In this document: positions 1 to 32,000 of the stretch, one piece after another
Layout: every line of letters begins with the position of its first letter
How positions within the stretch are numbered: the first letter of the stretch is position 1
Assembly (NCBI GenBank): GCA_964554415.1
Contig: CAZKON010000005.1
Span: 1 to 32,000, forward strand
Direction of reading: 5' to 3'
Origin: Candidatus Woesearchaeota archaeon
GTDB lineage: Archaea; Nanobdellota; Nanobdellia; Pacearchaeales; GW2011-AR1
DNA: 32,000 nucleotides
Notes under the pieces: generated by a model
What the model was told of the DNA's origin: nothing
What the model saw: the letters and a program-made list of their open reading frames with translations, nothing else
Databases searched by the model: none
Translations under genes and position numbers: made by a program

Positions 1-147
1 ATCTATCACGGGAATTCGGGACAAATATGTCATGAAATTACCCGAATTAACGATATGTCAAGGACAGAACGTCTTGAGCACAATCAAAAATTCGTAGAAT
101 TCTTAAAGTTCTTGCCTAATCATGCAACACAGTTCACGAAAAGAAAG

Positions 148-157
148 ATATTTAAAT
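148..157 (+). promoter_or_regulatory. BRE/TATA box (AAAGATATTTAAAT) for rps8e
   Basis: The TTTAAAT box is centred about 26 nt upstream of ATG 178. The same spacing recurs at many other genes in the window. Confidence 0.6.
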
Positions 158-177
158 CGCCGTTTTCCACTGATGAC

Positions 178-552
178 ATGGACCGCGGAAGAAAAATAAC
201 TGGAGGCAAATATCACAAGCAGCGGAAGCGCCGCCTCTTTGAAGTACAGAATGCAGAGCGCCATGTGATAATTGGCGAGCAGAAAAGGAAGCAGCTGCGC
301 GTGCGCTCAGGTTTGAAAAAAACAATCTTGCTGAGAGCAGATACTATAAATGTATGTGTTGGAAAAAAGATACAGCCTGCAAAAATTATTAACGTTGAAT
401 CAACGCCGCAAAACCAATTCTTGGCGCGCCAGAACAGACTGATAAAGGGGGCTATTATCGAAACCTCTATAGGCAAGGCAAAGATTACCAATAGACCAAG
501 TCAAGAAGGCAGTGTAAATGCAATCCTGCTTGAAACATCGAAAATCCTATAA
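178..552 (+). CDS. rps8e: 30S ribosomal protein S8e
   Basis: MDRGRKITGGKYHKQRKRR... and GAIIETSIGKAKITNRPSQEGSVNAILLE match the archaeal S8e pattern. I moved the start from 55 to ATG 178 because the TATA box lies inside the longer ORF. Confidence 0.9.
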   Translation: MDRGRKITGGKYHKQRKRRLFEVQNAERHVIIGEQKRKQLRVRSGLKKTILLRADTINVCVGKKIQPAKIINVESTPQNQFLARQNRLIKGAIIETSIGKAKITNRPSQEGSVNAILLETSKIL

Positions 553-565
553 TACCTCATGCAAT

Positions 566-585
566 CTCCCTGCTTAAGCAGGGAG
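566..585. repeat. Perfect 20-nt palindrome CTCCCTGCTTAAGCAGGGAG downstream of rps8e
   Basis: Read directly: an 8-bp stem with a TTAA centre. Confidence 0.8.
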
Positions 586-608
586 TAATAAAGGATTCTC
601 GAGTGTGC

Positions 609-651
609 TCAAGAACCACGACACGCCACCCACTTTAGTGGGTGGTTCTTG
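609..651. repeat. Bulged hairpin module TCAAGAACCAC-GACACG-...-GTGGGTGGTTCTTGA
   Basis: Inverted arms read directly. A closely related copy in the opposite orientation lies at 20126-20169. Confidence 0.8.
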
Positions 652-724
652 ACATAAAATAACGAATCAAACTATACTCTCTGTAAAAATTTTCCGTCGA
701 TAAAATTTTTCTCCAATAGAAAGG

Positions 725-758
725 TTTAAATACTCTCCTCGCAGTAAGACTTTTAAAT
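725..758 (+). promoter_or_regulatory. Two tandem TATA boxes upstream of tfb (TTTAAATA 725-732, TTTTAAAT 751-758)
   Basis: The proximal box is centred about 27 nt before ATG 781. The distal box matches the window consensus GAAAGGTTTAAATAC. Confidence 0.55.
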
Positions 759-780
759 CTTTCCATAATAAATAATAAAT

Positions 781-1722
781 ATGAGTTACGTCAAGCGGTG
801 TCCTGAATGTGGAAGCATCGATCTCACATATGATGACCATAAAGGTGAGATTATCTGCAATGAATGTGGTCTTATTATAGAAGAAAAAATGGTTGACACC
901 GGACAGGACGTTGGCGGCCAGTTCGACAAAACAGACAAAAAAGGTCGTGGCGGCGCTCCTATGTCTCTTCAGAAATTTGACAAAGGCTTAACCACTAACG
1001 TCGGAGAAATATCAGATATTTACAAGCTCGAAGCAGGGCAGACAAGAAAATTCCTAAGATTAAAAAAATGGCAGGAGCGTGTTTCTACTTCAATTGAACG
1101 CAACCTCAGGCTTGCAATGGCAGAGCTTCGACGTGTTGCCAGCTTTCTCTCACTTCCTTCAGTTGTTCGTGATGAAGCTTCGAGAGTGTACAACTATGTC
1201 TTACAGCGCGGTCTAGTCCGCGGAAGAAGCATGGAGTCAGTTATTGCCTCCTGTATTTATGCAGCATGCCGCTCGTATAACATTCCTCGCACTTTAGACG
1301 AAATTGCAAACGCCTCAGATGTAGAACGCAAAGAAATAGGTCGCACATATCGGTTTATTGTCAGAAAACTAAGAATTAAAGTTACTCCAAGCTCTCCTAA
1401 AGATTACATCTCGCGCTTCTCCTCAATTCTCCACTTATCGCCAAAAGCACAGAATGAAGCCCTGAAGATACTAAAACGTGCAGATATCTCTGAGCTTACC
1501 TCTGGTCGCGGTCCAGCAGGTATTGCTGCTGCCGCCCTATACGTCGCAGCCCTGATGAATGATGAAAAAAAAACACAGCGCGAAGTGGCTGACGTTGCAG
1601 GAATAACTGAAGTCACAATCCGTAATCGCTATAAAGAACTTATTGAGCGTCTCAAGCTGGAAGACAAGCTTAAAGCGAAAGTCATAGCGGCTGCAGAAAA
1701 AAGCGCTGCGGCAAACAAGTAA
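781..1722 (+). CDS. tfb: Transcription initiation factor IIB (TFB)
   Basis: N-terminal zinc ribbon CPECGS...CNECG, B-linker and two cyclin-fold repeats (SVIASCIYAACR..., GIAAAALYVAA...). 313 aa. Confidence 0.95.
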   Translation: MSYVKRCPECGSIDLTYDDHKGEIICNECGLIIEEKMVDTGQDVGGQFDKTDKKGRGGAPMSLQKFDKGLTTNVGEISDIYKLEAGQTRKFLRLKKWQERVSTSIERNLRLAMAELRRVASFLSLPSVVRDEASRVYNYVLQRGLVRGRSMESVIASCIYAACRSYNIPRTLDEIANASDVERKEIGRTYRFIVRKLRIKVTPSSPKDYISRFSSILHLSPKAQNEALKILKRADISELTSGRGPAGIAAAALYVAALMNDEKKTQREVADVAGITEVTIRNRYKELIERLKLEDKLKAKVIAAAEKSAAANK

Positions 1723-1810
1723 TTCTGACAGGCGCCTCGTTGTTTCACCGATTGAACAACAGACGCGATGTGCTCTGTTCATCGAGTATCGAGTACGCCT
1801 TTCTGAAAAA

Positions 1811-1891
1811 CTCTGGGTTAAAACCCAGAGGTTCTTTTGAGTCGTCAGAAACTTTCAGTTTCTGAACGCACCCAAGAACAGAAGTTCTTGG
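1811..1891. repeat. Three consecutive hairpin modules
   Basis: CTCTGGGTTAAAACCCAGAG (1811-1830), TCAGAAACTTTCAGTTTCTGA (1846-1866) and CCAAGAACAGAAGTTCTTGG (1872-1891). Confidence 0.8.
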
Positions 1892-2011
1892 TGTTTTCAG
1901 AACTCGAAAATCGGTTCGCGCACGCTCTGTGGCTTTAGCCCGGAGTAAGCGAACAGATTTTCTCAGTGTCAAGAATTTTCCGAATTATAGGATTACAACT
2001 TGAGCAACCTT

Positions 2012-2023
2012 AAAGTTTAAAAC
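2012..2023 (+). promoter_or_regulatory. TATA box (AAAGTTTAAAAC) for tRNA-Leu
   Basis: Centred about 28 nt upstream of the mature tRNA 5' end at 2047. Confidence 0.5.
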
Positions 2024-2046
2024 AAATGAAAACGCATTAATCACAA

Positions 2047-2130
2047 GCGGGGATGCCGGAGTGGTCAAACGGGCTGCCCTTAGGAGGCAGTAGCTTAGTG
2101 CTTGCAGAGGTTCGAATCCTCTTCCCCGCA
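2047..2130 (+). tRNA. tRNA-Leu (anticodon TAG), class II with long variable arm
   Basis: Acceptor GCGGGGA/TCCCCGC, anticodon arm CTGCC-CTTAGGA-GGCAG, T arm AGAGG-TTCGAAT-CCTCT. Confidence 0.9.
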
Positions 2131-2340
2131 TTTAACAGAAACGTTCGGTTCCTTTTGTTAAGGAGTGTTTCCCGTAAACACGAGTTTTAAGGACAAGGCT
2201 GCTTGGTCTTGAGCAGACTGAAATCTCCAGAATACCAAGTAGTTCTCCAAGAAAAATGTTTAGCGGTCAGAATGTGCGGACGAGTAAATCAGTTTCCATA
2301 GAATCAGCAATTGGGAGAGAGAAATGACACCGAGTCTCGA

Positions 2341-2544
2341 TCATTGGCTGCCATCGAGTTGATCGGTGCTTGCTGTTTTTTGTGCCAAGAGAATGTGCAA
2401 GAGCGCCTGGAGAGCCTCGTCCGGCAACTCTTCCAAGTAGGCTAAGAGCTTCTGTTTCTGTTCTTGGTTTCGTGAATGTTTGGCCATTTTGTTAAAGGCG
2501 GAGGTTACTGAGCGCGATCCGTTGAACGTGGATTCTTCCCACAT
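2341..2544 (-). CDS. Hypothetical small helical protein (about 67 aa)
   Basis: ORF directly downstream of the methyltransferase on the same strand. No recognisable motif. ATG at 2544 preferred over GTG at 2553. Confidence 0.35.
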   Translation of the reverse strand: MWEESTFNGSRSVTSAFNKMAKHSRNQEQKQKLLAYLEELPDEALQALLHILLAQKTASTDQLDGSQ

Positions 2545-2563
2545 GTGTACCACATGTATTCAG

Positions 2564-3388
2564 TCATACTTTGGATCGCAGCCGACGGTTGGCCATGCGC
2601 ACATAAGCCGGATTGAGTTCGATACCGATGAAATGCCGATTGAGACGGCGAGCGACAAGACCCGTTGTTCCTGCTCCAAAAAATGGATCAAGAACAACGC
2701 CGGGAGTGAAGGGAGCATTACACCCGCAGTCCGTGTATCCCGCACAGTAGTAGGAAGCCTCGGTGCGTGGAGTGTCCTGCAAAGCATTGCCAATGTGGAT
2801 TGCCGCTTTTCTCCGTTTTCCGCTATAGACAGAAGTTCCCTTGTTTGACCGCAGAAGGGTGGCGTATTTCGGTGTCGGCCTGAGAATTCTTTTCCGTGGC
2901 TTCCCACATCGGATGCAGACGAACTCAGGACAACCGGCCTGAATCGGGATTTCGCAGAGCCTTTCCGGAAAGGTGGCGAAATGCGCCTCGGCGAAAGCCT
3001 GCGTCGGAATTGACCAGACGCATCGCTTGTTTCTTCCGAGCGGATTAAGTCCATTGCGCGAAATCCGTGCCAAGACTTCGTAGGGGTTATGATTAACATC
3101 GCCCCGGTATTTGTGCCGCCCAGGATCGAAGTGCTCCTCGTTGCGCACGAACTGTTCGACACGGCGTTTCGTCGATTCGTGATGGGGTTTGAACTGTCGC
3201 CGGAAATAATACTTGGGGCTTTTCGCGAAAAAGAACACGTACTCGAAATCGACGGTGAATCGGTCGGTGGCGCTTGAGGGAAGGCAGTTTGGCTTATGCC
3301 AGACGATGACGTTACGAAGAATCCAAGACCGATTCACCATTTCAATAGCGAAACGGAAGGGAATCAAGCAGAGCGATTTCTTGGGCAA
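2564..3388 (-). CDS. Beta-class N4/N6 DNA methyltransferase, N-terminally truncated (no DPPY motif); possible pseudogene
   Basis: Motif [11 protein letters not shown] at the C-terminus, HFATFPERL and NVIVWHKPN blocks, and a Cys4 insertion (CIRCG...CGC). The ORF begins with TTG just after an in-frame TAA, and I could not find a catalytic (D/S)PPY motif upstream. Confidence 0.7.
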
Positions 3389-3726
3389 TCGGGTTCTCGG
3401 CCGCGAGGATTAATAATTTCTTGCCCAGAATTTTGGATTTCAGATGGATCAAGTCCTCCAAAGGTGATTCGGTGCGACTGACTGACGCTGGCTCGTCGCC
3501 GCTAGCATGATCCACGGGAAGGGGCACTCTGAGATAGGATTCGATTGACATGGTGAATGTGGCAGCGGTTCGTTGACCGCCTTTAAGGGAATTGCCCTTA
3601 ATCTGTTCGGAGAAACCAGAAGGAGAAATTTCCGAATGGATTGTGTGCCAACTATTTCTATGCCAATTTAGTTACTGGCACGTGGGGAAAATCGAGGGGG
3701 ACCTCCTGTCGTGATGTGCGTGTCTA

Positions 3727-4500
3727 ATGGAAGCCGCTGAGTCAAATCAAGAAGTCACGCTGCCCCAATTAACCAAGCGGATCGAGCAGCTTGAGATCTG
3801 GTGCCAGAAGGCTACAGAAGTGCTGGCCAACAACGCGGAAACTGTGCTCAAGTTTGCAGGAAAATTTCAGGAGATTAAGCTCGCCTTTGAGCCGCCCTCA
3901 AGCAAAACAATGTCTCAACCCACGACCGACGAATTGAAATCGCGGCTTTCCGCCGCCAACCACGTTCTGCAGCCCGATACCAATGCGGAAAAACGCGAGG
4001 AAGGTAAAGTTTTTGTCGAGTGGCTGAAAGATGGAAAAAGGGATAGGGGTCATTTCAACCTGAAGGTGGCGATGGTCAAGTTCAAACCGGAGGATTTCGA
4101 TCTGTTCAGCGACGAACTGAAGATGGTGCTAGCTGTTAAAAATTCAGATTGGAAGCAAAAAAAATTGCCCGACGAGATTCCTCCCAGACTCCGAGGCATG
4201 TTGTGGCTGGTGTTGATTGATGAAGACGGTAAAATGGGTTACGGAGACATTGCGAAACTTTTTCGCTTCGATAATGATATACAAGAGAAATCTCGTGACG
4301 GGAAAATTCAACAATATCGTATGCGCTTTGATAAAGAACTCCCTTGCGAGTTATGGGGCCGCGTGTTTGGGCGTGGAGACAAGAAATCATACCCGATAGA
4401 TACGAATGGTTGGTCTTTTTGCTGGATCAGGCAAAAGGCGCAACGCGCTTCGAGCATTCTCCTTCACGATATTCCGGGCAGGCCGTCAGAAGACCAGTAA
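3727..4500 (+). CDS. Hypothetical protein (257 aa) in the G+C-rich block
   Basis: Long ORF in the GC-rich region. No motif recognised. Confidence 0.5.
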   Translation: MEAAESNQEVTLPQLTKRIEQLEIWCQKATEVLANNAETVLKFAGKFQEIKLAFEPPSSKTMSQPTTDELKSRLSAANHVLQPDTNAEKREEGKVFVEWLKDGKRDRGHFNLKVAMVKFKPEDFDLFSDELKMVLAVKNSDWKQKKLPDEIPPRLRGMLWLVLIDEDGKMGYGDIAKLFRFDNDIQEKSRDGKIQQYRMRFDKELPCELWGRVFGRGDKKSYPIDTNGWSFCWIRQKAQRASSILLHDIPGRPSEDQ

Positions 4501-5051
4501 GAGTGTCCGAGATTCTCAAAAAAGGGAGTGGTTTCTTTGGGCTGTATTTGTAGGTGGTCCAAGAGACTATTCAAAATGGCATTTGCTTCCGTCTTTTGCT
4601 TTTGAGTCAAATGGAGGTCTCTTTCCAACGGTCTCGGTGTCGACCTATACACATAGTCCCAAGCAGTTGATTTTACTCTTTGCCCACCTATCTGGGCAGG
4701 GGTGCGATGGATAATGATACGATAATCCAAAGGACGGTTGTCATGTTCAAACCAAGAGGCAAACGTAGCCTGTGGGGTGGCTGGTGGCCCGAGTAACCAG
4801 GTCTCGTGAGCGACGTGCAAGATTGCTTCGACGTTTCCGCCGAGCCCAGGGCGGAAGGCATACGCTCGGCGGCACAACGCACTTAAAGTCCACGCCGTTG
4901 CTTCGTCGCGAGAACTAAACCTCCACCTTTTCACCCGCAGATAAGAAGGAGCCTTGGGAACTGCTTTTCGAATGTCCTCCATTTTTAGAAGATACCCTGT
5001 GGTGAGACAGACGTAATCATCCTCCCCGACAACTAGAATCAGTTTTACCAT
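4464..5051 (-). CDS. Hypothetical protein (195 aa) in the G+C-rich block
   Basis: Long ORF whose 3' end overlaps 3727..4500 convergently by 37 nt. No motif recognised. Confidence 0.45.
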   Translation of the reverse strand: MVKLILVVGEDDYVCLTTGYLLKMEDIRKAVPKAPSYLRVKRWRFSSRDEATAWTLSALCRRAYAFRPGLGGNVEAILHVAHETWLLGPPATPQATFASWFEHDNRPLDYRIIIHRTPAQIGGQRVKSTAWDYVYRSTPRPLERDLHLTQKQKTEANAILNSLLDHLQIQPKETTPFFENLGHSYWSSDGLPGIS

Positions 5052-5117
5052 GCAGAGAGGATGCGCCAGTTCACTTAAAAGCTTTTCCGGTCGGCTCCCC
5101 TTCGGATCGCTCTATAA

Positions 5118-5152
5118 GAATTCTAGGAATTCTAGGCGAGAATCTAGGAGGA
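5118..5152 (+). promoter_or_regulatory. Three tandem AAT(T)CTAGG repeats followed by AGGAGGA Shine-Dalgarno-like element
   Basis: Repeats at 5119-5127, 5128-5136 and 5141-5148. AGGAGGA at 5146-5152 lies 15 nt before ATG 5168. The region sits between divergent ORFs. Confidence 0.45.
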
Positions 5153-5167
5153 CAGGGGACTCGCAAT

Positions 5168-5725
5168 ATGGAATTAGTCACACGACAAGCAATGATCACC
5201 AACACCAAGAGCAGAGTGACCGAGATTAATACGTTGCAAGGTCAGCTCACCGACGCCCTGCAAACCTGGGGCGCCACCCTCATCGATCCTGACCTACTCC
5301 AGTCCGACCTCACGGCTTCTTTGCATGCCAATGGTTCTGTCCACACAACGGCGTTGCACAGTTGTGCTTGTGAGTTCGTGGCAATGAAGAAAATCCGGAG
5401 AAGCTACGAGTGTGGCGCTAAATTTCAGGTGGTGGTCATTGATGACGAACCGGCGAGAGATCGAATTGCGTCACACCTTTATCACAATCTGTCGGAGTCG
5501 GAATGGAAGCGCCTGCTTGTGATCAGCCATGACCAAATTTGTGCAGTGTTTCGATGGATCGAGGACGAAATCGAAAGGTCCGATTCCTCCGCAGCGAGAT
5601 CCATGAAAACCTTCATCACCGCTATCAGTACGTTCCTGTGCGCGACTCTGCCTTCGCGTGCATCGGACGCAACTTCTCGGAATACGTGCGCAGGATTTGC
5701 GGGCCTTTTGCATAAACATAGGTGA
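5168..5725 (+). CDS. Hypothetical protein (185 aa) in the G+C-rich block
   Basis: ORF preceded by a strong SD-like AGGAGGA. No motif recognised. Confidence 0.5.
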   Translation: MELVTRQAMITNTKSRVTEINTLQGQLTDALQTWGATLIDPDLLQSDLTASLHANGSVHTTALHSCACEFVAMKKIRRSYECGAKFQVVVIDDEPARDRIASHLYHNLSESEWKRLLVISHDQICAVFRWIEDEIERSDSSAARSMKTFITAISTFLCATLPSRASDATSRNTCAGFAGLLHKHR

Positions 5726-5814
5726 ACTCACGAACAATTAATGGTGAAGTGCCTAGCCATCACTCTTTTAAAACGCCGATGAATAAGTGGAACTCTTGAG
5801 AGGGACAGTGCGGT

Positions 5815-6117
5815 CTATCTCTCGGATTCCTCATGAGGAGAAAGTCTTTGCTGTTTCACTTTCTCGTAAACGAAGCCGATGAATGCACCGATGGCAAAGT
5901 AAAATAACACTGCAAACACATAACTAACAAACGAGGGGGTTGATAGTGATGGAGGAGTAATTAAAGACAGCAACAACAAGGGATAAAGAAACGGGTTCCA
6001 AATGCACTCCGGCCGACACGCCGGTATAAATGTGATCGCGAGAACTGTAACTGCTGCTATAAAGAAACAAAGCGCAACTCCTCCCTTTAACCAATACTGA
6101 CAATCTCCCAGTCCCAT
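5815..6117 (-). CDS. Small integral membrane protein (about 3 TM, 100 aa)
   Basis: Three hydrophobic segments. The minus-strand TATA (plus TATATAATA, 6139-6147) is centred 26 nt from ATG 6117. Confidence 0.6.
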   Translation of the reverse strand: MGLGDCQYWLKGGVALCFFIAAVTVLAITFIPACRPECIWNPFLYPLLLLSLITPPSLSTPSFVSYVFAVLFYFAIGAFIGFVYEKVKQQRLSPHEESER

Positions 6118-6138
6118 TCCCCCTGTTTGCTATTTGGG

Positions 6139-6179
6139 TATATAATACTTTTGGTATTTCCGTTATTTCCGTTAAATAG
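6139..6179. promoter_or_regulatory. Divergent promoter pair (TATATAATA 6139-6147 for the minus gene; TTAAATAG 6172-6179 for the plus gene)
   Basis: Each box lies about 27 nt from the respective ATG (6117 minus, 6204 plus). The direct repeat TATTTCCGT x2 sits between them. Confidence 0.5.
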
Positions 6180-6203
6180 TAAAGCTACAACACAGCATTA
6201 CCT

Positions 6204-6404
6204 ATGACCATCCTACAGGAAAATGCCTTTAATGAAGCGGAACATCAGAAGAGACTTTATGACGCCATTAGGTATTCATCCCTTTTAACAGCGCAGAAGT
6301 GGAATAAAAAGCTCCTCGTCGCCGCAGTTGGTTTGCTCGTCAGTATGTTTTGCGTAGAAATTGTATTCGCCCAATCGACCGATCGAGGAATCGGTCTAAT
6401 GTAA
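6204..6404 (+). CDS. Hypothetical small protein with one TM segment (66 aa)
   Basis: The ATG sits exactly at the predicted leaderless start. Hydrophobic stretch LLVAAVGLLVSMFCVEIVFA. Confidence 0.45.
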   Translation: MTILQENAFNEAEHQKRLYDAIRYSSLLTAQKWNKKLLVAAVGLLVSMFCVEIVFAQSTDRGIGLM

Positions 6405-6463
6405 ATTGTTGGCAGGGTGCTCACGGTTGGGAAGGGCTTCTCCATGCCGACAGGGAGAAACAG

Positions 6464-6835
6464 ATGATGGAAAAATTAAAAGATAAAGGGATAAAATCAT
6501 ATGTTCTTTTCACAAGTAATACGCCGCTTGACAAAATTGTACTTAGTTTTTACCGAAATACTGGTGTAAAAGGAATAATCGGCGAGTCTTCATCGTCCTT
6601 CGATAAATCTTATTATGTGGGGACATATGGAGATTTAGTTGTCCAAACACAATATCCAGAACAATTAGTTAAAGCGCTTGATATCTTCTTCAGAAAAAAC
6701 AAAAAGTTAGAAGACCTTAATTTAAAAGAATTATCAGATATTGTAAATGAAAAATTAGAAATTAAACTGAGCGTGATACGAAATTTAGCAATGGCTAAAC
6801 AGCTTAATCAGTCGATTCTTTCACAAATTGAGTAA
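6464..6835 (+). CDS. Hypothetical protein (123 aa)
   Basis: I moved the start to ATG 6464, which is preceded by GGGAGAA. The upstream part of ORF 6350.. overlaps the previous gene and has different composition. Confidence 0.5.
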   Translation: MMEKLKDKGIKSYVLFTSNTPLDKIVLSFYRNTGVKGIIGESSSSFDKSYYVGTYGDLVVQTQYPEQLVKALDIFFRKNKKLEDLNLKELSDIVNEKLEIKLSVIRNLAMAKQLNQSILSQIE

Positions 6836-6947
6836 AACGATCTGTCACCCTCCCGTCATCGCCTGACTTTTTAACCTCTGCAACCCCCCTTCAATGTTAT
6901 AAGCAATCGCGCTCAACAGACCATATCAGGTTAATATGCCAAAACCA

Positions 6948-6990
6948 TCAGAAATCGCTGGTTTCTGAGGCCTCAAGAACTGAAGGTTCT
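6948..6990. repeat. Two hairpin modules (TCAGAAA-TCGCTGG-TTTCTGA; AGAAC-TGAAG-GTTCT)
   Basis: Read directly. Same stem family as the other intergenic modules. Confidence 0.7.
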
Positions 6991-7040
6991 CTCAGTGTCC
7001 AGATGCTTCCTCTCGATTTAATACTTTTCGTCAATCTACA

Positions 7041-7054
7041 GAAAGGTTTAAATA
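7041..7054 (+). promoter_or_regulatory. BRE/TATA (GAAAGGTTTAAATA) for the MNT/HEPN operon
   Basis: The TTTAAATA centre is 27 nt upstream of ATG 7077. Confidence 0.6.
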
Positions 7055-7076
7055 CTTTATTACTAACATAAGTAAT

Positions 7077-7637
7077 ATGTTGCTAGATAAGAATACTCTC
7101 TGCATTTTAGGAGCATTTGCTTCCGATTATACGAAAAAGATCTATGGAAGTGACTTGGCAAAAAAACTGAACATGAATCAAAAGACAGTCTCAAATATTT
7201 TAAATAAGCTCGAGAAAGAGCACATCCTTAAATTCGCAATCGAAGGAAAGAACAAATACTATTACTTCAACAAATTTAATAGTCACATCAGAGAAATTGT
7301 AAAACTCATAGAAATAGGTAGAAAAATAGCGTTTCTAGAAAAATATAAGCACTTACAAGATCTCTTTAAAGAACTGGAAGAGCGATCTAAAGGGATTGTG
7401 GTTATTTTTGGAAGTTACGCGAAGGGTGCGCCTACGAAGAGTTCTGACCTTGACGTTTTTCTGATAGGTTCTTGTTCAAATGTGGAGAATCTGGAAACGC
7501 TCTACAATCTGAAAATAAACATTATATTCTCAGAAAAAAAGAAATTTGATAAAAACGAACCCTTCATCAAAGAAATTATAAAGAGTCATATTGTACTTAA
7601 AGGGGTAGAAGAGTTCGTAGAATTACTATGGCAGTAA
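7077..7637 (+). CDS. wHTH-fused minimal nucleotidyltransferase (MNT-type antitoxin-like)
   Basis: N-terminal winged-helix-like segment (LAKKLNMNQKTVSNILNKLEKEHIL) plus NTase motif GSYAKGAPTKSSDLDVFL. Confidence 0.8.
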   Translation: MLLDKNTLCILGAFASDYTKKIYGSDLAKKLNMNQKTVSNILNKLEKEHILKFAIEGKNKYYYFNKFNSHIREIVKLIEIGRKIAFLEKYKHLQDLFKELEERSKGIVVIFGSYAKGAPTKSSDLDVFLIGSCSNVENLETLYNLKINIIFSEKKKFDKNEPFIKEIIKSHIVLKGVEEFVELLWQ

Positions 7638-8101
7638 CATTGCGCTGGTGCTGTACAAATGAGAATGGGCTTAAGCTCGATACGCCGAGTGAAAACCTTG
7701 CACAAGGATATCTCACACTTGCTGAAAATGCTTTAGGAACCATGAATCGAGAAAGAAACTACAATCGCCAATTTGCGATCTCTGCTTGTTATTATTCTAT
7801 GTATTATGCCTTGTACGCAATTCTCATGAAATTAGGTATCAAATGCGAGATTCATTCATGTACTCTTGAATTCATGAAGAAACTACTCAAAGACTTCTAT
7901 GCTCCAGAAGACATGCAAGCAATTAAGAAAGCATTTGATTGTAGGGAAACTGCACAATACTATGTGGACAGAATCGTCACAAAGGAAGATGAGATGTATA
8001 TTATGGCTCAAGCTCCTCTTTTCATTACTAAATCCAAAGAAATTCTCGCCAAGCTCAACGAGAACGACATTCAGAAAATACGAGACGAGTTAAAAAAGTA
8101 A
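7628..8101 (+). CDS. HEPN domain protein (partner of the MNT)
   Basis: Overlaps the MNT gene by 10 nt. Helical HEPN-like pattern ACYYSMYYALYAILMKLGIKCEIHS. I did not see a clear RxxxxH motif. Confidence 0.7.
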   Translation: MAVTLRWCCTNENGLKLDTPSENLAQGYLTLAENALGTMNRERNYNRQFAISACYYSMYYALYAILMKLGIKCEIHSCTLEFMKKLLKDFYAPEDMQAIKKAFDCRETAQYYVDRIVTKEDEMYIMAQAPLFITKSKEILAKLNENDIQKIRDELKK

Positions 8102-8298
8102 AAGAGAAGCGTTAATCAGACATTTCATAAAATTTCGTTCCTTCACCTAGATTTTCTATGTAGACTAAAAGAAAATCCTCAGATAAATCGGATTGAAGAA
8201 GTGATAGCAAAGATATATAACCTTCAATGTATGCAGAGTTCTACAAATAATTAAGAGCACTTCGTAATCTTACGATTCTGCCAAGATGATGCTAAGCT

Positions 8299-8311
8299 TC
8301 TTCCCCGCATT
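8299..8311 (+). repeat. 13-nt direct copy (TCTTCCCCGCATT) of the tRNA-Leu 3' end and flank (2120-2132); candidate att remnant
   Basis: Exact match read directly. It lies in non-coding DNA. Confidence 0.4.
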
Positions 8312-8491
8312 ATACTATTCTGGCATTTCTGTCCGAATCATCTGTTCTGTATCGAGCGTTTATAAACACCGTATGTGGGGCAAACTGATGGCAAGGCAAG
8401 ACCTTAGTGTATTGAAGAACAATAAAAAGTGTAACTACTAAATAATTACCATAATGAAAAGATTTAAATACCCTTAATTTGTAAAGAATAT

Positions 8492-9331
8492 ATGAAAGCT
8501 CGTAAATTGTTAAGAAACTTGCCTATGAGTTTGCTCTTCGGAGTAACTGCCTGCCATACATCGATGCCTGCTTCAAGAATAGTTACAAAAGGCCCAATGC
8601 ATTATAATAATCAGACATCAATACCTGCTTCAGGAATAGTTACAAAAGACACAATGCATTATAATAACAACTTGGCACTTCCGAATTTGACAGTTGAAAA
8701 AGAAGCTCGAACCAATACAATGAATATTGCAGGCATATTTTATGCTGACAGTAATCAAGCGAGTATCTACGAAACAAACCGGACTAGATTCAATCGAACA
8801 AACGAGTTGCCGTTTGTGGCGTTTCTCATTACTGATATGGAAACGACAAAAGACCCAGTGAGAAAAATAGGGATCAACAGAAATGATGTATTTGTGTTCG
8901 AAGCAATAACAAATGCTCAAGGTAGCTATAAGGGTCTTAAAATGGGAACTAACGGTCCAAACGGAATCAAAATAGTGCGAAAATTCAGGACCGCAAGCAC
9001 GAATAATCCTCTTGAAGTTGTTACGTCCTTAGAATCTGTGTTTGACAAAGATTTATACCGTCCAAATATATTAGGCAAGCCGTACTTCACACCTTTAGTA
9101 ACAGATAAAGAATTAGCTGATACAAATGTTTTCCCAAGGTTGCATATTCCAGGAAACAATAAGTATAGAGAAAATATTGAAGGTTCAATTACCTTTGAAG
9201 GTCCTATCTTTAAAGGTCAACGTATGAAATACGCAGATTATATAACACGCACAAACATTGTTGCTATTCCAACAAATGCTCTGCCGGGATACTCAACTGG
9301 TCAAGCAACTGATTACGTCGACAACCCTTAA
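8492..9331 (+). CDS. Secreted protein with lipobox-like signal (LLFGVTAC), 279 aa
   Basis: The TATA box (8463-8470) is 27 nt upstream of the ATG. Hydrophobic N-terminus ends in Cys. Contains an internal 19-aa tandem duplication. Confidence 0.65.
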   Translation: MKARKLLRNLPMSLLFGVTACHTSMPASRIVTKGPMHYNNQTSIPASGIVTKDTMHYNNNLALPNLTVEKEARTNTMNIAGIFYADSNQASIYETNRTRFNRTNELPFVAFLITDMETTKDPVRKIGINRNDVFVFEAITNAQGSYKGLKMGTNGPNGIKIVRKFRTASTNNPLEVVTSLESVFDKDLYRPNILGKPYFTPLVTDKELADTNVFPRLHIPGNNKYRENIEGSITFEGPIFKGQRMKYADYITRTNIVAIPTNALPGYSTGQATDYVDNP

Positions 9332-9343
9332 TTCTTATGAGTT

Positions 9344-12300
9344 TTACGGATTCTCTACATACTCTTCGCCATATCCAAATGTCCCTGACGATGAAGGCTC
9401 TGCCAATATCTGAATACTTCCACTAAATAAATCTGCGTATTTCTTTCCCTGCAAAGCAAGGAGATGATTGTGTATCACAATTGGAAGAGAGAGTGCGTTA
9501 ATCACTGATTCTTCTATGTTGATAATACCGTACTCGCTCACACTCCCGATTTTCTGTACTTGTGTCTCTGTTTTGATACGTATAAAGAATGTGTTACCAA
9601 TCAAATAAATGTCTAGTGGTATCTCTCCAGCATAAACAATATCCGCAGAAACACCATCAGGCGTTTTGCCAGCATGAAGGGAATAAACACCAACATCTTT
9701 TGCTTCACTGGAAGATTTTTCTTTGACTTCTTGATTCAACTCAGGCAGTTTTTCAGTCATGCGCTCTTTTTTCAGCAAATGTATCTCCGCAAGCTGTCGT
9801 GCAATTGCAGAATATACTCTCCCTTCAAGATACAAAAGCTGAGCTTTGTGATAATTCAGATATAATGAATTTCTTACAGTTCCTGCTCTTACAAGGATTG
9901 CCTGAATTTCAGTCAATTCAGATGTAGTAAGATTCCCTCCTCCTCGCGCGCTGAGACTTGTTTCCACATGTTCAACACTGCCCTGAAGCGCGTTAAGTTC
10001 TGTATTCGCCTCTTCTTCTCTTAACAGCACACCTCCTTTCTCCAGATTCTCTCTTTGTACTTTTTCCAGAGCTTGCAGAGTCGCATTTTTAACACCCAGA
10101 TTATTATCAGTGATTGCATTATCAACACTTTTTTTGTCAAGCCAGCACATAACTTTCTCTCCATCACATCGCCCGACAGGAACGAATCGCGTAGGCTCAG
10201 TTCCTGTTCCAGGATTTTCAGTTGCACAAATGCGGACTACTCCTCTTCTATAGATTTCAGGATTAAAAGCTTCCTGTGCTCCCTGTTGCAAATTAGGATT
10301 CAGCAAGGCAGTTGCACTTGTGCTTCCGCTGATGCATTCTTTTTCAGATGTAACAGTGCTTTCCTTGATTTGCTCAGCTACAATTGCATCTCTGACATAA
10401 TTTACTGCAAAACTTGTTGAAACCTGCTTAAACCCGCACTTTTCTTCACCGTTAAGATTAACACAAAGTTCTTGGTATCCTTCAGGAGCAGTGAAATCAC
10501 GAGTCTCATCTCTATAATCCCCTTTCTTTACAAATCCAGAAGCAACCTGAATAATAGGGCTTACAGCATAATATGATGATTGTGGTGGGCTCTTCAGATA
10601 AACTCGGTAATAAGCTCCCTGATCTTTGCCTGCGTATAGGTGATAATAAACTTTGTAGTTTGCAGTAGCAGGTATAGTTACATCACTGTATTTAACACTG
10701 CTAAAGTAAGCATGAAACTGTGGCGGACTGTCAGGAGCTAATACTGTCTTTAGCGATGTAGGTGCCCTCATAGATATAAAGCTCTTGCAGAATTCCCCGC
10801 CAGCTTCCTCAACAGAACGCGCTTGGAATGCCTTAAACGCATTCACACCATATACCTGAGTGAAGTAATTAACAGATTGCTGCATATTCTGCCAGGCACC
10901 CATCACAGTCAGATATTCTCCTCCGCCTCGCACTCCCTGCCCATAAGCAGTCTCAAGCAGTCTTGGCACTAGCACTTTTGCCAGGGGGGCAAGTTGTCTC
11001 CAGAAGAATTCGCAAGTATAAACCGAATAAAGCTGGTCGCAAATTCCGACTAATTGTCCGCTCTTTACGCTCTCTTGTAAGCAATCTCTATGTGCTTTCA
11101 ATATAGAAACATAACTATCTATGCCTGCATGAATGCCAGTAAGGCACACAGGAACCTTCACCTCTGGAAAGTTTGGCATGCAAAGCAGCGTGCTTCCGAT
11201 TATTCCTGACTGCACCACATCCGCAACAGGATACTTCCCCCCGAAATCGCAGCGTGTAGCAGGACAGATAACAGGGTCGCATAAGTTAAATATCAAATTA
11301 CATTCGCCAGGGGACATAAAGTCTTGGCATTGCGCAGCAGGCACGCTTACTGCAGGCTTGCCAACTCTAATGTCTCCAGTTCCTGCAATAGTAACTCTGC
11401 TGTTTCCATGTTGTCTTGCCGCCTGCTCAAGTGCCTCGCGTGCGCGCACAACAAGTGCACGTGCCTCTTCATCGCTCAATCCAGGGAACTTATTCAAAGG
11501 CTGTCCAGTTTGCAGATTTACCATCTCACATACGTCATCGCCTAAACCCTCAAGGAACTGTTCTCTTTTGTTTGCCCCGACATTGCAAAGCCAGAAACTA
11601 GTCGCTCGTCCAGATGCGTCGAAAGCTCCAATGCCCCCGAATGCAGGCAATATCTGTTTTGCAGCAGCATACCATCCACGTTGCAAATCAAAAGGCACAA
11701 TCGCAGGCATACCTTTATAAGGTTCTCTGTCGTAGAATTTTACTTCAGGATTTTCATATTTATTGAAATAAGATAGCTGTTGTTGTGAGTATAATGTACC
11801 TAATCCATACGTATTAGAAAAAGTTGCAGGAGATATTTCATTCAGAGTATCTCCATCATGAATACTATAAACCTCATTTGCTCCGCTGCCCTCTTTCTTC
11901 ATTACGCTCCGTATAGTATATGCTCCATTGCCCGCATCCTGCAAACCAAGAAGGTATGTGCCTCCGCTGTACTGCTTCCCATCTTTAGACGACGCAGGAG
12001 GTACAACAACACTTGCAAGATGAGTCACTCCATCTGCAAAAACCATGTCTGCCTTGCTTCCGCGTTGCACAGCGCTCACAGGAGCAACTTCAACATATCT
12101 CTCTCCTTGGCTTTTCGGCGTTGCAGTAAACGGAGAAGGGAATCCTTGCGCTCTAAGTGATTGTTCAGATTTATATTTCTCCGTCAAAGCATGATTAATG
12201 CTGATGCTTGAGCCGATTGTTTCAAGTCTCTGCTCGACATTTGCCTTAGTGCCGTTAGAGATGCCGCTGTTTTTCTGCAGCAATAAATTTTGATGCAATT

Positions 12301-14851
12301 CACGCAATGAATCATAACTATATTCTCCATCTTCATATCCTCTAGAGTTTGCGAGCAGCTCTTTCACAGGAACAGACCTTACACCTTTAGAGTCTTTGAT
12401 TTGTACCATATCCTCACCATGATTATCAAGCAGATACTGGCGATATTTTGGCACAGACTGGCTTGGCTCAATTGAACTGCTCAAAAATCCCGAAGTTTTA
12501 GGCACGCCTGCCTCGGCTTCTTTGATAGCTGAATTTACTTTCTGAATCTGTGCGTCAGCTATTTGCACATCACGATTTATTTCATCAGCATGCTTGCTAA
12601 AACACGCATCAAGTGATTTTGATGCCCCACTTGATACTTCTACTTGGCATCTGGCAGTCCACCCTTTATCTCCGCGCATTATTTGTTGTCGTGCAAATCC
12701 TGTCCCAGATAAACCAGTCACAAAATTCTTCACAGTCAAAGCACCCGCAGTAGCAAAGCACGCACCTTTCAAGCCAGAGACAACATTCCCGAGAGTGTTT
12801 GAAATCTGCTCCCACTTCCTGATGCTTTCATTTATAGTTGCAATCTTGCTTAATGTTGCATTTGGTGCAAGTTGAATAGCACGTTTTTCAATGCCTATGC
12901 GTATAGTTACATTCGTTCTGGTTTCTGTCCCCCATGCTTGTGGAGTTAAAGTGATTCTGGCAGAACGTTGCACATCAAGGCGTTGCAGAACAACAGGCTG
13001 CCCGCACACTACAACTGATTCACCAATACGCAAAGTAGGTTTGAAGTTCCTCTGAGATTCAGCAGGACAGCTAGTGCTGACAGTTATAAAATCAGACTCA
13101 ATACGCTGAATTGTCAAAGTCCGTTTATTCTTGTCAGTGCTTTGTGGAAGTTCATAAACCGTTCCTGCCTTCACAGTCACAGCTTTTGCTCCGATAGCAA
13201 GTGTTGCACTAGATTGTTCTCTCGGTTCTTCTATTGAAACAATCCTAATAGTTCTGAATCTGCCATTTATATCAACCGCAGAAGCTGCTCTTGAGAAATC
13301 AATATGCTCGCTCCGCGCAATCTCCTGTCTGTATGCTTCACTTTCAGGAGCATTAGGATATGTAGTCACATACATCTGAAGCAAACGCAGGCGCTGCTGC
13401 TCTTTGTTAAGAGTTGTTGCTAATGCAATTGCTTCTGCCAATGCATTCTGCCCATAAGGATTCCTTGCCGCAGAAGCTTTCTCAGCAGGATAATCTCGCG
13501 CTATCTGCTCAAACGCATGCAATGCCTCGCTAAAGTTCCCTTCAACTCCTTGAACCCCTGACCATGATTGATCTATAACAATATCTTCAGGAGCTACATG
13601 ACTCTCTCTCTCAAGCTGTCTGTATGCAATCATTGTTTCCCGCAATTGCTTTGTCATAGCATTATTAATAGCGAGCCTCCACTCTCCACTTGCCCACTGG
13701 TACAACAAATCAGAAGAAGTCAGATTATATTTCACTCCTTCAATTTCTACAAGATATGATTCTCCGTCTCTATAAGGGAAATTCTTTGTCCCATCATTTG
13801 CAACAAATAAGTCAAATGTCGCAGCCCCTTTAGCTCGCAGCTGAAGAACAAGAGTCTCTGAAAGGCAGCGCAAAGTTACGTTTCCGGTTCCAACGCTGGT
13901 GTTATCAAGCCTTATACTGGAAACAGTGCATTGACCATTTAAAATCCTGCTCCCTTCATAAACATCTACTACATCTGTGCTGTTGCTGCTTGTAATAGCT
14001 AGCCTTACTCGAGTCTGGCTGGCTTCATATCCAGTATAATCAACATACAATGCTGCACGGCAATAGCTCTCCGGCACAAATATCTCGCGTGACCTTGTTC
14101 CTTTTTCAACATGAGTAGTAGCAATTTGCCTGTCCCCGCTATAAATTGAAATATCTGCACCGCGCTCATCTGCATTTAATAACCTAATAAAATATTTCCC
14201 GTTCCAGAAGCTTTGGCGCTGGCTTTTATCAGACCATGCAAAATCATTCTGTTCTTCCAGCACAAACTCAGTTCTCCCGATGCCCAGTGCATTGCCTGCA
14301 TCATATTCAAGCCGCCCGCTTAAGTTAACAACTACTGATTCAGGTAATTCGCTTTCTCGTGGCTGCTTTTGAAGAACAATAACAGCATATCCTATATTAT
14401 TCAAAAGTGGGTCCCCCAGCAACCTATTACGAGTCACCAATCCGGCGCGCGCAGGGTGGAATCCAACAGCCACAACACCTTTTGGATACTCTTTATCAAA
14501 TCCAATACTCTTAATTTCTTTTACATTAAGAAGTGGGTTGATTTTTAACGCGTCAATCTGGCAGAATACAGGCACGTTTTGTTCTGCAAGCAAATCGCTT
14601 CTCACAACAGCAGGCTGGCATCCGGCAGGAGCGACCTGCAAGACAAAATCTTCCCGGTTCTTGCACTGAGAAGAATCATCTAAAATAGGCCAATAAGTGT
14701 TTGCCTGCGCACCATAATATGTTTGAAAACTTGCTTGATAGCTCGGTCTCGTCACATAAGTTGCAGAGCTATAAACCTGCGCGTTGGCAAAAACCGTGAA
14801 TAAAACAATAAAAATACAAATCAAAAATAACAGAATCGCATATCTTCTCAT
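9344..14851 (-). CDS. Giant secreted protein (1835 aa), family not recognised
   Basis: Uninterrupted 5.5-kb ORF with a Sec-type signal (ILLFLICIFIVLFTVFANA-QV). Its start overlaps the upstream stop as ATGA. No C-terminal TM segment. Confidence 0.9.
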   Translation of the reverse strand: MRRYAILLFLICIFIVLFTVFANAQVYSSATYVTRPSYQASFQTYYGAQANTYWPILDDSSQCKNREDFVLQVAPAGCQPAVVRSDLLAEQNVPVFCQIDALKINPLLNVKEIKSIGFDKEYPKGVVAVGFHPARAGLVTRNRLLGDPLLNNIGYAVIVLQKQPRESELPESVVVNLSGRLEYDAGNALGIGRTEFVLEEQNDFAWSDKSQRQSFWNGKYFIRLLNADERGADISIYSGDRQIATTHVEKGTRSREIFVPESYCRAALYVDYTGYEASQTRVRLAITSSNSTDVVDVYEGSRILNGQCTVSSIRLDNTSVGTGNVTLRCLSETLVLQLRAKGAATFDLFVANDGTKNFPYRDGESYLVEIEGVKYNLTSSDLLYQWASGEWRLAINNAMTKQLRETMIAYRQLERESHVAPEDIVIDQSWSGVQGVEGNFSEALHAFEQIARDYPAEKASAARNPYGQNALAEAIALATTLNKEQQRLRLLQMYVTTYPNAPESEAYRQEIARSEHIDFSRAASAVDINGRFRTIRIVSIEEPREQSSATLAIGAKAVTVKAGTVYELPQSTDKNKRTLTIQRIESDFITVSTSCPAESQRNFKPTLRIGESVVVCGQPVVLQRLDVQRSARITLTPQAWGTETRTNVTIRIGIEKRAIQLAPNATLSKIATINESIRKWEQISNTLGNVVSGLKGACFATAGALTVKNFVTGLSGTGFARQQIMRGDKGWTARCQVEVSSGASKSLDACFSKHADEINRDVQIADAQIQKVNSAIKEAEAGVPKTSGFLSSSIEPSQSVPKYRQYLLDNHGEDMVQIKDSKGVRSVPVKELLANSRGYEDGEYSYDSLRELHQNLLLQKNSGISNGTKANVEQRLETIGSSISINHALTEKYKSEQSLRAQGFPSPFTATPKSQGERYVEVAPVSAVQRGSKADMVFADGVTHLASVVVPPASSKDGKQYSGGTYLLGLQDAGNGAYTIRSVMKKEGSGANEVYSIHDGDTLNEISPATFSNTYGLGTLYSQQQLSYFNKYENPEVKFYDREPYKGMPAIVPFDLQRGWYAAAKQILPAFGGIGAFDASGRATSFWLCNVGANKREQFLEGLGDDVCEMVNLQTGQPLNKFPGLSDEEARALVVRAREALEQAARQHGNSRVTIAGTGDIRVGKPAVSVPAAQCQDFMSPGECNLIFNLCDPVICPATRCDFGGKYPVADVVQSGIIGSTLLCMPNFPEVKVPVCLTGIHAGIDSYVSILKAHRDCLQESVKSGQLVGICDQLYSVYTCEFFWRQLAPLAKVLVPRLLETAYGQGVRGGGEYLTVMGAWQNMQQSVNYFTQVYGVNAFKAFQARSVEEAGGEFCKSFISMRAPTSLKTVLAPDSPPQFHAYFSSVKYSDVTIPATANYKVYYHLYAGKDQGAYYRVYLKSPPQSSYYAVSPIIQVASGFVKKGDYRDETRDFTAPEGYQELCVNLNGEEKCGFKQVSTSFAVNYVRDAIVAEQIKESTVTSEKECISGSTSATALLNPNLQQGAQEAFNPEIYRRGVVRICATENPGTGTEPTRFVPVGRCDGEKVMCWLDKKSVDNAITDNNLGVKNATLQALEKVQRENLEKGGVLLREEEANTELNALQGSVEHVETSLSARGGGNLTTSELTEIQAILVRAGTVRNSLYLNYHKAQLLYLEGRVYSAIARQLAEIHLLKKERMTEKLPELNQEVKEKSSSEAKDVGVYSLHAGKTPDGVSADIVYAGEIPLDIYLIGNTFFIRIKTETQVQKIGSVSEYGIINIEESVINALSLPIVIHNHLLALQGKKYADLFSGSIQILAEPSSSGTFGYGEEYVENP

Positions 14852-16710
14852 GTGAATACCACCTCTGCTCGTTGCAGTGCAAATAATTCATAATTTGTCT
14901 GAAGCTGCGTCAGCGTTGTTGGTTTAGGTAAGGCAGGCACACTAATCTCCAGTGTTCCCTTTTCTAGTTCTGCAGGAAGAAGATAAGCACTTACACTTCC
15001 TCCGCCAACAAGAGCAGTATCAACCTTTGTTTCAGGCAGGTTAATATCATAACATTGCTCACGAGTTCCTCCAAACAATCCTGCAAAACCTGAACGAGGT
15101 ATAGTTGTGCATTCTCTGCTTGTGCTTGCAGGAATCGTAACGCCTGCATTGCCATATACATAAACAGTAATATTATAAGCACCCTCGCTAAGGCTGACAT
15201 TCTTCACTTCAGGATATACAACGCTGGTAGAGCCAGGACCTTCGAATGAAATAAGAATCAGTCCGGAAGTATTGGTTGCTCCGATAATTTCAACATCAAG
15301 ATTCAAAGTATATACTCTATCAAGAATAATTGTGCTTTCTTGAGAATCTACGCTTGAGAAAATTTGGCGTTGGGAAGCATATCCTTCAGCACTAACAGAA
15401 AGATAACCATTAAGGCATCCTGGAATCACTCCTTCAACACGACCTCCGGCACTCTTCCCAATCTGACAAATCTGATCAAAACAAGCGTATGCAACTTCTG
15501 CACCATCAATCGGCTTAAGCAGCACATCTCGGACATTTACGCTAACTGGTTGCGAAGCAAATGCGCATAGCTCTTCCTGCTCTTGCTCTTCAGCAATAGA
15601 TTGAGGGGATGCTTGTCTTGGAAGATTGTTATCTACACTCACAACCAAAGGAAATTGAAATAACTCATCATCTCTCGAGAGCTGCACCATGACAGGATAA
15701 CTAAAATCATATACAAAATGGTATGGCGCATAGCAAAATCCAAGTACGCCAAGTCCTTGCTGCAAGCCAACAGGTTCAGCAATCATAATTTCTTGTGATG
15801 CTCCGGAAATTTCTGTTTTGCTGGGCCATTTCGTAGAATACAGGAAGCTAACATGGTCATCAACATTATGCTCAACTACAAAATACTTGTTCTGGCTATT
15901 TTGAAGAGTATAATAGTCTCCCTTCATTTTTACAGCCGCAACATTCGCAGCCAGGCCTTCATGTAATTTTGAAACAACATCGCGCGTTTTCCAGACTTTC
16001 GGCGCGCAGCTCGTCTCAACGCCATCAACAGGTGCATAAAGATACAAAACATCACTCGAGTAATTTTCCAAAAAAGCGCTTTTTTGTTCATACTGATAAA
16101 TTGACAAAGCTTGGCTGTATAGTGCTCCAAACCTGCTAGGCACTTTTATGTTATGCGTTGTCCTACGCGAGCTGCCCTTGCTATCGCTCACAACAATATT
16201 TTGATTAATGCGAACACCAATAATATTATCATTAATCTCAATATCAACTTCAGGCAGCCCCATTGTAACATTTACACCCTGCTCTGCAAATATAGAGAAA
16301 TCACATTTCTGGATTGTAGACTCAATATGCTCTGCAAGCTCCTTCTCAATATCCTGCTTTTTAGGCACATTTTCTTTGATTACTCCATTGCTGCTGGGAT
16401 ATTGCCAATAAGGCACAGGAAAACCTAAAAAGTCAAGTTGTGATGAAAAAGGAGCATAATCGCTGCCAGGAATGAAAGAAGGAGTTTTGATGTATCCTCC
16501 CTGCGTTCCGGCAAGAGTTAAAGCTGCGCGCGTTTCTAGAACAACACACTCTTCATAATACTGAAACACCTGATCCGAGACGCGCTCTCCGCCTCTGAAT
16601 TCAGAAAGCTGCCACGCAACTGCCGCAATTCCAATCACTGCAACCAAAACAATAGAAATAATCACAAAAATACTTATCTGCCCTTTCTTCCATTGTATGG
16701 ATAACCTCAT
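14848..16710 (-). CDS. 620-aa extracellular protein with prepilin-like (class III) signal peptide
   Basis: N-terminus MRLSIQWKKGQISIFVIISIVLVAVIGIAAVAW. A beta-sandwich-like segment ...GYLSVSAEGYASQRQIF resembles the CarboxypepD_reg/PEGA pattern. Confidence 0.85.
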   Translation of the reverse strand: MRLSIQWKKGQISIFVIISIVLVAVIGIAAVAWQLSEFRGGERVSDQVFQYYEECVVLETRAALTLAGTQGGYIKTPSFIPGSDYAPFSSQLDFLGFPVPYWQYPSSNGVIKENVPKKQDIEKELAEHIESTIQKCDFSIFAEQGVNVTMGLPEVDIEINDNIIGVRINQNIVVSDSKGSSRRTTHNIKVPSRFGALYSQALSIYQYEQKSAFLENYSSDVLYLYAPVDGVETSCAPKVWKTRDVVSKLHEGLAANVAAVKMKGDYYTLQNSQNKYFVVEHNVDDHVSFLYSTKWPSKTEISGASQEIMIAEPVGLQQGLGVLGFCYAPYHFVYDFSYPVMVQLSRDDELFQFPLVVSVDNNLPRQASPQSIAEEQEQEELCAFASQPVSVNVRDVLLKPIDGAEVAYACFDQICQIGKSAGGRVEGVIPGCLNGYLSVSAEGYASQRQIFSSVDSQESTIILDRVYTLNLDVEIIGATNTSGLILISFEGPGSTSVVYPEVKNVSLSEGAYNITVYVYGNAGVTIPASTSRECTTIPRSGFAGLFGGTREQCYDINLPETKVDTALVGGGSVSAYLLPAELEKGTLEISVPALPKPTTLTQLQTNYELFALQRAEVVFT

Positions 16711-16838
16711 TTCTTCACCCCGCGTCGTACTCTCTCTCGTATAAGCTCAACAATTTCACTATTGATATCCTGTTCTAAATTAACTTTAAACTTTGCCCAT
16801 AATTCTTCATCCTCAATAAGAAGCAAGTATTTCTTCAT
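16707..16838 (-). CDS. 43-aa ribbon-helix-helix-like protein (not in the ORF track)
   Basis: Minus-strand translation MKKYLLLIEDEELWAKFKVNLEQDINSEIVELIRERVRRGVKK. The stop overlaps the next ATG (ATGA). The strand-helix-helix pattern is typical of CopG/RHH proteins. Confidence 0.55.
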   Translation of the reverse strand: MKKYLLLIEDEELWAKFKVNLEQDINSEIVELIRERVRRGVKK

Positions 16839-16868
16839 GCGCCCCTCTCCAAAAAAAGCAATACAAAA

Positions 16869-16925
16869 GACTATAAAAACCTTTCTTATTTATTAAATAA
16901 GTTAGTTACTTAGTTACTAATTAGC
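16869..16925 (-). promoter_or_regulatory. BRE/TATA (GAAAGGTTTTTATAG on minus) plus upstream palindrome and direct repeats
   Basis: The TATA centre is about 37 nt from ATG 16838, implying a leader of about 10 nt (GGAGAGGGGCGC). Upstream lie a 17-nt palindrome CTTATTTATTAAATAAG (16885-16901) and TTAGTTAC x2 (16902-16917). Confidence 0.5.
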
Positions 16926-16975
16926 AATAACCTGCGTATATCATATACTTTGAAAATTTTTGATTCCTGAGCGCA

Positions 16976-17451
16976 CTCAAGAATGCAATAGTTATCATTC
17001 TTAAGATATTGAAGACTTTGAAAAACCCCTATAGAGAGCTTTGAATAACCCTCCAATTTCGATGTCCCTCGAGGGTCGTCAGAAATCCATGATTTCTGAG
17101 CGCCTCGAGACACCAAGAACTTCTGTTCTTGGATGCATTCAAAAATCAAAGATTTTTGATGATCGGAGATTCTCTTAGTTTCAAAGCGGTTCGATAGAGG
17201 ACTTTGGGGTTTTTCAAAGTCCTCTATAATATAAAAAAACGATGCGCCCTCCGCACCTTAAAACGTTAGAAACTGAAAGTTTCTGAGCGCCTCGAGAATC
17301 GGAGAGTTTCTCAGCCTCGAGAACTACTGTTCTCTACGGCCGTCAAAAACCTCTGGTTTTTGAGGGATGCGGTTTGGGGAGGCGCTCGTTTCATCAGGAA
17401 TTCTGTGAATTCCTGAATGCCATCGAGAATGCGAACGCAGAGCATTCTCGA
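16976..17451. repeat. Dense array of at least 11 short hairpin modules
   Basis: Stems read directly at 16976-17005, 17079-17099, 17113-17132, 17139-17159, 17194-17227, 17266-17286, 17319-17334, 17343-17363, 17394-17416 and 17423-17451. Confidence 0.85.
17030..17227. mobile_element. MITE-like element, copy 1 (imperfect 16-nt inverted termini TATAGAGRRCTTTGAA)
   Basis: The left end TATAGAGAGCTTTGAA and the reverse complement of the right end TATAGAGGACTTTGAA match at 14 of 16 positions. The first ~81 nt are nearly identical to 20026-20106. Confidence 0.45.
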
Positions 17452-17477
17452 GGTTTTGATGTTCAATGTTATATCTT

Positions 17478-17864
17478 TTAAGAAGATACTTTTGGCGTAC
17501 AATCCTGCGGACAATTAAAACTATGTTCTTTTTGTCCGCAGATACCATCACCGCACTTAATACATACACTATCATAAAACATATCTGGTAATCGAACGGA
17601 CCCATCTCCAATGATTTTATATTGTTTTTCTAAAGCATCCTCAACTGCAGTGAGTCCTGTGCAGCAAGGGACATCCTTTACTATTTCTGGAGGAGATACA
17701 CCTTTATAAATTAAATTTTTTTCTCCTTCTTTGGCGCATAATGATGTTTTATTACTTAATGGAAGAGGTTGCGGAAAATTACGATTATCAAAAAATAAAT
17801 ACACACCAACTATAATAAGGACGATAATAAGTGTAAACGATAGAACTACTAATTTATTATTCAT
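17478..17864 (-). CDS. Signal-anchored Cys-rich small protein (128 aa)
   Basis: I moved the start to ATG 17864, which overlaps the upstream stop as ATGA. N-terminal TM LVVLSFTLIIVLIIVGVYLFF. C-terminal motif CIKCGDGICGQKEHSFNCPQDC. Confidence 0.65.
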   Translation of the reverse strand: MNNKLVVLSFTLIIVLIIVGVYLFFDNRNFPQPLPLSNKTSLCAKEGEKNLIYKGVSPPEIVKDVPCCTGLTAVEDALEKQYKIIGDGSVRLPDMFYDSVCIKCGDGICGQKEHSFNCPQDCTPKVSS

Positions 17865-18526
17865 TTTTCTTCCTCTGCAATGCACCGTCCATCTTCGCAG
17901 AGGCATTCTATTTTTTCTGCTGCCACTCCATTTTCATCGCAGTAGTATTCAAATAAAGTATCAGAAGATAAATCTGTTCTTTGTATTGGTATGAACCTAT
18001 TCACAAAACTGAAAGGATACCAACAGAAATCAGCAAGAGTCTTTCTTCCTCCTTTGATAAGAAGCTTCCCCTTTTTATCATACTTTAGCCCACCATCAGT
18101 ATCTGTACAGAGGAAAGCCTCCTTATTCCATAATGAAACAAACACTTGAGGAGTATATCCTACAACCTCTCGTGCAAGAATGACATCAACTTGAAGAATG
18201 ATGCCCTCGTTTACATCACTTATTTTATAAGATGAACCCTCATACATTGTATCTGTAACAAACTCATTCCCTTCTTCATCTCTAATTTTAATCTTAGTCT
18301 TCTTTGAATCAACGTACTCTACAGACACAATAAAATTTTGGTTCTGGACAGTTATTTCTTGAGAATATCCTTCAGAAAGCACTATTCTCGTTGGGGCAGG
18401 ACCAGAAGTATCATTTCTCGAAATTACATTTCCAGTTAGTTTTGGTTTGAGAAGAAAGAGAGAAACTCCAATGAGCAGCACAAGAATTATAAAGAAATGG
18501 ATTTTTCTACCTTTACTTTTTCTCAT
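17861..18526 (-). CDS. Signal-anchored secreted protein (221 aa) with a Cys-rich C-terminal domain (CTDTDGG...EYYC...C.C)
   Basis: The minus-strand TATA (plus 18547-18559) lies about 27 nt from ATG 18526. Hydrophobic N-terminus FFIILVLLIGVSLFLL. Confidence 0.7.
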   Translation of the reverse strand: MRKSKGRKIHFFIILVLLIGVSLFLLKPKLTGNVISRNDTSGPAPTRIVLSEGYSQEITVQNQNFIVSVEYVDSKKTKIKIRDEEGNEFVTDTMYEGSSYKISDVNEGIILQVDVILAREVVGYTPQVFVSLWNKEAFLCTDTDGGLKYDKKGKLLIKGGRKTLADFCWYPFSFVNRFIPIQRTDLSSDTLFEYYCDENGVAAEKIECLCEDGRCIAEEEK

Positions 18527-18731
18527 GATAACGTTAAGTATATCTATCTTTTTATATGTTTGTTTTTTCTCTAAATTATAGCCAAGAAATTTAATAATTG
18601 AATAGTTAGTCGTTAGCTATAGCATGATAGCGTATGCTTAAAAATCACCTTCGTTTTTAATAGAAAAACATTTGGCTCACCTATAGAAAGTTGAAATTCA
18701 ATCCGAAGGTTGAAACCTTTAAGGGTTTCTT

Positions 18732-19325
18732 TCAACTACTTGTCATAAAATCAATGCTTTTGTTGTGATGTACCGCTATAAACGCAATAAGTCCGCATAA
18801 TAAAAAAAACATCATCGCCAAGTTAATGATAACAGGCATATCTAAGCGTAAGATTGAAGTACCACTCTCTGCGCGTACACTTTCCAGAAGCCCATTATTC
18901 CTCAGAGCATTCTCTGAAACATTTACGACAATCCAGGTTCCAATTCCACCTATACTCTGGGCAGGTTGCATCAAAAGCACCCCTCTATAAATCCCGGATT
19001 CTTTACTGACAACACAAAAAGGTATAGAAAAACTTCCAGCATTTACCCATACTATCTCAGGATGCTCAACAATTAAACCAACATCGCGAGCTGAAAAAAA
19101 ATAATCTTCCAGATTTCTGCTTGGATTAGCTGACCAAGCGCTTTGCAAAAGAAGTGCATCACTGCCATATACAGAAACATCAAAAGCAGTACAATTTGGG
19201 GTTCCGGCAGTATTCTGCAAAAATATATCTGGAGGAGCGCTAATTTCAATAGCGCAAGCAGGAGGTACAAAGAATAAAGCACAAATCAAAAAGAATAATC
19301 TGATTACACTTTTGTCCGAAGCCAT
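18732..19325 (-). CDS. Secreted protein with a C-terminal TM anchor (197 aa)
   Basis: Signal peptide ending PPACA-IE. C-terminal hydrophobic segment INLAMMFFLLCGLIAFIAV. Lies 6 nt downstream of the preceding gene. Confidence 0.7.
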   Translation of the reverse strand: MASDKSVIRLFFLICALFFVPPACAIEISAPPDIFLQNTAGTPNCTAFDVSVYGSDALLLQSAWSANPSRNLEDYFFSARDVGLIVEHPEIVWVNAGSFSIPFCVVSKESGIYRGVLLMQPAQSIGGIGTWIVVNVSENALRNNGLLESVRAESGTSILRLDMPVIINLAMMFFLLCGLIAFIAVHHNKSIDFMTSS

Positions 19326-19331
19326 AATAAT

Positions 19332-19784
19332 TTACACAGCAGTCGCCCAGAACACGACAGTCGCACGATGGTTGGGAATATTCTGGGGTATGCTATCAGT
19401 ATACTGACGCAAATCTAATTGCGCGTAGAAGTAATCATCTTCACTCTGCCCAATGGCACGAGGACGTGGGATATTCATTTTGAATGTCCCTATTGGCTTG
19501 AATTCTTCAGTAGTCCGTCTGGCGAGAATTAAATTAGAAAAAATTTTATCCTGTGTTTCTAGCCGTGGAATAAATTGAACAGCAGTCGTGCCGGTATTAT
19601 TGACAACTATCTTAACCCTTTCAGAAACAAATCCGGGGCTTACCCTGCCAAAAGAAACCATCTCTGGAACTTGCACGCGCACAACCGGCGCAAGTACATT
19701 CGCATCTACAATCATGCGCTCGCTTTGTTCAGCAGCAGCGAAAGGCACTAAGAAAAAAATAAATGCAAGCAACCAATATCTCAT
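19332..19784 (-). CDS. Small secreted beta-rich protein (150 aa)
   Basis: I moved the start to ATG 19784. The minus-strand TATA (plus TATTTAAA, 19806-19813) is 26 nt away. Signal MRYWLLAFIFFLVPFAAA-EQ. Confidence 0.7.
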   Translation of the reverse strand: MRYWLLAFIFFLVPFAAAEQSERMIVDANVLAPVVRVQVPEMVSFGRVSPGFVSERVKIVVNNTGTTAVQFIPRLETQDKIFSNLILARRTTEEFKPIGTFKMNIPRPRAIGQSEDDYFYAQLDLRQYTDSIPQNIPNHRATVVFWATAV

Positions 19785-19939
19785 TATATACAAAAGCAGT
19801 AAATATATTTAAATCTTCGTATATAAATTATATACGAGCTTAATCCATTATACCCTCTCGTTCCTCTCTTGCTGCGGAGTTCCTCGGCTAAAGAGCTGCG
19901 GACTTCCTCGCTGCGGAGTCGCTGCGCTAACTCGCCACA

Positions 19940-20010
19940 TGGCCCTGCCCAGAATCGAACTGGGGCTTCGTCCACGTCAAGGATGCGTTCTACCATTAGA
20001 CTACAGGGCC
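19940..20010 (-). tRNA. tRNA-Val (anticodon GAC)
   Basis: Acceptor GGCCCTG/CAGGGCC, T arm CCCAG-TTCGATT-CTGGG, anticodon loop TTGACGT. My hand fold leaves one A.C pair in the anticodon stem and one C.A pair in the D stem. Confidence 0.8.
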
Positions 20011-20025
20011 TTCTTTCTGCAAGCG

Positions 20026-20257
20026 TATAGAGAGCTTTGAATAACCCTCCAATTTCGATGTCCCTCGAGGCTCGTCAGAAATCATGGATTTCTGAGCGCC
20101 TCGAGAATCGGAGATTCTCTTAGTGTCAAGAACCACCCACTGAAGTAGGTGGCGTGTTGTGGTTCTTGAGCACAGTCAAGAATTACGTTTGCGCAATCCC
20201 CCTACTTTAGTTTGTGGTTAAGCAAACGTAATTCTTGATGTTTCAAAGTCCTCTATA
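20026..20257. mobile_element. MITE-like element, copy 2 (same termini as 17030-17227, different internal hairpin cargo)
   Basis: Left end identical to copy 1 for 45 nt. Right end TTCAAAGTCCTCTATA. Interior holds hairpins at 20075-20095 and 20126-20169, and a 17-bp stem at 20176-20192/20222-20238. Confidence 0.45.
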
Positions 20258-20307
20258 ACTATATAGCTAACGACATTAAAATCTGATTGTTTTGTCGTTA
20301 GCTATCA

Positions 20308-20497
20308 AGTGAAAGACGTACAATATTGTTTATTACATTTTGAGTTGAATACTCCGCAGCTTGCTGCTGCTCAAAATGTAATTAGAGAATTCCGTCTTGA
20401 ACCGAGTGCAATACCCCGCAGCTTGCTGCGGAGAGAGCGAAGCGAACGATGGGATGCACGAGGTTAGGAATTCTCTTTATTACTTACGTCTTTCACT
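20308..20497. ncRNA. Candidate structured element or RNA (multi-stem, about 190 nt), strand unresolved
   Basis: Five nested perfect stems. P1 is 20308-20320/20485-20497 (13 bp). P2 is 20332-20344/20370-20382 (13 bp). P3 is 20384-20393/20467-20476 (10 bp). P4 is 20400-20410/20455-20465 with a tandem G.A/A.G. P5 is 20416-20421/20426-20431. Confidence 0.3.
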
Positions 20498-20530
20498 ATA
20501 TATAAGTCTTTTTCTTGAGGCTGAAATAAG

Positions 20531-22081
20531 CTAATCCATGCGTAAAACTAAAGTTCCCTTCCTCACAAGTTTTTTCATCTCAGTTTCAGTTAATTTATAG
20601 GGAGAATGTAATAAAGGCCTGAATTCGATAAAATATGGAGACCCTTTGTTATAATCCGCACATTCTGCCATGCCCAAGCCAGTAGGTAATTTAGCGATGA
20701 GATTGCTGATAACTGCTCCATGTCTTTCTCTTACACGTTTGATATCACCTTCATATCTCGTATGCACCTGTATCTCCGTGCCTATGTTTCCTCTGATAGC
20801 TCCTTTAAAGTCAGTCAGTACCTGTGAAATCATCAGCAATCCAATGCCCCACTTCCTGAATTCACGCACAGCCTGCTCAAGTTTTGTGTATGCCTTTCTA
20901 CCTCCATACTTCGGCAGCAGTCTGTGAACTTCGTCAAGTACAAGCAAGGATTGCAATGAGCCTGATTCTGGCAAGTTAGCACTATAAATCTGACTTAAAG
21001 CAGCATCAATAAATTCATCAACTTTACGGGGAGTCAGCTTATCAAGGCGGAACACAGTCATGCCTTTCATGAAAAGATAATGTATAATGTCAACATGCAT
21101 TGTTGCATCAGTAATTTCAATAACATATGGATTAAACGCTTGAGGAAGTCCAAGACCAAATTTATTATATTTCTTGCGCATACGTTCATCTGTATTCTTC
21201 TTAGCAAATCCCGACCATTGCCCAATCGGATCAAAGACAATAACAGGCAAGCTGCGTTTCAATAATTCTTCAGCAATAACCATCCCTGTAATTGTCTTCC
21301 CGCTTCCAGTACCTCCGGCAATCAAAGTGTGTCTGTTCAATTGCGTATGATCCAGATACGCTTTCTCATCGCTGTCAGCAACAATTCCAACGTATGCATA
21401 TTTTGATTGTGGAAGCGTAAAAAAGTCAGGGAAAGGATACTGGCTGTTTTTCTGTCTCTCTTCGTATTTTTTCTTAAGCAAGCCTTTTCTAAGCCAAAAA
21501 ACATAGTAAACTCCGGCGAATATAACAAAAGAAGCAGCAGCAATGCTAAGAAAGAAAGAAAGATGTTCCTGCAGCCATGGCGTTGCAATCATACGCTCAA
21601 TAGTAATAGGATAAGATATTATAACAGAATTTTGAGAAGTGCTTATATTGACTAAAAAAACATAATTCCCCTCTGGAACAACATCTGGCAATCCCAAACG
21701 GCTTGTTAAAATAAAAGACTCATTCTTGTCAACTCTCTCATCTTTCCGTAGAAAGCTCTGGTTGCTATTCGCGTTAACAATTTCATAAATAAAGATAAAA
21801 GGCTCAGTATTTTCCTGATTCGCACGTGTTACATTAACGCTAAAAAGAATAGCCCTGCCAGGAGAAACTTGAGAGCCGCGGGCAACCTGTAAAGAAACAT
21901 TTGCCAGTACACCTCCCTCCGCATTAGTCAGCACTCCAGTCAAAGAAGATTGAGATTTTGGCTCCAGTGGAAATGATACACGTCCGAATGCTCCAATAAT
22001 TGATGAATTGTACACCCACGCAATAATAAGAATACCTAATATCAAAGTGAAAACAAAAAAAATGATTTTATTTTTTGGCAC
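20531..22081 (-). CDS. Membrane-anchored HerA/FtsK/VirB4-like P-loop ATPase (DUF87-type), 516 aa
   Basis: Walker A IAGGTGSGKT, Walker B LLVLDEVH, RKWGIGLLMISQ block. Two TM segments (residues ~5-25 and ~175-197) flank a predicted external domain of about 150 aa. GTG start preceded by GGTGAG. Confidence 0.85.
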   Translation of the reverse strand: MPKNKIIFFVFTLILGILIIAWVYNSSIIGAFGRVSFPLEPKSQSSLTGVLTNAEGGVLANVSLQVARGSQVSPGRAILFSVNVTRANQENTEPFIFIYEIVNANSNQSFLRKDERVDKNESFILTSRLGLPDVVPEGNYVFLVNISTSQNSVIISYPITIERMIATPWLQEHLSFFLSIAAASFVIFAGVYYVFWLRKGLLKKKYEERQKNSQYPFPDFFTLPQSKYAYVGIVADSDEKAYLDHTQLNRHTLIAGGTGSGKTITGMVIAEELLKRSLPVIVFDPIGQWSGFAKKNTDERMRKKYNKFGLGLPQAFNPYVIEITDATMHVDIIHYLFMKGMTVFRLDKLTPRKVDEFIDAALSQIYSANLPESGSLQSLLVLDEVHRLLPKYGGRKAYTKLEQAVREFRKWGIGLLMISQVLTDFKGAIRGNIGTEIQVHTRYEGDIKRVRERHGAVISNLIAKLPTGLGMAECADYNKGSPYFIEFRPLLHSPYKLTETEMKKLVRKGTLVLRMD

Positions 22082-22111
22082 GTTTAGCTCACCATATCCA
22101 AAAGTCCCGTC

Positions 22112-22125
22112 ACGTTTATAAACGT
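22112..22125. promoter_or_regulatory. Perfectly palindromic TATA element ACGTTTATAAACGT between divergent tRNA-Thr and the ATPase gene
   Basis: The centre is 27-28 nt from the tRNA 5' end (22146) and about 37 nt from GTG 22081. Confidence 0.5.
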
Positions 22126-22145
22126 TCCTTGCTCTCCACGATTAA

Positions 22146-22219
22146 GCCTCTATAGCTCAGTCGGATAGAGCATCAGTTTTGTAAACTGAGGGTCGGGGGT
22201 TCGAATCCCCCTAGAGGCT
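22146..22219 (+). tRNA. tRNA-Thr (anticodon TGT)
   Basis: Fully paired cloverleaf: GCCTCTA/TAGAGGC, D arm GCTC/GAGC, anticodon arm TCAGT-TTTGTAA-ACTGA, T arm GGGGG-TTCGAAT-CCCCC. Confidence 0.95.
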
Positions 22220-22548
22220 TACTCAAACTCTTTCTCCACAAACCTCCCCGCCTTCTTTACCTCTCGTTCAGCCAACCTTACTTCTTTTCTGACAGTACGC
22301 TCAACAACACGCGCTTCTTGCTTTATCTTTCTCAGCAATCGCTGCGCCCAGACAAACTCTCCTCCAAGAATGCTCAATCCAATAATTATAGTAAGCCATC
22401 CGGGTCCAGGAATAATCAGCAAAGCAAGACCTATAAGAAGAATCGTTGCTCCAACAACAGCAATTATAATTTTCCATATGTGCTCTATAGATAAACGCAC
22501 TGCTAAAGGCACTACTTTAGTCTTTGGATAATCTGTTGAAATTCTCAT
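22219..22548 (-). CDS. PGPGW-motif small membrane protein
   Basis: LIIPGPGWLTIIIGLSILGGEFVW matches the PGPGW transmembrane family pattern. ATGA overlap with the upstream gene. Confidence 0.7.
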   Translation of the reverse strand: MRISTDYPKTKVVPLAVRLSIEHIWKIIIAVVGATILLIGLALLIIPGPGWLTIIIGLSILGGEFVWAQRLLRKIKQEARVVERTVRKEVRLAEREVKKAGRFVEKEFE

Positions 22549-23108
22549 AGTTCATCAGCATAACGCGCCTTGCCGCTTGAAACAAGAAGCGATGAGACTT
22601 CAAAATCCAAATGAGCCAGTTCGCCCTCATTAAAAGGTCCAACCACATTTCCCCCCATATCAACAAATTGTTCAGTGTTTTGGATAAAAATAATCATACT
22701 CTGTTTCTGCTCTGCCTTTCCAAGTTGTTTGTCGCCATGAAGCAGTCTGGCCAATTCGCGGTCTCCTTCCTCAAACGTCTTGGTTAATGTGTCAAAAGTT
22801 TTTCGCTCGAAAGGCAACATATATTCATAATCTCGCTTCATAATGCCCGTCTCGCTTGCAACAAACATTAAGTTCAAGAGTTTCTTCTTCCGGCGCAGAA
22901 TAAGTTCCTTAAAGAGAGAAATAGAATTCTCAAGCTGCTTCTTAGATGTCCCTATATTATCAAGAAGGGGCGAGTCATCAGCAGGAGTTTGTACTCTTTG
23001 TTCTTGTAAAAAAGCCGCAACATCTGCGATAATTGTGTTTGGTAGCTGCTGTAAGGTCTCAGAGTACTTCTCACGTCTTAATATCTCATAAAGCTCTGAA
23101 TAATTCAT
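22545..23108 (-). CDS. GINS complex subunit Gins51-like
   Basis: N-terminal helical A-domain (YSELYEILRREKYSETLQQLP) and C-terminal B-domain (FVDMGGNVVGPFNEGELAHL...LLVSSGKA). I moved the start to ATG 23108, 26 nt from the minus-strand TATA (plus 23128-23138). Confidence 0.7.
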   Translation of the reverse strand: MNYSELYEILRREKYSETLQQLPNTIIADVAAFLQEQRVQTPADDSPLLDNIGTSKKQLENSISLFKELILRRKKKLLNLMFVASETGIMKRDYEYMLPFERKTFDTLTKTFEEGDRELARLLHGDKQLGKAEQKQSMIIFIQNTEQFVDMGGNVVGPFNEGELAHLDFEVSSLLVSSGKARYADEL

Positions 23109-23180
23109 CTCATAAAAACGCAAAAAAGCTATATAAAGATATAGCTAAAAGAAAACAGAAGGTACTTCCGACACTCATCA

Positions 23181-23192
23181 GATTTATAAATC
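23181..23192 (+). promoter_or_regulatory. Palindromic TATA box GATTTATAAATC for ftsY
   Basis: The centre is 26 nt upstream of ATG 23212. Confidence 0.55.
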
Positions 23193-23211
23193 TCCTCCCT
23201 CTGTTTCTGGC

Positions 23212-24315
23212 ATGTTTGACTTTTTAAGAAAGAAAATTACAGGATGGCTTGGTAAGAAGGAAAAGAAGGTAAGTAAAAAGAACAAAAAAGAGAGCAAGAA
23301 AAAAAAGACAGAGAAAAAATCTCGGAAAGGTGAAGAAAAAAAGAAAAAAACGCAGGTAATTCTCACCGAGCAGGTTCATTCAAGTAAAGAAACAGAATTA
23401 ATCAGTCAGTCGCCGAGCCAGCAAGAAGAACAAACAAGAGAAAATTTCTTCACGCGCCTTGTCAGGCGTATTGTCACTTCAAAGCTTACCTCAGAGCAAT
23501 TCGACGAGATATTTATGGAGCTTGAACTGACACTGCTGGAAAACAATGTCGCTCTCGAAGCAGTAGACAAAATCAGGGAGCGCCTTGCTGCTCAATTAGT
23601 TGGGAAAGAAACAAAAAAATCAGACGCACCTGCATTCGTTCTTACTGCCCTAAAAGATTCTGTCCTTTCTTTATTAATTGAACCTCCGAATCTGTTCGAA
23701 CAAATCAAATCCTCTTCCTCCACATATATCATCCTTTTCTTCGGAATCAATGGCACAGGTAAAACAACTTCTGTGGCAAAGCTAGCGCATTTTCTGAAAA
23801 AACAAGGCATCTCTTGTGTCCTTGCAGCCGCCGATACATTCAGAGCTGCTTCCATTGAACAGCTTAAAACACATGCTGAACGCCTCAAAATGCCTTGCAT
23901 CGCCTCGCAGTACGGTGCAGACCCTGCTTCTGTTGCTTTTGATGCCATCGCTTACGCAAAAAAGCACACTCTCAAAGCAGTGATTATTGATACTGCCGGC
24001 CGTATGTATACCCAAGAGAATTTGCTCAAGGAAATGGAAAAAATTGTTCGTGTTACGAAGCCAAACCTCAAGCTCTTCGTCGGCGAGTCAATAACAGGAA
24101 ATGATGTAATTGATCAGGCAAAAACTTTCAACGAATCAATCGGAATAGATGGAATAATTCTCACAAAAGCAGACATAGACGAAAAAGCAGGCGCAATTCT
24201 TTCTGTTTCCCATGTCACAGGAAAGCCGATTTATTTCTTGGGTACCGGACAGGGTTATGACGATTTGACGCCCTTTACGAAAAAGGCAGTGTTGAAGAAT
24301 TTAGGGTTAGAATAA
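23212..24315 (+). CDS. ftsY: Signal recognition particle receptor FtsY
   Basis: Lys/Glu-rich A region followed by an NG domain with GINGTGKTTS, DTAGR and TKADIDEKAG motifs. Confidence 0.95.
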   Translation: MFDFLRKKITGWLGKKEKKVSKKNKKESKKKKTEKKSRKGEEKKKKTQVILTEQVHSSKETELISQSPSQQEEQTRENFFTRLVRRIVTSKLTSEQFDEIFMELELTLLENNVALEAVDKIRERLAAQLVGKETKKSDAPAFVLTALKDSVLSLLIEPPNLFEQIKSSSSTYIILFFGINGTGKTTSVAKLAHFLKKQGISCVLAAADTFRAASIEQLKTHAERLKMPCIASQYGADPASVAFDAIAYAKKHTLKAVIIDTAGRMYTQENLLKEMEKIVRVTKPNLKLFVGESITGNDVIDQAKTFNESIGIDGIILTKADIDEKAGAILSVSHVTGKPIYFLGTGQGYDDLTPFTKKAVLKNLGLE

Positions 24316-24316
24316 C

Positions 24317-24769
24317 ATGATATTCCTCCACCTTATCTTCGGGCTTGTTGTAGGCAGCCTTTATGGAAATTATACGTTATTTTTTATTGGAGCGTCCATG
24401 CTTCCTGACATCGACCATTTCTATTTGATTTTAAAGCACAATCTCTTCTCCATAAGAAGTGCTATCAAAGTTCTCAAAAAAGAGGAACGGCACGGTATTC
24501 ACTTCAAAACCCCATTCATGCATTCCATCTTCGGTCTCCTTGTATGTTCGCTTCTTTTTTTTGTCATAACACAGAACTCAAAGTTAACACTCTTCCTTGG
24601 GCTCATGTATCTCTCTCATCTCCTCCTCGACTGGCCGGATATCGATAAAAAACAATATTTCTTCCCTTATAAAAAAGAGTTTAGAGGATTCCTCCCTATC
24701 TGGTCAAAAACAGAGAAGATTATTACGTTAATTGCACTGGTCGCCGTAGCCATTATTTACATGCTATAG
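24317..24769 (+). CDS. DUF457/YdjM-like membrane-bound metal-dependent hydrolase
   Basis: Multi-TM protein with PDIDH, HS and DWPDID motifs. Starts 2 nt after the ftsY stop. Confidence 0.6.
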   Translation: MIFLHLIFGLVVGSLYGNYTLFFIGASMLPDIDHFYLILKHNLFSIRSAIKVLKKEERHGIHFKTPFMHSIFGLLVCSLLFFVITQNSKLTLFLGLMYLSHLLLDWPDIDKKQYFFPYKKEFRGFLPIWSKTEKIITLIALVAVAIIYML

Positions 24770-24803
24770 AGGATTTTGACAAACCCCTAAAGTCCTCCAT
24801 AGA
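24765..24803. repeat. Solo hairpin related to the MITE termini (TATAGAGGATTTTG-ACAAACCCC-TAAAGTCCTCCATAGA)
   Basis: Imperfect inverted arms. The loop AAACCCCTA is shared with 17021-17031. It overlaps the TAG stop of the upstream gene. Confidence 0.6.
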
Positions 24804-24814
24804 AACTCTTCACG

Positions 24815-25513
24815 TTACTGCAAAGGCTTCTTCGCTTTAAATGCAGAATGGCCAAAAAGACCGATATCATACATCTCCTTTTGATGAAGAGCAGCAAGAA
24901 AGATATCTTCTTCAGCCCGTGTAACAAGACCAACACGCTTTAATAAAAAACGAAGCGGTCTGACAAGGTTTGCACGTCGGTCAACATCCTGCATAGAAGG
25001 ACCGATTGCTCTCGTCGTATCGCGCAATTCAATGTCTTTAAATCCTGCTTTTTGCAATGCACCCTTCATTTCTGCAGGAGTACACATTGCTGTAAGCGCA
25101 AATCCCTTACAGTAATTCTGGTCAAGCACTCGTTCCCGATCAGTAGAAGGTTTCCGAAGATACACACCATCCTGAATAACGAGAATCCCTTCAGGCTTTA
25201 AAATACGGTACATCTCCTGATAGAGGGGTAAGGGGTTAGGAGAGGCATAGCAAAAACTTTCAATGGCAAAAATCTTATCAAATTGCTTATCGTCAAAACC
25301 AGTATCAAAATAATTACGCTGAAGAAACAGTACGCGTTTAGCAAGGTCGCGTTGCTGCAAGAAGCGATGAGCATAACGGATTTGCTCATCAGAAATCGTA
25401 ATACCAATATAACGAGTGTCAGTATGCTCGGCAAGCCACAACGACGCGCCTCCAACACTGCATCCTGCATCTAAGATAAGTTCTCCTGTTTGCGGACGAA
25501 TCAATTCTTTCAC
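24815..25513 (-). CDS. Class I SAM-dependent methyltransferase, catalytic part (downstream of an in-frame TGA)
   Basis: Motif I ILDAGCSVGG and post-I/II blocks (YIGITIS, ILKPEGILVI). The GTG 'start' lies 2 codons after an in-frame TGA. Confidence 0.75.
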   Translation of the reverse strand: MKELIRPQTGELILDAGCSVGGASLWLAEHTDTRYIGITISDEQIRYAHRFLQQRDLAKRVLFLQRNYFDTGFDDKQFDKIFAIESFCYASPNPLPLYQEMYRILKPEGILVIQDGVYLRKPSTDRERVLDQNYCKGFALTAMCTPAEMKGALQKAGFKDIELRDTTRAIGPSMQDVDRRANLVRPLRFLLKRVGLVTRAEEDIFLAALHQKEMYDIGLFGHSAFKAKKPLQ

Positions 25514-25516
25514 AAG

Positions 25517-25720
25517 TCAATATTGATTAAGAAAGGCTTCACTTCGAGGAGTTTTGGGAGTTTCATAAAAACCGTAATGAATACCTAAACTTTCTTGATC
25601 ATACCAGAACCGATGATACCACTTAGTAACGCGATTATAAAAATCACTCACTCGACGAATATGTTTCTGGGGACTTGCATCAGAGAGAAGAGTTGAATGA
25701 GAAAATGTATGGGATCTCAT
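25517..25720 (-). CDS. N-terminal fragment of the same methyltransferase
   Basis: Same frame as 24815..25513. FYNRVTKWYHRFWYDQESLGIHYGFY is the usual N-terminal region of this methyltransferase class. ATGA overlap with the NUDIX gene. Confidence 0.6.
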   Translation of the reverse strand: MRSHTFSHSTLLSDASPQKHIRRVSDFYNRVTKWYHRFWYDQESLGIHYGFYETPKTPRSEAFLNQY

Positions 25721-26211
25721 GGAAAAAGTTGTTCTGGTAAGTTTTTAATCTTTTCTCTCCACCTCTCCAAAAAAGGTACGAGTGAAGGATAGACCATCTT
25801 CCTTGCTCTCTCCAGACTAAAAAATCCCGCCTTGTCAACCTCTGCAAATCGTATCTTTCTCCCGCTTCTCGGCGGCCACTCCATCTCCACCCAACTTTTA
25901 CAAACTAACAATCCAGACCAATCCCCCTCAATAGCCCAGATATTAATTTCTTTTCCGTCTTTGCGCTTAATGTTCCCCAAAGAAACAAACTCTTCTTTTT
26001 TTCTGGAAGAAACATCAATCCCCGTCTCTTCTTTTATCTCTCTGATAGCTGCGCCCAACAAGTCTTCCCCCTCTTTTACTTCACCTTTCGGGATATCCCA
26101 TGCATGCTCATCCTTACCTGCCCAAAAAGGCCCACCAGGATGCACAAGAAATACCTTTACCACTTTCTCACTCTTCTTCCACAAAAGAAGGCCTGCACTT
26201 ACTTTCATCAT
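25717..26211 (-). CDS. NUDIX hydrolase (COG4119-like)
   Basis: Nudix box GEVKEGEDLLGAAIREIKEETGI. LVHPGGPFWAGKDEHAWDIPKGE. Start set at the internal ATG (MMKVSAGLLLW). Confidence 0.8.
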   Translation of the reverse strand: MMKVSAGLLLWKKSEKVVKVFLVHPGGPFWAGKDEHAWDIPKGEVKEGEDLLGAAIREIKEETGIDVSSRKKEEFVSLGNIKRKDGKEINIWAIEGDWSGLLVCKSWVEMEWPPRSGRKIRFAEVDKAGFFSLERARKMVYPSLVPFLERWREKIKNLPEQLFP

Positions 26212-26234
26212 TCCTCTTAATAAAAAGCTGGATA

Positions 26235-26561
26235 TTAAAACCTGCCTGCCAAAATAGGGTAAAGAACATATCCAATTCCAATAGTCACACATAGTACAAA
26301 ATAGATTATTAATATGATTCTATATTGTTGCATCCGTTCATCGTAGTAATAAACGCTCTTTTTTGAAAGTATTGCCCTAATTAGTCTGCTTTCTGCGCTA
26401 TTCCATCCTCCACTGGCAAAAAGAGAGTTCGGCAAATCGCTAGACTGCTCAGGATATGAAATTCGGATATAACGCAAGACTGTACCGCTCAACCAGTACC
26501 ATCCTGCAAATAAAGCAGCGCATAACAATGCGCCAATAACAAAATATATTACACTAACCAT
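26235..26561 (-). CDS. Small membrane protein (2 TM)
   Basis: ATG 26561 lies 26 nt from the minus-strand TATA (plus CTATTTAAAC, 26582-26591). Two hydrophobic segments. Confidence 0.55.
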   Translation of the reverse strand: MVSVIYFVIGALLCAALFAGWYWLSGTVLRYIRISYPEQSSDLPNSLFASGGWNSAESRLIRAILSKKSVYYYDERMQQYRIILIIYFVLCVTIGIGYVLYPILAGRF

Positions 26562-26672
26562 TAACAAAAAAAGTATGCATTCTATTTAAACATTCTCCGC
26601 AATTCACTATAGAGCTATGCTTACGGTAGCGTAAACCGTAAATTTATTAACTCTCGTTTTGCTTGTTTTTTG

Positions 26673-28046
26673 ATGTTAGAGAAGCTTTCTTCTGTTCTGA
26701 AGAAAACAACAGACAAGATAGCGAACGCTATTTTTCTCGACAAAAATTTTGTTGAGCAAATTGTCCGCGATTTACAACGCGCCCTGATTGAGGCAGACGT
26801 AAATGTCGCTCTTGTCCTGGAGCTCACAAAAAAAATCAAGCAGGCAGCCTTGGACGAGCGCATTACAGGATTAGAGAAGAAAGAGCAAATCATCAAACTC
26901 CTGCACGATGAACTTATCAGGATTTTAGGTGAGAAACGCGAGATTAGGCTCAAAGAAAAAGGCAATGTCTTCATGCTGCTTGGCCTCTACGGCTCAGGTA
27001 AAACAACCTCGATAGCAAAACTTGCATCCTATTATGCTAAAAGAGGCACAAAAGTCTGCGCTCTGGGATTGGACGTCCACCGCCCGGCAGCCTCAGAACA
27101 GCTAAAACAATTGTGTGACAAGCTTAATATTCCGGCGTTTATAGCGCCTGAAGAAAAAGACCCAAAGAAAATTTACAAGCACTTCGAACCAGAATTGAAG
27201 AAATATTCGCTGGTTTTAATAGATACAGCAGGTCGTGACGCGCTCTCCTCAGATTTAATAAAAGAAACAAAAGATATTACAAAAATTGCCAAGCCAACAG
27301 AAACCTTTCTTATTATGTCTGCAGATGTCGGACAAACAGCGAAAAAGCAAGCCCAGATATTCAAAGAAGCAGTTACAATCACTGGAGTTATTATTACAAA
27401 AATGGACTCCACTGCCAAGGCAGGCGGTTCTCTAACTGCCTGCGCAGAGGTACAATCTCCTGTAGTTTTCATCGGAGTGGGTGAAAAACCATCTGATTTG
27501 GAAACTTTTGACCCAGAGTCATTTCTTTCTCGTCTCCTTGGTTTAGGCGACTTAAAATCTTTGATGGAAAAAATACAGAGCGTAGTTGACAAAGATAAGA
27601 TTGCAGAACAGCAGAAAAAATTAAATGAAGGTAAATTCACGCTTGACGACTTCGCAGCACAATTAGAGTCAATGAGTAATGTTGGCTCATTTGATAAGTT
27701 ACTCTCGCATTTACCGGGATTTGGAAACTTTAAAGAAAAGTTCAATGAAACTGCTATCCAAAAACAAGAGAACTTAACTAAAGGCTGGAAAGCCGCAATC
27801 AAATCAATGACTCTCGCAGAAAAAGAGAATCCTGAAATAATAGAAAAGCAGACTTCTCGTCTTCAGCGCATTGCAAAAGGTTCCGGCACGTCAACATCAA
27901 ATGTTCGTGCCTTGATAAAACAATATAAACTCTTAAAAGAAGTTATAACATCAGGTATAGACTCAAAGATTGCTGAGCAAGGATCGTTCGACCAAAAAAC
28001 AATGATGAAACTCGCCAGGAAATTTGCGAGAAAAGTGAGGTTGTGA
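26673..28046 (+). CDS. srp54: Signal recognition particle protein SRP54
   Basis: N, G and M domains with GLYGSGKTTS, DTAGR and TKMDSTAKAGG motifs. ATG 26673 is 27 nt from TATA AAATTTATTAA. Confidence 0.95.
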   Translation: MLEKLSSVLKKTTDKIANAIFLDKNFVEQIVRDLQRALIEADVNVALVLELTKKIKQAALDERITGLEKKEQIIKLLHDELIRILGEKREIRLKEKGNVFMLLGLYGSGKTTSIAKLASYYAKRGTKVCALGLDVHRPAASEQLKQLCDKLNIPAFIAPEEKDPKKIYKHFEPELKKYSLVLIDTAGRDALSSDLIKETKDITKIAKPTETFLIMSADVGQTAKKQAQIFKEAVTITGVIITKMDSTAKAGGSLTACAEVQSPVVFIGVGEKPSDLETFDPESFLSRLLGLGDLKSLMEKIQSVVDKDKIAEQQKKLNEGKFTLDDFAAQLESMSNVGSFDKLLSHLPGFGNFKEKFNETAIQKQENLTKGWKAAIKSMTLAEKENPEIIEKQTSRLQRIAKGSGTSTSNVRALIKQYKLLKEVITSGIDSKIAEQGSFDQKTMMKLARKFARKVRL

Positions 28047-28055
28047 AAGAAAACA

Positions 28056-28298
28056 ATGAAAATATACTCTTCCTCACCTATGCCGCGCGACACGTTTTTC
28101 TCTCATGATTTAACAAGTAAAATACTAAATGAGTATATTGTTTACATTCCTCTAATAACACGTTTCTGTAAGGAAAATAATGCAAAATTAAGAAGTTTGA
28201 AGGTAACAAGTGAGAAAGGATATGAAGAGCTCTTGTGTGTATTCAATGACGACCTCGGTGGTTACACAATTAGAGAAATAGGGGATTCTCTCGTATAA
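28056..28298 (+). CDS. Hypothetical small protein (80 aa)
   Basis: Tightly packed between srp54 and bud32 on the same strand. No motif recognised. Confidence 0.4.
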   Translation: MKIYSSSPMPRDTFFSHDLTSKILNEYIVYIPLITRFCKENNAKLRSLKVTSEKGYEELLCVFNDDLGGYTIREIGDSLV

Positions 28299-28302
28299 TA
28301 AA

Positions 28303-28923
28303 ATGTCAAAACAAAAACTCCTTGCGCAGGGAGCAGAAGCAAAAATATTCCTCATAAATAATAAAATTGTAAAGTCTCGTATTCCTAAAGGATATCGCCT
28401 GCCTCTTCTTGATGAAAAACTCAGGCAACAAAGAACAAGAAAAGAAGCAAAATTGCTGCGAAAAGCCTCTCTGCTTATCCCGGTTCCAAAAGCTCTTTCT
28501 TCATCGCAATATGATATTTCTCTTGAATATATTAAAGGCAAAAAACTCTCTGTTCATCTAGACTTGTTTTCTGCGCAAAAAGCAAAATCTATCTGCATTC
28601 TCTTAGGCAAACAGATAGCAAAACTCCACGATGAAGGCATCATTCACGGCGACCTTACAACTTCCAATATGATCCTCACGCCAAATAGTAAGCTTTATTT
28701 CCTTGATTTCGGTCTTGGTTTTGAGTCACATAAAGTCGAAGATCGCGCAGTAGACATTCATTTAATTAAAGAAGCATTTGAAGCAAAGCATTTTGCCCGC
28801 TCATCAGCATATTTTGCGGCAATGGTTAAAGGTTACAAAAAAAGCGGGAAAGTAAAAGAAACCCTGCAGCGCCTTGCCAATATTGAGAAAAGAGGACGCT
28901 ACAAACAACAGAATTATTCATAG
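28303..28923 (+). CDS. bud32: KEOPS-complex Bud32/PRPK-type kinase
   Basis: Small RIO-like kinase: GAEAKIF, catalytic HGDLTTSNMIL, DFGL, and VEDRAVDIHLIKEAFEAKH. Confidence 0.9.
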   Translation: MSKQKLLAQGAEAKIFLINNKIVKSRIPKGYRLPLLDEKLRQQRTRKEAKLLRKASLLIPVPKALSSSQYDISLEYIKGKKLSVHLDLFSAQKAKSICILLGKQIAKLHDEGIIHGDLTTSNMILTPNSKLYFLDFGLGFESHKVEDRAVDIHLIKEAFEAKHFARSSAYFAAMVKGYKKSGKVKETLQRLANIEKRGRYKQQNYS

Positions 28924-28934
28924 CATTATAGCTA

Positions 28935-29301
28935 TATCGAATAACTTTAATATTCGTAGTTCTTTAGTTGTTCTACAGATAGGGAATCACATACATATAT
29001 TACGATTATTAATGTGATTCCCTATAACAACATTAAACTTTGACCGTTTTGTTGTCAGCTATCAATGGAAAGACGTACAATATTGGTTGATTACTTACTT
29101 CTCTTTCCCTACACTCAACCCATAAATGCATCTTTTAATAGGGACGATTTTGAGTTATAGCGAATAACTTTAATTTCCTTAGTTGTTTTGTTATTCTATA
29201 GATAGGAAACCTTAGGGATTTGCTAATCCCTGATGGTGCTCAAGAATCTGAGGATTCTTGACATCACATCAGAAATTACGATTATTAAAGTGATTTCCTA
29301 T
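28935..29301. repeat. Two diverged copies of a ~90-nt unit, each ending in a long hairpin; copy 2 carries an internal ~54-nt insertion
   Basis: Shared blocks are CGAATAACTTTAAT (28938/29161), TTAGTTGTT and ATTACGATTATTAA. The copy 1 hairpin is 28979-28992/29012-29025 (14 bp, perfect). Confidence 0.7.
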
Positions 29302-32000
29302 AATCGCGCCCGCATAGGAAGACTATGACGCTTTCGCAAAGTTAGTACAATTATCGTAGCTACTATGCCTGCGAGAAGCACAACTGCAAGTATAATCCAA
29401 GTCCATGTTAAAATGAACATATCATTACTCTCTTCAGACGTACTTGTCCCAGGTATAGTTGGACGAATCTGACGCACAGTCTTATTTCCAGGCCCAGGTA
29501 TCGTGCATACACGCGTCTCTGGCGCAGGCTTATTAAGCGTTGAGTTGCATGCACGAGTATCAATGCACGTCTTATTTTGTTTGCCATTTACGCAAGTACC
29601 AAATGTACACTGCCATTGTGCTCTGCATGGCGCAAAGTCGCCTCCACCACCACCTCCACCACTAACTACTTGAGGTGCATTGCCTCCAGGAGGTGGCTGA
29701 GGCGCAGAACAAGCGCCGCAATCAGCAGAACAAACTGAACAACTCTCACCAAGCTTTTCCTGACAGACTCTATTACCACAGACAGGCGCTTCAGTAATCT
29801 CAAAGGTAGAGAAATTTGTGACATTTACAATGAGAATTCCTAATGTTTTATTGTAAAGAATGGATGTGCAAATCTGTTGCGTGCAAGGCTTACCATTATA
29901 CAAAACTAAAGGACGCTCAAGCTCAACTTCCCAGAATACAACTTGTGCGCGTCTGTTCAGAAGAGGTAGTTTCTCACTTAATACCTTAACCTTATTAGCT
30001 CCAAACAAAAGAGAACGAAGCAGCAAGGAACTTTGTGTCTGTAATTGTTCAACACTCAGACTTTCATTATATACTATAGCAGCAGGATATTTTTTGCTCA
30101 AAATTACAGTACCTTGGGGCTCCAAGCCATTATCTCCACCTGAAAAAGCCTCAATTTCAAAATCAGCAATAGGATAACACTCAGCACATGCAGAATGGAT
30201 TGAATCTCGGCGATACATTGTCCATGTTTCTTCTTCAGATGTTGCAGAACTGTTAATATCCCAGACATATAGTGATCCACGTCTAAGAGGTTGATTGTTT
30301 GCAGCATTTATATCAAAAGAAGATGTACCTACAAGTTCAGCTTTGCCATCACCATCAAGATCAGCAACGACAGGAGATGCGACGCTTAAATACTGTGTTC
30401 CCTTAGGGAATCCAGCGACAAGCGTGCCATTTGCATGCCAGGCAAACACTCCTCCATTTTTGACATGCTTCTCATTTTTATCTACATAAGTCGCATCAAT
30501 AACAGTATTGCCGTTGGCAACAAGTATATCTTGCCTGCCATCTCCGCTGACATCTGCAATAGTGGGCCCATATTCAACAGCAAGTGCGGGAGAGGGCACT
30601 TTCTGAGGCCACCCTGCAACAGAAGTGCCATTTGCATGGCGTAAATCAACTAAATATTCATCAATATAACTCCCCGCAGTTAGTGTAGCAATCTCAATAT
30701 CAGAAGTGTCATCCACATTAACTAGTGCGGATGAGCCAACAGGATAACGCGCTACTGCATGATATCCAGTATGTTTAACAAAACCAAGCGATTGTGGATA
30801 ACCTTGGTAAAGAGTCCCATTGCCATGAAGCACGTAAAGCAAACCATCGATACGAGATAAGTTTTCCTCATCTTTACCGAGAGACATAATTCCTCCCACG
30901 ACAATATCATCTTTTCCATCTCGATTGAGGTCACCAACAACAGGCACGTAATTATTTGTAGGGTAAATCGGCAGGATAACAGGCCATCCTGGAACCACAG
31001 ACCCATCTGCGTTATAGACAATGATGGTTGCATTAATAGTTTCATAATCATAAATTGGAGCAACTGCAACAACAATCTCAAGTTCAGGATCATCATCAAA
31101 ATTGCCGACTGCAGGAGAGTATATCCCAAGAAAAGAAGACTGAGGAATAGCCCACTGGTTCACAATCTCAGTTCCCCTAATAATGCTAAGAGTTTCATTC
31201 GCTCCGGAAGGAACACCATTGCTCTGAACAATAATTTCATTTTCCAAATCACGGTCAAGATCAGCAACAACAAAACGAGGATAAATAGAAGTAGGAATCT
31301 CAATTGGCCAGCCATCTACAAGATAGCCTGCGGCGTTTAGCGCATAAAGTCTTGTAAGAATAGGACTAAGAGTTGCTGGCTTAATTGGAGTAATACTAAC
31401 GAGAATCTCATCGCGTGCATCATCCGTAATATCTCCAAGAACAGGTACGCTGAATGAAGATATCCCAACATTTCCTGCTGTCAAATCTCTCCCTACATCC
31501 GTTGACCAAACAAGAGAGCCATCTGCACGATAAACAAAGACAGTAGTATAAGGATCATAACCATAGCGTCCACGATAAATAATAATTTCCTGTCCGGAAT
31601 CCTCAACTAAATTACTCACGACAGGAACAAAGTCTCCTGCATATATACTCCCAACCTCGCCATAAGATAACGGCTGAGGGAAACCAGGGCGAAGTGTCGG
31701 ATCAAATAATAATCTGGTTTGGTTCTCAACAATTTCATGCTCTTGATAAATCAAACGAGCTTGAATATCATAAAGTCCTGCTTCACTAATGAAAGATGTA
31801 TTTAAGAAAAATCTCTGCTCTCGTGCTCCGAGATTATTACACAATTCCCGAGGAGCGGGCTTATATTCCTGACCTTTTGCAGGATTACATGATAAGAGAT
31901 GTGTAGTGCTCCAAGCATCTGTTCCAGTAGGACGATATTCAAGAGAATAACCTTTAATTTTCTCACGACTGGAAACAGAAGGATGGACACCGATAGACAG
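29298..32000 (-). CDS. FG-GAP/VCBS-repeat surface protein with a Cys-rich stalk and C-terminal TM anchor; 5'-partial (runs off the window)
   Basis: Repeated D.(D/N).DG..(D/E)I motifs (VADLDGDGKAELV, IADVSGDGRQDILV, VGDLNRDGKDDIVV). Gly run and C-terminal TM WIILAVVLLAGIVATIIVL. The frame stays open from 31845 to 32000, and the tracked 'M' at 31844 is a TTG. Confidence 0.85.
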   Translation of the reverse strand: MSIGVHPSVSSREKIKGYSLEYRPTGTDAWSTTHLLSCNPAKGQEYKPAPRELCNNLGAREQRFFLNTSFISEAGLYDIQARLIYQEHEIVENQTRLLFDPTLRPGFPQPLSYGEVGSIYAGDFVPVVSNLVEDSGQEIIIYRGRYGYDPYTTVFVYRADGSLVWSTDVGRDLTAGNVGISSFSVPVLGDITDDARDEILVSITPIKPATLSPILTRLYALNAAGYLVDGWPIEIPTSIYPRFVVADLDRDLENEIIVQSNGVPSGANETLSIIRGTEIVNQWAIPQSSFLGIYSPAVGNFDDDPELEIVVAVAPIYDYETINATIIVYNADGSVVPGWPVILPIYPTNNYVPVVGDLNRDGKDDIVVGGIMSLGKDEENLSRIDGLLYVLHGNGTLYQGYPQSLGFVKHTGYHAVARYPVGSSALVNVDDTSDIEIATLTAGSYIDEYLVDLRHANGTSVAGWPQKVPSPALAVEYGPTIADVSGDGRQDILVANGNTVIDATYVDKNEKHVKNGGVFAWHANGTLVAGFPKGTQYLSVASPVVADLDGDGKAELVGTSSFDINAANNQPLRRGSLYVWDINSSATSEEETWTMYRRDSIHSACAECYPIADFEIEAFSGGDNGLEPQGTVILSKKYPAAIVYNESLSVEQLQTQSSLLLRSLLFGANKVKVLSEKLPLLNRRAQVVFWEVELERPLVLYNGKPCTQQICTSILYNKTLGILIVNVTNFSTFEITEAPVCGNRVCQEKLGESCSVCSADCGACSAPQPPPGGNAPQVVSGGGGGGGDFAPCRAQWQCTFGTCVNGKQNKTCIDTRACNSTLNKPAPETRVCTIPGPGNKTVRQIRPTIPGTSTSEESNDMFILTWTWIILAVVLLAGIVATIIVLTLRKRHSLPMRARL

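Follow-up and report, generated by a model that had tools for sequence, protein, structure and literature searches.

A probable decayed genomic island at the 3′ end of tRNA-Leu in a Pacearchaeota-like archaeon

Introduction

The described systems that come closest to the locus reported here are genomic islands inserted into tRNA genes by tyrosine integrases (Islander; PMC4383910). A regenerated tRNA and a displaced 3′ fragment of it are the marks of their ends (PMC4383910), and an empty site in a relative, foreign composition and cargo of the defence or toxin-antitoxin type complete the picture. The present locus shows all of these features, but it differs from such islands by the missing integrase gene, by a very short displaced fragment (11 nt of tRNA plus 2) and by its DPANN host. 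Elements that have decayed to an att-flanked state have also been described, as has their accretion in tandem (PMC5704250). The CIMEs of streptococci (PMC5704250, with reference to Pavlovic 2004 and Bellanger 2011) keep attL and attR and have lost their integration and transfer genes, as is the case here, and the decayed genes and the probable tandem stacking at one att site are a further likeness. In contrast to the CIMEs, our insert lies in an archaeal host with no conjugation system in evidence, its descent from a conjugative or mobilizable element would be conjecture, and no partner element is known that could mobilise it.

In archaea, integrated elements can form arrays through one re-used site, and short direct repeats are possible (PMC6563490). 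The cryptic elements of Thaumarchaeota (PMC6563490) resemble the present case in their small size, their position at tRNA genes, their short repeats and the re-use of sites leading to arrays; however, they are defined by their integrase, whereas none was detected here in the about 65 gap ORFs scanned across 28 loci. The Tycheposon islands of Prochlorococcus (bioRxiv 10.1101/2020.12.28.424599) also adjoin tRNA genes in a streamlined genome, newcomers push older elements inward, as may have happened here, and both systems are strewn with partial copies of tRNAs and with degenerate remnants. Tycheposons come with tyrosine recombinases, and their remnants include fragmented integrases, whereas no integrase fragment was seen at our locus.

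The window analyzed here is a stretch of 32,000 nt from a Pacearchaeota-like member of the DPANN, a tiny archaeon of the groundwater type. In all likelihood, its segment 2133–8311 is a decayed genomic island which was inserted at the 3′ end of tRNA-Leu(TAG) through site-specific recombination and probably consists of two stacked units.

Results

The 3′ end of tRNA-Leu is exactly repeated downstream

The target site and the borders of the insert comprise the following features:

2047–2130, plus strand: intact tRNA-Leu (anticodon TAG), the integration target (ARAGORN; Rfam RF00005, 58.8 bits, full length; cloverleaf fold)
2120–2132, plus strand: attL core, the left one of the two 13-nt direct repeats TCTTCCCCGCATT (exact match)
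8299–8311, plus strand: attR core, displaced copy of the tRNA 3′ end (exact repeat; nhmmer att model)
8312–8330, plus strand: sequence that originally followed tRNA-Leu, at present 6.2 kb away from it (matches the flank in L083 and L084)

By all three of these criteria the tRNA-Leu at one end of the insert is a complete, functional-looking gene, and in most related genomes it is preceded by a TFB gene. The repeat takes in 11 nt of the tRNA, namely the final 3 nt of the T-stem, the acceptor strand on the 3′ side and the discriminator, as well as 2 flanking nucleotides. It is exact at 2120–2132 and 8299–8311, as the first-pass annotation of this DNA had reported, without any other occurrence in the window, and the nhmmer att model matches 8288–8339 with an E value of 1e-10. 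The accompanying estimate that such a repeat is expected about 0.001 times needs correction for the search space: of 300 dinucleotide shuffles, 12 produced a repeat in the window of at least one 13-mer taken from the 3′ portion of any of the three tRNAs. Taken alone, with a chance level of about 4%, the repeat is only suggestive; it becomes decisive because of the comparative data.

A close relative contains the empty site

In the relative L083 (about 87% nucleotide identity) tRNA-Leu is directly followed by the homologue of window position 8312 onward, which is the empty site predicted for an island. The junction reads CCCCGCATT followed by ATACTTTTCTGACATCT in L083 versus CCCCGCATT followed by ATACTATTCTGGCATTT at the right copy in the window; positions 8301–8326 match L083 at 92%, and the flank at 8312–8330 also matches the sequence behind tRNA-Leu in L084. 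On the left side, homology with both relatives ends at 2131/2132 and picks up again in a gene encoding 1835 aa. The empty site in L083 and the stop of homology at 2132 identify 2133–8311 as an insertion whose exact borders are the two copies of the 13-nt repeat. The comparison with L083 alone fits an insertion in the window lineage as well as a deletion in L083, and the polarity comes only from the wider survey. At the same site, L084 contains a different insert of 6.6 kb with three att-like copies, and its repeated segment runs about 20 nt beyond the tRNA into lineage-specific flank.

A distance of 3–16 nt separates the tRNA from the conserved 1835-aa gene's stop codon in 9 of 53 related loci, an adjacency that looks like the ancestral arrangement. 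The region between tRNA and large gene varies in all relatives, and the largest gaps are those of the window (7213 nt) and of L084 (7294 nt). Among 28 non-redundant loci whose gaps measure 300 nt or more, eight contain partial copies of the tRNA-Leu 3′ end (at least 12 nt of exact match) inside the gap, compared to 0.02 expected by chance. In L036 the order is tRNA, MNT/HEPN pair, 26-nt copy, a second NTase/HEPN-like pair, 16-nt copy and large gene, and in L055 a displaced tRNA fragment of about 42 nt with a different, compensated T-stem is found 4 nt from the stop codon of the large gene. The cargo of the related gaps consists mainly of MNT/HEPN, PIN, ParE, RHH/MazF and Fic modules. To judge from the compared sequences, the tRNA-Leu 3′ end is a recurrent integration hotspot in this lineage.

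A foreign core with a truncated methyltransferase adjoins attL

The left part of the insert, designated unit A, contains:

2133–5800: G+C-rich foreign core (composition, GC3, tetranucleotide distance; ORFs absent from 80 related loci)
2341–2553, minus strand: 70-aa ORF (sub-threshold Pfam matches only; called as gene in a Logan contig)
2538–3405, minus strand: 5′-truncated remnant of a beta-class N4/N6 DNA methyltransferase, ORF 2564–3388 (Pfam, homologues, DNA homology)
3727–4500, plus strand: 257-aa ORF that forms a conserved convergent pair with 4464–5051 (homologues in L116, L117 and L082)
4464–5051, minus strand: intact 195-aa ORF of a conserved uncharacterised family (homologues, alignment, AlphaFold model)
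5168–5725, plus strand: 185-aa orphan ORF (AGGAGG 16 nt upstream of the ATG)
5815–6835: unit A tail with host-like G+C (ORF list, Logan gene calls)
5815–6117, minus strand: 100-aa membrane ORF of the tail (hydrophobic segments in the translation)
6204–6404, plus strand: 66-aa ORF of the tail (ORF list, Logan gene calls)
about 6464–6835, plus strand: 123-aa ORF of the tail (ORF list, Logan gene calls)

The G+C content is 0.50 for 2133–5800 versus 0.41 in the flanking host DNA, 0.41 for 5801–7020 and 0.35 for 7021–8311. The shift noticed at first reading is therefore real, but it is smaller than the approximately 55% against 35–40% given there. GC3 amounts to 0.51–0.59 in the core ORFs versus 0.22–0.48 in host genes, and the tetranucleotide distance to the host is greatest over about 1500–4500; the G+C values (50% versus 41%) and the tetranucleotide peak confirm a foreign core. 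Host-unlike composition is limited to 2133–5800, the remaining insert being host-like or more AT-rich; the core adjoins attL, and its second border is not recognisable. None of the core ORFs is present in 80 related genome loci. A strong AGGAGG ribosome-binding site had also been ascribed to the core, but this signal is weak: the insert contains only two AGGAGG motifs, not denser than in the rest of the window, one of them being that upstream of the ATG at 5168.

The only recognisable gene of the core is the truncated methyltransferase. Its ORF matches only positions 63–221 of Pfam N6_N4_Mtase (PF01555), aligns to MboIIA from residue 85 and lacks some 100 codons at the N terminus and with them the SPPY catalytic motif, which is found at residues 14–19 in full-length homologues (381–403 aa; 87%, 84% and 73% identity). 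There are in-frame stop codons upstream of the remnant, and DNA homology to the closest relative, L104, is confined to window 2538–3405 and ends at about codon 101 of the L104 gene. The methyltransferase is thus degraded, as had been proposed. Its nearest intact relatives are located on contigs with 54–55% G+C; a HerA-type ATPase gene is found on both L103 and L104, and the additional genes of L103 for primase, SSB and DUF932 give this contig the look of a mobile element. Apart from the methyltransferase, neither contig has a gene in common with the insert.

For ORF 3727–4500 no match was found in Pfam, PHROG or PADLOC, and a word search of 5.8 billion proteins gave one distant homologue only. 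Homologues with 27–34% identity adjoin homologues of ORF 4464–5051 in L116 and L117, and L082 contains a 28% homologue together with only a faint trace of a 4464–5051 homologue at the contig end. ORF 4464–5051, whose 3′ end overlaps ORF 3727–4500, has 117 representative homologues at E<1e-3; neither a sequence match in Pfam or PDB nor a fold match in PDB or BFVD was obtained for it (AlphaFold model with pLDDT 93.6 and pTM 0.91). The homologue search with ORF 5168–5725 returned only the query itself, and its single weak PADLOC match (REase_II, E 0.002) is not significant. The ORFs of the tail (5815–6835) showed no family matches in Pfam, PADLOC or PHROG.

A probable second unit encodes an MNT/HEPN pair

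The right part of the insert comprises:

6839–7015, plus strand: non-coding DNA at the right border of unit A (homology with the first L084 insert, also at its right end)
7004–7032, plus strand: probable internal att at the junction of units A and B, a degenerate remnant reading GCTTCCTCTCGATTTAATACTTTTCGTCA (position of the L084 internal att)
7077–7637, plus strand: wHTH and nucleotidyltransferase (MNT) protein of unit B (Pfam NTP_transf_2, 4e-9, and HTH families)
7628–8101, plus strand: HEPN-domain partner of unit B (Pfam HEPN, 1.5e-5)

An insertion at tRNA-Leu is supported by the empty site in L083, but in place of the one island first proposed, the insert is probably composed of two tandem units, A from 2133 to about 7020 and B from about 7020 to 8311. 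A comparison of 6839–7015 with L084rc 4786–4910 revealed 74% identity over 105 nt, followed by a stretch with 19 of 20 nt identical; a 50-nt palindromic repeat at 6946–6995 splits the window segment, and both parts are contiguous in L084. In L084 this right end of the first insert adjoins a clear att copy, and the 19 identical nucleotides run into the att. The sequence at 7004–7032 (GCTTCCTCTCGATTTAATACTTTTCGTCA) corresponds in position to the internal att copy GCTTCCTCCCGCATCTTACATTTCTGGCA of L084. As the nhmmer att model did not detect 7004–7032, we only infer an internal att at this position.

The MNT/HEPN pair of the first-pass annotation is borne out by the Pfam matches and by the gene arrangement, as both genes overlap by 10 nt. 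The MNT gene matches the PADLOC candidate-defence family PDC-M05A (2.5e-14), and a TTTAAATA box at about −30 corresponds to the archaeal leaderless layout. The 157-aa HEPN translation contains no R-x(4-6)-H motif, and the corresponding place reads RETAQY by direct inspection. The AT-rich unit B is archaeal in style and has a counterpart elsewhere: an MNT homologue with 32% identity is located directly behind tRNA-Leu in L036 together with a HEPN homologue, and this pair forms a stand-alone cassette of 1.1 kb flanked by tRNA repeats.

No integrase is encoded in cis

No integrase was found in the insert or elsewhere in the window; with Pfam, PADLOC and PHROG, none of the ORFs in the insert gave a recombinase match, and no relaxase or transfer gene was detected. 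No integrase domain was present in the about 65 distinct gap ORFs that were scanned, out of about 90 in the 28 related loci, and a crude scan of about 100 loci for the tyrosine-recombinase box II motif found nothing, in line with the earlier failure to recognise such a gene. A circular form, an attP-bearing element or a matching virus was not found either. Both ends of the insert are non-coding (2133–2340 and 8102–8298) and free of integrase halves; an ORF across attR (8286–8441, 51 aa) runs into the host flank and has no match. Archaeal integrases of the SSV type (‘suicidal’ integrases) act on the 3′ part of tRNA genes as well, and their own gene is split when the element integrates. Archaeal integration into this part of a tRNA gene is common to both cases, but non-coding ends without any integrase-like ORF do not fit a split-integrase provirus of the SSV type. 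An integron does not fit either, as no integrase was found in the window and what is repeated is the 3′ end of the tRNA, not an attC-type site.

Discussion

The abrupt change in G+C, the bacterial type of the methyltransferase relatives and the metagenomic source would all fit an assembly chimera, in which bacterial or other DNA was mis-joined into an archaeal contig to give the G+C-rich block. However, Logan contigs from three other runs tile 2094–10973 at 99.97–100% identity: contig L081 (run SRR12113384) is identical to window 2094–6687 and spans both edges of the core, contigs from SRR12113424 and SRR12113383 extend with overlaps to 10973, and the block lies inside an att-bounded unit with correct host sequence beyond. 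These independent assemblies rule out a chimera, and we regard this explanation as practically untenable. It is just as hard to believe that the 13-nt repeat is a coincidence in a fast-evolving intergenic region whose DNA arrived by unrelated, non-site-specific events. The chance expectation of about 4% and the variability of the region in all relatives could be taken in its favour, but the sequence that follows the right copy is in register with the native tRNA flank in both L083 and L084, and together with the partial tRNA copies recurring in 8 of 28 gaps this effectively refutes a chance repeat.

If the whole stretch of about 6.2 kb were one integrative element, in which the G+C-rich core and MNT/HEPN integrated once and the integrase was lost afterward, this would explain why the window has only two clear att copies and why the att profile misses the putative internal site. 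We consider it unlikely, as the 177-nt segment to the left of that site is homologous to the att-abutting right end of the first insert in L084, L036 has MNT/HEPN by itself in a 1.1-kb cassette between repeats, and both units are strongly unlike in composition and promoter layout. Alternatively, small modules, mostly toxin-antitoxin or nucleotidyltransferase pairs, could be captured at the tRNA-Leu 3′ end without an integrase in the cassette, either by a recombinase encoded elsewhere or by short-homology recombination, in an integron-like or Xer-exploiting manner. The lack of an integrase domain in the scanned gap ORFs, the size of several cassettes (1.1–1.3 kb, too small for an integrase), the prevalence of MNT/HEPN, PIN, ParE, RHH/MazF and Fic cargo, and the L084 repeat that reaches about 20 nt into lineage-specific flank, as expected for cassettes circulating within the lineage, are consistent with such a platform. 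It appears doubtful nevertheless, since no candidate for the recombinase emerged, ordinary elements with an integrase would yield the same picture if they decayed repeatedly, and the long displaced fragment in L055 is typical of tyrosine integrases. The repeated segments, moreover, reach from the T-loop or T-stem to the 3′ end of the tRNA, reportedly the classical footprint of element-encoded tyrosine integrases.

We therefore favour a decayed island, probably of two stacked units. Crossover would have occurred within or beside the last approximately 11 nt of the tRNA, and the tRNA would remain intact because the incoming DNA provided a replacement 3′ end, while the original 3′ end and the native flank would have been displaced 6.2 kb downstream to become attR. 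Unit A would then combine the 50% G+C core of a foreign mobile element, including the methyltransferase minus its first approximately 100 codons, with the intact two-gene module at 3727–5051 and a few small archaeal-style genes, and unit B would be a 1.3-kb MNT/HEPN cassette of the toxin-antitoxin type stacked at the same site. The data establish the insertion with its exact borders, the empty site, the foreign composition, the gene decay, the repeated use of the site in the lineage and the lack of an integrase in cis; the kind of recombinase, the split into two units and the sequence of events are inferences. The recombinase, most likely a tyrosine integrase, may have disappeared together with the remainder of the parent element or may be supplied from elsewhere.

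The insert is an ordinary kind of genomic island, save that no inserting enzyme was found here or in the scanned ORFs of the small inserts of the relatives, and by analogy its best reading is a resemblance to bacterial cis-mobilizable elements. As neither unit contains a recombinase, the island would be fixed in its place or may be movable only with outside help.

Borders of the insertion and the empty site

The window opens with genes for ribosomal protein S8e and TFB followed by an intact tRNA-Leu gene, and the features of the window needed below are the following.

Features of the window (coordinates, strand where assigned, description)
55-552, ribosomal protein S8e
781-1722, TFB
2047-2130, intact tRNA-Leu(TAG)
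2133-~5800, G+C-rich core, which also contains a 70-aa ORF
3727-4500 (+), 257-aa ORF, and 4464-5051 (-), 195-aa ORF o4464; convergent pair in the G+C-rich core, 3' ends overlapping
5168-5725, ORF in the G+C-rich core, no homologue
5815-6835, tail of host-like G+C with small membrane ORFs
~7020-8311, proposed unit B with an MNT (wHTH plus nucleotidyltransferase)/HEPN pair
595-654, 1842-1975, 6946-7004, 17030-17330 and 20026-20240, palindromic repeats

The first-pass annotation had proposed an integrated island at tRNA-Leu bounded by a 13-nt direct repeat, and TCTTCCCCGCATT is indeed present in two exact copies in the window, at 2120-2132 (the final 11 nt of tRNA-Leu plus 2 nt) and at 8299-8311. 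The chance estimate was made to cover three tRNAs and many start positions, and a 13-mer from some tRNA 3' region recurred in 12 of 300 dinucleotide shuffles. Therefore, the repeat by itself is only suggestive.

A TFB scan over 185,579 species genomes yielded 80 loci, and the order S8e, TFB, tRNA-Leu, variable gap, 1835-aa gene (minus strand) and 620-aa gene is kept in about 50 of them. Within the GTDB set, the nearest genomes belong to DPANN archaea under the labels Pacearchaeota, Woesearchaeota or Nanoarchaeota; an exact-protein look-up of the TFB protein matched no record. The ORFs in window 2341-9331 have no counterpart in the 80 loci, apart from one MNT/HEPN pair with 32% identity. The conserved 1835-aa and 620-aa anchor proteins (window 9344-16710) have no Pfam match, and the larger one carries a hydrophobic segment at its N-terminus and varies in length.

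A metagenome scan with the C-terminus of the 1835-aa protein as query revealed L083 and L084 as two close relatives; they are 90-91% identical to the window in protein and about 87% in DNA, and their large protein has 2003 aa. Homology between L083 and the window is continuous to 2132 and restarts at 9697. In L083, ATACTTTTCTGACATCT is located directly 3' of tRNA-Leu, window 8312-8328, immediately 3' of the right repeat, reads ATACTATTCTGGCATTT, and the right-repeat region (8301-8326) matches L083 with 92% (blastn). As the L083 tRNA runs directly into the counterpart of 8312 onwards, which is the outcome that the first-pass annotation had predicted for an empty site, the right repeat with its flank is the original tRNA 3' end together with its downstream sequence. 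Hence 2133-8311 is an insertion whose borders coincide exactly with the repeat. An assembly chimera is ruled out, since Logan assemblies of three other runs match the window with 99.97-100% identity and cover all junctions (four overlapping stretches: 2094-6687, 6417-8096, 7941-10973 and 8213-9401).

A metagenome search for empty sites with the 279-aa ORF at 8492-9331 gave zero relatives. This ORF has an N-terminal lipoprotein-type signal, as in the same-position ORFs of other genomes, and we treated it as a fast-evolving native gene outside the island. In many genomes (L001, L007, L016, L029, L048), fast-evolving ORFs of about 260-330 aa with such a signal adjoin the large gene at its stop; they barely align across species, and L083 and L084 have an RHH/MazF pair instead.

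Some further observations concern the surroundings of the insertion. The T-stem of tRNA-Leu (window 2107-2122) has the compensated pair AGAGG/CCTCT versus ACAGG/CCTGT in L083 and L084, and both variants are present in more distant relatives. The palindromic repeats form a short intergenic family with TCAGAAA-N7-TTTCTGA and TCAAGAA/TTCTTGA motifs, sit upstream of TFB, tRNA-Leu, tRNA-Val and elsewhere, and could act as regulatory sites or represent miniature mobile elements. A second strain-specific segment (16924-18786, 1.86 kb versus about 36 nt in L083 and L084) contains several of them and two ORFs without family match (17478-17906 and 17861-18526).

Composition and gene content of the insertion

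The G+C content is 0.50 in 2133-5800, 0.41 in the host flanks, 0.41 in 5801-7020 and 0.35 in 7021-8311, and GC3 and the tetranucleotide distance follow the same trend. The G+C-rich core reported in the first-pass annotation is thus real, but the size of the difference, given there as 55% against 35-40%, was overstated. A strong AGGAGG ribosome-binding site had been listed as a further peculiarity of this block; this argument is weak, because AGGAGG occurs only twice in the insert, not above the window average, and one copy sits 16 nt before the ATG of ORF 5168.

The core encodes a methyltransferase remnant whose nearest relatives (87, 84 and 73% identity) have lengths of 381-403 aa and carry an SPPY motif close to the N-terminus. 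The window protein begins at about residue 101 of these relatives, with stops in frame upstream. The relatives are located on contigs of 54-55% G+C, and two of these contigs, L103 and L104, both carry a HerA-type ATPase gene. Since L103 also carries genes for a DnaG-type primase, SSB and DUF932, it resembles a portion of a mobile element. L104 stems from a sequencing project shared with the Logan matches of the window, and its DNA homology to the window at the methyltransferase stops at about 3405. In a phage database, the methyltransferase was the sole match. For annotation, the methyltransferase is to be marked as a pseudogene and 2133-8311 as accessory DNA.

The convergent pair at 3727-5051 belongs to a conserved two-gene module of about 195-aa and 260-aa proteins with 3' overlap, found in DNA of 50-60% G+C. 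It is also present in L116 (a contig of 60% G+C; 4684-6020) and L117, with a partial trace in L082. The 195-aa family counts 117 representative homologues; neither family nor module has a match in Pfam, PHROG or PADLOC. The AlphaFold model of o4464 is confident (pLDDT 93.6), and a fold search against PDB and BFVD gave no match. A 195-aa ORF on L103 was rejected as a relative, as it is equal in length yet unrelated. For the orphan ORFs of the insert, searches of Pfam, PHROG, PADLOC and PDB gave nothing useful.

The tRNA-Leu site as a recurrent target

L084 carries 6.6 kb of unlike DNA at the same site, with three att-like copies, at the tRNA, at ~4895-4930 and at ~9345-9375, the last one followed by the same native flank as L083. 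The site in L084 thus carries two inserts in tandem, the first with unknown ORFs besides a TrmB-type regulator, the second with a Fic protein and a block of 47-57% G+C (6000-9345 of the reverse complement). One ORF of this block has a weak match to sigma-70 region 2 (E 3e-4, under the Pfam cut-off). A tblastx comparison of the G+C-rich blocks of L084 and the window revealed no relationship, so high-G+C foreign DNA has arrived at the tRNA-Leu site at least twice.

The insert in the window is probably composite as well. Non-coding DNA at 6839-7015 shares homology with the right-hand end of the first L084 insert, with 19 of 20 nt identical running into the L084 internal att, and a 50-nt palindromic repeat at 6946-6995 is an insertion relative to L084. 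Window 7004-7032 reads GCTTCCTCTCGATTTAATACTTTTCGTCA and the equivalent position in L084 GCTTCCTCCCGCATCTTACATTTCTGGCA. As an att profile (nhmmer) did not pick up 7004-7032, we only infer that it is a degenerate internal att and that the insert consists of two units, A (2133-~7020) and B (~7020-8311), a division we regard as reasonably probable. An archaeal TTTAAATA box lies about 30 nt upstream of the MNT/HEPN pair of unit B. The MNT protein matches PDC-M05A, a candidate-defence family (PADLOC), and the HEPN protein, judged from its translation, is without the canonical Rx4-6H motif.

Over 53 loci, the tRNA and the stop codon of the large gene are separated by as little as 3 nt and as much as 7.3 kb, with the two largest gaps in the window and L084; a distance of ≤16 nt, found in nine of these loci, is likely the ancestral state. 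Exact copies of the tRNA 3' end of at least 12 nt are present in 8 of 28 non-redundant loci with a gap of at least 300 nt, versus 0.02 expected from shuffling. In L036, the tRNA is followed by MNT-HEPN, a 26-nt copy, a second nucleotidyltransferase/HEPN-like pair, a 16-nt copy and the large gene; the two tandem pairs (11277-13484) are in opposite orientation and each bounded by tRNA-Leu 3'-end copies, and L088 and L102 are listed with L036 for tandem pairs of this type. L076 has copies of 26 and 18 nt behind a nucleotidyltransferase-type pair. In L055, a displaced tRNA fragment of about 42 nt lies 4 nt from the large gene and has a different, compensated T-stem, a classical sign of an element importing its own tRNA 3' part. 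Cargo in other gaps includes PIN, ParE, RHH/MazF, Fic, GNAT, SIMPL and YbjQ domains. The tRNA-Leu site is a hotspot at which toxin-antitoxin and defence-type cassettes, as well as DNA whose composition is clearly foreign, have entered recurrently.

Integration mechanism and the missing integrase

In related loci, the repeated segments begin in the T-loop or T-stem and extend to the tRNA 3' end. Intact tRNA, displaced 3' fragment, empty site, repeats of this kind and tandem units are together the footprint that site-specific integration leaves in a tRNA gene (PMC4383910). The pattern likewise fits the decay and accretion of cis-mobilizable elements (PMC5704250) and archaeal integrated-element arrays (PMC6563490). 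Apart from the integrase, the insert in the window has all features that define a tRNA-gene island; it fits a cis-mobilizable element in the descriptive definition, with origin and mobilisation putative. It is neither an SSV-type split-integrase provirus nor an integron.

In agreement with the first-pass annotation, in which no integrase was recognised, a recombinase domain is absent from all ORFs of the insert and from the other window ORFs, and from all of the about 65 gap ORFs scanned in relatives (0/~65). A regular-expression scan of about 100 loci for tyrosine-recombinase box II found none, which is a crude and weak negative. No attP-bearing virus or plasmid was found: all seven hits of a viral-contig scan with the tRNA 3' end as possible attP were rejected, six because they are tRNA-type sequences carried by phage contigs, for the most part within tRNA arrays, and the remaining one, in a Mu-like bacterial phage (L106), as a match by chance.

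We favour the reading that an element-encoded tyrosine integrase would have carried out the integration and was afterwards lost from the island, because the methyltransferase is truncated and the insert shows general decay. As a live alternative, the tRNA-Leu site may be served by a recombinase encoded at another locus, so that small cassettes would never have needed their own. Taken further, the junction of tRNA-Leu(TAG) and the large surface-protein gene could be a cassette-accretion platform in Pacearchaeota-type DPANN archaea, where a trans-encoded recombinase would insert and stack small integrase-less modules at tRNA 3'-end copies, mainly nucleotidyltransferase/HEPN and other toxin-antitoxin pairs and occasionally high-G+C pieces of foreign mobile elements. 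We consider this platform rather unlikely; if true, it would be a functional archaeal analogue of integron or cis-mobilizable-element systems. An integrase in cis is consistently missing, and which enzyme serves the tRNA-Leu site is a testable question.

Implications

That islands form at tRNA genes, decay and accrete in tandem is already well known. The novelty lies in the host group, in a precise comparison of three states and in an integrase being consistently absent from the tRNA-Leu site across the lineage. DPANN archaea have tiny genomes, and to our knowledge the host lineage is without cultures and mobile DNA has been very little described in this group. With an empty site, an occupied site and an alternative occupant, the locus provides an exactly bounded case of horizontal acquisition in a DPANN archaeon.

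What the first reader, a model, noticed from the sequence alone, without database searches (positions are those of the whole stretch)
9344..22125. Candidate undescribed cell-surface or translocation gene cluster: TM-anchored HerA/FtsK-type ATPase, four small exported proteins, RHH, prepilin-like 620-aa protein and 1835-aa giant
Nine consecutive protein genes lie on the minus strand. Apart from the small RHH-like ORF, every product is predicted to be exported or membrane-anchored (N-terminal hydrophobic segment). The sub-operons are tightly coupled by ATGA overlaps at 14848-14851, 16707-16710 and 17861-17864, and by a 6-nt gap at 19326-19331. Each sub-operon has its own canonical TATA box. Beyond the ATPase P-loop core and a generic beta-sandwich, I cannot assign any product to a known family. 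No PilB/PilC, archaellum or S-layer hallmark is present. An export-type or DNA-translocase-type ATPase sitting beside a pilin-like protein and a giant anchorless secreted protein suggests an adhesion, host-contact or DNA/protein transfer device. This resembles Ced- or VirB4-type logic, but with different partners. One caveat: the ATPase is separated from the rest by tRNA-Val and repeat islands, so a functional link rests on co-orientation and proximity only.
Basis: partly seen in the sequence, partly recalled or inferred. Interest (0 to 1): 0.85.

Follow-up and report, generated by a model that had tools for sequence, protein, structure and literature searches.

The report
Conserved giant surface-protein operon in Pacearchaeota
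The nine genes are not one machine: three of them (a tiny regulator-like protein, a pilin-like membrane-anchored protein and a giant secreted protein with a swappable tip) form an uncharacterised operon conserved across one group of tiny DPANN archaea, probably a cell-surface contact structure.

Summary
All nine minus-strand ORFs, their overlaps, hydrophobic N-termini, tRNA-Val and the repeat islands are real. The cluster is a composite, not a nine-gene device.

Across 83 related loci, the giant gene directly follows the 620-aa gene in 82. The 43-aa gene precedes it in 71. Stop/start overlaps are conserved. The 153/197-aa pair is accessory (13 of 57 loci with enough upstream sequence). The 221- and 142-aa genes lie in a 1.86-kb insertion that the closest relative lacks.

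The HerA-like ATPase is next to the module only in the nearest relatives. It is 5 kb of housekeeping genes away in the next relative and absent from the other loci. Elsewhere it has its own partners (ParA/MinD).

The 620-aa protein has a conserved class III (prepilin-type) signal, [KR][KR][GA]|Q plus a hydrophobic helix, followed by an alpha/beta domain and beta-sandwiches. The giant's core matches nothing in Pfam, NCBIfam, PDB (sequence or fold) or BFVD, yet it diverges about as slowly as GINS. Its C-terminal tip is replaced between 92%-identical strains.

Best reading: a membrane- or filament-anchored surface complex that presents a variable contact tip. The anatomy is shown; the function is inferred.

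The parts
16707..16838 (-). Core gene 1. A 43-aa cytoplasmic, highly charged protein (MKKYLLLIEDExLWxxFK..DINSEI..LI plus a basic tail). The pattern is RHH-like (strand-helix-helix). Its stop overlaps the start of the 620-aa gene.
   Evidence: An intact homologue lies directly upstream of the 620-aa gene in 71 of 83 loci at 55-82% identity. The junction overlaps in 66 of 70 loci. No Pfam or PDB RHH hit. hhalign against textbook RHH domains gives probability 3.7%, E 0.012, on helix B only.
14848..16710 (-). Core gene 2. A 620-aa protein with a class III (prepilin-type) signal-like N-terminus (leader, KKG|Q, ~22 hydrophobic residues), a conserved alpha/beta domain (~residues 40-370) and a string of beta-sandwich domains (~385-620).
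   Evidence: More than 1000 homologues at 44-90% identity, with no Pfam domain. The motif [KR][KR][GA]Q[VLMI][ATS]IF[VI]I[IV]A was anchored in 92 of 120 members: position -1 is G/A in 90 of 92 and position -2 is K/R in 89 of 92. AF2 model has pLDDT 79.5. Foldseek PDB returns only generic Ig-like strings: TIE, SlaB 8qox_B at E 4e-5, and Gram-positive pilins, all with TM ~0.12. No sequence relative in the PDB.
9344..14851 (-). Core gene 3. A 1835-aa secreted giant with a Sec-type signal peptide and no other hydrophobic anchor. It has three conserved blocks (residues ~40-330, 630-770 and 1000-1600) and 31 Cys, with more than 25 Cys positions invariant across 36 homologues.
   Evidence: More than 529 homologues at 39-72% identity over ~90% of the length, all named hypothetical. 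It lies directly downstream of the 620-aa gene in 82 of 83 loci. The junction overlaps in 45 of 53 loci. No Pfam, NCBIfam, PHROG, PADLOC or PDB-sequence hit. The AF2 model of residues 600-1640 has pLDDT 68 and no fold match in the PDB (best E 0.095) or BFVD (best E 0.0097, probability 0.09). An exhaustive profile search finds 1088 cluster representatives, 963 of them at E<=1e-30.
9344..9696 (-). Hypervariable C-terminal tip of the giant (residues ~1719-1835), which follows a helical stalk (~1590-1715).
   Evidence: The window giant and P0485 are 92% identical over residues 1-1718. After that, P0485 has a +185-aa cassette and the last ~100 aa are only 42% identical. This stretch has no DNA match to L087, whereas 9697-16923 is 87% identical. 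The largest family insertions map after residues 1717 and 1835. Some members carry Trypsin_2 or TSP_3 domains there.
19332..19784 (-). Accessory gene. A 150/153-aa secreted single beta-sandwich protein with an 'NNTG' motif.
   Evidence: Homologous and collinear in L001 and L002 (33-35% identity, E 1e-23 to 5e-28). Present in 17 of 83 loci. A relaxed HMM search adds none. The pair is present in 13 of 57 loci with at least 2.5 kb of upstream sequence.
18732..19325 (-). Accessory gene. A 197-aa type I membrane protein with a signal peptide, a beta-sandwich ectodomain ('SPP' motif, conserved Cys pair) and a C-terminal TM.
   Evidence: 25-29% identical to its collinear homologues (E 8e-13 and 3e-14). 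Present in 18 loci. Alignment is A6. TM at 157-188.
19940..20010 (-). tRNA-Val(GAC). The conserved 5' neighbour of the 153/197 pair, part of the chromosomal frame rather than of the protein system.
   Evidence: Found by ARAGORN and Rfam. It lies directly upstream on the same strand in 12 of 12 loci carrying the pair. It is 100% identical to L087 over 90 nt.
16924..18786 (-). Strain-specific 1.86-kb insertion. It carries the 221-aa gene (17861-18526), the 142/128-aa gene (17478-17864/17906) and a repeat island (~16850-17480). It is not part of the conserved module.
   Evidence: In the closest relative L087 the corresponding interval is 35 nt, and the 195-aa gene is followed after 74 nt by the 43-aa gene. 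The 221-aa gene is found in 0 of 83 loci and the 142-aa gene in 1 of 83.
20026..20531 (.). Repeat island between tRNA-Val and the ATPase. It shares the ~110-nt palindrome-rich repeat with 17030-17140.
   Evidence: The equivalent interval in L087 is ~58 nt.
20531..22081 (-). 516-aa membrane HerA/DUF87-type ATPase (TM, extracellular beta-sandwich, TM, P-loop domain). A neighbour only, not a member of the conserved module.
   Evidence: HerA_C scores 58.2 bits (cut-off 22) and DUF87 45.8 bits (cut-off 23.2). CedD, CedB and VirB4 models fall far below their cut-offs. Synteny is covered. The gene fills the gap between divergent tRNA-Thr (22145-22220) and tRNA-Val, which are only 80 nt apart in L034.

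Best explanation
The real unit is a three-gene, translationally coupled operon. It is conserved in the DPANN archaea that carry it, whose records are labelled Pacearchaeota, Nanoarchaeota or Woesearchaeota.

- Gene 1 encodes a 43-50-aa cytoplasmic protein. It is probably a small DNA-binding autoregulator or a dedicated cytoplasmic partner.
- Gene 2 encodes a ~620-aa protein. A class III (prepilin-type) N-terminal helix keeps it in the membrane, or lets it join a type-IV-pilin-like assembly.
- Gene 3 encodes a 1,700-2,800-aa Sec-secreted, disulfide-rich giant with no anchor of its own.

Inferred mechanism. The 620-aa protein is the anchor or adaptor. Its conserved alpha/beta domain binds the conserved N-terminal domain of the giant. 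The giant's constrained body forms a projecting surface structure that ends in a helical stalk and a rapidly exchanged tip. The tip contacts a partner, most plausibly the host cell surface of these presumed episymbionts.

The 153/197-aa beta-sandwich pair is a lineage-restricted accessory. The 221- and 142-aa genes, the repeat islands and the HerA-type ATPase are neighbours by insertion or rearrangement.

Shown: operon anatomy, conservation, coupling, signal motifs, lack of any sequence or fold match for the giant, and tip replacement. Inferred: physical 620-giant complex, surface location, and a contact or recognition function.
For: Synteny. The giant directly follows the 620-aa gene in 82 of 83 loci and the 43-aa gene precedes it in 71 of 83. 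Relatives of the 620-aa protein occur in 253 species-level genomes.

Coupling. Stop/start overlaps are conserved: 45 of 53 loci for 620->giant and 66 of 70 for 43->620, with a mode of -4.

Chromosomal setting. The module is embedded in a conserved housekeeping frame, SRP54-FtsY-GINS ... module ... tRNA-Leu-TFIIB-S8e. It is absent from viral contigs, phages and plasmids.

Export signals. The 620 family has a class III-like motif. The giant has a Sec-type signal peptide and no anchor.

Constraint. The giant's core has a mean p-distance of 0.42, against 0.46 for GINS in the same genomes.

Co-variation. The 620-aa protein co-varies most strongly with the giant's N-terminal domain: r = 0.78-0.83, partial r = 0.61-0.69 after controlling for GINS or TFIIB. 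The control pairs 620~GINS|TFIIB and TFIIB~giant core|GINS give 0.30 and 0.04.

Tip variability. Identity drops from 92% to 42%, with a +185-aa cassette, between close strains. That stretch has no DNA match. Some members carry Trypsin_2 or TSP_3 domains in their tails.

Literature. Pacearchaeota-specific families without any functional prediction, many of them membrane-bound or extracellular, are reported as a set (Module 222, PMC8204110).
Against: - There is no direct evidence of interaction, localisation or expression.
- The mirror-tree signal is confounded by shared history of adjacent genes. The housekeeping control pair GINS~TFIIB also gives a partial r of 0.62.
- Class III processing is not shown. 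The motif is also compatible with an uncleaved signal anchor.
- No prepilin peptidase or pilus-assembly genes appear in the window or in the Pfam-annotated flanks of L001, L002, L084 and L087.
- The most conserved Cys-rich stretch of the giant (~residues 1197-1393) is modelled with pLDDT below 50, so the 'no fold match' result is weaker there. Residues 1-600 were not modelled.
- High core conservation is unusual for a mere adhesin. It could indicate an enzymatic or machine-like role that was not captured here.
- A host association of these organisms is assumed from general DPANN knowledge and was not tested.
Confidence: 0.5

Rival explanations
1. Two-component S-layer, analogous to Sulfolobales SlaA/SlaB. 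The giant forms the outer lattice and the 620-aa protein is the membrane-anchored stalk.
For: A large secreted protein and a smaller membrane-anchored beta-sandwich protein are encoded in one operon, and that operon was found in 253 species-level genomes of the clade. SlaB (8qox_B) is among the top Foldseek hits of the 620-aa model (E 4.2e-5). The module has a chromosomal, housekeeping-like setting.
Against: - The SlaB match has TM 0.13-0.17 and is shared with any Ig-like string, such as TIE or Gram-positive pilins.
- The giant has no fold match to SlaA or to any S-layer protein.
- The giant's modelled body is mixed alpha/beta with long helical hairpins, not a string of beta domains.
- N-glycosylation sequons are not enriched: 0.65 per 100 aa against 0.63 expected, with a family mean of 0.46.
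- Core divergence is as low as that of GINS, which is atypical for S-layer proteins.
- The anchor is N-terminal and class III-like rather than a C-terminal TM.
- The window also encodes a sequon-rich (1.89 per 100 aa), C-terminally anchored 848-aa FG-GAP protein. That protein is a more conventional envelope glycoprotein candidate.
Confidence: 0.17
2. Type IV pilus-like tip complex. The 620-aa protein is a modular minor pilin incorporated at the tip of a filament assembled by machinery encoded elsewhere. The giant is a secreted adhesin held at that tip, in the manner of CofB-CofJ or TcpB-TcpF.
For: A conserved [KR][GA]|Q plus hydrophobic helix N-terminus. The model shows a long N-terminal helix followed by a beta-meander and bulky appended domains. 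Modular pilins with appended adhesive modules are an established concept (PMC8179133).
Against: No pilus ATPase, platform protein or prepilin peptidase is present in the window or in the annotated flanks of four related loci. Foldseek did not return type IV pilins. Many archaeal class III-signal proteins are not pilus subunits (established knowledge on Sulfolobus sugar-binding proteins).
Confidence: 0.15
3. One reading: a nine-gene adhesion or DNA/protein-transfer device powered by the TM-anchored HerA/FtsK-type ATPase (Ced- or VirB4-like logic).
For: Co-orientation and proximity in the window. The closest relative L087 shows the same adjacency. In other DPANN, this ATPase family sits in operons with small exported proteins and sometimes a giant protein.
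Against: - The ATPase is present in 1 of 83 loci by tblastn and 3 by HMM.
- In L084 it is separated from the module by EndA, eIF-1A and LeuRS.
- In L085 it lies beside SRP54 and ParA, with no 620/giant pair within 8 kb.
- The distant ATPase operons contain no homologue of the 620-aa protein, the giant or the 43-aa protein.
- The gene lies between a divergent tRNA pair that is only 80 nt apart elsewhere.
- NCBIfam CedB, CedD and VirB4 scores are 20-43 bits against cut-offs of 600-700.
- The 221- and 142-aa genes are an insertion.
Confidence: 0.03
4. Polymorphic-toxin-like secreted effector. The conserved body delivers a variable C-terminal effector domain against competitors or hosts.
For: A sharp identity break and cassette replacement at the C-terminus between 92%-identical strains. 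Some members have trypsin-like peptidase domains in their tails.
Against: No same-strand immunity-like gene follows the giant. The downstream genes are on the opposite strand and differ between loci. The last ~100 aa are homologous across the family (29-50% identity) rather than unrelated toxin modules. No toxin domain is detected in the window protein.
Confidence: 0.07

Closest known systems
Sulfolobales S-layer pair SlaA/SlaB (PDB 8qox)
   Same: An operon encoding one very large secreted protein plus a smaller membrane-anchored protein built of beta-sandwich domains. The 620-aa model hits SlaB weakly (E 4.2e-5).
   Different: No homology. The anchor is an N-terminal class III-like helix, not a C-terminal TM. 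The giant is a mixed alpha/beta, Cys-rich protein with no fold match. Sequons are not enriched. The core is highly conserved and the tip is hypervariable.
Modular or minor type IV pilins with tip-bound partners (S. sanguinis PilB, PMC8179133; CofB-CofJ and TcpB-TcpF, from my own knowledge)
   Same: A prepilin-type N-terminus followed by bulky appended domains. A separately secreted partner protein is encoded next door.
   Different: No pilus machinery is linked. The partner is ~2,000 aa, far larger than CofJ or TcpF. Processing and filament incorporation are untested. Foldseek found no pilin-fold match.
Giant surface proteins of other DPANN (nanohaloarchaeal SPEARE proteins, from my own knowledge; Pace/Woesearchaeota murein-transglycosylase giants fam00969, PMC8204110)
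   Same: Very large, lineage-restricted extracellular proteins in genome-reduced DPANN archaea, proposed to mediate host contact.
   Different: Those proteins carry recognisable domains (protease, adhesion, nuclease or lytic transglycosylase). This giant has none in its conserved body. It also comes with an obligatory 620-aa partner and a 43-aa partner.
Ced DNA-import system and VirB4/HerA-type secretion ATPases
   Same: The neighbouring 516-aa protein is a membrane-anchored HerA/DUF87-superfamily P-loop ATPase.
   Different: It fails the CedB, CedD and VirB4 equivalog models by a large margin. It is not syntenic with the module. No CedA-like polytopic partner is present.
Pacearchaeota-specific 'Module 222' protein families (Castelle et al. 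2021, PMC8204110)
   Same: A set of co-occurring, Pacearchaeota-restricted families without any functional prediction. The paper notes that many DPANN lineage-specific families are membrane-bound or extracellular. The three families here probably belong to this set.
   Different: Membership could not be verified because the supplementary table is truncated in the held copy. The paper does not describe the operon, the class III signal or the tip variability.

Membership tests
HerA/FtsK-superfamily ATPase (516-aa protein) | P-loop domain matching the HerA_C / DUF87 models above their curated thresholds | tested here: met
   HerA_C 58.2 bits (cut-off 22) and DUF87 45.8 bits (cut-off 23.2). PADLOC HerA models score at E 1e-14.
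Ced DNA-import system / VirB4-type T4SS | ATPase that meets the CedB, CedD or VirB4 equivalog models | tested here: not met
   CedD 42.9 bits against 600, CedB 20.4 against 700, VirB4_CagE 21.1 against 643.
Ced DNA-import system / VirB4-type T4SS | Conserved linkage of the ATPase with the other system components | tested here: not met
   The ATPase is in 1-3 of 83 loci. It is separated from the module by housekeeping genes in L084. It lies elsewhere in L085, L086, L089 and L090.
Class III (prepilin-type) signal peptide proteins / type IV pilin-like | Short charged leader, [KR][GA] cleavage motif, then ~20 hydrophobic residues | tested here: met
   Leader mode 5-10 aa. Position -2 is K/R in 89 of 92 and -1 is G/A in 90 of 92. 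Q at +1 is invariant in A1. Positions +2 to +22 are hydrophobic.
Class III (prepilin-type) signal peptide proteins / type IV pilin-like | Cleavage by a prepilin peptidase (PibD/FlaK/EppA type) | not testable with these tools
   This needs N-terminal proteomics or an in vitro assay. Whether the genomes carry a peptidase gene could not be scanned.
Class III (prepilin-type) signal peptide proteins / type IV pilin-like | Linked pilus-assembly genes (PilB/FlaI ATPase, PilC/FlaJ platform) | tested here: not met
   There are none in the window or in the Pfam-annotated +/-10 kb flanks of L001, L002, L084 and L087. They could lie elsewhere in the genome.
Class III (prepilin-type) signal peptide proteins / type IV pilin-like | Pilin alpha-beta fold (long N-terminal helix packed on an antiparallel sheet) | tested here: inconclusive
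   The model has helices at 10-36 and 42-69 followed by a beta-meander. Foldseek returned no type IV pilin.
Archaeal S-layer (SlaA/SlaB type) | Sequence or fold homology to known S-layer proteins | tested here: not met
   The giant has no PDB sequence or fold match. The 620-aa protein has only a generic Ig-like match to SlaB, with TM 0.13-0.17.
Archaeal S-layer (SlaA/SlaB type) | Heavy N-glycosylation potential (sequon enrichment) | tested here: not met
   0.65 per 100 aa against 0.63 expected, with a family mean of 0.46.
Archaeal S-layer (SlaA/SlaB type) | Forms a 2-D lattice covering the cell and is a highly abundant protein | not testable with these tools
   This needs cryo-ET and proteomics.
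Ribbon-helix-helix (Arc/MetJ/CopG) regulators (43-aa protein) | Match to RHH profiles or structures | tested here: inconclusive
   No RHH family appears in Pfam even at E<=10 and there is no RHH chain in the PDB profile search. The strand-helix-helix pattern and the 'NSEI' helix-B cap are consistent with RHH.
Polymorphic toxin systems | Variable C-terminal toxin domain followed by a cognate immunity gene on the same strand | tested here: not met
   A variable tip is present. The downstream genes are on the opposite strand and are not conserved. No toxin domain is found in the window protein.
Mobile element / virus-borne module | Occurrence on viral contigs, phages or plasmids, or in variable genomic positions | tested here: not met
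   No relative on IMG/VR contigs, in phage records or in plasmid records. The chromosomal frame is fixed.

The most novel reading that the evidence does not exclude
The 43/620/giant operon could encode a categorically new archaeal cell-contact machine. In this reading the giant's extremely conserved, Cys-rich, helical core (residues ~1175-1400) is a membrane-active or pore/bridge-forming module. It has no sequence or fold relative and is poorly modelled as a monomer. The machine would be anchored on the symbiont by the pilin-like 620-aa protein and aimed at a specific host by the exchangeable tip. That would make it the host-attachment and exchange apparatus of Pacearchaeota, whose hosts and contact mechanism are unknown.
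Probability: 0.12. Interest if true: 0.85.

Novelty: new variant of a known kind. Interest (0 to 1): 0.55.

Why it matters
Pacearchaeota are abundant, uncultivated, genome-reduced DPANN archaea. How they touch hosts or surfaces is unknown.

This work reduces a vague nine-gene cluster to a precise, testable unit. The unit is a coupled three-gene operon of about 7.5 kb, a notable investment for such small genomes. It was found in 253 species-level genomes. Its giant component is as constrained as a replication protein, matches nothing known by sequence or fold, and ends in a tip that is swapped between near-identical strains.

That combination (constrained body, variable tip, pilin-like anchor) is what one expects of a host- or partner-recognition structure. 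It gives concrete targets for structural prediction of complexes, metaproteomics, cryo-ET and host-range inference from tip types.

The work also removes a misleading link to a HerA-type ATPase. Separately, it flags an uncharacterised DPANN operon that combines an ATPase of this family with ParA/MinD.

Tried and rejected
1. **Family libraries.** Pfam, NCBIfam, PHROGs and PADLOC scans of all cluster proteins hit only the ATPase.

2. **PDB sequence searches.** Profile searches with the 620, giant, 153, 197 and 43-aa families found nothing meaningful.

3. **Fold searches.** The 620-aa model returned only generic Ig-like strings. The giant's model of residues 600-1640 matched nothing in the PDB or BFVD.

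4. **Viral or plasmid origin.** Rejected.

5. **Wider spread of the 153/197 pair.** I tested whether the pair is more widespread but too divergent to detect. A relaxed HMM search of upstream ORFs added no locus.

6. **Reviving the ATPase link.** The distant ATPase operons contain proteins of about 171, 196 and 47 aa, sizes that echo the window's 153/197/43 trio. There is no significant similarity. The best signals are beta-sandwich motif matches at E 5.6e-4 to 0.015 in a 35-sequence search.

7. **RHH assignment.** Not confirmed.

8. **Module 222.** Matching the families to Module 222 of PMC8204110 failed because the stored supplementary table is truncated.


Full report
**1. Observation**

The window is archaeal. 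It encodes TFIIB, ribosomal protein S8e, GINS, FtsY, SRP54 and a RIO kinase.

The 4-nt overlaps at 14848-14851, 16707-16710 and 17861-17864 and the 6-nt gap at 19326-19331 follow from those coordinates.

Hydropathy scans confirm an N-terminal hydrophobic segment in every product except the 43-aa one. They also show a C-terminal TM in the 197-aa protein and a second TM in the ATPase. The giant has no anchor beyond its signal peptide.

tRNA-Val(GAC) lies at 19940-20010. The two 'repeat islands' share a ~110-nt palindrome-rich direct repeat at 17030-17140 and 20026-20136.

TATA-like octamers precede the four proposed transcription units. That is plausible but weak evidence.

**2. What is conserved and what is not**

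The giant has more than 529 full-length homologues at 39-72% identity. The 620-aa protein has more than 1,000 at 44-90%. All come from DPANN MAGs labelled Pacearchaeota, Nanoarchaeota or Woesearchaeota. All are named 'hypothetical', and no Pfam domain covers the conserved parts.

A scan of one genome per species found relatives of the 620-aa protein in 253 genomes. I analysed 83 loci: the 80 kept from that scan plus three from look-ups (two of the three, L002 and L003, and the scan locus L021 are copies of one genome).

| Gene | Loci with a homologue |
|---|---|
| Giant, directly downstream of the 620-aa gene | 82 of 83 (the exception is a contig end) |
| 43-aa gene, directly upstream | 71 of 83 |
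| 153-aa / 197-aa pair | 17-18 of 83; 13 of 57 with at least 2.5 kb upstream |
| 221-aa gene | 0 of 83 |
| 142-aa gene | 1 of 83 |
| ATPase | 1 of 83 by tblastn, 3 by HMM |

Stop/start overlaps are conserved. The 620->giant junction overlaps in 45 of 53 evaluable loci and the 43->620 junction in 66 of 70, with a modal overlap of 4 nt.

A relaxed HMM search did not extend the 153/197 pair to further loci. Where the pair is present, it is always preceded on the same strand by tRNA-Val(GAC) (12 of 12 loci).

The module sits in a conserved chromosomal frame: SRP54 - FtsY - GINS - [variable slot with divergent tRNA-Thr/Tyr and tRNA-Val] - (153/197) - 43 - 620 - giant - tRNA-Leu - TFIIB - S8e. The window has this frame too.

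**3. The window is a composite**

The closest relative is L087, whose 620-aa protein is 90% identical. Its order is ATPase - 138 - 195 - 43 - 620 - 2003 aa, and only 74 nt separate the 195-aa gene from the 43-aa gene.

A DNA comparison shows three window-specific insertions:

- about 450 nt of repeat island within 20026-20531;
- 117 nt at 19819-19935;
- 1.86 kb at 16924-18786, which carries the 221- and 142-aa genes and the other repeat island.

The ATPase occupies the gap between divergent tRNA-Thr and tRNA-Val. Those two tRNAs are only 80 nt apart in L034.

In the next relative, L084 (ATPase 66% identical), the ATPase is separated from the module by tRNA-splicing endonuclease, eIF-1A and LeuRS. 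In L085 it lies beside SRP54 and a ParA/MinD-type gene, with no 620/giant pair within 8 kb.

In more distant DPANN (L086, L090, partly L089) it belongs to a long operon of its own that includes ParA/MinD. The products of that operon show no significant similarity to the 43-aa, 620-aa or giant proteins.

The ATPase is a genuine HerA/DUF87-superfamily protein. It fails the CedB, CedD and VirB4 models by a wide margin. The proposed ATPase-driven transfer device is therefore not supported.

**4. The core proteins**

*The 620-aa protein.* The family has a short variable leader, then [KR][KR][GA]|Q[VLMI][ATS]IF[VI]I[IV]A and about 22 hydrophobic residues. Position -1 is G/A in 90 of 92 sequences and -2 is K/R in 89 of 92. 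The Q is invariant. This is the pattern of archaeal class III (prepilin-type) signals, as established for PibD/FlaK/EppA substrates.

The AF2 model (pLDDT 79.5) shows helices at 10-36 and 42-69, a conserved alpha/beta domain up to about residue 370, and a string of beta-sandwich domains. Foldseek returns only generic Ig-like strings: TIE, SlaB and Gram-positive pilins, all with TM about 0.12.

*The giant.* It has a Sec-type signal peptide, three conserved blocks and more than 25 invariant cysteines. The model of residues 600-1640 (pLDDT 68) is mixed alpha/beta with long helical hairpins. The most conserved Cys-rich stretch is helical but poorly modelled.

There is no significant match in the PDB (best E 0.095) or BFVD (best E 0.0097 at probability 0.09). 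Sequence profiles find nothing in the PDB either.

An exhaustive profile search of 1.84 billion representatives finds 1,088 clusters, 963 of them at E<=1e-30. In the listed hits the full-length proteins share the same architecture. The family is compact, with little sign of a tail of distant relatives.

The giant's core diverges no faster than GINS in the same genomes (mean p-distance 0.42 against 0.46).

The C-terminus behaves differently. Against a strain that is 92% identical over residues 1-1718, the tip is only 42% identical and the other strain carries an extra 185-aa cassette. There is no DNA-level match there. Family-wide, the largest insertions map to the same place, and some members carry trypsin-like or thrombospondin type 3 domains there.

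*The 43-aa protein.* It is very highly conserved. Its pattern looks like strand-helix-helix, but no profile confirms an RHH fold.

**5. Mechanism**

Shown:

- a chromosomal, vertically inherited, translationally coupled operon;
- one product with a prepilin-type anchor;
- one giant secreted, disulfide-rich product with a constrained body and an exchangeable tip.

Inferred: the 620-aa protein anchors the giant at the cell surface. The anchor would be in the membrane, or in a pilin-like assembly if the signal is processed. The contact would probably be between the conserved alpha/beta domain of the 620-aa protein and the giant's N-terminal domain. The structure would present the variable tip for contact with a partner surface.

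Indirect support comes from a mirror-tree comparison. Divergence of the 620-aa protein tracks the giant's N-terminal domain best (r = 0.78-0.83, partial r = 0.61-0.69 after controlling for GINS or TFIIB). Two control comparisons give partial r of 0.30 and 0.04. However, GINS~TFIIB also gives 0.62, so this is only suggestive.

Rivals:

- *S-layer pair.* Argued against by the lack of sequon enrichment, the giant's mixed alpha/beta architecture, the unusually high conservation, and the presence of a more conventional sequon-rich, C-terminally anchored FG-GAP protein in the same window.
- *Pilus-tip complex.* No linked pilus machinery, and processing is untested.
- *Polymorphic toxin.* No immunity gene on the same strand, and the tip is homologous across the family.

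**6. Comparison with what is known, and novelty**

The literature search found no description of this operon. Castelle et al. 2021 report a Pacearchaeota-specific set of co-occurring families with no functional prediction, and note that many DPANN lineage-specific families are membrane-bound or extracellular (Module 222; PMC8204110). The three families probably belong to that set, but this could not be verified.

In kind, the module resembles two-component surface assemblies (SlaA/SlaB) and modular pilins with secreted partners. It is homologous to none of them, and the giant's body has no sequence or fold relative. I rate it a new variant of a known kind (an anchored giant surface or contact protein). 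I give a 12% chance that it is something categorically new, namely a membrane-active contact machine.

**7. Verdict**

The 620+giant co-occurrence and the prepilin-like call hold. The ATPase link, the nine-gene unity and the Ced/VirB4 logic do not.
- Interest is 0.55. This is a well-defined, strongly conserved, completely uncharacterised operon in an important uncultivated lineage, but its function remains inferred.

Noticed in passing
window 2131-8311: Possible element integrated at tRNA-Leu(TAG) (2047-2130). The tRNA 3' end (2115-2132) recurs imperfectly at 8294-8311 (16 of 18 nt). The interval is GC-rich (48-51% against ~40%). It carries an N6/N4 DNA methyltransferase (2564-3388), several orphan ORFs and a nucleotidyltransferase/HEPN pair (7077-8101). 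In related genomes TFIIB lies about 1 kb beyond the giant's stop; here the gap is 7.6 kb. No integrase was seen.
   Followed up: partly
window 17030-17140, 17280-17327, 20026-20136 (also 19868-19930 and 20342-20433): A palindrome-rich ~110-nt repeat family (core TTTCTGAGCGCCTCGAGA, 3 copies against 0 expected) plus shorter GCAGC..GCTGCGGAG repeats. All lie inside window-specific insertions relative to the closest relative L087. They look like MITE-like or insertion-scar sequences.
   Followed up: partly
L086:2203-10066, L090:4351-12553, L089:1058-15368 (relatives of window 20531-22081): In other DPANN (for example an Aenigmarchaeota MAG) the HerA-like membrane ATPase family sits in a conserved same-strand operon. 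It contains a wHTH protein, several small TM or secreted proteins, ~525-aa and ~306-340-aa proteins, a ParA/MinD-type ATPase and, upstream, a giant protein (beta-helix in L090). This operon appears uncharacterised.
   Followed up: partly
window 29298-31844 (-): An 848-aa FG-GAP-repeat protein with a C-terminal TM anchor (806-839), 17 Cys and the highest N-glycosylation sequon density in the window (1.89 per 100 aa). It is a more conventional candidate envelope or S-layer-like glycoprotein.
   Followed up: no
window 8492-9331 (+): A 279-aa orphan protein with a lipobox-like N-terminus (LLFGVTAC) and a 57-nt tandem duplication (8555-8667) that encodes a repeated ...PAS(R/G)IVTK..MHYNN peptide. 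It converges on the giant's 3' end. It was found in none of the 83 related loci.
   Followed up: no
window 22219-22548 (-) and L084:7369-7668: A small PGPGW-family membrane protein (PF09656) lies between GINS and the ATPase, both in the window and in the 66%-identity relative L084. This adjacency is conserved locally.
   Followed up: no
window 17478-17906 and 17861-18526 (-): The two inserted genes encode small anchored Cys-rich proteins with motifs common in DPANN/CPR secreted proteins: C-terminal CGDGICG...NCPQDC in the 142-aa product and CTDTDGG...EYYC in the 221-aa product. The motif resemblance is recalled from memory and was not tested.
   Followed up: no
P0094 residues 1788-1923, P0060 residues 1749-1893, P0117 residues 1854-1876 (homologues of window 9344-14851): Some family members carry a trypsin-like peptidase domain or a thrombospondin type 3 repeat in the variable C-terminal tail. 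This shows that the tail accepts foreign modules.
   Followed up: yes

Follow-up and report, generated by a model that had tools for sequence, protein, structure and literature searches.

The spacer at 16976-17451 of the 32-kb stretch of DNA analysed here (the window) is filled with short hairpins, and it raises the question of whether these form a palindromic repeat system of the REP or MITE kind or, the other possibility left by the original prediction, a set of binding or processing sites for some factor. The evidence presented here points to the former. The hairpin cluster is probably a pile-up of lineage-specific, non-autonomous palindromic mobile DNA (MITE/REP-like), nested and decayed.

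The DNA of the window belongs to the chromosome of a Nanoarchaeota/Woesearchaeota-type (DPANN) archaeon. Among its genes are those for rpS8e, TFB, FtsY, SRP54, a RIO kinase and a GINS subunit, together with three tRNAs. The 620-aa protein adjoining the array has more than 1000 homologues, the named ones coming from Pacearchaeota, Nanoarchaeota or Woesearchaeota MAGs, and TFB clusters at 90% identity with proteins of MAGs from the same three groups. These homologues rule out Methanosarcina, a candidate suggested by the G+C content.

Composition of the array and of related sites

An inverted-repeat scan, complemented by reading of the sequence, identified 10 clean hairpins and an imperfect one (17292-17314) within 16976-17453, in agreement with the at least 11 that had been announced for 16976-17451. 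Stems in the array are of 8-13 bp and loops of 3-10 nt. Seven perfect stems of at least 8 bp (loop 3-10) are located in 16940-17478, whereas 500 dinucleotide-preserving shuffles average 0.13 and never exceed 2; for stems of at least 9 bp the corresponding values are 6 and 0.03, and for perfect hairpins in the entire window 18 and 4.8. The frequency is thus far above that of shuffled sequence. Folding of 16960-17460 gave z = -10 for each strand.

The stems were said to share a purine-rich 5' arm and a pyrimidine-rich 3' arm, and this signature is borne out, since 13 of the 25 perfect intergenic hairpins of the window fit the 8-mer class YCRRRRAY, which by our own arithmetic comprises 0.1% of all 8-mers. 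Perfect 8-bp stems of this class number 13 in the 32-kb window and 2 in 822 kb of control DNA (113 unrelated loci), the signature stem YCRRRRAY/RTYYYYGR being ~170 times commoner in the window than in those unrelated genomes. The recurrence of linkers holds in part: GAGCGCCTCGAGAATCGGAGA is present exactly twice (17285, 20094), but TTCTCTTAGTGT only once, its first 10 nt appearing twice.

The array consists of one 200-nt copy of an element termed MITE-A and, outside it, of an orphan MITE end, an end-less core fragment and five solo hairpins. MITE-A is an element of 147-200 nt with terminal inverted repeats of 14-17 nt and ends of the form TA-TAGAGRRCTTTGAA. The string TAGAGRRCTTTGAA is present at either end of every full copy, and of the 17 termini taken as outer ends, 14 adjoin TA. 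Two adjacent hairpins form the core, H1 (cg-TCAGAAATC-N3-GATTTCTGA-gcgcc) and H2 (TCGAGAATC-gga-GATTCTCTYAG). The canonical copy, from a Woesearchaeota MAG, is 147 nt long; copies of 147, 190, 200 and 233 nt hold one to four internal hairpins, and in the copy of a relative (locus L124) the core is tandemly duplicated, its two H1 stems being unlike. Including fragmentary forms, copies span 39-233 nt, and the ORFs that cross them are spurious only, hence the element has no coding capacity. Three copies plus fragments are located in the window, and five full or partial ones are distributed across four MAG contigs.

The REP-like unit, with the consensus YG-TCRRRAAYY-loop-RRTTYYYGA-GCRC, constitutes the MITE-A core and is also encountered solo, as dimers and in nested multi-hairpin blocks (conserved blocks of 130-400 nt). 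Perfect units number 46 in ~102 kb of lineage DNA and 2 in 822 kb of controls, the copy numbers being drawn from genome fragments, four of them found via the repeat itself and one (L127) partly duplicating another (L124). The flanks are asymmetric on 32 of the 46 units, with YG preceding TC...GA and GCRC following it; in alignment A2, T7 does not vary and conservation reaches 90% or more at each of C5, G6 and C8. Units are arranged head-to-tail and inverted, with varied spacing, the replicative unit of REPINs being an inverted doublet at a fixed spacing. The array is composed as follows:

16976-17005: solo REP-like stem-loop CTCAAGAATG / CATTCTTAAG, stem of 10 bp with 1 mismatch, loop of 10
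17007-17029: orphan MITE-A terminus TATTGAAGACTTTGAAAAACCCC, an inverted copy of the right end 17206-17228
17030-17229, plus strand: MITE-A copy 1, 200 nt, ends TATAGAGAGCTTTGAA ... TTTCAAAGTCCTCTATA, with homology to 20026-20258 as well as to the canonical 147-nt copies of L073, L076 and L114
17079-17099: H1 core hairpin of MITE-A copy 1, cg-TCAGAAATC cat GATTTCTGA-gcgc, stem of 9 bp
17111-17161: 52-nt two-hairpin block (CCAAGAAC + TCAAAAATC) nested within H2 of MITE-A copy 1, homologous to the reverse complement of 1842-1894
17113-17132: hairpin, stem of 8 bp
17139-17159: hairpin, stem of 9 bp
17194-17227: perfect hairpin, stem of 13 bp, in which an internal MITE-end-like segment pairs with the true right end of MITE-A copy 1
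17233-17239, minus (transcribed) strand: T7 tract that splits the array halves and may act as oligo-T terminator for the minus-strand genes upstream of it
17266-17314, plus strand: MITE-A core fragment without ends, with H1 TTAGAAACT/AGTTTCTGA, linker GCGCC and a degenerate H2
17266-17286: hairpin, stem of 9 bp with one T.G pair
17317-17336: solo REP-like stem-loop, stem of 8 bp with 1 mismatch
17340-17366: solo REP-like stem-loop, stem of 12 bp with 1 mismatch
17394-17416: solo REP-like stem-loop, stem of 10 bp
17421-17453: solo REP-like stem-loop, stem of 12 bp with 1 mismatch

The last four (17317-17453) are positioned right after the stop codon (17478) of ORF 17478-17906. Elsewhere in the window the following sites were found:

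538-652: a pair of long hairpins, namely units of 65 nt (TCGAAAATCC...GGATTCTCGA) and 44 nt (TCAAGAACCAC...GTGGTTCTTGA), homologous to L105 4001-4124
1790-1975: multi-hairpin block downstream of TFB, missing in the relative L124 (spacer of ~65 nt)
6948-7000: H1-type hairpin with one T.G pair, and a degenerate second hairpin
20026-20258, plus strand: MITE-A copy 2, 233 nt, with 44-nt and 63-nt long hairpins nested ahead of the right end
24765-24803: mini MITE-A of 39 nt, both ends and nothing else, between convergent genes
29212-29261: short two-hairpin block, TTAGGGAT + TCAAGAATC, homologous to L114 5926-5975 and 6480-6527

All the sites that had been named outside the array do exist, but 24765-24803 is made of mini MITE-A ends and is not a module of the TCA...TGA type. 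Likewise, the hairpins at 566-585, 626-645 and 1811-1830 are real but turn out to be the G+C-rich inner hairpins of longer units. Such long versions combine an A/T-rich outer stem of 10-17 bp with a G+C-rich inner hairpin that has a CTNNAG loop, and short versions may correspond to long units minus their loop DNA, as suggested by the comparison of L114 5926-5975 with L114 6492-6581. Self-comparison of the window shows the modules to be parts of longer repeats. The first 81 nt of MITE-A copies 1 and 2 (17030-17110 and 20026-20106) are 95% identical, which the original prediction had missed, and the 44-nt hairpin unit of copy 2 recurs inverted at 609-652 with 92% identity. Within multi-hairpin blocks the order is conserved from locus to locus; for instance, L073 2493-2620 matches L114 6327-6452 on the opposite strand (86% over 128 nt); L105 4006-4123 and L114 6440-6584, again on opposite strands, match at 77%.

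Insertion polymorphism, distribution and placement

The family extends beyond the window: it recurs in a related lineage and on further contigs, which belong either to the same MAG or to a close relative of it. In MAG CAZCXX01 (Ca. Woesearchaeota archaeon SRP178908_co1_358), MITE-A, in 95-98% identical segments, and arrays of the same hairpins are found on four contigs. All four 8-kb loci taken from this MAG carry both, even at spacers on which the search had not been targeted, and the family is likewise present in the relatives L124-L128. The genome-wide occurrence that had been proposed is therefore shown across the genome fragments reached, though not for a complete genome. Among the matches listed for the 17-mer TTTCTGAGCGCCTCGAG in genome contigs, nearly all are single, belong to unrelated taxa and are consistent with chance, with MAG CAZCXX01 giving 4 matches. 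The exact 21-mer linker was not found among JGI metagenome contigs or in IMG/VR, a 24-mer taken from the left half of MITE-A matched one JGI contig and nothing in IMG/VR, and the array had no blastn match in phage or plasmid collections. From this near-absence it follows that only a narrow lineage carries the family and that viruses or plasmids are not visible as its vehicles.

Occupied sites were compared with those of a relative whose syntenic contigs, 83-89% identical in DNA to the window, were retrieved via flanking proteins. Presence and absence of the modules differ between the two:

spacer between the 197-aa and 43-aa genes: 1.86 kb in the window, including the entire array; 35 nt in the relative
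downstream of tRNA-Val: 117 nt extra in the window; none in the relative
spacer from tRNA-Val to HerA: ~475 nt extra in the window; 59 nt in the relative
spacer from TFB to tRNA-Leu: ~250 nt extra in the window; ~65 nt in the relative
TFB 5' leader: empty site 766-772 in the window; filled in the relative (L124 9797-9992) by a ~190-nt MITE-A

The stretch 20026-20498 is missing as a whole in the relative (L120). The loci L120-L122 alone would suggest a relative without the family altogether, but further loci of the relative carry it at other sites.

The TFB leader bears on the target site of MITE-A. The window reads CCA-TA-ATAA and L124 reads CCA-TA-[GAGAGC...CCTCCA]-TA-ATAA, so TA is duplicated; this duplication is defined by one clean empty/filled pair, and the left end of the L124 copy is without the extra TA seen elsewhere. 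For the hairpin blocks neither a target duplication nor defined ends are established. A further copy of 147 nt (49 codons) is located in frame within the G6PD gene of the MAG, where alignment with solved G6PDs makes the extra segment evident. MITE-A thus displays four of five MITE features: it is short and non-coding, it has terminal inverted repeats, it duplicates a TA target (in the one pair) and its copies are dispersed. Terminal inverted repeats, TA duplication, insertion presence or absence with respect to the 83-89% identical relative, and nesting all speak for the REP/MITE-style system that was one of the two readings initially offered.

An enzyme able to move these elements was searched for. 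No transposase was detected by Pfam in 49 ORFs from the window and the four MAG loci (~64 kb), nor in the precomputed Pfam annotation of L120 and L124 (~37 kb), and a scan for termini in ~125 kb of lineage DNA found no autonomous element with MITE-A ends, such a cognate IS being the fifth MITE feature.

In the window the elements occupy co-directional or convergent spacers only, none of the four promoter-only divergent spacers containing one. They are usually placed directly after a stop codon and leave a promoter region of ~120-130 nt before the next gene. Altogether they amount to ~1.8 kb, that is, ~36% of the intergenic DNA of the window, whose coding density is 84%; a density of ~90% has been reported for Nanobdellota. 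Genes are also affected at their edges: in rpS8e and in a 197-aa gene the elements alter both the C-terminus and the stop codon, the 65-nt TCGAAAATCC...GGATTCTCGA unit overlapping the last codons and the stop of rpS8e. Since the elements are tolerated 3' of genes, in the stretch from the stop codon to the next promoter, most of them are probably co-transcribed as 3' UTR hairpins, and 17258-17453 would probably be such a 3' UTR. An mRNA-stabilising effect of these 3' UTR hairpins is a matter of speculation.

Stem covariation and competing explanations

In an alignment of 14 H1 copies with conserved flanks, 98.4% of the cells are paired, a value that falls to 51-58% when the partner is slid by one column. 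Both sides have changed in 4 of the 9 H1 pairs, in every case GC<->AU, and the observed covariation was reached by 0 of 500 shuffles. The many stems are transition variants of one ancestral hairpin, which accounts for their purine-rich 5' arm and pyrimidine-rich 3' arm. Families C, D and GAAAAT-type, which share the same spacers, follow the same pattern, with perfect stems of 13-14 bp that differ between copies. In the four families stems are nearly always perfect although the copies differ, and the scarcity of mismatch or wobble intermediates is not obviously predicted by simple selection.

The two strands are equivalent in every respect analyzed. The array strands fold at -196.7 and -197.3 kcal/mol, the single non-Watson-Crick pairs on the plus strand are split into 4 G.T and 4 A.C, and the orientations of the REP-like units are 16 forward and 16 reverse. 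With no strand asymmetry in folding, wobble pairs or orientation, it is therefore complementarity itself that is maintained, nothing singling out one RNA strand.

This equivalence bears directly on the view that the hairpins are host-selected functional RNA elements (3' UTR stabilisers against 3'-5' decay, processing sites or small RNAs) merely duplicated over time. In its favour are the strong stem covariation, the very stable folds and the location just 3' of stop codons, ahead of oligo-T tracts; for bacterial REPs, transcription and an influence on the stability of mRNA have been reported (PMC3733652). The equal folding of the strands, the even splits of wobble pairs and orientations, the copies found within a 5' leader or, in frame, within a coding region, and the lack of site conservation between relatives nevertheless make this explanation unlikely. 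No Rfam match supports it either: Rfam 15, at gathering and permissive thresholds, returned three tRNAs only, the best others having E values of 0.17-0.79. The host may still benefit from the hairpins as a secondary effect.

Several known kinds of site were considered separately. Strings such as TGATGA and CTGA recall C/D-box sRNAs, but a regex scan found no box arrangement. A CRISPR array was discarded, the repeats being inverted and not direct and the spacing irregular. The statement that oligo-T termination does not explain the arrays was upheld, as a single site of the intrinsic-terminator kind (G+C-rich stem plus T run) was found within 16700-17600, where 0.6 would be expected, and no T run follows the A/T-rich hairpins of the family.

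As improbable as the functional-RNA reading is the view that the hairpins represent a true REP/REPIN population, mobilised as ssDNA by a single-copy HUH tyrosine transposase (RAYT/IS200-like), with MITE-A as a composite of them. The presence of CGTC/TGTC at one end and GCRC at the other in 32 of 46 units resembles the CGTC-tagged REP superfamily (PMC3733652), and REPINs also show compensatory changes and ordered clusters (PMC3116915). Moreover, across 256 Nanobdellota proteomes K07491 (RAYT) is the one transposase KO for which strict hits are obtained (bioRxiv 10.64898/2026.05.13.725050). However, the TC of the CGTC/TGTC motif is here base-paired with GA, while the defining tag is unpaired (PMC3733652). 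Two A-T pairs at the start of the stem are lacking, the tail is GCRC and not CCA, and neither a Y1/HUH domain nor a RAYT was found in the ORFs screened. Transposition of the IS200/IS605 type leaves no target duplication, and the TA duplication of MITE-A points to another mechanism.

Less probable still is that a dimeric protein, for instance a regulator, nucleoid protein or topoisomerase, binds the palindromes as dsDNA sites. Interrupted palindromes like TCAGAAATC-N3-GATTTCTGA do resemble operators, and the REP/BIME elements of E. coli are bound by IHF and gyrase. But the half-sites vary by compensating changes instead of being conserved, and their spacing ranges from 3 to 43 nt; clusters of at least 10 sites are unrelated to promoters, and the divergent promoter spacers are devoid of sites. 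The proposed binding or processing sites for a factor gain no support either, since stems covary and are not conserved, loops vary in length from 3 to 43 nt, the strands show no asymmetry and copies are present in a 5' leader and in a coding region.

That the array arose by chance in AT-rich spacer DNA or as an artefact of metagenome-bin assembly is virtually discounted: the window does derive from a MAG, and in the same species short-read contigs are interrupted close to the repeats, but shuffles fail to reproduce the hairpins, unrelated loci are nearly without them, and the same elements are seen in independent JGI, ENA and NCBI assemblies, with a Logan contig 99.97% identical over 24765-24803.

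A two-layered family of palindromic DNA and its known counterparts

The reading of the cluster as nested and decayed mobile DNA, which is the most probable one, can be formulated in two layers. In the first, MITE-A would insert at TA and duplicate it, its ends being recognised by a transposase presumably encoded elsewhere. In the second, the REP-like unit that forms the core of MITE-A is also present by itself, in pairs and in blocks. Blocks have been copied to new spacers, inserted into one another and tandemly duplicated, and they may shrink through loss of loop DNA down to minimal hairpins of 20 nt. Spread of the hairpin blocks would be accomplished by transposition rather than by recombination or slippage. 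As the complementarity of the arms is kept by compensatory transitions, the form recognised or selected would be the folded hairpin and not its sequence, as ssDNA during mobilisation or possibly as RNA.

MITE-A is comparable to elements described in other organisms. The Correia elements of Neisseria (CREE/NEMIS) and Stowaway-like or IS630-derived prokaryotic MITEs are non-coding, ~100-200 nt long, delimited by terminal inverted repeats starting with TATAG, flanked by a TA duplication, dense in spacers and co-transcribed. MITE-A coincides with them in size, in its TATAG... ends, in insertion at TA with duplication, in its density in spacers and probably in co-transcription with adjoining genes, but differs in having an archaeal (DPANN) host and no sequence relationship to them. 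Particular to MITE-A are a core of REP-like hairpins that also live outside the MITE and the fact that no cognate transposase was found. In the BOX elements of Streptococcus pneumoniae (boxA-(boxB)n-boxC), partly complementary conserved end modules surround a variable number of hairpin modules. MITE-A is modular in the same manner, its ends enclosing one to four hairpins, although sequences and hosts are unrelated and its internal modules also occur without the end modules. Rickettsia palindromic elements (RPE), of ~150 nt, are found in frame in protein genes, like the 147-nt, 49-codon MITE-A of the G6PD gene; here this is the one in-frame case, most MITE-A and hairpin copies being intergenic.

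Within the archaea, the Sulfolobus SM1-4 elements and the haloarchaeal MITEs and PATEs have not, to our knowledge, been described as arrays of covarying mini-hairpins. They share with the present family a non-autonomous nature and a location in archaeal spacers (PMC11602168). In a MITE census, a Woesearchaea genome that may or may not belong to this lineage ranks with the archaea richest in MITEs, at 105 per Mb (PMC11602168).

The solo hairpins, in turn, recall REP/BIME/REPIN-RAYT systems and CGTC-tagged REPs (PMC3733652; PMC3116915), among which RPE-4 and RPE-6 are counted (PMC3733652). The likeness lies in stem-loops of 20-40 nt with stems of 8-9 bp and short loops, in ends marked by a CGTC/TGTC motif on one side and a short tail on the other, in subfamilies with alternative complementary stem residues, in the formation of dimers and large clusters, and in a location between co-directional or convergent genes, apart from some intragenic copies. 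The differences are that half of the tag is base-paired here, that the stems are A/T-rich where those of REPs are G+C-rich, and that no RAYT was found. REPINs have so far been reported from bacteria only and are stated as not known in archaea. On this background it is conceivable, though doubtful, that the hairpin units are the first archaeal REP/REPIN counterpart, moved as ssDNA hairpins by a domesticated HUH tyrosine transposase within a reduced DPANN genome, and/or that an arm-to-arm correction preserves the perfect complementarity of four unrelated hairpin families as their sequences diverge by drift. If true, the spacers of DPANN archaea would be a place to study hairpin-based DNA replicators outside bacteria.

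The family is selfish DNA of a familiar kind that has hardly been described in archaea. Because coding drops to 84% and about one third of the spacer DNA is repeat, selfish palindromic DNA becomes a visible force on the genome architecture of this small and dense DPANN lineage. Its copies touch genes, as in the TFB 5' leader of the relative and in the G6PD protein, which is lengthened by 49 residues. The repeats break short-read assemblies and so bear on MAG quality, and the elements are usable as strain markers. Moreover, the covarying REP-like hairpin family offers a concrete place in which to seek archaeal replicators of the REPIN type.

Further hairpin families

Two additional families of hairpin repeats were found in the window and in loci of the Woesearchaeota metagenome-assembled genome (MAG) CAZCXX01 (L076, L105 and L114):

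Family C (second family): window 28930-29303 and 20263-20320; L105 4314-4360; L114 1176-1225 and 5040-5086
Family D (third family): window 20332-20440 and 19860-19930; L114 5820-5931; L076 45-221

Family C stems are perfect over 14 bp, yet unlike from copy to copy (ATAGGGAATCACAT, ATAGAGAATTCTGT, ACAGAGAATTTACT), and enclose A-rich loops of about 19-22 nt. Family D is built from a 13-bp outer stem and an inner CCGCAGCTTGCTGCGG hairpin; its outer stem in the MAG departs from that in the window at four positions, with transversions among the changes, and compensation is perfect in both.

Gene content around the repeats

The following features were located in the window:

2131-9343: segment of about 7.2 kb separating tRNA-Leu from the gene of a giant protein
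2564-3388: DNA methylase, within this segment
7077-8101: MNT/HEPN pair, within this segment
9344-22081, minus strand: conserved DPANN gene cluster
17478-18526: two small, mutually overlapping ORFs of 142 and 221 aa

The segment at 2131-9343 is missing from the syntenic relative L124, where an RHH/PemK pair comes after tRNA-Leu, and over one stretch its G+C content is 48-51%, compared with about 40% elsewhere. This segment probably represents an island that integrated beside tRNA-Leu. The minus-strand cluster encodes a HerA-like ATPase, small membrane proteins, proteins of 43 and 620 aa, and the giant protein, of 1835 aa in the window versus 2003 aa in relatives; no known domains were found in this cluster. 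Homologues of the 620-aa protein number more than 1000 and occur across Pace-, Woese- and Nanoarchaeota.

The products of the 142- and 221-aa ORFs have N-terminal hydrophobic segments and Cys-rich C-termini, and neither ORF had a match in Pfam. Both lie with the hairpin array in a 1.86-kb segment missing from relatives, and they reached the window jointly with the array in that segment.

Repeats within genes and at their ends

A canonical 147-nt copy of the palindromic element MITE-A lies at 3767-3913 of MAG locus L073, within the ORF at 2708-4186, where it keeps the reading frame and adds 49 codons to the glucose-6-phosphate dehydrogenase gene, in a manner resembling the Rickettsia palindromic elements. 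Alignment with solved structures of the enzyme places extra residues at the position of the element.

At the 5' end of tRNA-Val, MITE-A starts 16 nt upstream of the gene (window 20011-20045). The TATA-like stretch upstream of tRNA-Val in the relative's contig L120 is replaced in the window by the TATAG end of MITE-A, which may thus now supply the promoter element of this gene. Regions upstream of the TFB and MNT genes (701-734 and 7019-7056) have in common the motif AAAGGTTTAAATAC, likely the BRE/TATA promoter consensus of this organism.

Homology to relatives ends 15 nt ahead of the stop codon in rpS8e (538-552) and 55 nt ahead of it in a 197-aa gene (18732-18786). Each of these two genes has thus acquired its C-terminus and stop codon from inserted repeat or foreign DNA.

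Follow-up and report, generated by a model that had tools for sequence, protein, structure and literature searches.

In-place loop inversion as the probable origin of flip and flop hairpins in a two-tier family of mobile repeats from a DPANN archaeon

The stretch of archaeal DNA analyzed here (32,000 nucleotides, referred to as the window) carries near-identical hairpins whose asymmetric parts read in opposite directions, and this raises the question of whether such modules are reversed in place between conserved flanks, are inserted in either orientation, or owe their two forms to some other process. The window encodes TFIIB (tfb), SRP54, FtsY and ribosomal protein S8e together with three tRNAs; the nearest named relatives of its FtsY are found in Nanoarchaeota and Pacearchaeota MAGs, and its source is a DPANN archaeon, Woesearchaeota- or Pacearchaeota-like. 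The original prediction had proposed hairpin inversion or orientation-independent insertion for two cases, a three-nucleotide loop and a larger bulged module. The observation is largely correct, and the interpretation is right for the loop, and for the bulged module only in the sense of an element that occurs in either orientation; inversion fits the first case and insertion in either orientation the second, but neither mechanism covers both.

The first case concerns two copies of a hairpin, hp1:

17079 to 17099, plus strand: hp1 hairpin in the "flip" form, TCAGAAATC-CAT-GATTTCTGA, with the loop at 17088-17090
20075 to 20095, plus strand: hp1 hairpin in the "flop" form, TCAGAAATC-ATG-GATTTCTGA, with the loop at 20084-20086

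Both hairpins, and the common orientation of their flanks, were confirmed exactly. They lie in an 81-nt direct repeat (17030-17110 versus 20026-20106) of 95% identity, in which the four differences are one G/C change and the three loop bases; the flanks, which had been described as otherwise identical, therefore share their orientation but differ at one position outside the loop. In this pair the 3-nt loop alone is reversed; neither the internal loop with its asymmetry (TCG/GCGC) nor the other hairpin of the cassette changes direction. The earlier caution that three nucleotides carry the comparison was justified, since each flip indeed rests on three bases.

Hairpins of this class occur in the window well beyond chance expectation, with 16 perfect hairpins of stem at least 8 bp against 3.8 +/- 2.0 in dinucleotide shuffles; nine of the 16 are of the TC[AG][AG][AG]AA type, of which the shuffles contained none. 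A scan of positions 400-2200 and 16800-20600 against Rfam (E <= 1) returned tRNAs only, and the hairpins match no family in it. Apart from those listed with their cassettes below, the family-type hairpins include:

17343 to 17451, no strand assigned: three more hairpins in one intergenic tract, TCAAAAACC-TCT, TCAGGAATTC-TGT and TCGAGAATGC...GCATTCTCGA
6948 to 6968 and 29240 to 29261: further hairpins of the family type

Related copies were collected in two ways. An 18-mer from the flank, searched among GTDB representative genomes, gave matches in four contigs of the Ca. Woesearchaeota MAG CAZCXX01, which carries the same repeats as the window and is the single related MAG in that set, the remaining 19 matches being attributable to chance. 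The pattern TCGTCAGAAAN{5,10}TTTCTGARCGC, searched in metagenomes, identified 42 loci. The window and its relatives together comprise ~396 kb, with 53 matches and ~45 distinct hp1 copies. Searches of viral contigs, plasmids and phages returned neither the cassette nor the core. Look-ups in Logan and NCBI through the neighboring proteins returned short contigs only (window 18604-19869 and 22175-25544), none of which spans the hairpins, and three other neighboring proteins had no record there. Neither the repeat family nor its cassette architecture was found described in the literature, and the element family appears to be undescribed.

The conserved flanks of the original prediction are themselves a mobile MITE-like element, which the first reading had missed. 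In an alignment of 24 copies the similarity is sharply bounded, starting at (T)ATAGAGAGC or (T)ATAGAGAGCTTTGAATAACCCTCC and ending at TTTCAAAGTCCTCTAT(A), that is, CCTCTAT(A), and the DNA outside these limits is unrelated from locus to locus. This core has terminal inverted repeats that match imperfectly (left end AGAGAGC..., right end ...GTCCTCT; AGAGAGCTTTGAA and AGAGGACTTTGAA), with consistent pairing at 13/15 positions when ATAGAGAGCTTTGAA is compared with the reverse complement, ATAGAGGACTTTGAA. The dinucleotides abutting AGAG...CTCT match on both sides in 25 of 27 copies, TT/TT (L018) and CT/CT (L030) being among these, with L040 as an additional case of AA/AA; AT/AT is recorded in 24 of the 27. 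As they match directly and not in inverted form, they represent a 2-bp target duplication rather than an extension of the inverted repeat. The duplicated dinucleotide is usually AT within a TATA-like sequence. The minimal form of the core is 95 nt long, and the size classes recorded are 95, 102, 115, 146, 197-201 and 230 nt.

The mobility of the core can be read directly from an orthologous pair of sites, of which the window holds the empty one:

765 to 766, plus strand: empty core target, TTTCC-AT-AATAA; the start codon of tfb follows after 13 nt

The locus L043 is syntenic with the window (S8e, TFB with 98.7% amino-acid identity, tRNA-Leu and a large ORF). Where the window reads ...TTTCC-AT-AATAAATAATAAATATG, running into the tfb start, L043 reads ...TTTCC-AT, then the core with two cassettes, then AT-AATAATATATG; the empty and the filled site thus demonstrate movement of the core with duplication of AT. 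The window holds two composite MITE-like elements and a further composite repeat:

17031 to 17227, plus strand: composite MITE-like element 1, with core ends as in element 2 and AT/AT flanks
20027 to 20256, plus strand: composite MITE-like element 2, with core ends AGAGAGCTTTGAA... and ...TTTCAAAGTCCTCT and AT/AT flanks
about 1795 to 1990: second composite repeat, ~200 nt with hairpins, between tfb and tRNA-Leu

The repeat at ~1795-1990 is absent from the orthologous L043 spacer, and the elements turn over between close relatives. Element 1 holds a 51-nt cassette at site 1 with a second cassette nested within it in reverse, and element 2 holds one 51-nt cassette and one reversed long cassette of 117 nt; 16 nt separate the latter element from the 5' end of tRNA-Val (19940-20010, minus strand), upstream of which it lies. 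Folded as single-stranded DNA, element 2 reaches -51.2 kcal/mol (z = -9.2) and element 1 a z of -8.2, so that both fold far better than their shuffles.

The hp1 hairpins belong to 51-nt cassettes that constitute a second tier of the family. Each consists of CG, hp1 (TCAGAAAYN-NNN-...TTTCTGA), RCGC and a second hairpin, hp2 (for example CTCGAGAATC-GRA-GATTCTCTYAG), and the 95-nt and 146-nt forms of the element differ by exactly one such cassette, which places its boundaries precisely. Site 1, GAGGGT^TTTCAAAGCGG, is occupied in the window copies and in L036, L063 and L065; site 2, GGGGTT^TTTCAAAGTCC, in the loop of the right-end hairpin, is occupied in L016, L018, L024 and L042; and both are occupied in L059 and L043. 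The number of Ts is equal in empty and filled sites, which indicates that the cassettes insert without target duplication. A third target is provided by the hairpin loop of another repeat family, GCAGC-TT-GCTGC, which is empty in the window and in L018, and in which the cassette lies exactly between the two Ts in L049, L058, L060, L064 and L043. The cassettes and the unfilled target in the window are:

1843 to 1893, plus strand: 51-nt cassette in the composite repeat at ~1795-1990, with hp1 at 1845-1865, TCAGAAACT-TTC-AGTTTCTGA
17077 to 17178, plus strand: site-1 cassette, split at 17110/17111 by a nested cassette
17111 to 17161, minus strand: nested 51-nt cassette, reversed, inserted into hp2 of the host cassette
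17264 to 17314, plus strand: 51-nt cassette, with hp1 at 17266-17286, TTAGAAACT-GAA-AGTTTCTGA
20073 to 20123, plus strand: 51-nt cassette at site 1 of the core, CG, hp1, GCGC and hp2, CTCGAGAATC-GGA-GATTCTCTTAG
20356 to 20367, plus strand: unfilled cassette target GCAGC-TT-GCTGC in the hairpin loop of the third repeat family

Read on the minus strand, the nested copy is CA-TCAAAAATC-TTT-GATTTTTGA-ATGCAT-CCAAGAAC-AGAA-GTTCTTGG-TG, an inverted copy of the 1843-1893 cassette type (53 nt, 81% complementary), and L043 offers another case of a cassette within a cassette. Cassettes are thus found at two positions of the core, in a loop that belongs to a different repeat and within one another, on either strand. 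Three well-defined contexts have a T^T junction, but not every cassette does, the copy at 17264 reading AAAA|CG.

The second case involves a longer cassette of similar build, with two hairpins, hpA and hpB, and the general form CA, hpA, (G/C)TGTGC, hpB, CA (length ~117-119 nt):

536 to 654, plus strand: long cassette, forward, in which hpB is the bulged module at ~609-652
20124 to 20240, minus strand: long two-hairpin cassette, CA-hpA-CTGTGC-hpB-CA, in which hpB is the bulged module at 20126-20169 and hpA lies at 20176-20238

The forward copy overlaps the end of the gene for ribosomal protein S8e and rewrites its final codons. The reverse-complement relation of the two modules and the bulges on opposite arms were borne out, but a flip in place within fixed flanks was not. 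The inverted match extends over 60 nt at 92% (595-654 versus 20124-20183) and takes in the supposed flank, ATTCTCGAGTGTGC, on the left of the 609 copy; at the 20126 module the corresponding sequence, CAGTCAAGAAT, is on the right, so that the left flanks do not run in the same direction as had been claimed. What had been taken for the matching flank, GATTCTCTTAGTG at 20112, belongs to the neighboring cassette, where it forms the 3' arm of hp2; its position is not homologous, and it resembles the flank of the 609 copy only because all arms of the family look like ATTCTNGA. Five copies, from three genomes, were compared, and each has the bulge on the arm adjacent to the GTGC linker and a CTTYAG loop on that strand. 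Covariation of orientation with the flanks had been named in advance as the outcome that would speak against inversion, and in 5/5 copies the bulge follows the GTGC linker together with the terminal CA, which are its true flanks; this case therefore represents a whole cassette present in either orientation and not a flip in place.

The loop behaves otherwise. A second pair in the window, the hp1 copies at 1845 (TTC) and 17266 (GAA), is 100% complementary over 19 nt (1845-1863 versus 17268-17286), and the loop at 17266 is reversed relative to that at 1845 while the 3' flank, (A/G)CGC, keeps its orientation. The same swap of TTC and GAA is found in another genome, the related Woesearchaeota MAG, in which L016 differs in this way from L018 and L024 in elements of ~99% identity; L016 and L018 are distinguished by the loop and by 2 substitutions over 142 nt. 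Read in the fixed orientation TCG-hp1-RCGC, the loop forms are:

hp1 with an ATC stem: CAT (window 17079); ATG (window 20075 and L041); TTC (L016, L024); GAA (L018, L024)
hp1 with an ACT stem: TTC (11 matches, 8 distinct loci); GAA (L033, L035, L053 and window 17266); GGA (L030)

The forms AAT and ATT were not counted as a flip pair, as they differ by one substitution. In the pairs that remain (CAT/ATG, and TTC/GAA twice) the changed segment is the exact reverse complement between perfect arms of 9 bp, and the flanks outside the inverted repeat keep both their orientation and their near-identity. Recurrence of the flip with unchanged flanks is thus observed, and on sequence grounds the first case behaves as a true inversion of the loop in place that has recurred independently.

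Flips were seen in hp1 and in no other hairpin. The hp2 loops are flipped in none of about 28 copies (0/20 hp2a and 0/9 hp2b); they are GGA, GAA or AAA in 19/20 hp2a copies and A-rich in 9/9 hp2b copies. This purine-rich loop looks constrained, and the constraint may hide flips there. The hp1 loop is unconstrained, and hp1 has the longest perfect stem (9 bp), in which pairs 8 and 9 covary and 99.6% of cells are paired. A subfamily of hp1 loops that begin with G (GCC, GCT, GCA, GTA, GTT) occupies ~10 distinct loci and shows no reverse-complement form (10:0), and ~10 loci that were recovered from two or more metagenomes have an identical loop state each time; no orthologous locus was found in both states among the latter, and the flip pairs compared are paralogous copies. 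The flips are, in consequence, rare mutations that spread with the element, neither a coin toss at each transposition nor a fast switch.

Taken together, these data are best explained by a two-tier family of mobile repeats, in which the bulged case is a reversed cassette and the loop case an inversion in place, likely by template switching, an account to which a probability of about 0.6 may be given. An exact reverse complement, in place, within a perfect inverted repeat is the signature of a template switch or of recombination between the arms. The most likely route would be an inter-strand template switch during replication, in which the nascent strand would depart after the first arm, copy the loop off the complementary strand with the palindromic arm as homology, and return; recombination between the hp1 arms would be an equivalent alternative. 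In either event, flipped copies would then propagate as the element multiplies. This molecular mechanism is inferred, as is the direction of each flip.

A further reading, which we hold tentatively, is that the 51-nt cassettes belong to a distinct and undescribed class of ultra-small DPANN mobile element, of whose hairpin-based DNA transaction the hp1 flips would be a by-product. The cassettes would then integrate in a strand-specific, duplication-free manner into T-T steps within the single-stranded loops of hairpins, those of other mobile elements included, which would give rise to nested hairpin arrays; a hairpin-recognizing enzyme would move them, and the flips would not be ordinary replication errors. 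Both the insertion mechanism and the enzyme are putative. The cassettes resemble IS200/IS605 elements in the lack of target duplication and in having a hairpin at each end (hp1 and hp2), but a conserved target of 4-5 nt is not found, the upstream 4-mers being GGGT, GGTT, AGCT, GAGT, CGAT and AAAA, and neither a TnpA (Y1) nor a TnpB gene was detected in the window and the collected sequence. Likewise, no transposase or autonomous partner was found in the ~396 kb, which are contigs and not whole genomes, nor, in the collected sequence, any pair of terminal repeats more than 400 nt apart that encloses an ORF. Clustering of ORFs in search of a transposase returned AAA ATPase, PIN-like, TrmB-like and UvrD-like proteins, assigned by eye. 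One apparent cluster of ten members owed part of its cohesion to peptides that are translations of the MITE. A mobilizing factor, once found, could reveal a new hairpin-directed integration activity, and would explain the fragmentation of MAGs at such sites.

Ectopic conversion, in which the loop would be overwritten by an oppositely oriented copy of the hairpin elsewhere, is rather unlikely, although its product would be the same in sequence as that of template switching. An inverted donor aligns equally well within a palindromic stem, cassettes are present on both strands within the same genomes, and the hp1 triplet of each genome is uniform except in its orientation (CAT/ATG in the window, TTC/GAA in CAZCXX01, two each), which could reflect concerted evolution. 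Nevertheless, recent amplification from one master copy explains this uniformity equally well, the homology of 9 bp per side is very short for RadA-type recombination, and no conversion tract into the asymmetric flanks was seen among the copies.

Perfect palindromes are unstable at their centers. Both loop forms could have arisen in different copies by independent loss of one or the other half of the center of a perfect palindrome of greater length (stem-XYZ-Z'Y'X'-stem, or ...ATCCATGGAT...), and the known instability counts in favor of this explanation, as does the fact that TCAGAAATCCATGGATTTCTGA, with a CCATGG center, yields either window form by a single 1-nt deletion. For TTC/GAA, however, exact losses of 3 nt on alternate sides would be required, in two stem subfamilies, and no perfect palindrome was found in the 53 matches (~45 distinct copies), even though the N{5,10} of the search pattern allows such copies. 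The ancestor with the CCATGG center, which fits the window pair, was rejected, since it fails for TTC/GAA and no such copy was found; center deletions are on balance improbable.

A slightly lower probability still is assigned to chance, that is, to coincidental reverse-complement relations among the many variants of an unconstrained, fast-evolving loop. The data suggest that hp1 loops are hypervariable, with a rate some five times that of the flanks, and none of the three loop bases is shared in many pairs of copies whose flanks are 80-90% identical. A crude and weak test on the set of loops gave only a modest excess, with three reverse-complement pairs among 12 distinct ATC-stem loops against ~1 expected, and one of the three, AAT/ATT, is a change of one step. 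On the other hand, the pairs that are closest and still informative, namely that of the window (one further difference over 78 nt) and L016/L018 (two over 139 nt), differ at every loop base, and each is an exact reverse complement. With differences placed uniformly, the probability of an exact reverse complement at all three sites is 1.7e-6 for the window pair and 7.9e-7 for L016/L018, and it is about 1e-5 per pair even when loops evolve five times faster than flanks. The third exact pair, 1845 versus 17266, has a different stem.

It is very unlikely that hp1 is an independent palindromic unit that enters TCG^GCGC either way, or that its orientation is randomized at each transposition through a hairpin intermediate. 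Larger cassettes do occur both ways (17111-17161; 20124-20240 versus 536-654), but no empty TCG-GCGC cassette was seen, hp1 directly precedes hp2 in 20/20 cassettes of the hp2a type, and the orientations are not 50:50 but ~10:0 among the G-first loops and, counted by distinct loci, 8:3 for the ACT stems. Least credible are an assembly artifact at the palindrome, despite short-read metagenome assemblies and contigs that often end in these repeats, and a programmed invertible switch: any k-mer of at least 13 nt that spans flank, arm and loop would fix the orientation of the loop and need real reads, and flips appear in three independent assemblies (window, CAZCXX01 and JGI), which makes an artifact unlikely, while for a switch the invertible segment would be 3 nt long, no recombinase gene lies nearby, and repeatedly recovered loci keep one state.

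The inversion of the loop is in itself a known mutational signature. Small, or minute, inversions in plastid DNA were reportedly described by Kelchner and Wendel in 1996. Hairpin-associated small inversions are common in plastid DNA (PMC6824564), and loop-only inversions at perfectly paired hairpins have been attributed to inter-strand template switching in rRNA and miRNA genes (Monttinen and Loytynoja 2022, PMC8794818; Loytynoja and Goldman 2017, PMC5453318). The likeness to the hp1 flips is close, as in both a segment within a perfect inverted repeat becomes its exact reverse complement, stem and flanks stay intact, the event is recurrent and the differences cluster in the loop; here, in contrast, the hairpins have 3-nt loops and 9-bp stems and belong to a mobile repeat present in many copies in a DPANN archaeon. 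The flips thus provide a clean natural example in archaeal DNA, and a caution that three clustered "substitutions" in a hairpin loop count as one event.

The flip and flop forms of parvoviruses, including AAV, belong to the terminal hairpins of a linear single-stranded DNA genome and arise by hairpin transfer at each replication in a ratio of ~50:50. They share with the window hairpins the two forms related by a reverse-complemented asymmetric part, but the latter are internal and chromosomal, lie between cellular genes and occur at strongly skewed ratios, ~10:0 and 8:3. The REP, BIME and REPIN sequences associated with RAYT (PMC3116915) are also clusters of short imperfect palindromes in both orientations, with conserved linkers, an orientation-defining bulge and compensatory changes in the stems; the units of the window differ in being archaeal, in having no 5' tetranucleotide of the GTAG type and in being bounded by precise insertion junctions. 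They start with CG-TCAGAAA or CA-TCRAGAA, no RAYT/Y1 transposase is present in the window, and an assignment to this class is not supported.

The PATEs derived from IS200/IS605 elements make no target duplication, carry end hairpins and have a strand-specific orientation, and the small dispersed repeats (SDRs) of cyanobacteria are said, by Elhai et al. in 2008, to be very small elements nested in the hairpins of other repeats. The cassettes resemble both in their duplication-free insertion, in the hairpin at each end, in their strand-specific orientation and in their nesting in hairpins, and differ from PATEs in having no conserved 4-5-nt target beyond T^T and in that no TnpA or TnpB was found.

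The core, finally, is comparable to prokaryotic MITEs, in particular those of the IS630/Tc1 type with 2-bp duplications: it is 95-230 nt long, intergenic and multicopy, contains no ORF, has terminal inverted repeats, is flanked by unrelated DNA, makes a 2-bp duplication and is present or absent at an orthologous site. According to one census, MITEs are very dense in a "Woesearchaea genome" (PMC11602168). Unlike the canonical elements, which duplicate TA, the core duplicates AT (in the frame AGAG...CTCT), and neither a matching transposase nor a cognate autonomous IS with the same ends was found in the ~396 kb of contigs. The core also differs from MITEs in acting as a scaffold that gathers hairpin cassettes, so that a streamlined DPANN genome carries layers of tiny repeats, a 95-nt MITE, 51-nt cassettes and longer two-hairpin cassettes, which are found beside promoters (tfb in L043, 13 nt upstream), tRNA genes (tRNA-Val, at a distance of 16 nt) and the ends of genes (S8e). 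This nested system of MITE and cassettes in a DPANN archaeon, rather than the inversion, is the more novel part.

The mobile repeats of this archaeon and its relatives lie close to genes: at a gene end, in a presumed leader and beside tRNA genes. In the window, a long hairpin cassette, the two-hairpin type of about 117-119 nt, starts within the final codons of the gene for ribosomal protein S8e (window 536-552) and provides the stop codon itself, the C-terminus reading ...LETSKIL in the window versus ...LEAK in L043, a close relative syntenic with the window. In L043, a copy of the 95-nt MITE-like core carrying two cassettes (reverse strand, about 4718-4930) lies just 13 nt ahead of the start codon of tfb, downstream of a TTTAAATA box and in the presumed 5' leader, the window counterpart being the site at 765-766; judged from this arrangement, the element would have to be either co-transcribed with tfb or else a source of its promoter. 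tRNA genes are also frequently adjoined by elements, both in the window (19940-20026) and in the related contigs L036, L061 and L044. A gap of 16 nt separates the left end of element 2, the composite copy at 20027-20256, from the 5' end of tRNA-Val, and the tRNA promoter region must therefore be within the element.

In the long cassettes, the inner stems differ in sequence, while one strand almost always carries the loop C-TT(T/C/A)A-G (CTTTAG, CTTCAG or CTTAAG), as seen in the inner hairpins compared in the window (626-645, 566-585 and 1935-1945) and in L016, L022 and L063, loci from related genomes or metagenomes. A strand-specific loop conserved on changing stems hints, as a pattern of sequence, that the folded hairpin may be recognized by some factor.

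The window also holds other repeat families (regions 20262-20440 and 28930-29303):
20268 and 29025, 64-nt repeat
28930 and 29153, 57-nt repeat
20342 and 20404, GAGTNNAATACYCCGCAGCTTGCTGC repeat
26304, 29004 and 29280, GATTATTAAT... repeat

The third of these, the GAGTNNAATACYCCGCAGCTTGCTGC family, is a target family for the cassettes. Contig L026 (Logan SRR12113384) matches window 18604-19869 at 100%, and its last 19 nt diverge at 18604, beside another repeat (18577-18647); this reflects variation between strains or else a break of the assembly at the repeat.

Beside tRNA-Leu (2047-2130), a segment of about 6-7 kb within window 2200-9600 is missing from L043, where the distance from the tRNA to the large ORF is only about 1.5 kb. 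GC content is raised over its first 4 kb or so (about 2000-6000; 0.48-0.51 versus about 0.40 elsewhere), and it includes:
2564-3388, minus strand, N6/N4 DNA methylase
within 2200-9600, nucleotidyltransferase/HTH pair

This segment is probably an island integrated at the tRNA. Two big neighbouring ORFs (1835 and 620 aa; 9344-16710, minus strand) have no Pfam match; the 1835-aa ORF is conserved in L043, where its nucleotide sequence is about 86% identical. ORF 8492-9331, likewise without a Pfam match, contains a tandem pair of a 56-57-nt unit (8555-8667, 89% identity).

Predicted ORFs also run through MITE copies in L016 (from 2708, plus strand) and L063 (from 2266, reverse strand), and both include the same MITE-encoded peptide stretches (PQSPLSNRFE...SKLSI). 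In protein clustering, these stretches created a false link between unrelated proteins; such read-through is a pitfall in calling genes and clustering proteins from these MAGs.

Follow-up and report, generated by a model that had tools for sequence, protein, structure and literature searches.

A hairpin repeat occurs twice in the 32,000-nt stretch of archaeal DNA analysed here (the window), once uninterrupted near 29.0 kb and once, near 20.3 kb, split by extra DNA that folds into stable helices. What is this extra DNA, and what would have placed it inside the repeat? A preliminary description of the window saw in it a possible expressed structured RNA delivered by a mobile module. The mobile module is borne out by ends homologous to the ends of tnpA-linked IS200 elements; of a new RNA gene there is no sign, and the insert is a well-known kind of selfish DNA. 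From its sequence, 20334-20480 very probably descends from a tnpA-only (IS200-type) element of the IS200/IS605 family and has no gene of its own. It would thus be a non-autonomous element of the kind known as PATE (palindrome-associated transposable element) or MITE, whose top strand, carrying both end hairpins, is the + strand of the window.

The insertion site and its surroundings

The host sequence at 20.3 kb is a two-hairpin repeat unit composed of H2 (20263-20305, ATAGCTAACGACA...TGTCGTTAGCTAT) and H1 (20308-20497), the latter closed by a perfect 13-bp stem with arms at 20308-20320 and 20485-20497. A paralogue of the H2-H1 unit lies at 29025-29112, and its H1 is free of insert. Self-comparison of the window aligned 20268-20331 with 29025-29088 at 84% identity over 64 nt, and the two repeats share an exact 18-mer for which 0.02 matches are expected by chance. 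The repeat reported in the preliminary description is therefore real, but the 85-90% identity given there for 20287-20336 is too high, since an ungapped comparison with the 29-kb copy (offset 8757) yields 39 identical positions of 50 (78%). A gapped alignment of the whole module gives 73 of 95, and a 1-nt indel between the copies moves the earlier 29-kb coordinates by one base. When the 18-mer was compared with GTDB representative genomes, only six chance matches in unrelated taxa were obtained, which marks the host repeat as specific to this lineage.

At 29 kb, ...GGTTGATTAC (...GATTAC) passes directly into TTACTTCTCTTTCC. The additional DNA at 20.3 kb, absent at 29.0 kb, amounts to 147 nt, that is, the 139 nt originally reported plus one copy of the 8-mer TTTATTAC, which is present at 20329-20336 and again at 20476-20483. 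The proposal of a filled and an empty site thus holds for a paralogous pair, and the extra DNA is confirmed at a somewhat greater length. The 8-mer, the TATA-like ACTATATAG (20258-20266) and the T5 run (20509-20513), the last two read on the + strand, all lie where they had been placed. The insertion target is the 17-nt loop of H1, which contains TTTAT; the corresponding site of the empty paralogue (29087-29094) reads TTGAT|TAC and not TTTAT|TAC.

The insert adjoins a gene for a HerA-like ATPase (516 aa; 20531-22081, minus strand), whose closest named relatives in Pacearchaeota, Nanoarchaeota and Woesearchaeota identify the window as DNA of a DPANN archaeon; a reading as cyanobacterial small dispersed repeats was rejected on this ground. 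Syntenic relatives from groundwater metagenomes (L002-L006; loci are given L numbers throughout) show 85% amino-acid identity and the same gene order, HerA followed by tRNA-Val(GAC), with a much shorter spacer that holds no copy of the insert. The ancestral BRE/TATA of tRNA-Val (CAAGAAAAAGACTTATATATA; 20498-20518, minus strand) lies outside the element, ~487 nt from tRNA-Val, and its 20-mer at 20498-20517 matches L002, L003 and L004 exactly, standing there 25 nt upstream of tRNA-Val, as the BRE/TATA CAAGAAAAAGACTTATATA does in L002 and L006. In the window tRNA-Val(GAC) is separated from this ancestral promoter (19940-20518, minus strand), and 20027-20497 forms a lineage-specific hairpin-repeat block that includes the insert. 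The tRNA-proximal end of the block puts TTATTCAAA at positions -35 to -27, where it might act as a substitute TATA box. Directly 3' of tRNA-Val is a 118-nt insertion (19818-19935), missing from L002 and L006, which contains the motif CTCCGCAGC three times (minus strand), terminates with the palindrome TCGTATATAATTTATATACGA, and has no match to the covariance model R1 described below.

Several further families of short repeats were observed in these genomes. A dozen short intergenic hairpins of the form TCARRAA...TTYYTGA, often linked by GCGC or GTGC, occupy 609-652, 1845-1890, 17079-17159, 17343-17451, 20075-20238 and 29240-29261, and this type also occurs inside the gene-less elements of L119 and L067. 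An 81-nt direct repeat (17030-17110 and 20026-20106, 95% identical) begins with TATAGAGAGCTTTGAATAAC; one of its copies abuts the tRNA-Val leader, and the motif TATAGAGRRCTTTGAA occurs four times. Two copies of a ~100-nt hairpin-containing repeat (28930-29027 and 29153-29303) are 82-88% identical, the second having a hairpin loop enlarged by ~55 nt, among them a TCAAGAATC hairpin, and hence representing another nested loop insertion. The HerA-tRNA-Val spacer of L002 (11622-11929) contains a chain of six 44-47-nt hairpins, four of them missing from L006, with stems that begin TAGAGAAYT, TAGACAATT or similar; this chain seems to represent a distinct family of very small palindromic elements within the lineage.

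Other differences from the relatives concern genes. The SRP54/Ffh protein of the window (26670-28046) has 458 aa and its L002 orthologue (3197-6334) 1045 aa; the latter contains an intein with a LAGLIDADG endonuclease, so that the intein is polymorphic (present or absent). About 1.8 kb at 16921-18731, with hairpin chains and two ORFs (221 and 142 aa) that gave no Pfam match, is missing from syntenic L002 and may likewise have been inserted as an element. A nucleotidyltransferase/HEPN (MNT-HEPN-like) gene pair is found at 7077-8101, and 9344-16710 holds two large adjacent ORFs (1835 and 620 aa) without a Pfam match that are conserved in relatives.

Subterminal hairpins and their link to tnpA

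Terminal inverted repeats are absent from the ends of the insert, which instead has a subterminal hairpin near each end, both on the + strand. Two of its segments, 26 nt long and 88% identical (20342-20367 and 20404-20429), each consist on that strand of AATA followed by a CYCCGCAG-CTTG-CTGC hairpin, so that AATA-CCCCGCAG-CTTG-CTGCGG appears twice in the same orientation. Directly 5' of the left end, in host DNA, stands the target motif TTTAT (TAM; 20329-20333, + strand), separated by a 14-nt spacer from the putative left-end guide AATA (20348-20351). The left hairpin that follows, CTCCGCAG-CTTG-CTGCTGCT (20348-20371 together with the guide, + strand), is degenerate, with mismatches at two of eight stem positions. 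Around it lies a perfect 13-bp stem, ATTACATTTTGAG/CTCAAAATGTAAT (20332-20344/20370-20382), that also appears in predicted folds; an equivalent left-flank stem was found in L073 and L016.

The right-end module (20384-20476, + strand) is built around a core at 20410-20455, consisting of a putative guide AATA (20410-20413), the hairpin CCGCAG-CTTG-CTGCGG (20416-20431) and an extension, AGAGAGCGAAGCGAACGATGGGAT. An inner stem (20401-20409/20456-20464) and a 10-bp outer stem (20384-20393/20467-20476) enclose this core, and the element's own terminal TTTAT (TEM; 20476-20480, + strand) closes the sequence. Read through, the window copy is TTTAT|TACATTTTGAGTTG-AATACTCCGCAGCTTGCTGCTG-CTCAAAATGTAATT-AGAGAATTCC-GTCTTGA-ACCGAGTGC-AATACCCCGCAGCTTGCTGCGGAGAGAGCGAAGCGAACGATGGGAT-GCACGAGGT-TA-GGAATTCTCT-TTAT|TAC.

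The 20-mer AATACYCCGCAGCTTGCTGC, which occurs twice in the insert, was detected in >120 metagenome contigs from many anoxic habitats, the count being a lower bound. Many of these matches lie at contig ends, as is typical of repeated mobile DNA; a CRISPR repeat, which might be suspected from the same observation, was rejected because spacing and flanks do not fit and tnpA adjoins the motif. To identify neighbours, all ORFs within 3.5 kb of the 20-mer were clustered for the 124 matches listed. Among these matches, the only recurrent neighbour was an ORF starting 2-120 nt downstream of the motif, an IS200-like Y1_Tnp transposase (PF01797, E=2.8e-32), and no TnpB- or IscB-like cluster was found beside the motif, tnpA alone recurring. 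By tblastn, at least 14 loci have the Y1 transposase gene next to the motif, and the same hairpin returns just past the tnpA stop codon. Among named proteins, these TnpA sequences are related to transposases of the IS200/IS605 family from Methanothrix and Methanosarcina; the TnpA subtype whose ends are nearest to those of the window has its named relatives in Nanoarchaeota, Woesearchaeota and Pacearchaeota.

The similarity to tnpA-bearing ends is close on both sides. In L133, a Pacearchaeota MAG (GCA_023142835.1), the left end reads TTTAT|TCCCCTTTGGGTG-AATACCCCGCAGCTTGCTGCG...tnpA and agrees with window positions 20329-20367 at 33 of 39 sites, TTTAT included; its right end shares 39 of 45 positions with the right core of the window. 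The right end of L134, a Woesearchaeota MAG (GCA_030753365.1), is ATACCCCGCAGCTTGCTGCGGAGTGAGCGTAGCGAACGGTGGGTAT, identical to 20411-20455 at 42 of 46 positions. Furthermore, the window left end has a 31-nt match to the tnpA-bearing left ends of L019 and L085, and its right core has 44-46-nt matches to L043 and L067. In the autonomous DPANN copies (L133, 1925-1975; L134, 478-530) the tnpA frame reads through the right-end hairpin and stops at a TGA within the GAGTGAGCG extension, giving a TnpA C-terminus …TPQLAA. The hairpin thus encodes the C-terminus of the transposase in addition to serving as its predicted binding site, which may explain its extreme conservation.

The insert itself contains no ORF, and a tblastn search of the 32-kb window for tnpA gave no match. 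No second copy was found in the window or in 60 kb of its relatives, no identical copy in any dataset searched, and no match by BLAST in plasmid and phage collections. Related copies do exist in other contigs, as the preliminary description had anticipated for a mobile module. Gene-less examples are L073, L016, L083, L084/L109, L099, L057/L094, L119, L107, L025, L110, L043 and L067, and the succession of left and right ends in 20334-20480 equals that in L057/L094, L119, L073, L043 and others. The window copy combines those defining features of PATEs that can be read from sequence: end hairpins on one strand, homology linked to tnpA, a TAM at the left end and zero coding capacity.

Folding and covariation of the insert

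Folding z-scores relative to shuffled sequences were -6.4 (+) and -8.1 (-) for RNA, and -6.1 and -6.2 on the two strands for DNA. Both strands fold equally, far beyond chance, and the helices are therefore palindromes at the DNA level. The "five nested perfect helices" of the preliminary description are stable helices indeed, but not all of them are nested: the left and right stems stand side by side within the 13-bp host stem (20308-20320/20485-20497). The inner right stem carries the G.A/A.G mismatch. The nested look results from the position of the element in the loop of another small palindromic repeat.

For the right end a covariance model (R1) was built, which had a single match in the window (20385-20480, 84 bits, E=2.6e-21), none in the relatives L002 and L006, and many in metagenome loci. 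MAFFT misplaced the right-end stems, and pairs were counted by hand and on an alignment fitted to R1, which for that reason leans towards the model. On this model-fitted alignment, 87% of stem cells were paired, compared to 60% in shuffles and 35-56% with slid partners, and double-change cells numbered 536, compared to 185 in shuffles. An independent hand table likewise shows covariation in both right-end stems, with outer stems such as GAAATTGCT/AGCAATTTC, GAGATTGCT/GGCAATCTC, GAAAATGCT/GGCATTTTC and GAAGTTGCT/GGCAACTTC. Between the window (AGAGAATTCC/GGAATTCTCT) and L043 (GAAAATCC/GGATTTTC), the stem sequences are wholly different and the pairing is kept. The covariation that the preliminary description had called for among related copies is thus present in both right-end stems.

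Such strong covariation could also indicate a functional structured RNA, omega-RNA-like or regulatory, that makes up the element or part of it and is transcribed from the + strand as far as the T5 run, with the TATA-like motif upstream. Both stems are absent from autonomous DPANN copies and present in gene-less DPANN copies, PATEs have been reported to often encode omega-RNAs (PMC10055086), and G.T wobbles exceed A.C on the top strand (139 vs. 66). This excess fits folding of the top strand in the modelled alignment, but an RNA-based aligner may inflate it, and single-stranded top-strand DNA accounts for the same asymmetry. The window copy, moreover, folds equally well on both strands, and the absence of a TnpB- or IscB-like cluster among the 124 motif matches listed, where only tnpA recurs, speaks against such a product. 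Rfam, searched with gathering cutoffs and again at E<=10, yielded tRNAs only, the best other match reaching ~22 bits against thresholds of 46-90, so that no family was assigned to the insert. Nor does the tandem G.A/A.G in the inner right stem (20404-20405/20460-20461) help the case. Kink-turn and loop-E motifs likewise have such a tandem in a helix, but the site is a symmetric 2x2 mismatch that lacks the 3-nt bulge, it is confined to the window copy, and the inner stems are perfect in all six homologous right ends compared (L043, L057, L119, L025, L107 and L110). Judged from these sequences, the copy is decaying and has two mispaired positions here rather than a kink-turn or loop-E motif, contrary to the preliminary description. 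We consider an RNA function of the element improbable: the hairpins are of the type recognized by IS200-type Y1 transposases, which explains the structure with no need for an RNA product.

A narrower question is whether the two right-end stems serve a function beyond TnpA recognition, as + strand RNA or as DNA structure, to which we assign only a slight chance, further weakened by the lack of a TnpB/IscB partner among the 124 motif matches listed. As RNA, the stems might be guide-like or antisense to the long tRNA-Val leader; as DNA, they might let a tnpA-less symbiont genome borrow a transposase.

Boundaries, proposed mechanism and known relatives

With the insert read as a gene-less IS200-type element, its boundaries follow from the architecture of the family. 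Long-type gene-less copies begin with TTTAT, ~14-16 nt and an AATA-hairpin, continue through a variable middle to the 5' arm of the outer stem, a short linker and the 5' arm of the inner stem, and then comprise a second AATA-hairpin (with or without GAGWGAGCGAAGCGAACGAT), GGGAT, the 3' arm of the inner stem, a single A, the 3' arm of the outer stem and TTTAT. Every long-type copy has this TTTAT right after the outer stem, and the window copy matches the layout part for part. In 45 (43%) of the 104 distinct contexts drawn from the 20-mer matches listed, 8-17 nt separate the end of a TTTAT from the AATA that follows, compared to 2.9% at random positions. Downstream of the 20-mer, the end of a TTTAT is reached after 12-16 nt in the short type and after 46-51 nt in the long type; the window spacings are 14 nt upstream and 51 nt downstream. 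An identical 159-nt copy is found at two loci with unrelated flanks, L057 and L094, with no duplication beyond TTTAT.

The 8-nt repeat at the window site had been likened to a target-site duplication. Since family copies are flanked by TTTAT and those of L057 and L094 show no further duplication, five of its nucleotides are here read as the target TTTAT plus the element's terminal TTTAT, the further TAC matching by chance. Placing the boundary at TTTAT|TAC keeps 11 of the 13 bp of the left stem within the element. The boundary used before underlies another reading, a classical cut-and-paste MITE with terminal inverted repeats and an 8-bp duplication of TTTATTAC, for which the exact 8-nt repeat around 139 nt speaks. 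That boundary, however, requires 5 of the 13 bp of the left stem to pair host with element DNA by chance, and the termini it defines are not inverted repeats (ATTTTGAG... vs. ...GGAATTCTC). All relatives have TTTAT at their flanks, not duplications that vary in sequence, and the hairpins belong to elements of Y1 transposases, which make no target-site duplication (PMC5027513); this reading is accordingly very unlikely. Equally unlikely is an origin from several separate insertions, or local inverted duplications, of mini-hairpins with no relation to one another, for although window spacers are full of 40-60-nt hairpins, some with loop insertions (29153-29303 vs. 28930-29027), and L002 holds its chain of six 44-47-nt hairpins, we rejected such a pile of 45-nt units because the full arrangement, both ends and both stems, is found again as one unit in contigs that are unrelated, with the same transposase hairpin in the same orientation in both halves.

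The IS200-derived reading has its own points against it. The flanking repeat is 8 nt rather than 5 (a chance match of TAC has a probability of ~1/64), the distance from the right core to the terminal TTTAT is 51 nt as opposed to 12-16 nt in the short type, and the left hairpin has two mismatches. The lack of tnpA in the window, and of a second copy there or in 60 kb of relatives, counts against it as well. Given this degenerate hairpin, the copy at 20334-20480 is probably immobile by its sequence, and the two mismatches together with the lack of tnpA within 32 kb suggest a fossil once mobilized in trans.

If the element behaves like IS608 and ISDra2, a Y1/HUH TnpA provided in trans would bind the hairpins on the single-stranded top strand, and the AATA guides would pair with the TTAT of TTTAT motifs, a pairing that is compatible by sequence position by position, as is that of AAAG with TTAC in IS608 (PMC5027513). 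The enzyme would then cut on the 3' side of both TTTAT motifs, the flanking one and the one that ends the element, releasing a single-stranded circle to be pasted 3' of another TTTAT with no target-site duplication. It has been published for this family that insertion takes place 3' of a tetra- or pentanucleotide, that a guide sits 5' of the foot of the hairpin and that no target site is duplicated, and PATEs have likewise been described (PMC5027513, PMC10055086). The scarless empty allele at 20333|20334 would accordingly read …GTTTAT|TACTTACG…. The 17-nt loop of H1 would hold its TTTAT single-stranded, but targeting of hairpin loops is only a guess, since duplex DNA just 3' of the target hampers IS608 integration in vitro (PMC5027513). 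GC skew, inspected for lagging-strand orientation, is negative across the region but confounded by gene-strand bias.

A candidate novel structured RNA thereby gains a concrete and ordinary identity. The consensus (TTTAT target, AATA guide, CCCCGCAG-CTTG-CTGCGGGG and an optional double-stem right end) can be used as a masking model, which is of modest value for the annotation of DPANN genomes, where IS200-derived PATEs are not catalogued. The same hairpin in methanogen and DPANN IS200 copies could mark gene flow between them. IS200/IS605 elements dominate in archaea (PMC13343696) and DPANN genomes (Woesearchaeota) have been reported to be unusually dense in MITEs (PMC11602168); with these observations and PATEs themselves already published, only a further member is added here.

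The nearest known system is the tnpA-only IS200 group of Pacearchaeota, Woesearchaeota, Methanothrix and Methanosarcina, which has the same subterminal AATA-hairpin at both ends, on one strand, and TTTAT directly 5' of the left end, as in the window element. The latter differs in lacking tnpA (147 nt vs. ~0.6-0.7 kb), in its decayed left hairpin, and in a right core that is wrapped in two covarying stems and ends with TTTAT, whereas autonomous copies end with a TTCAT-like sequence. REP/BIME sequences and their RAYT (TnpA-REP) offer a looser parallel, as they too combine a short hairpin after a conserved tetranucleotide, a Y1 HUH enzyme and structured intergenic DNA. REPs, however, are 20-40-nt units tied to one domesticated RAYT gene, without a pair of left and right ends or TAM/TEM, while the window hairpin is that of genuine multi-copy IS200 elements, in which tnpA lies between the two ends. 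PATEs of Haloquadratum walsbyi (PMC3119063) and PATE-like elements of Geobacillus stearothermophilus (PMC10055086) are likewise gene-less and intergenic, have IS200/IS605-type ends and are presumed to be mobilized in trans by TnpA. Described PATEs are mostly kin of tnpB-carrying (IS1341/IS605-type) elements and often keep an omega-RNA, whereas the window element derives, in our reading, from the tnpA-only IS200 group of DPANN archaea, with tnpA and no TnpB partner beside its motif among the matches listed.
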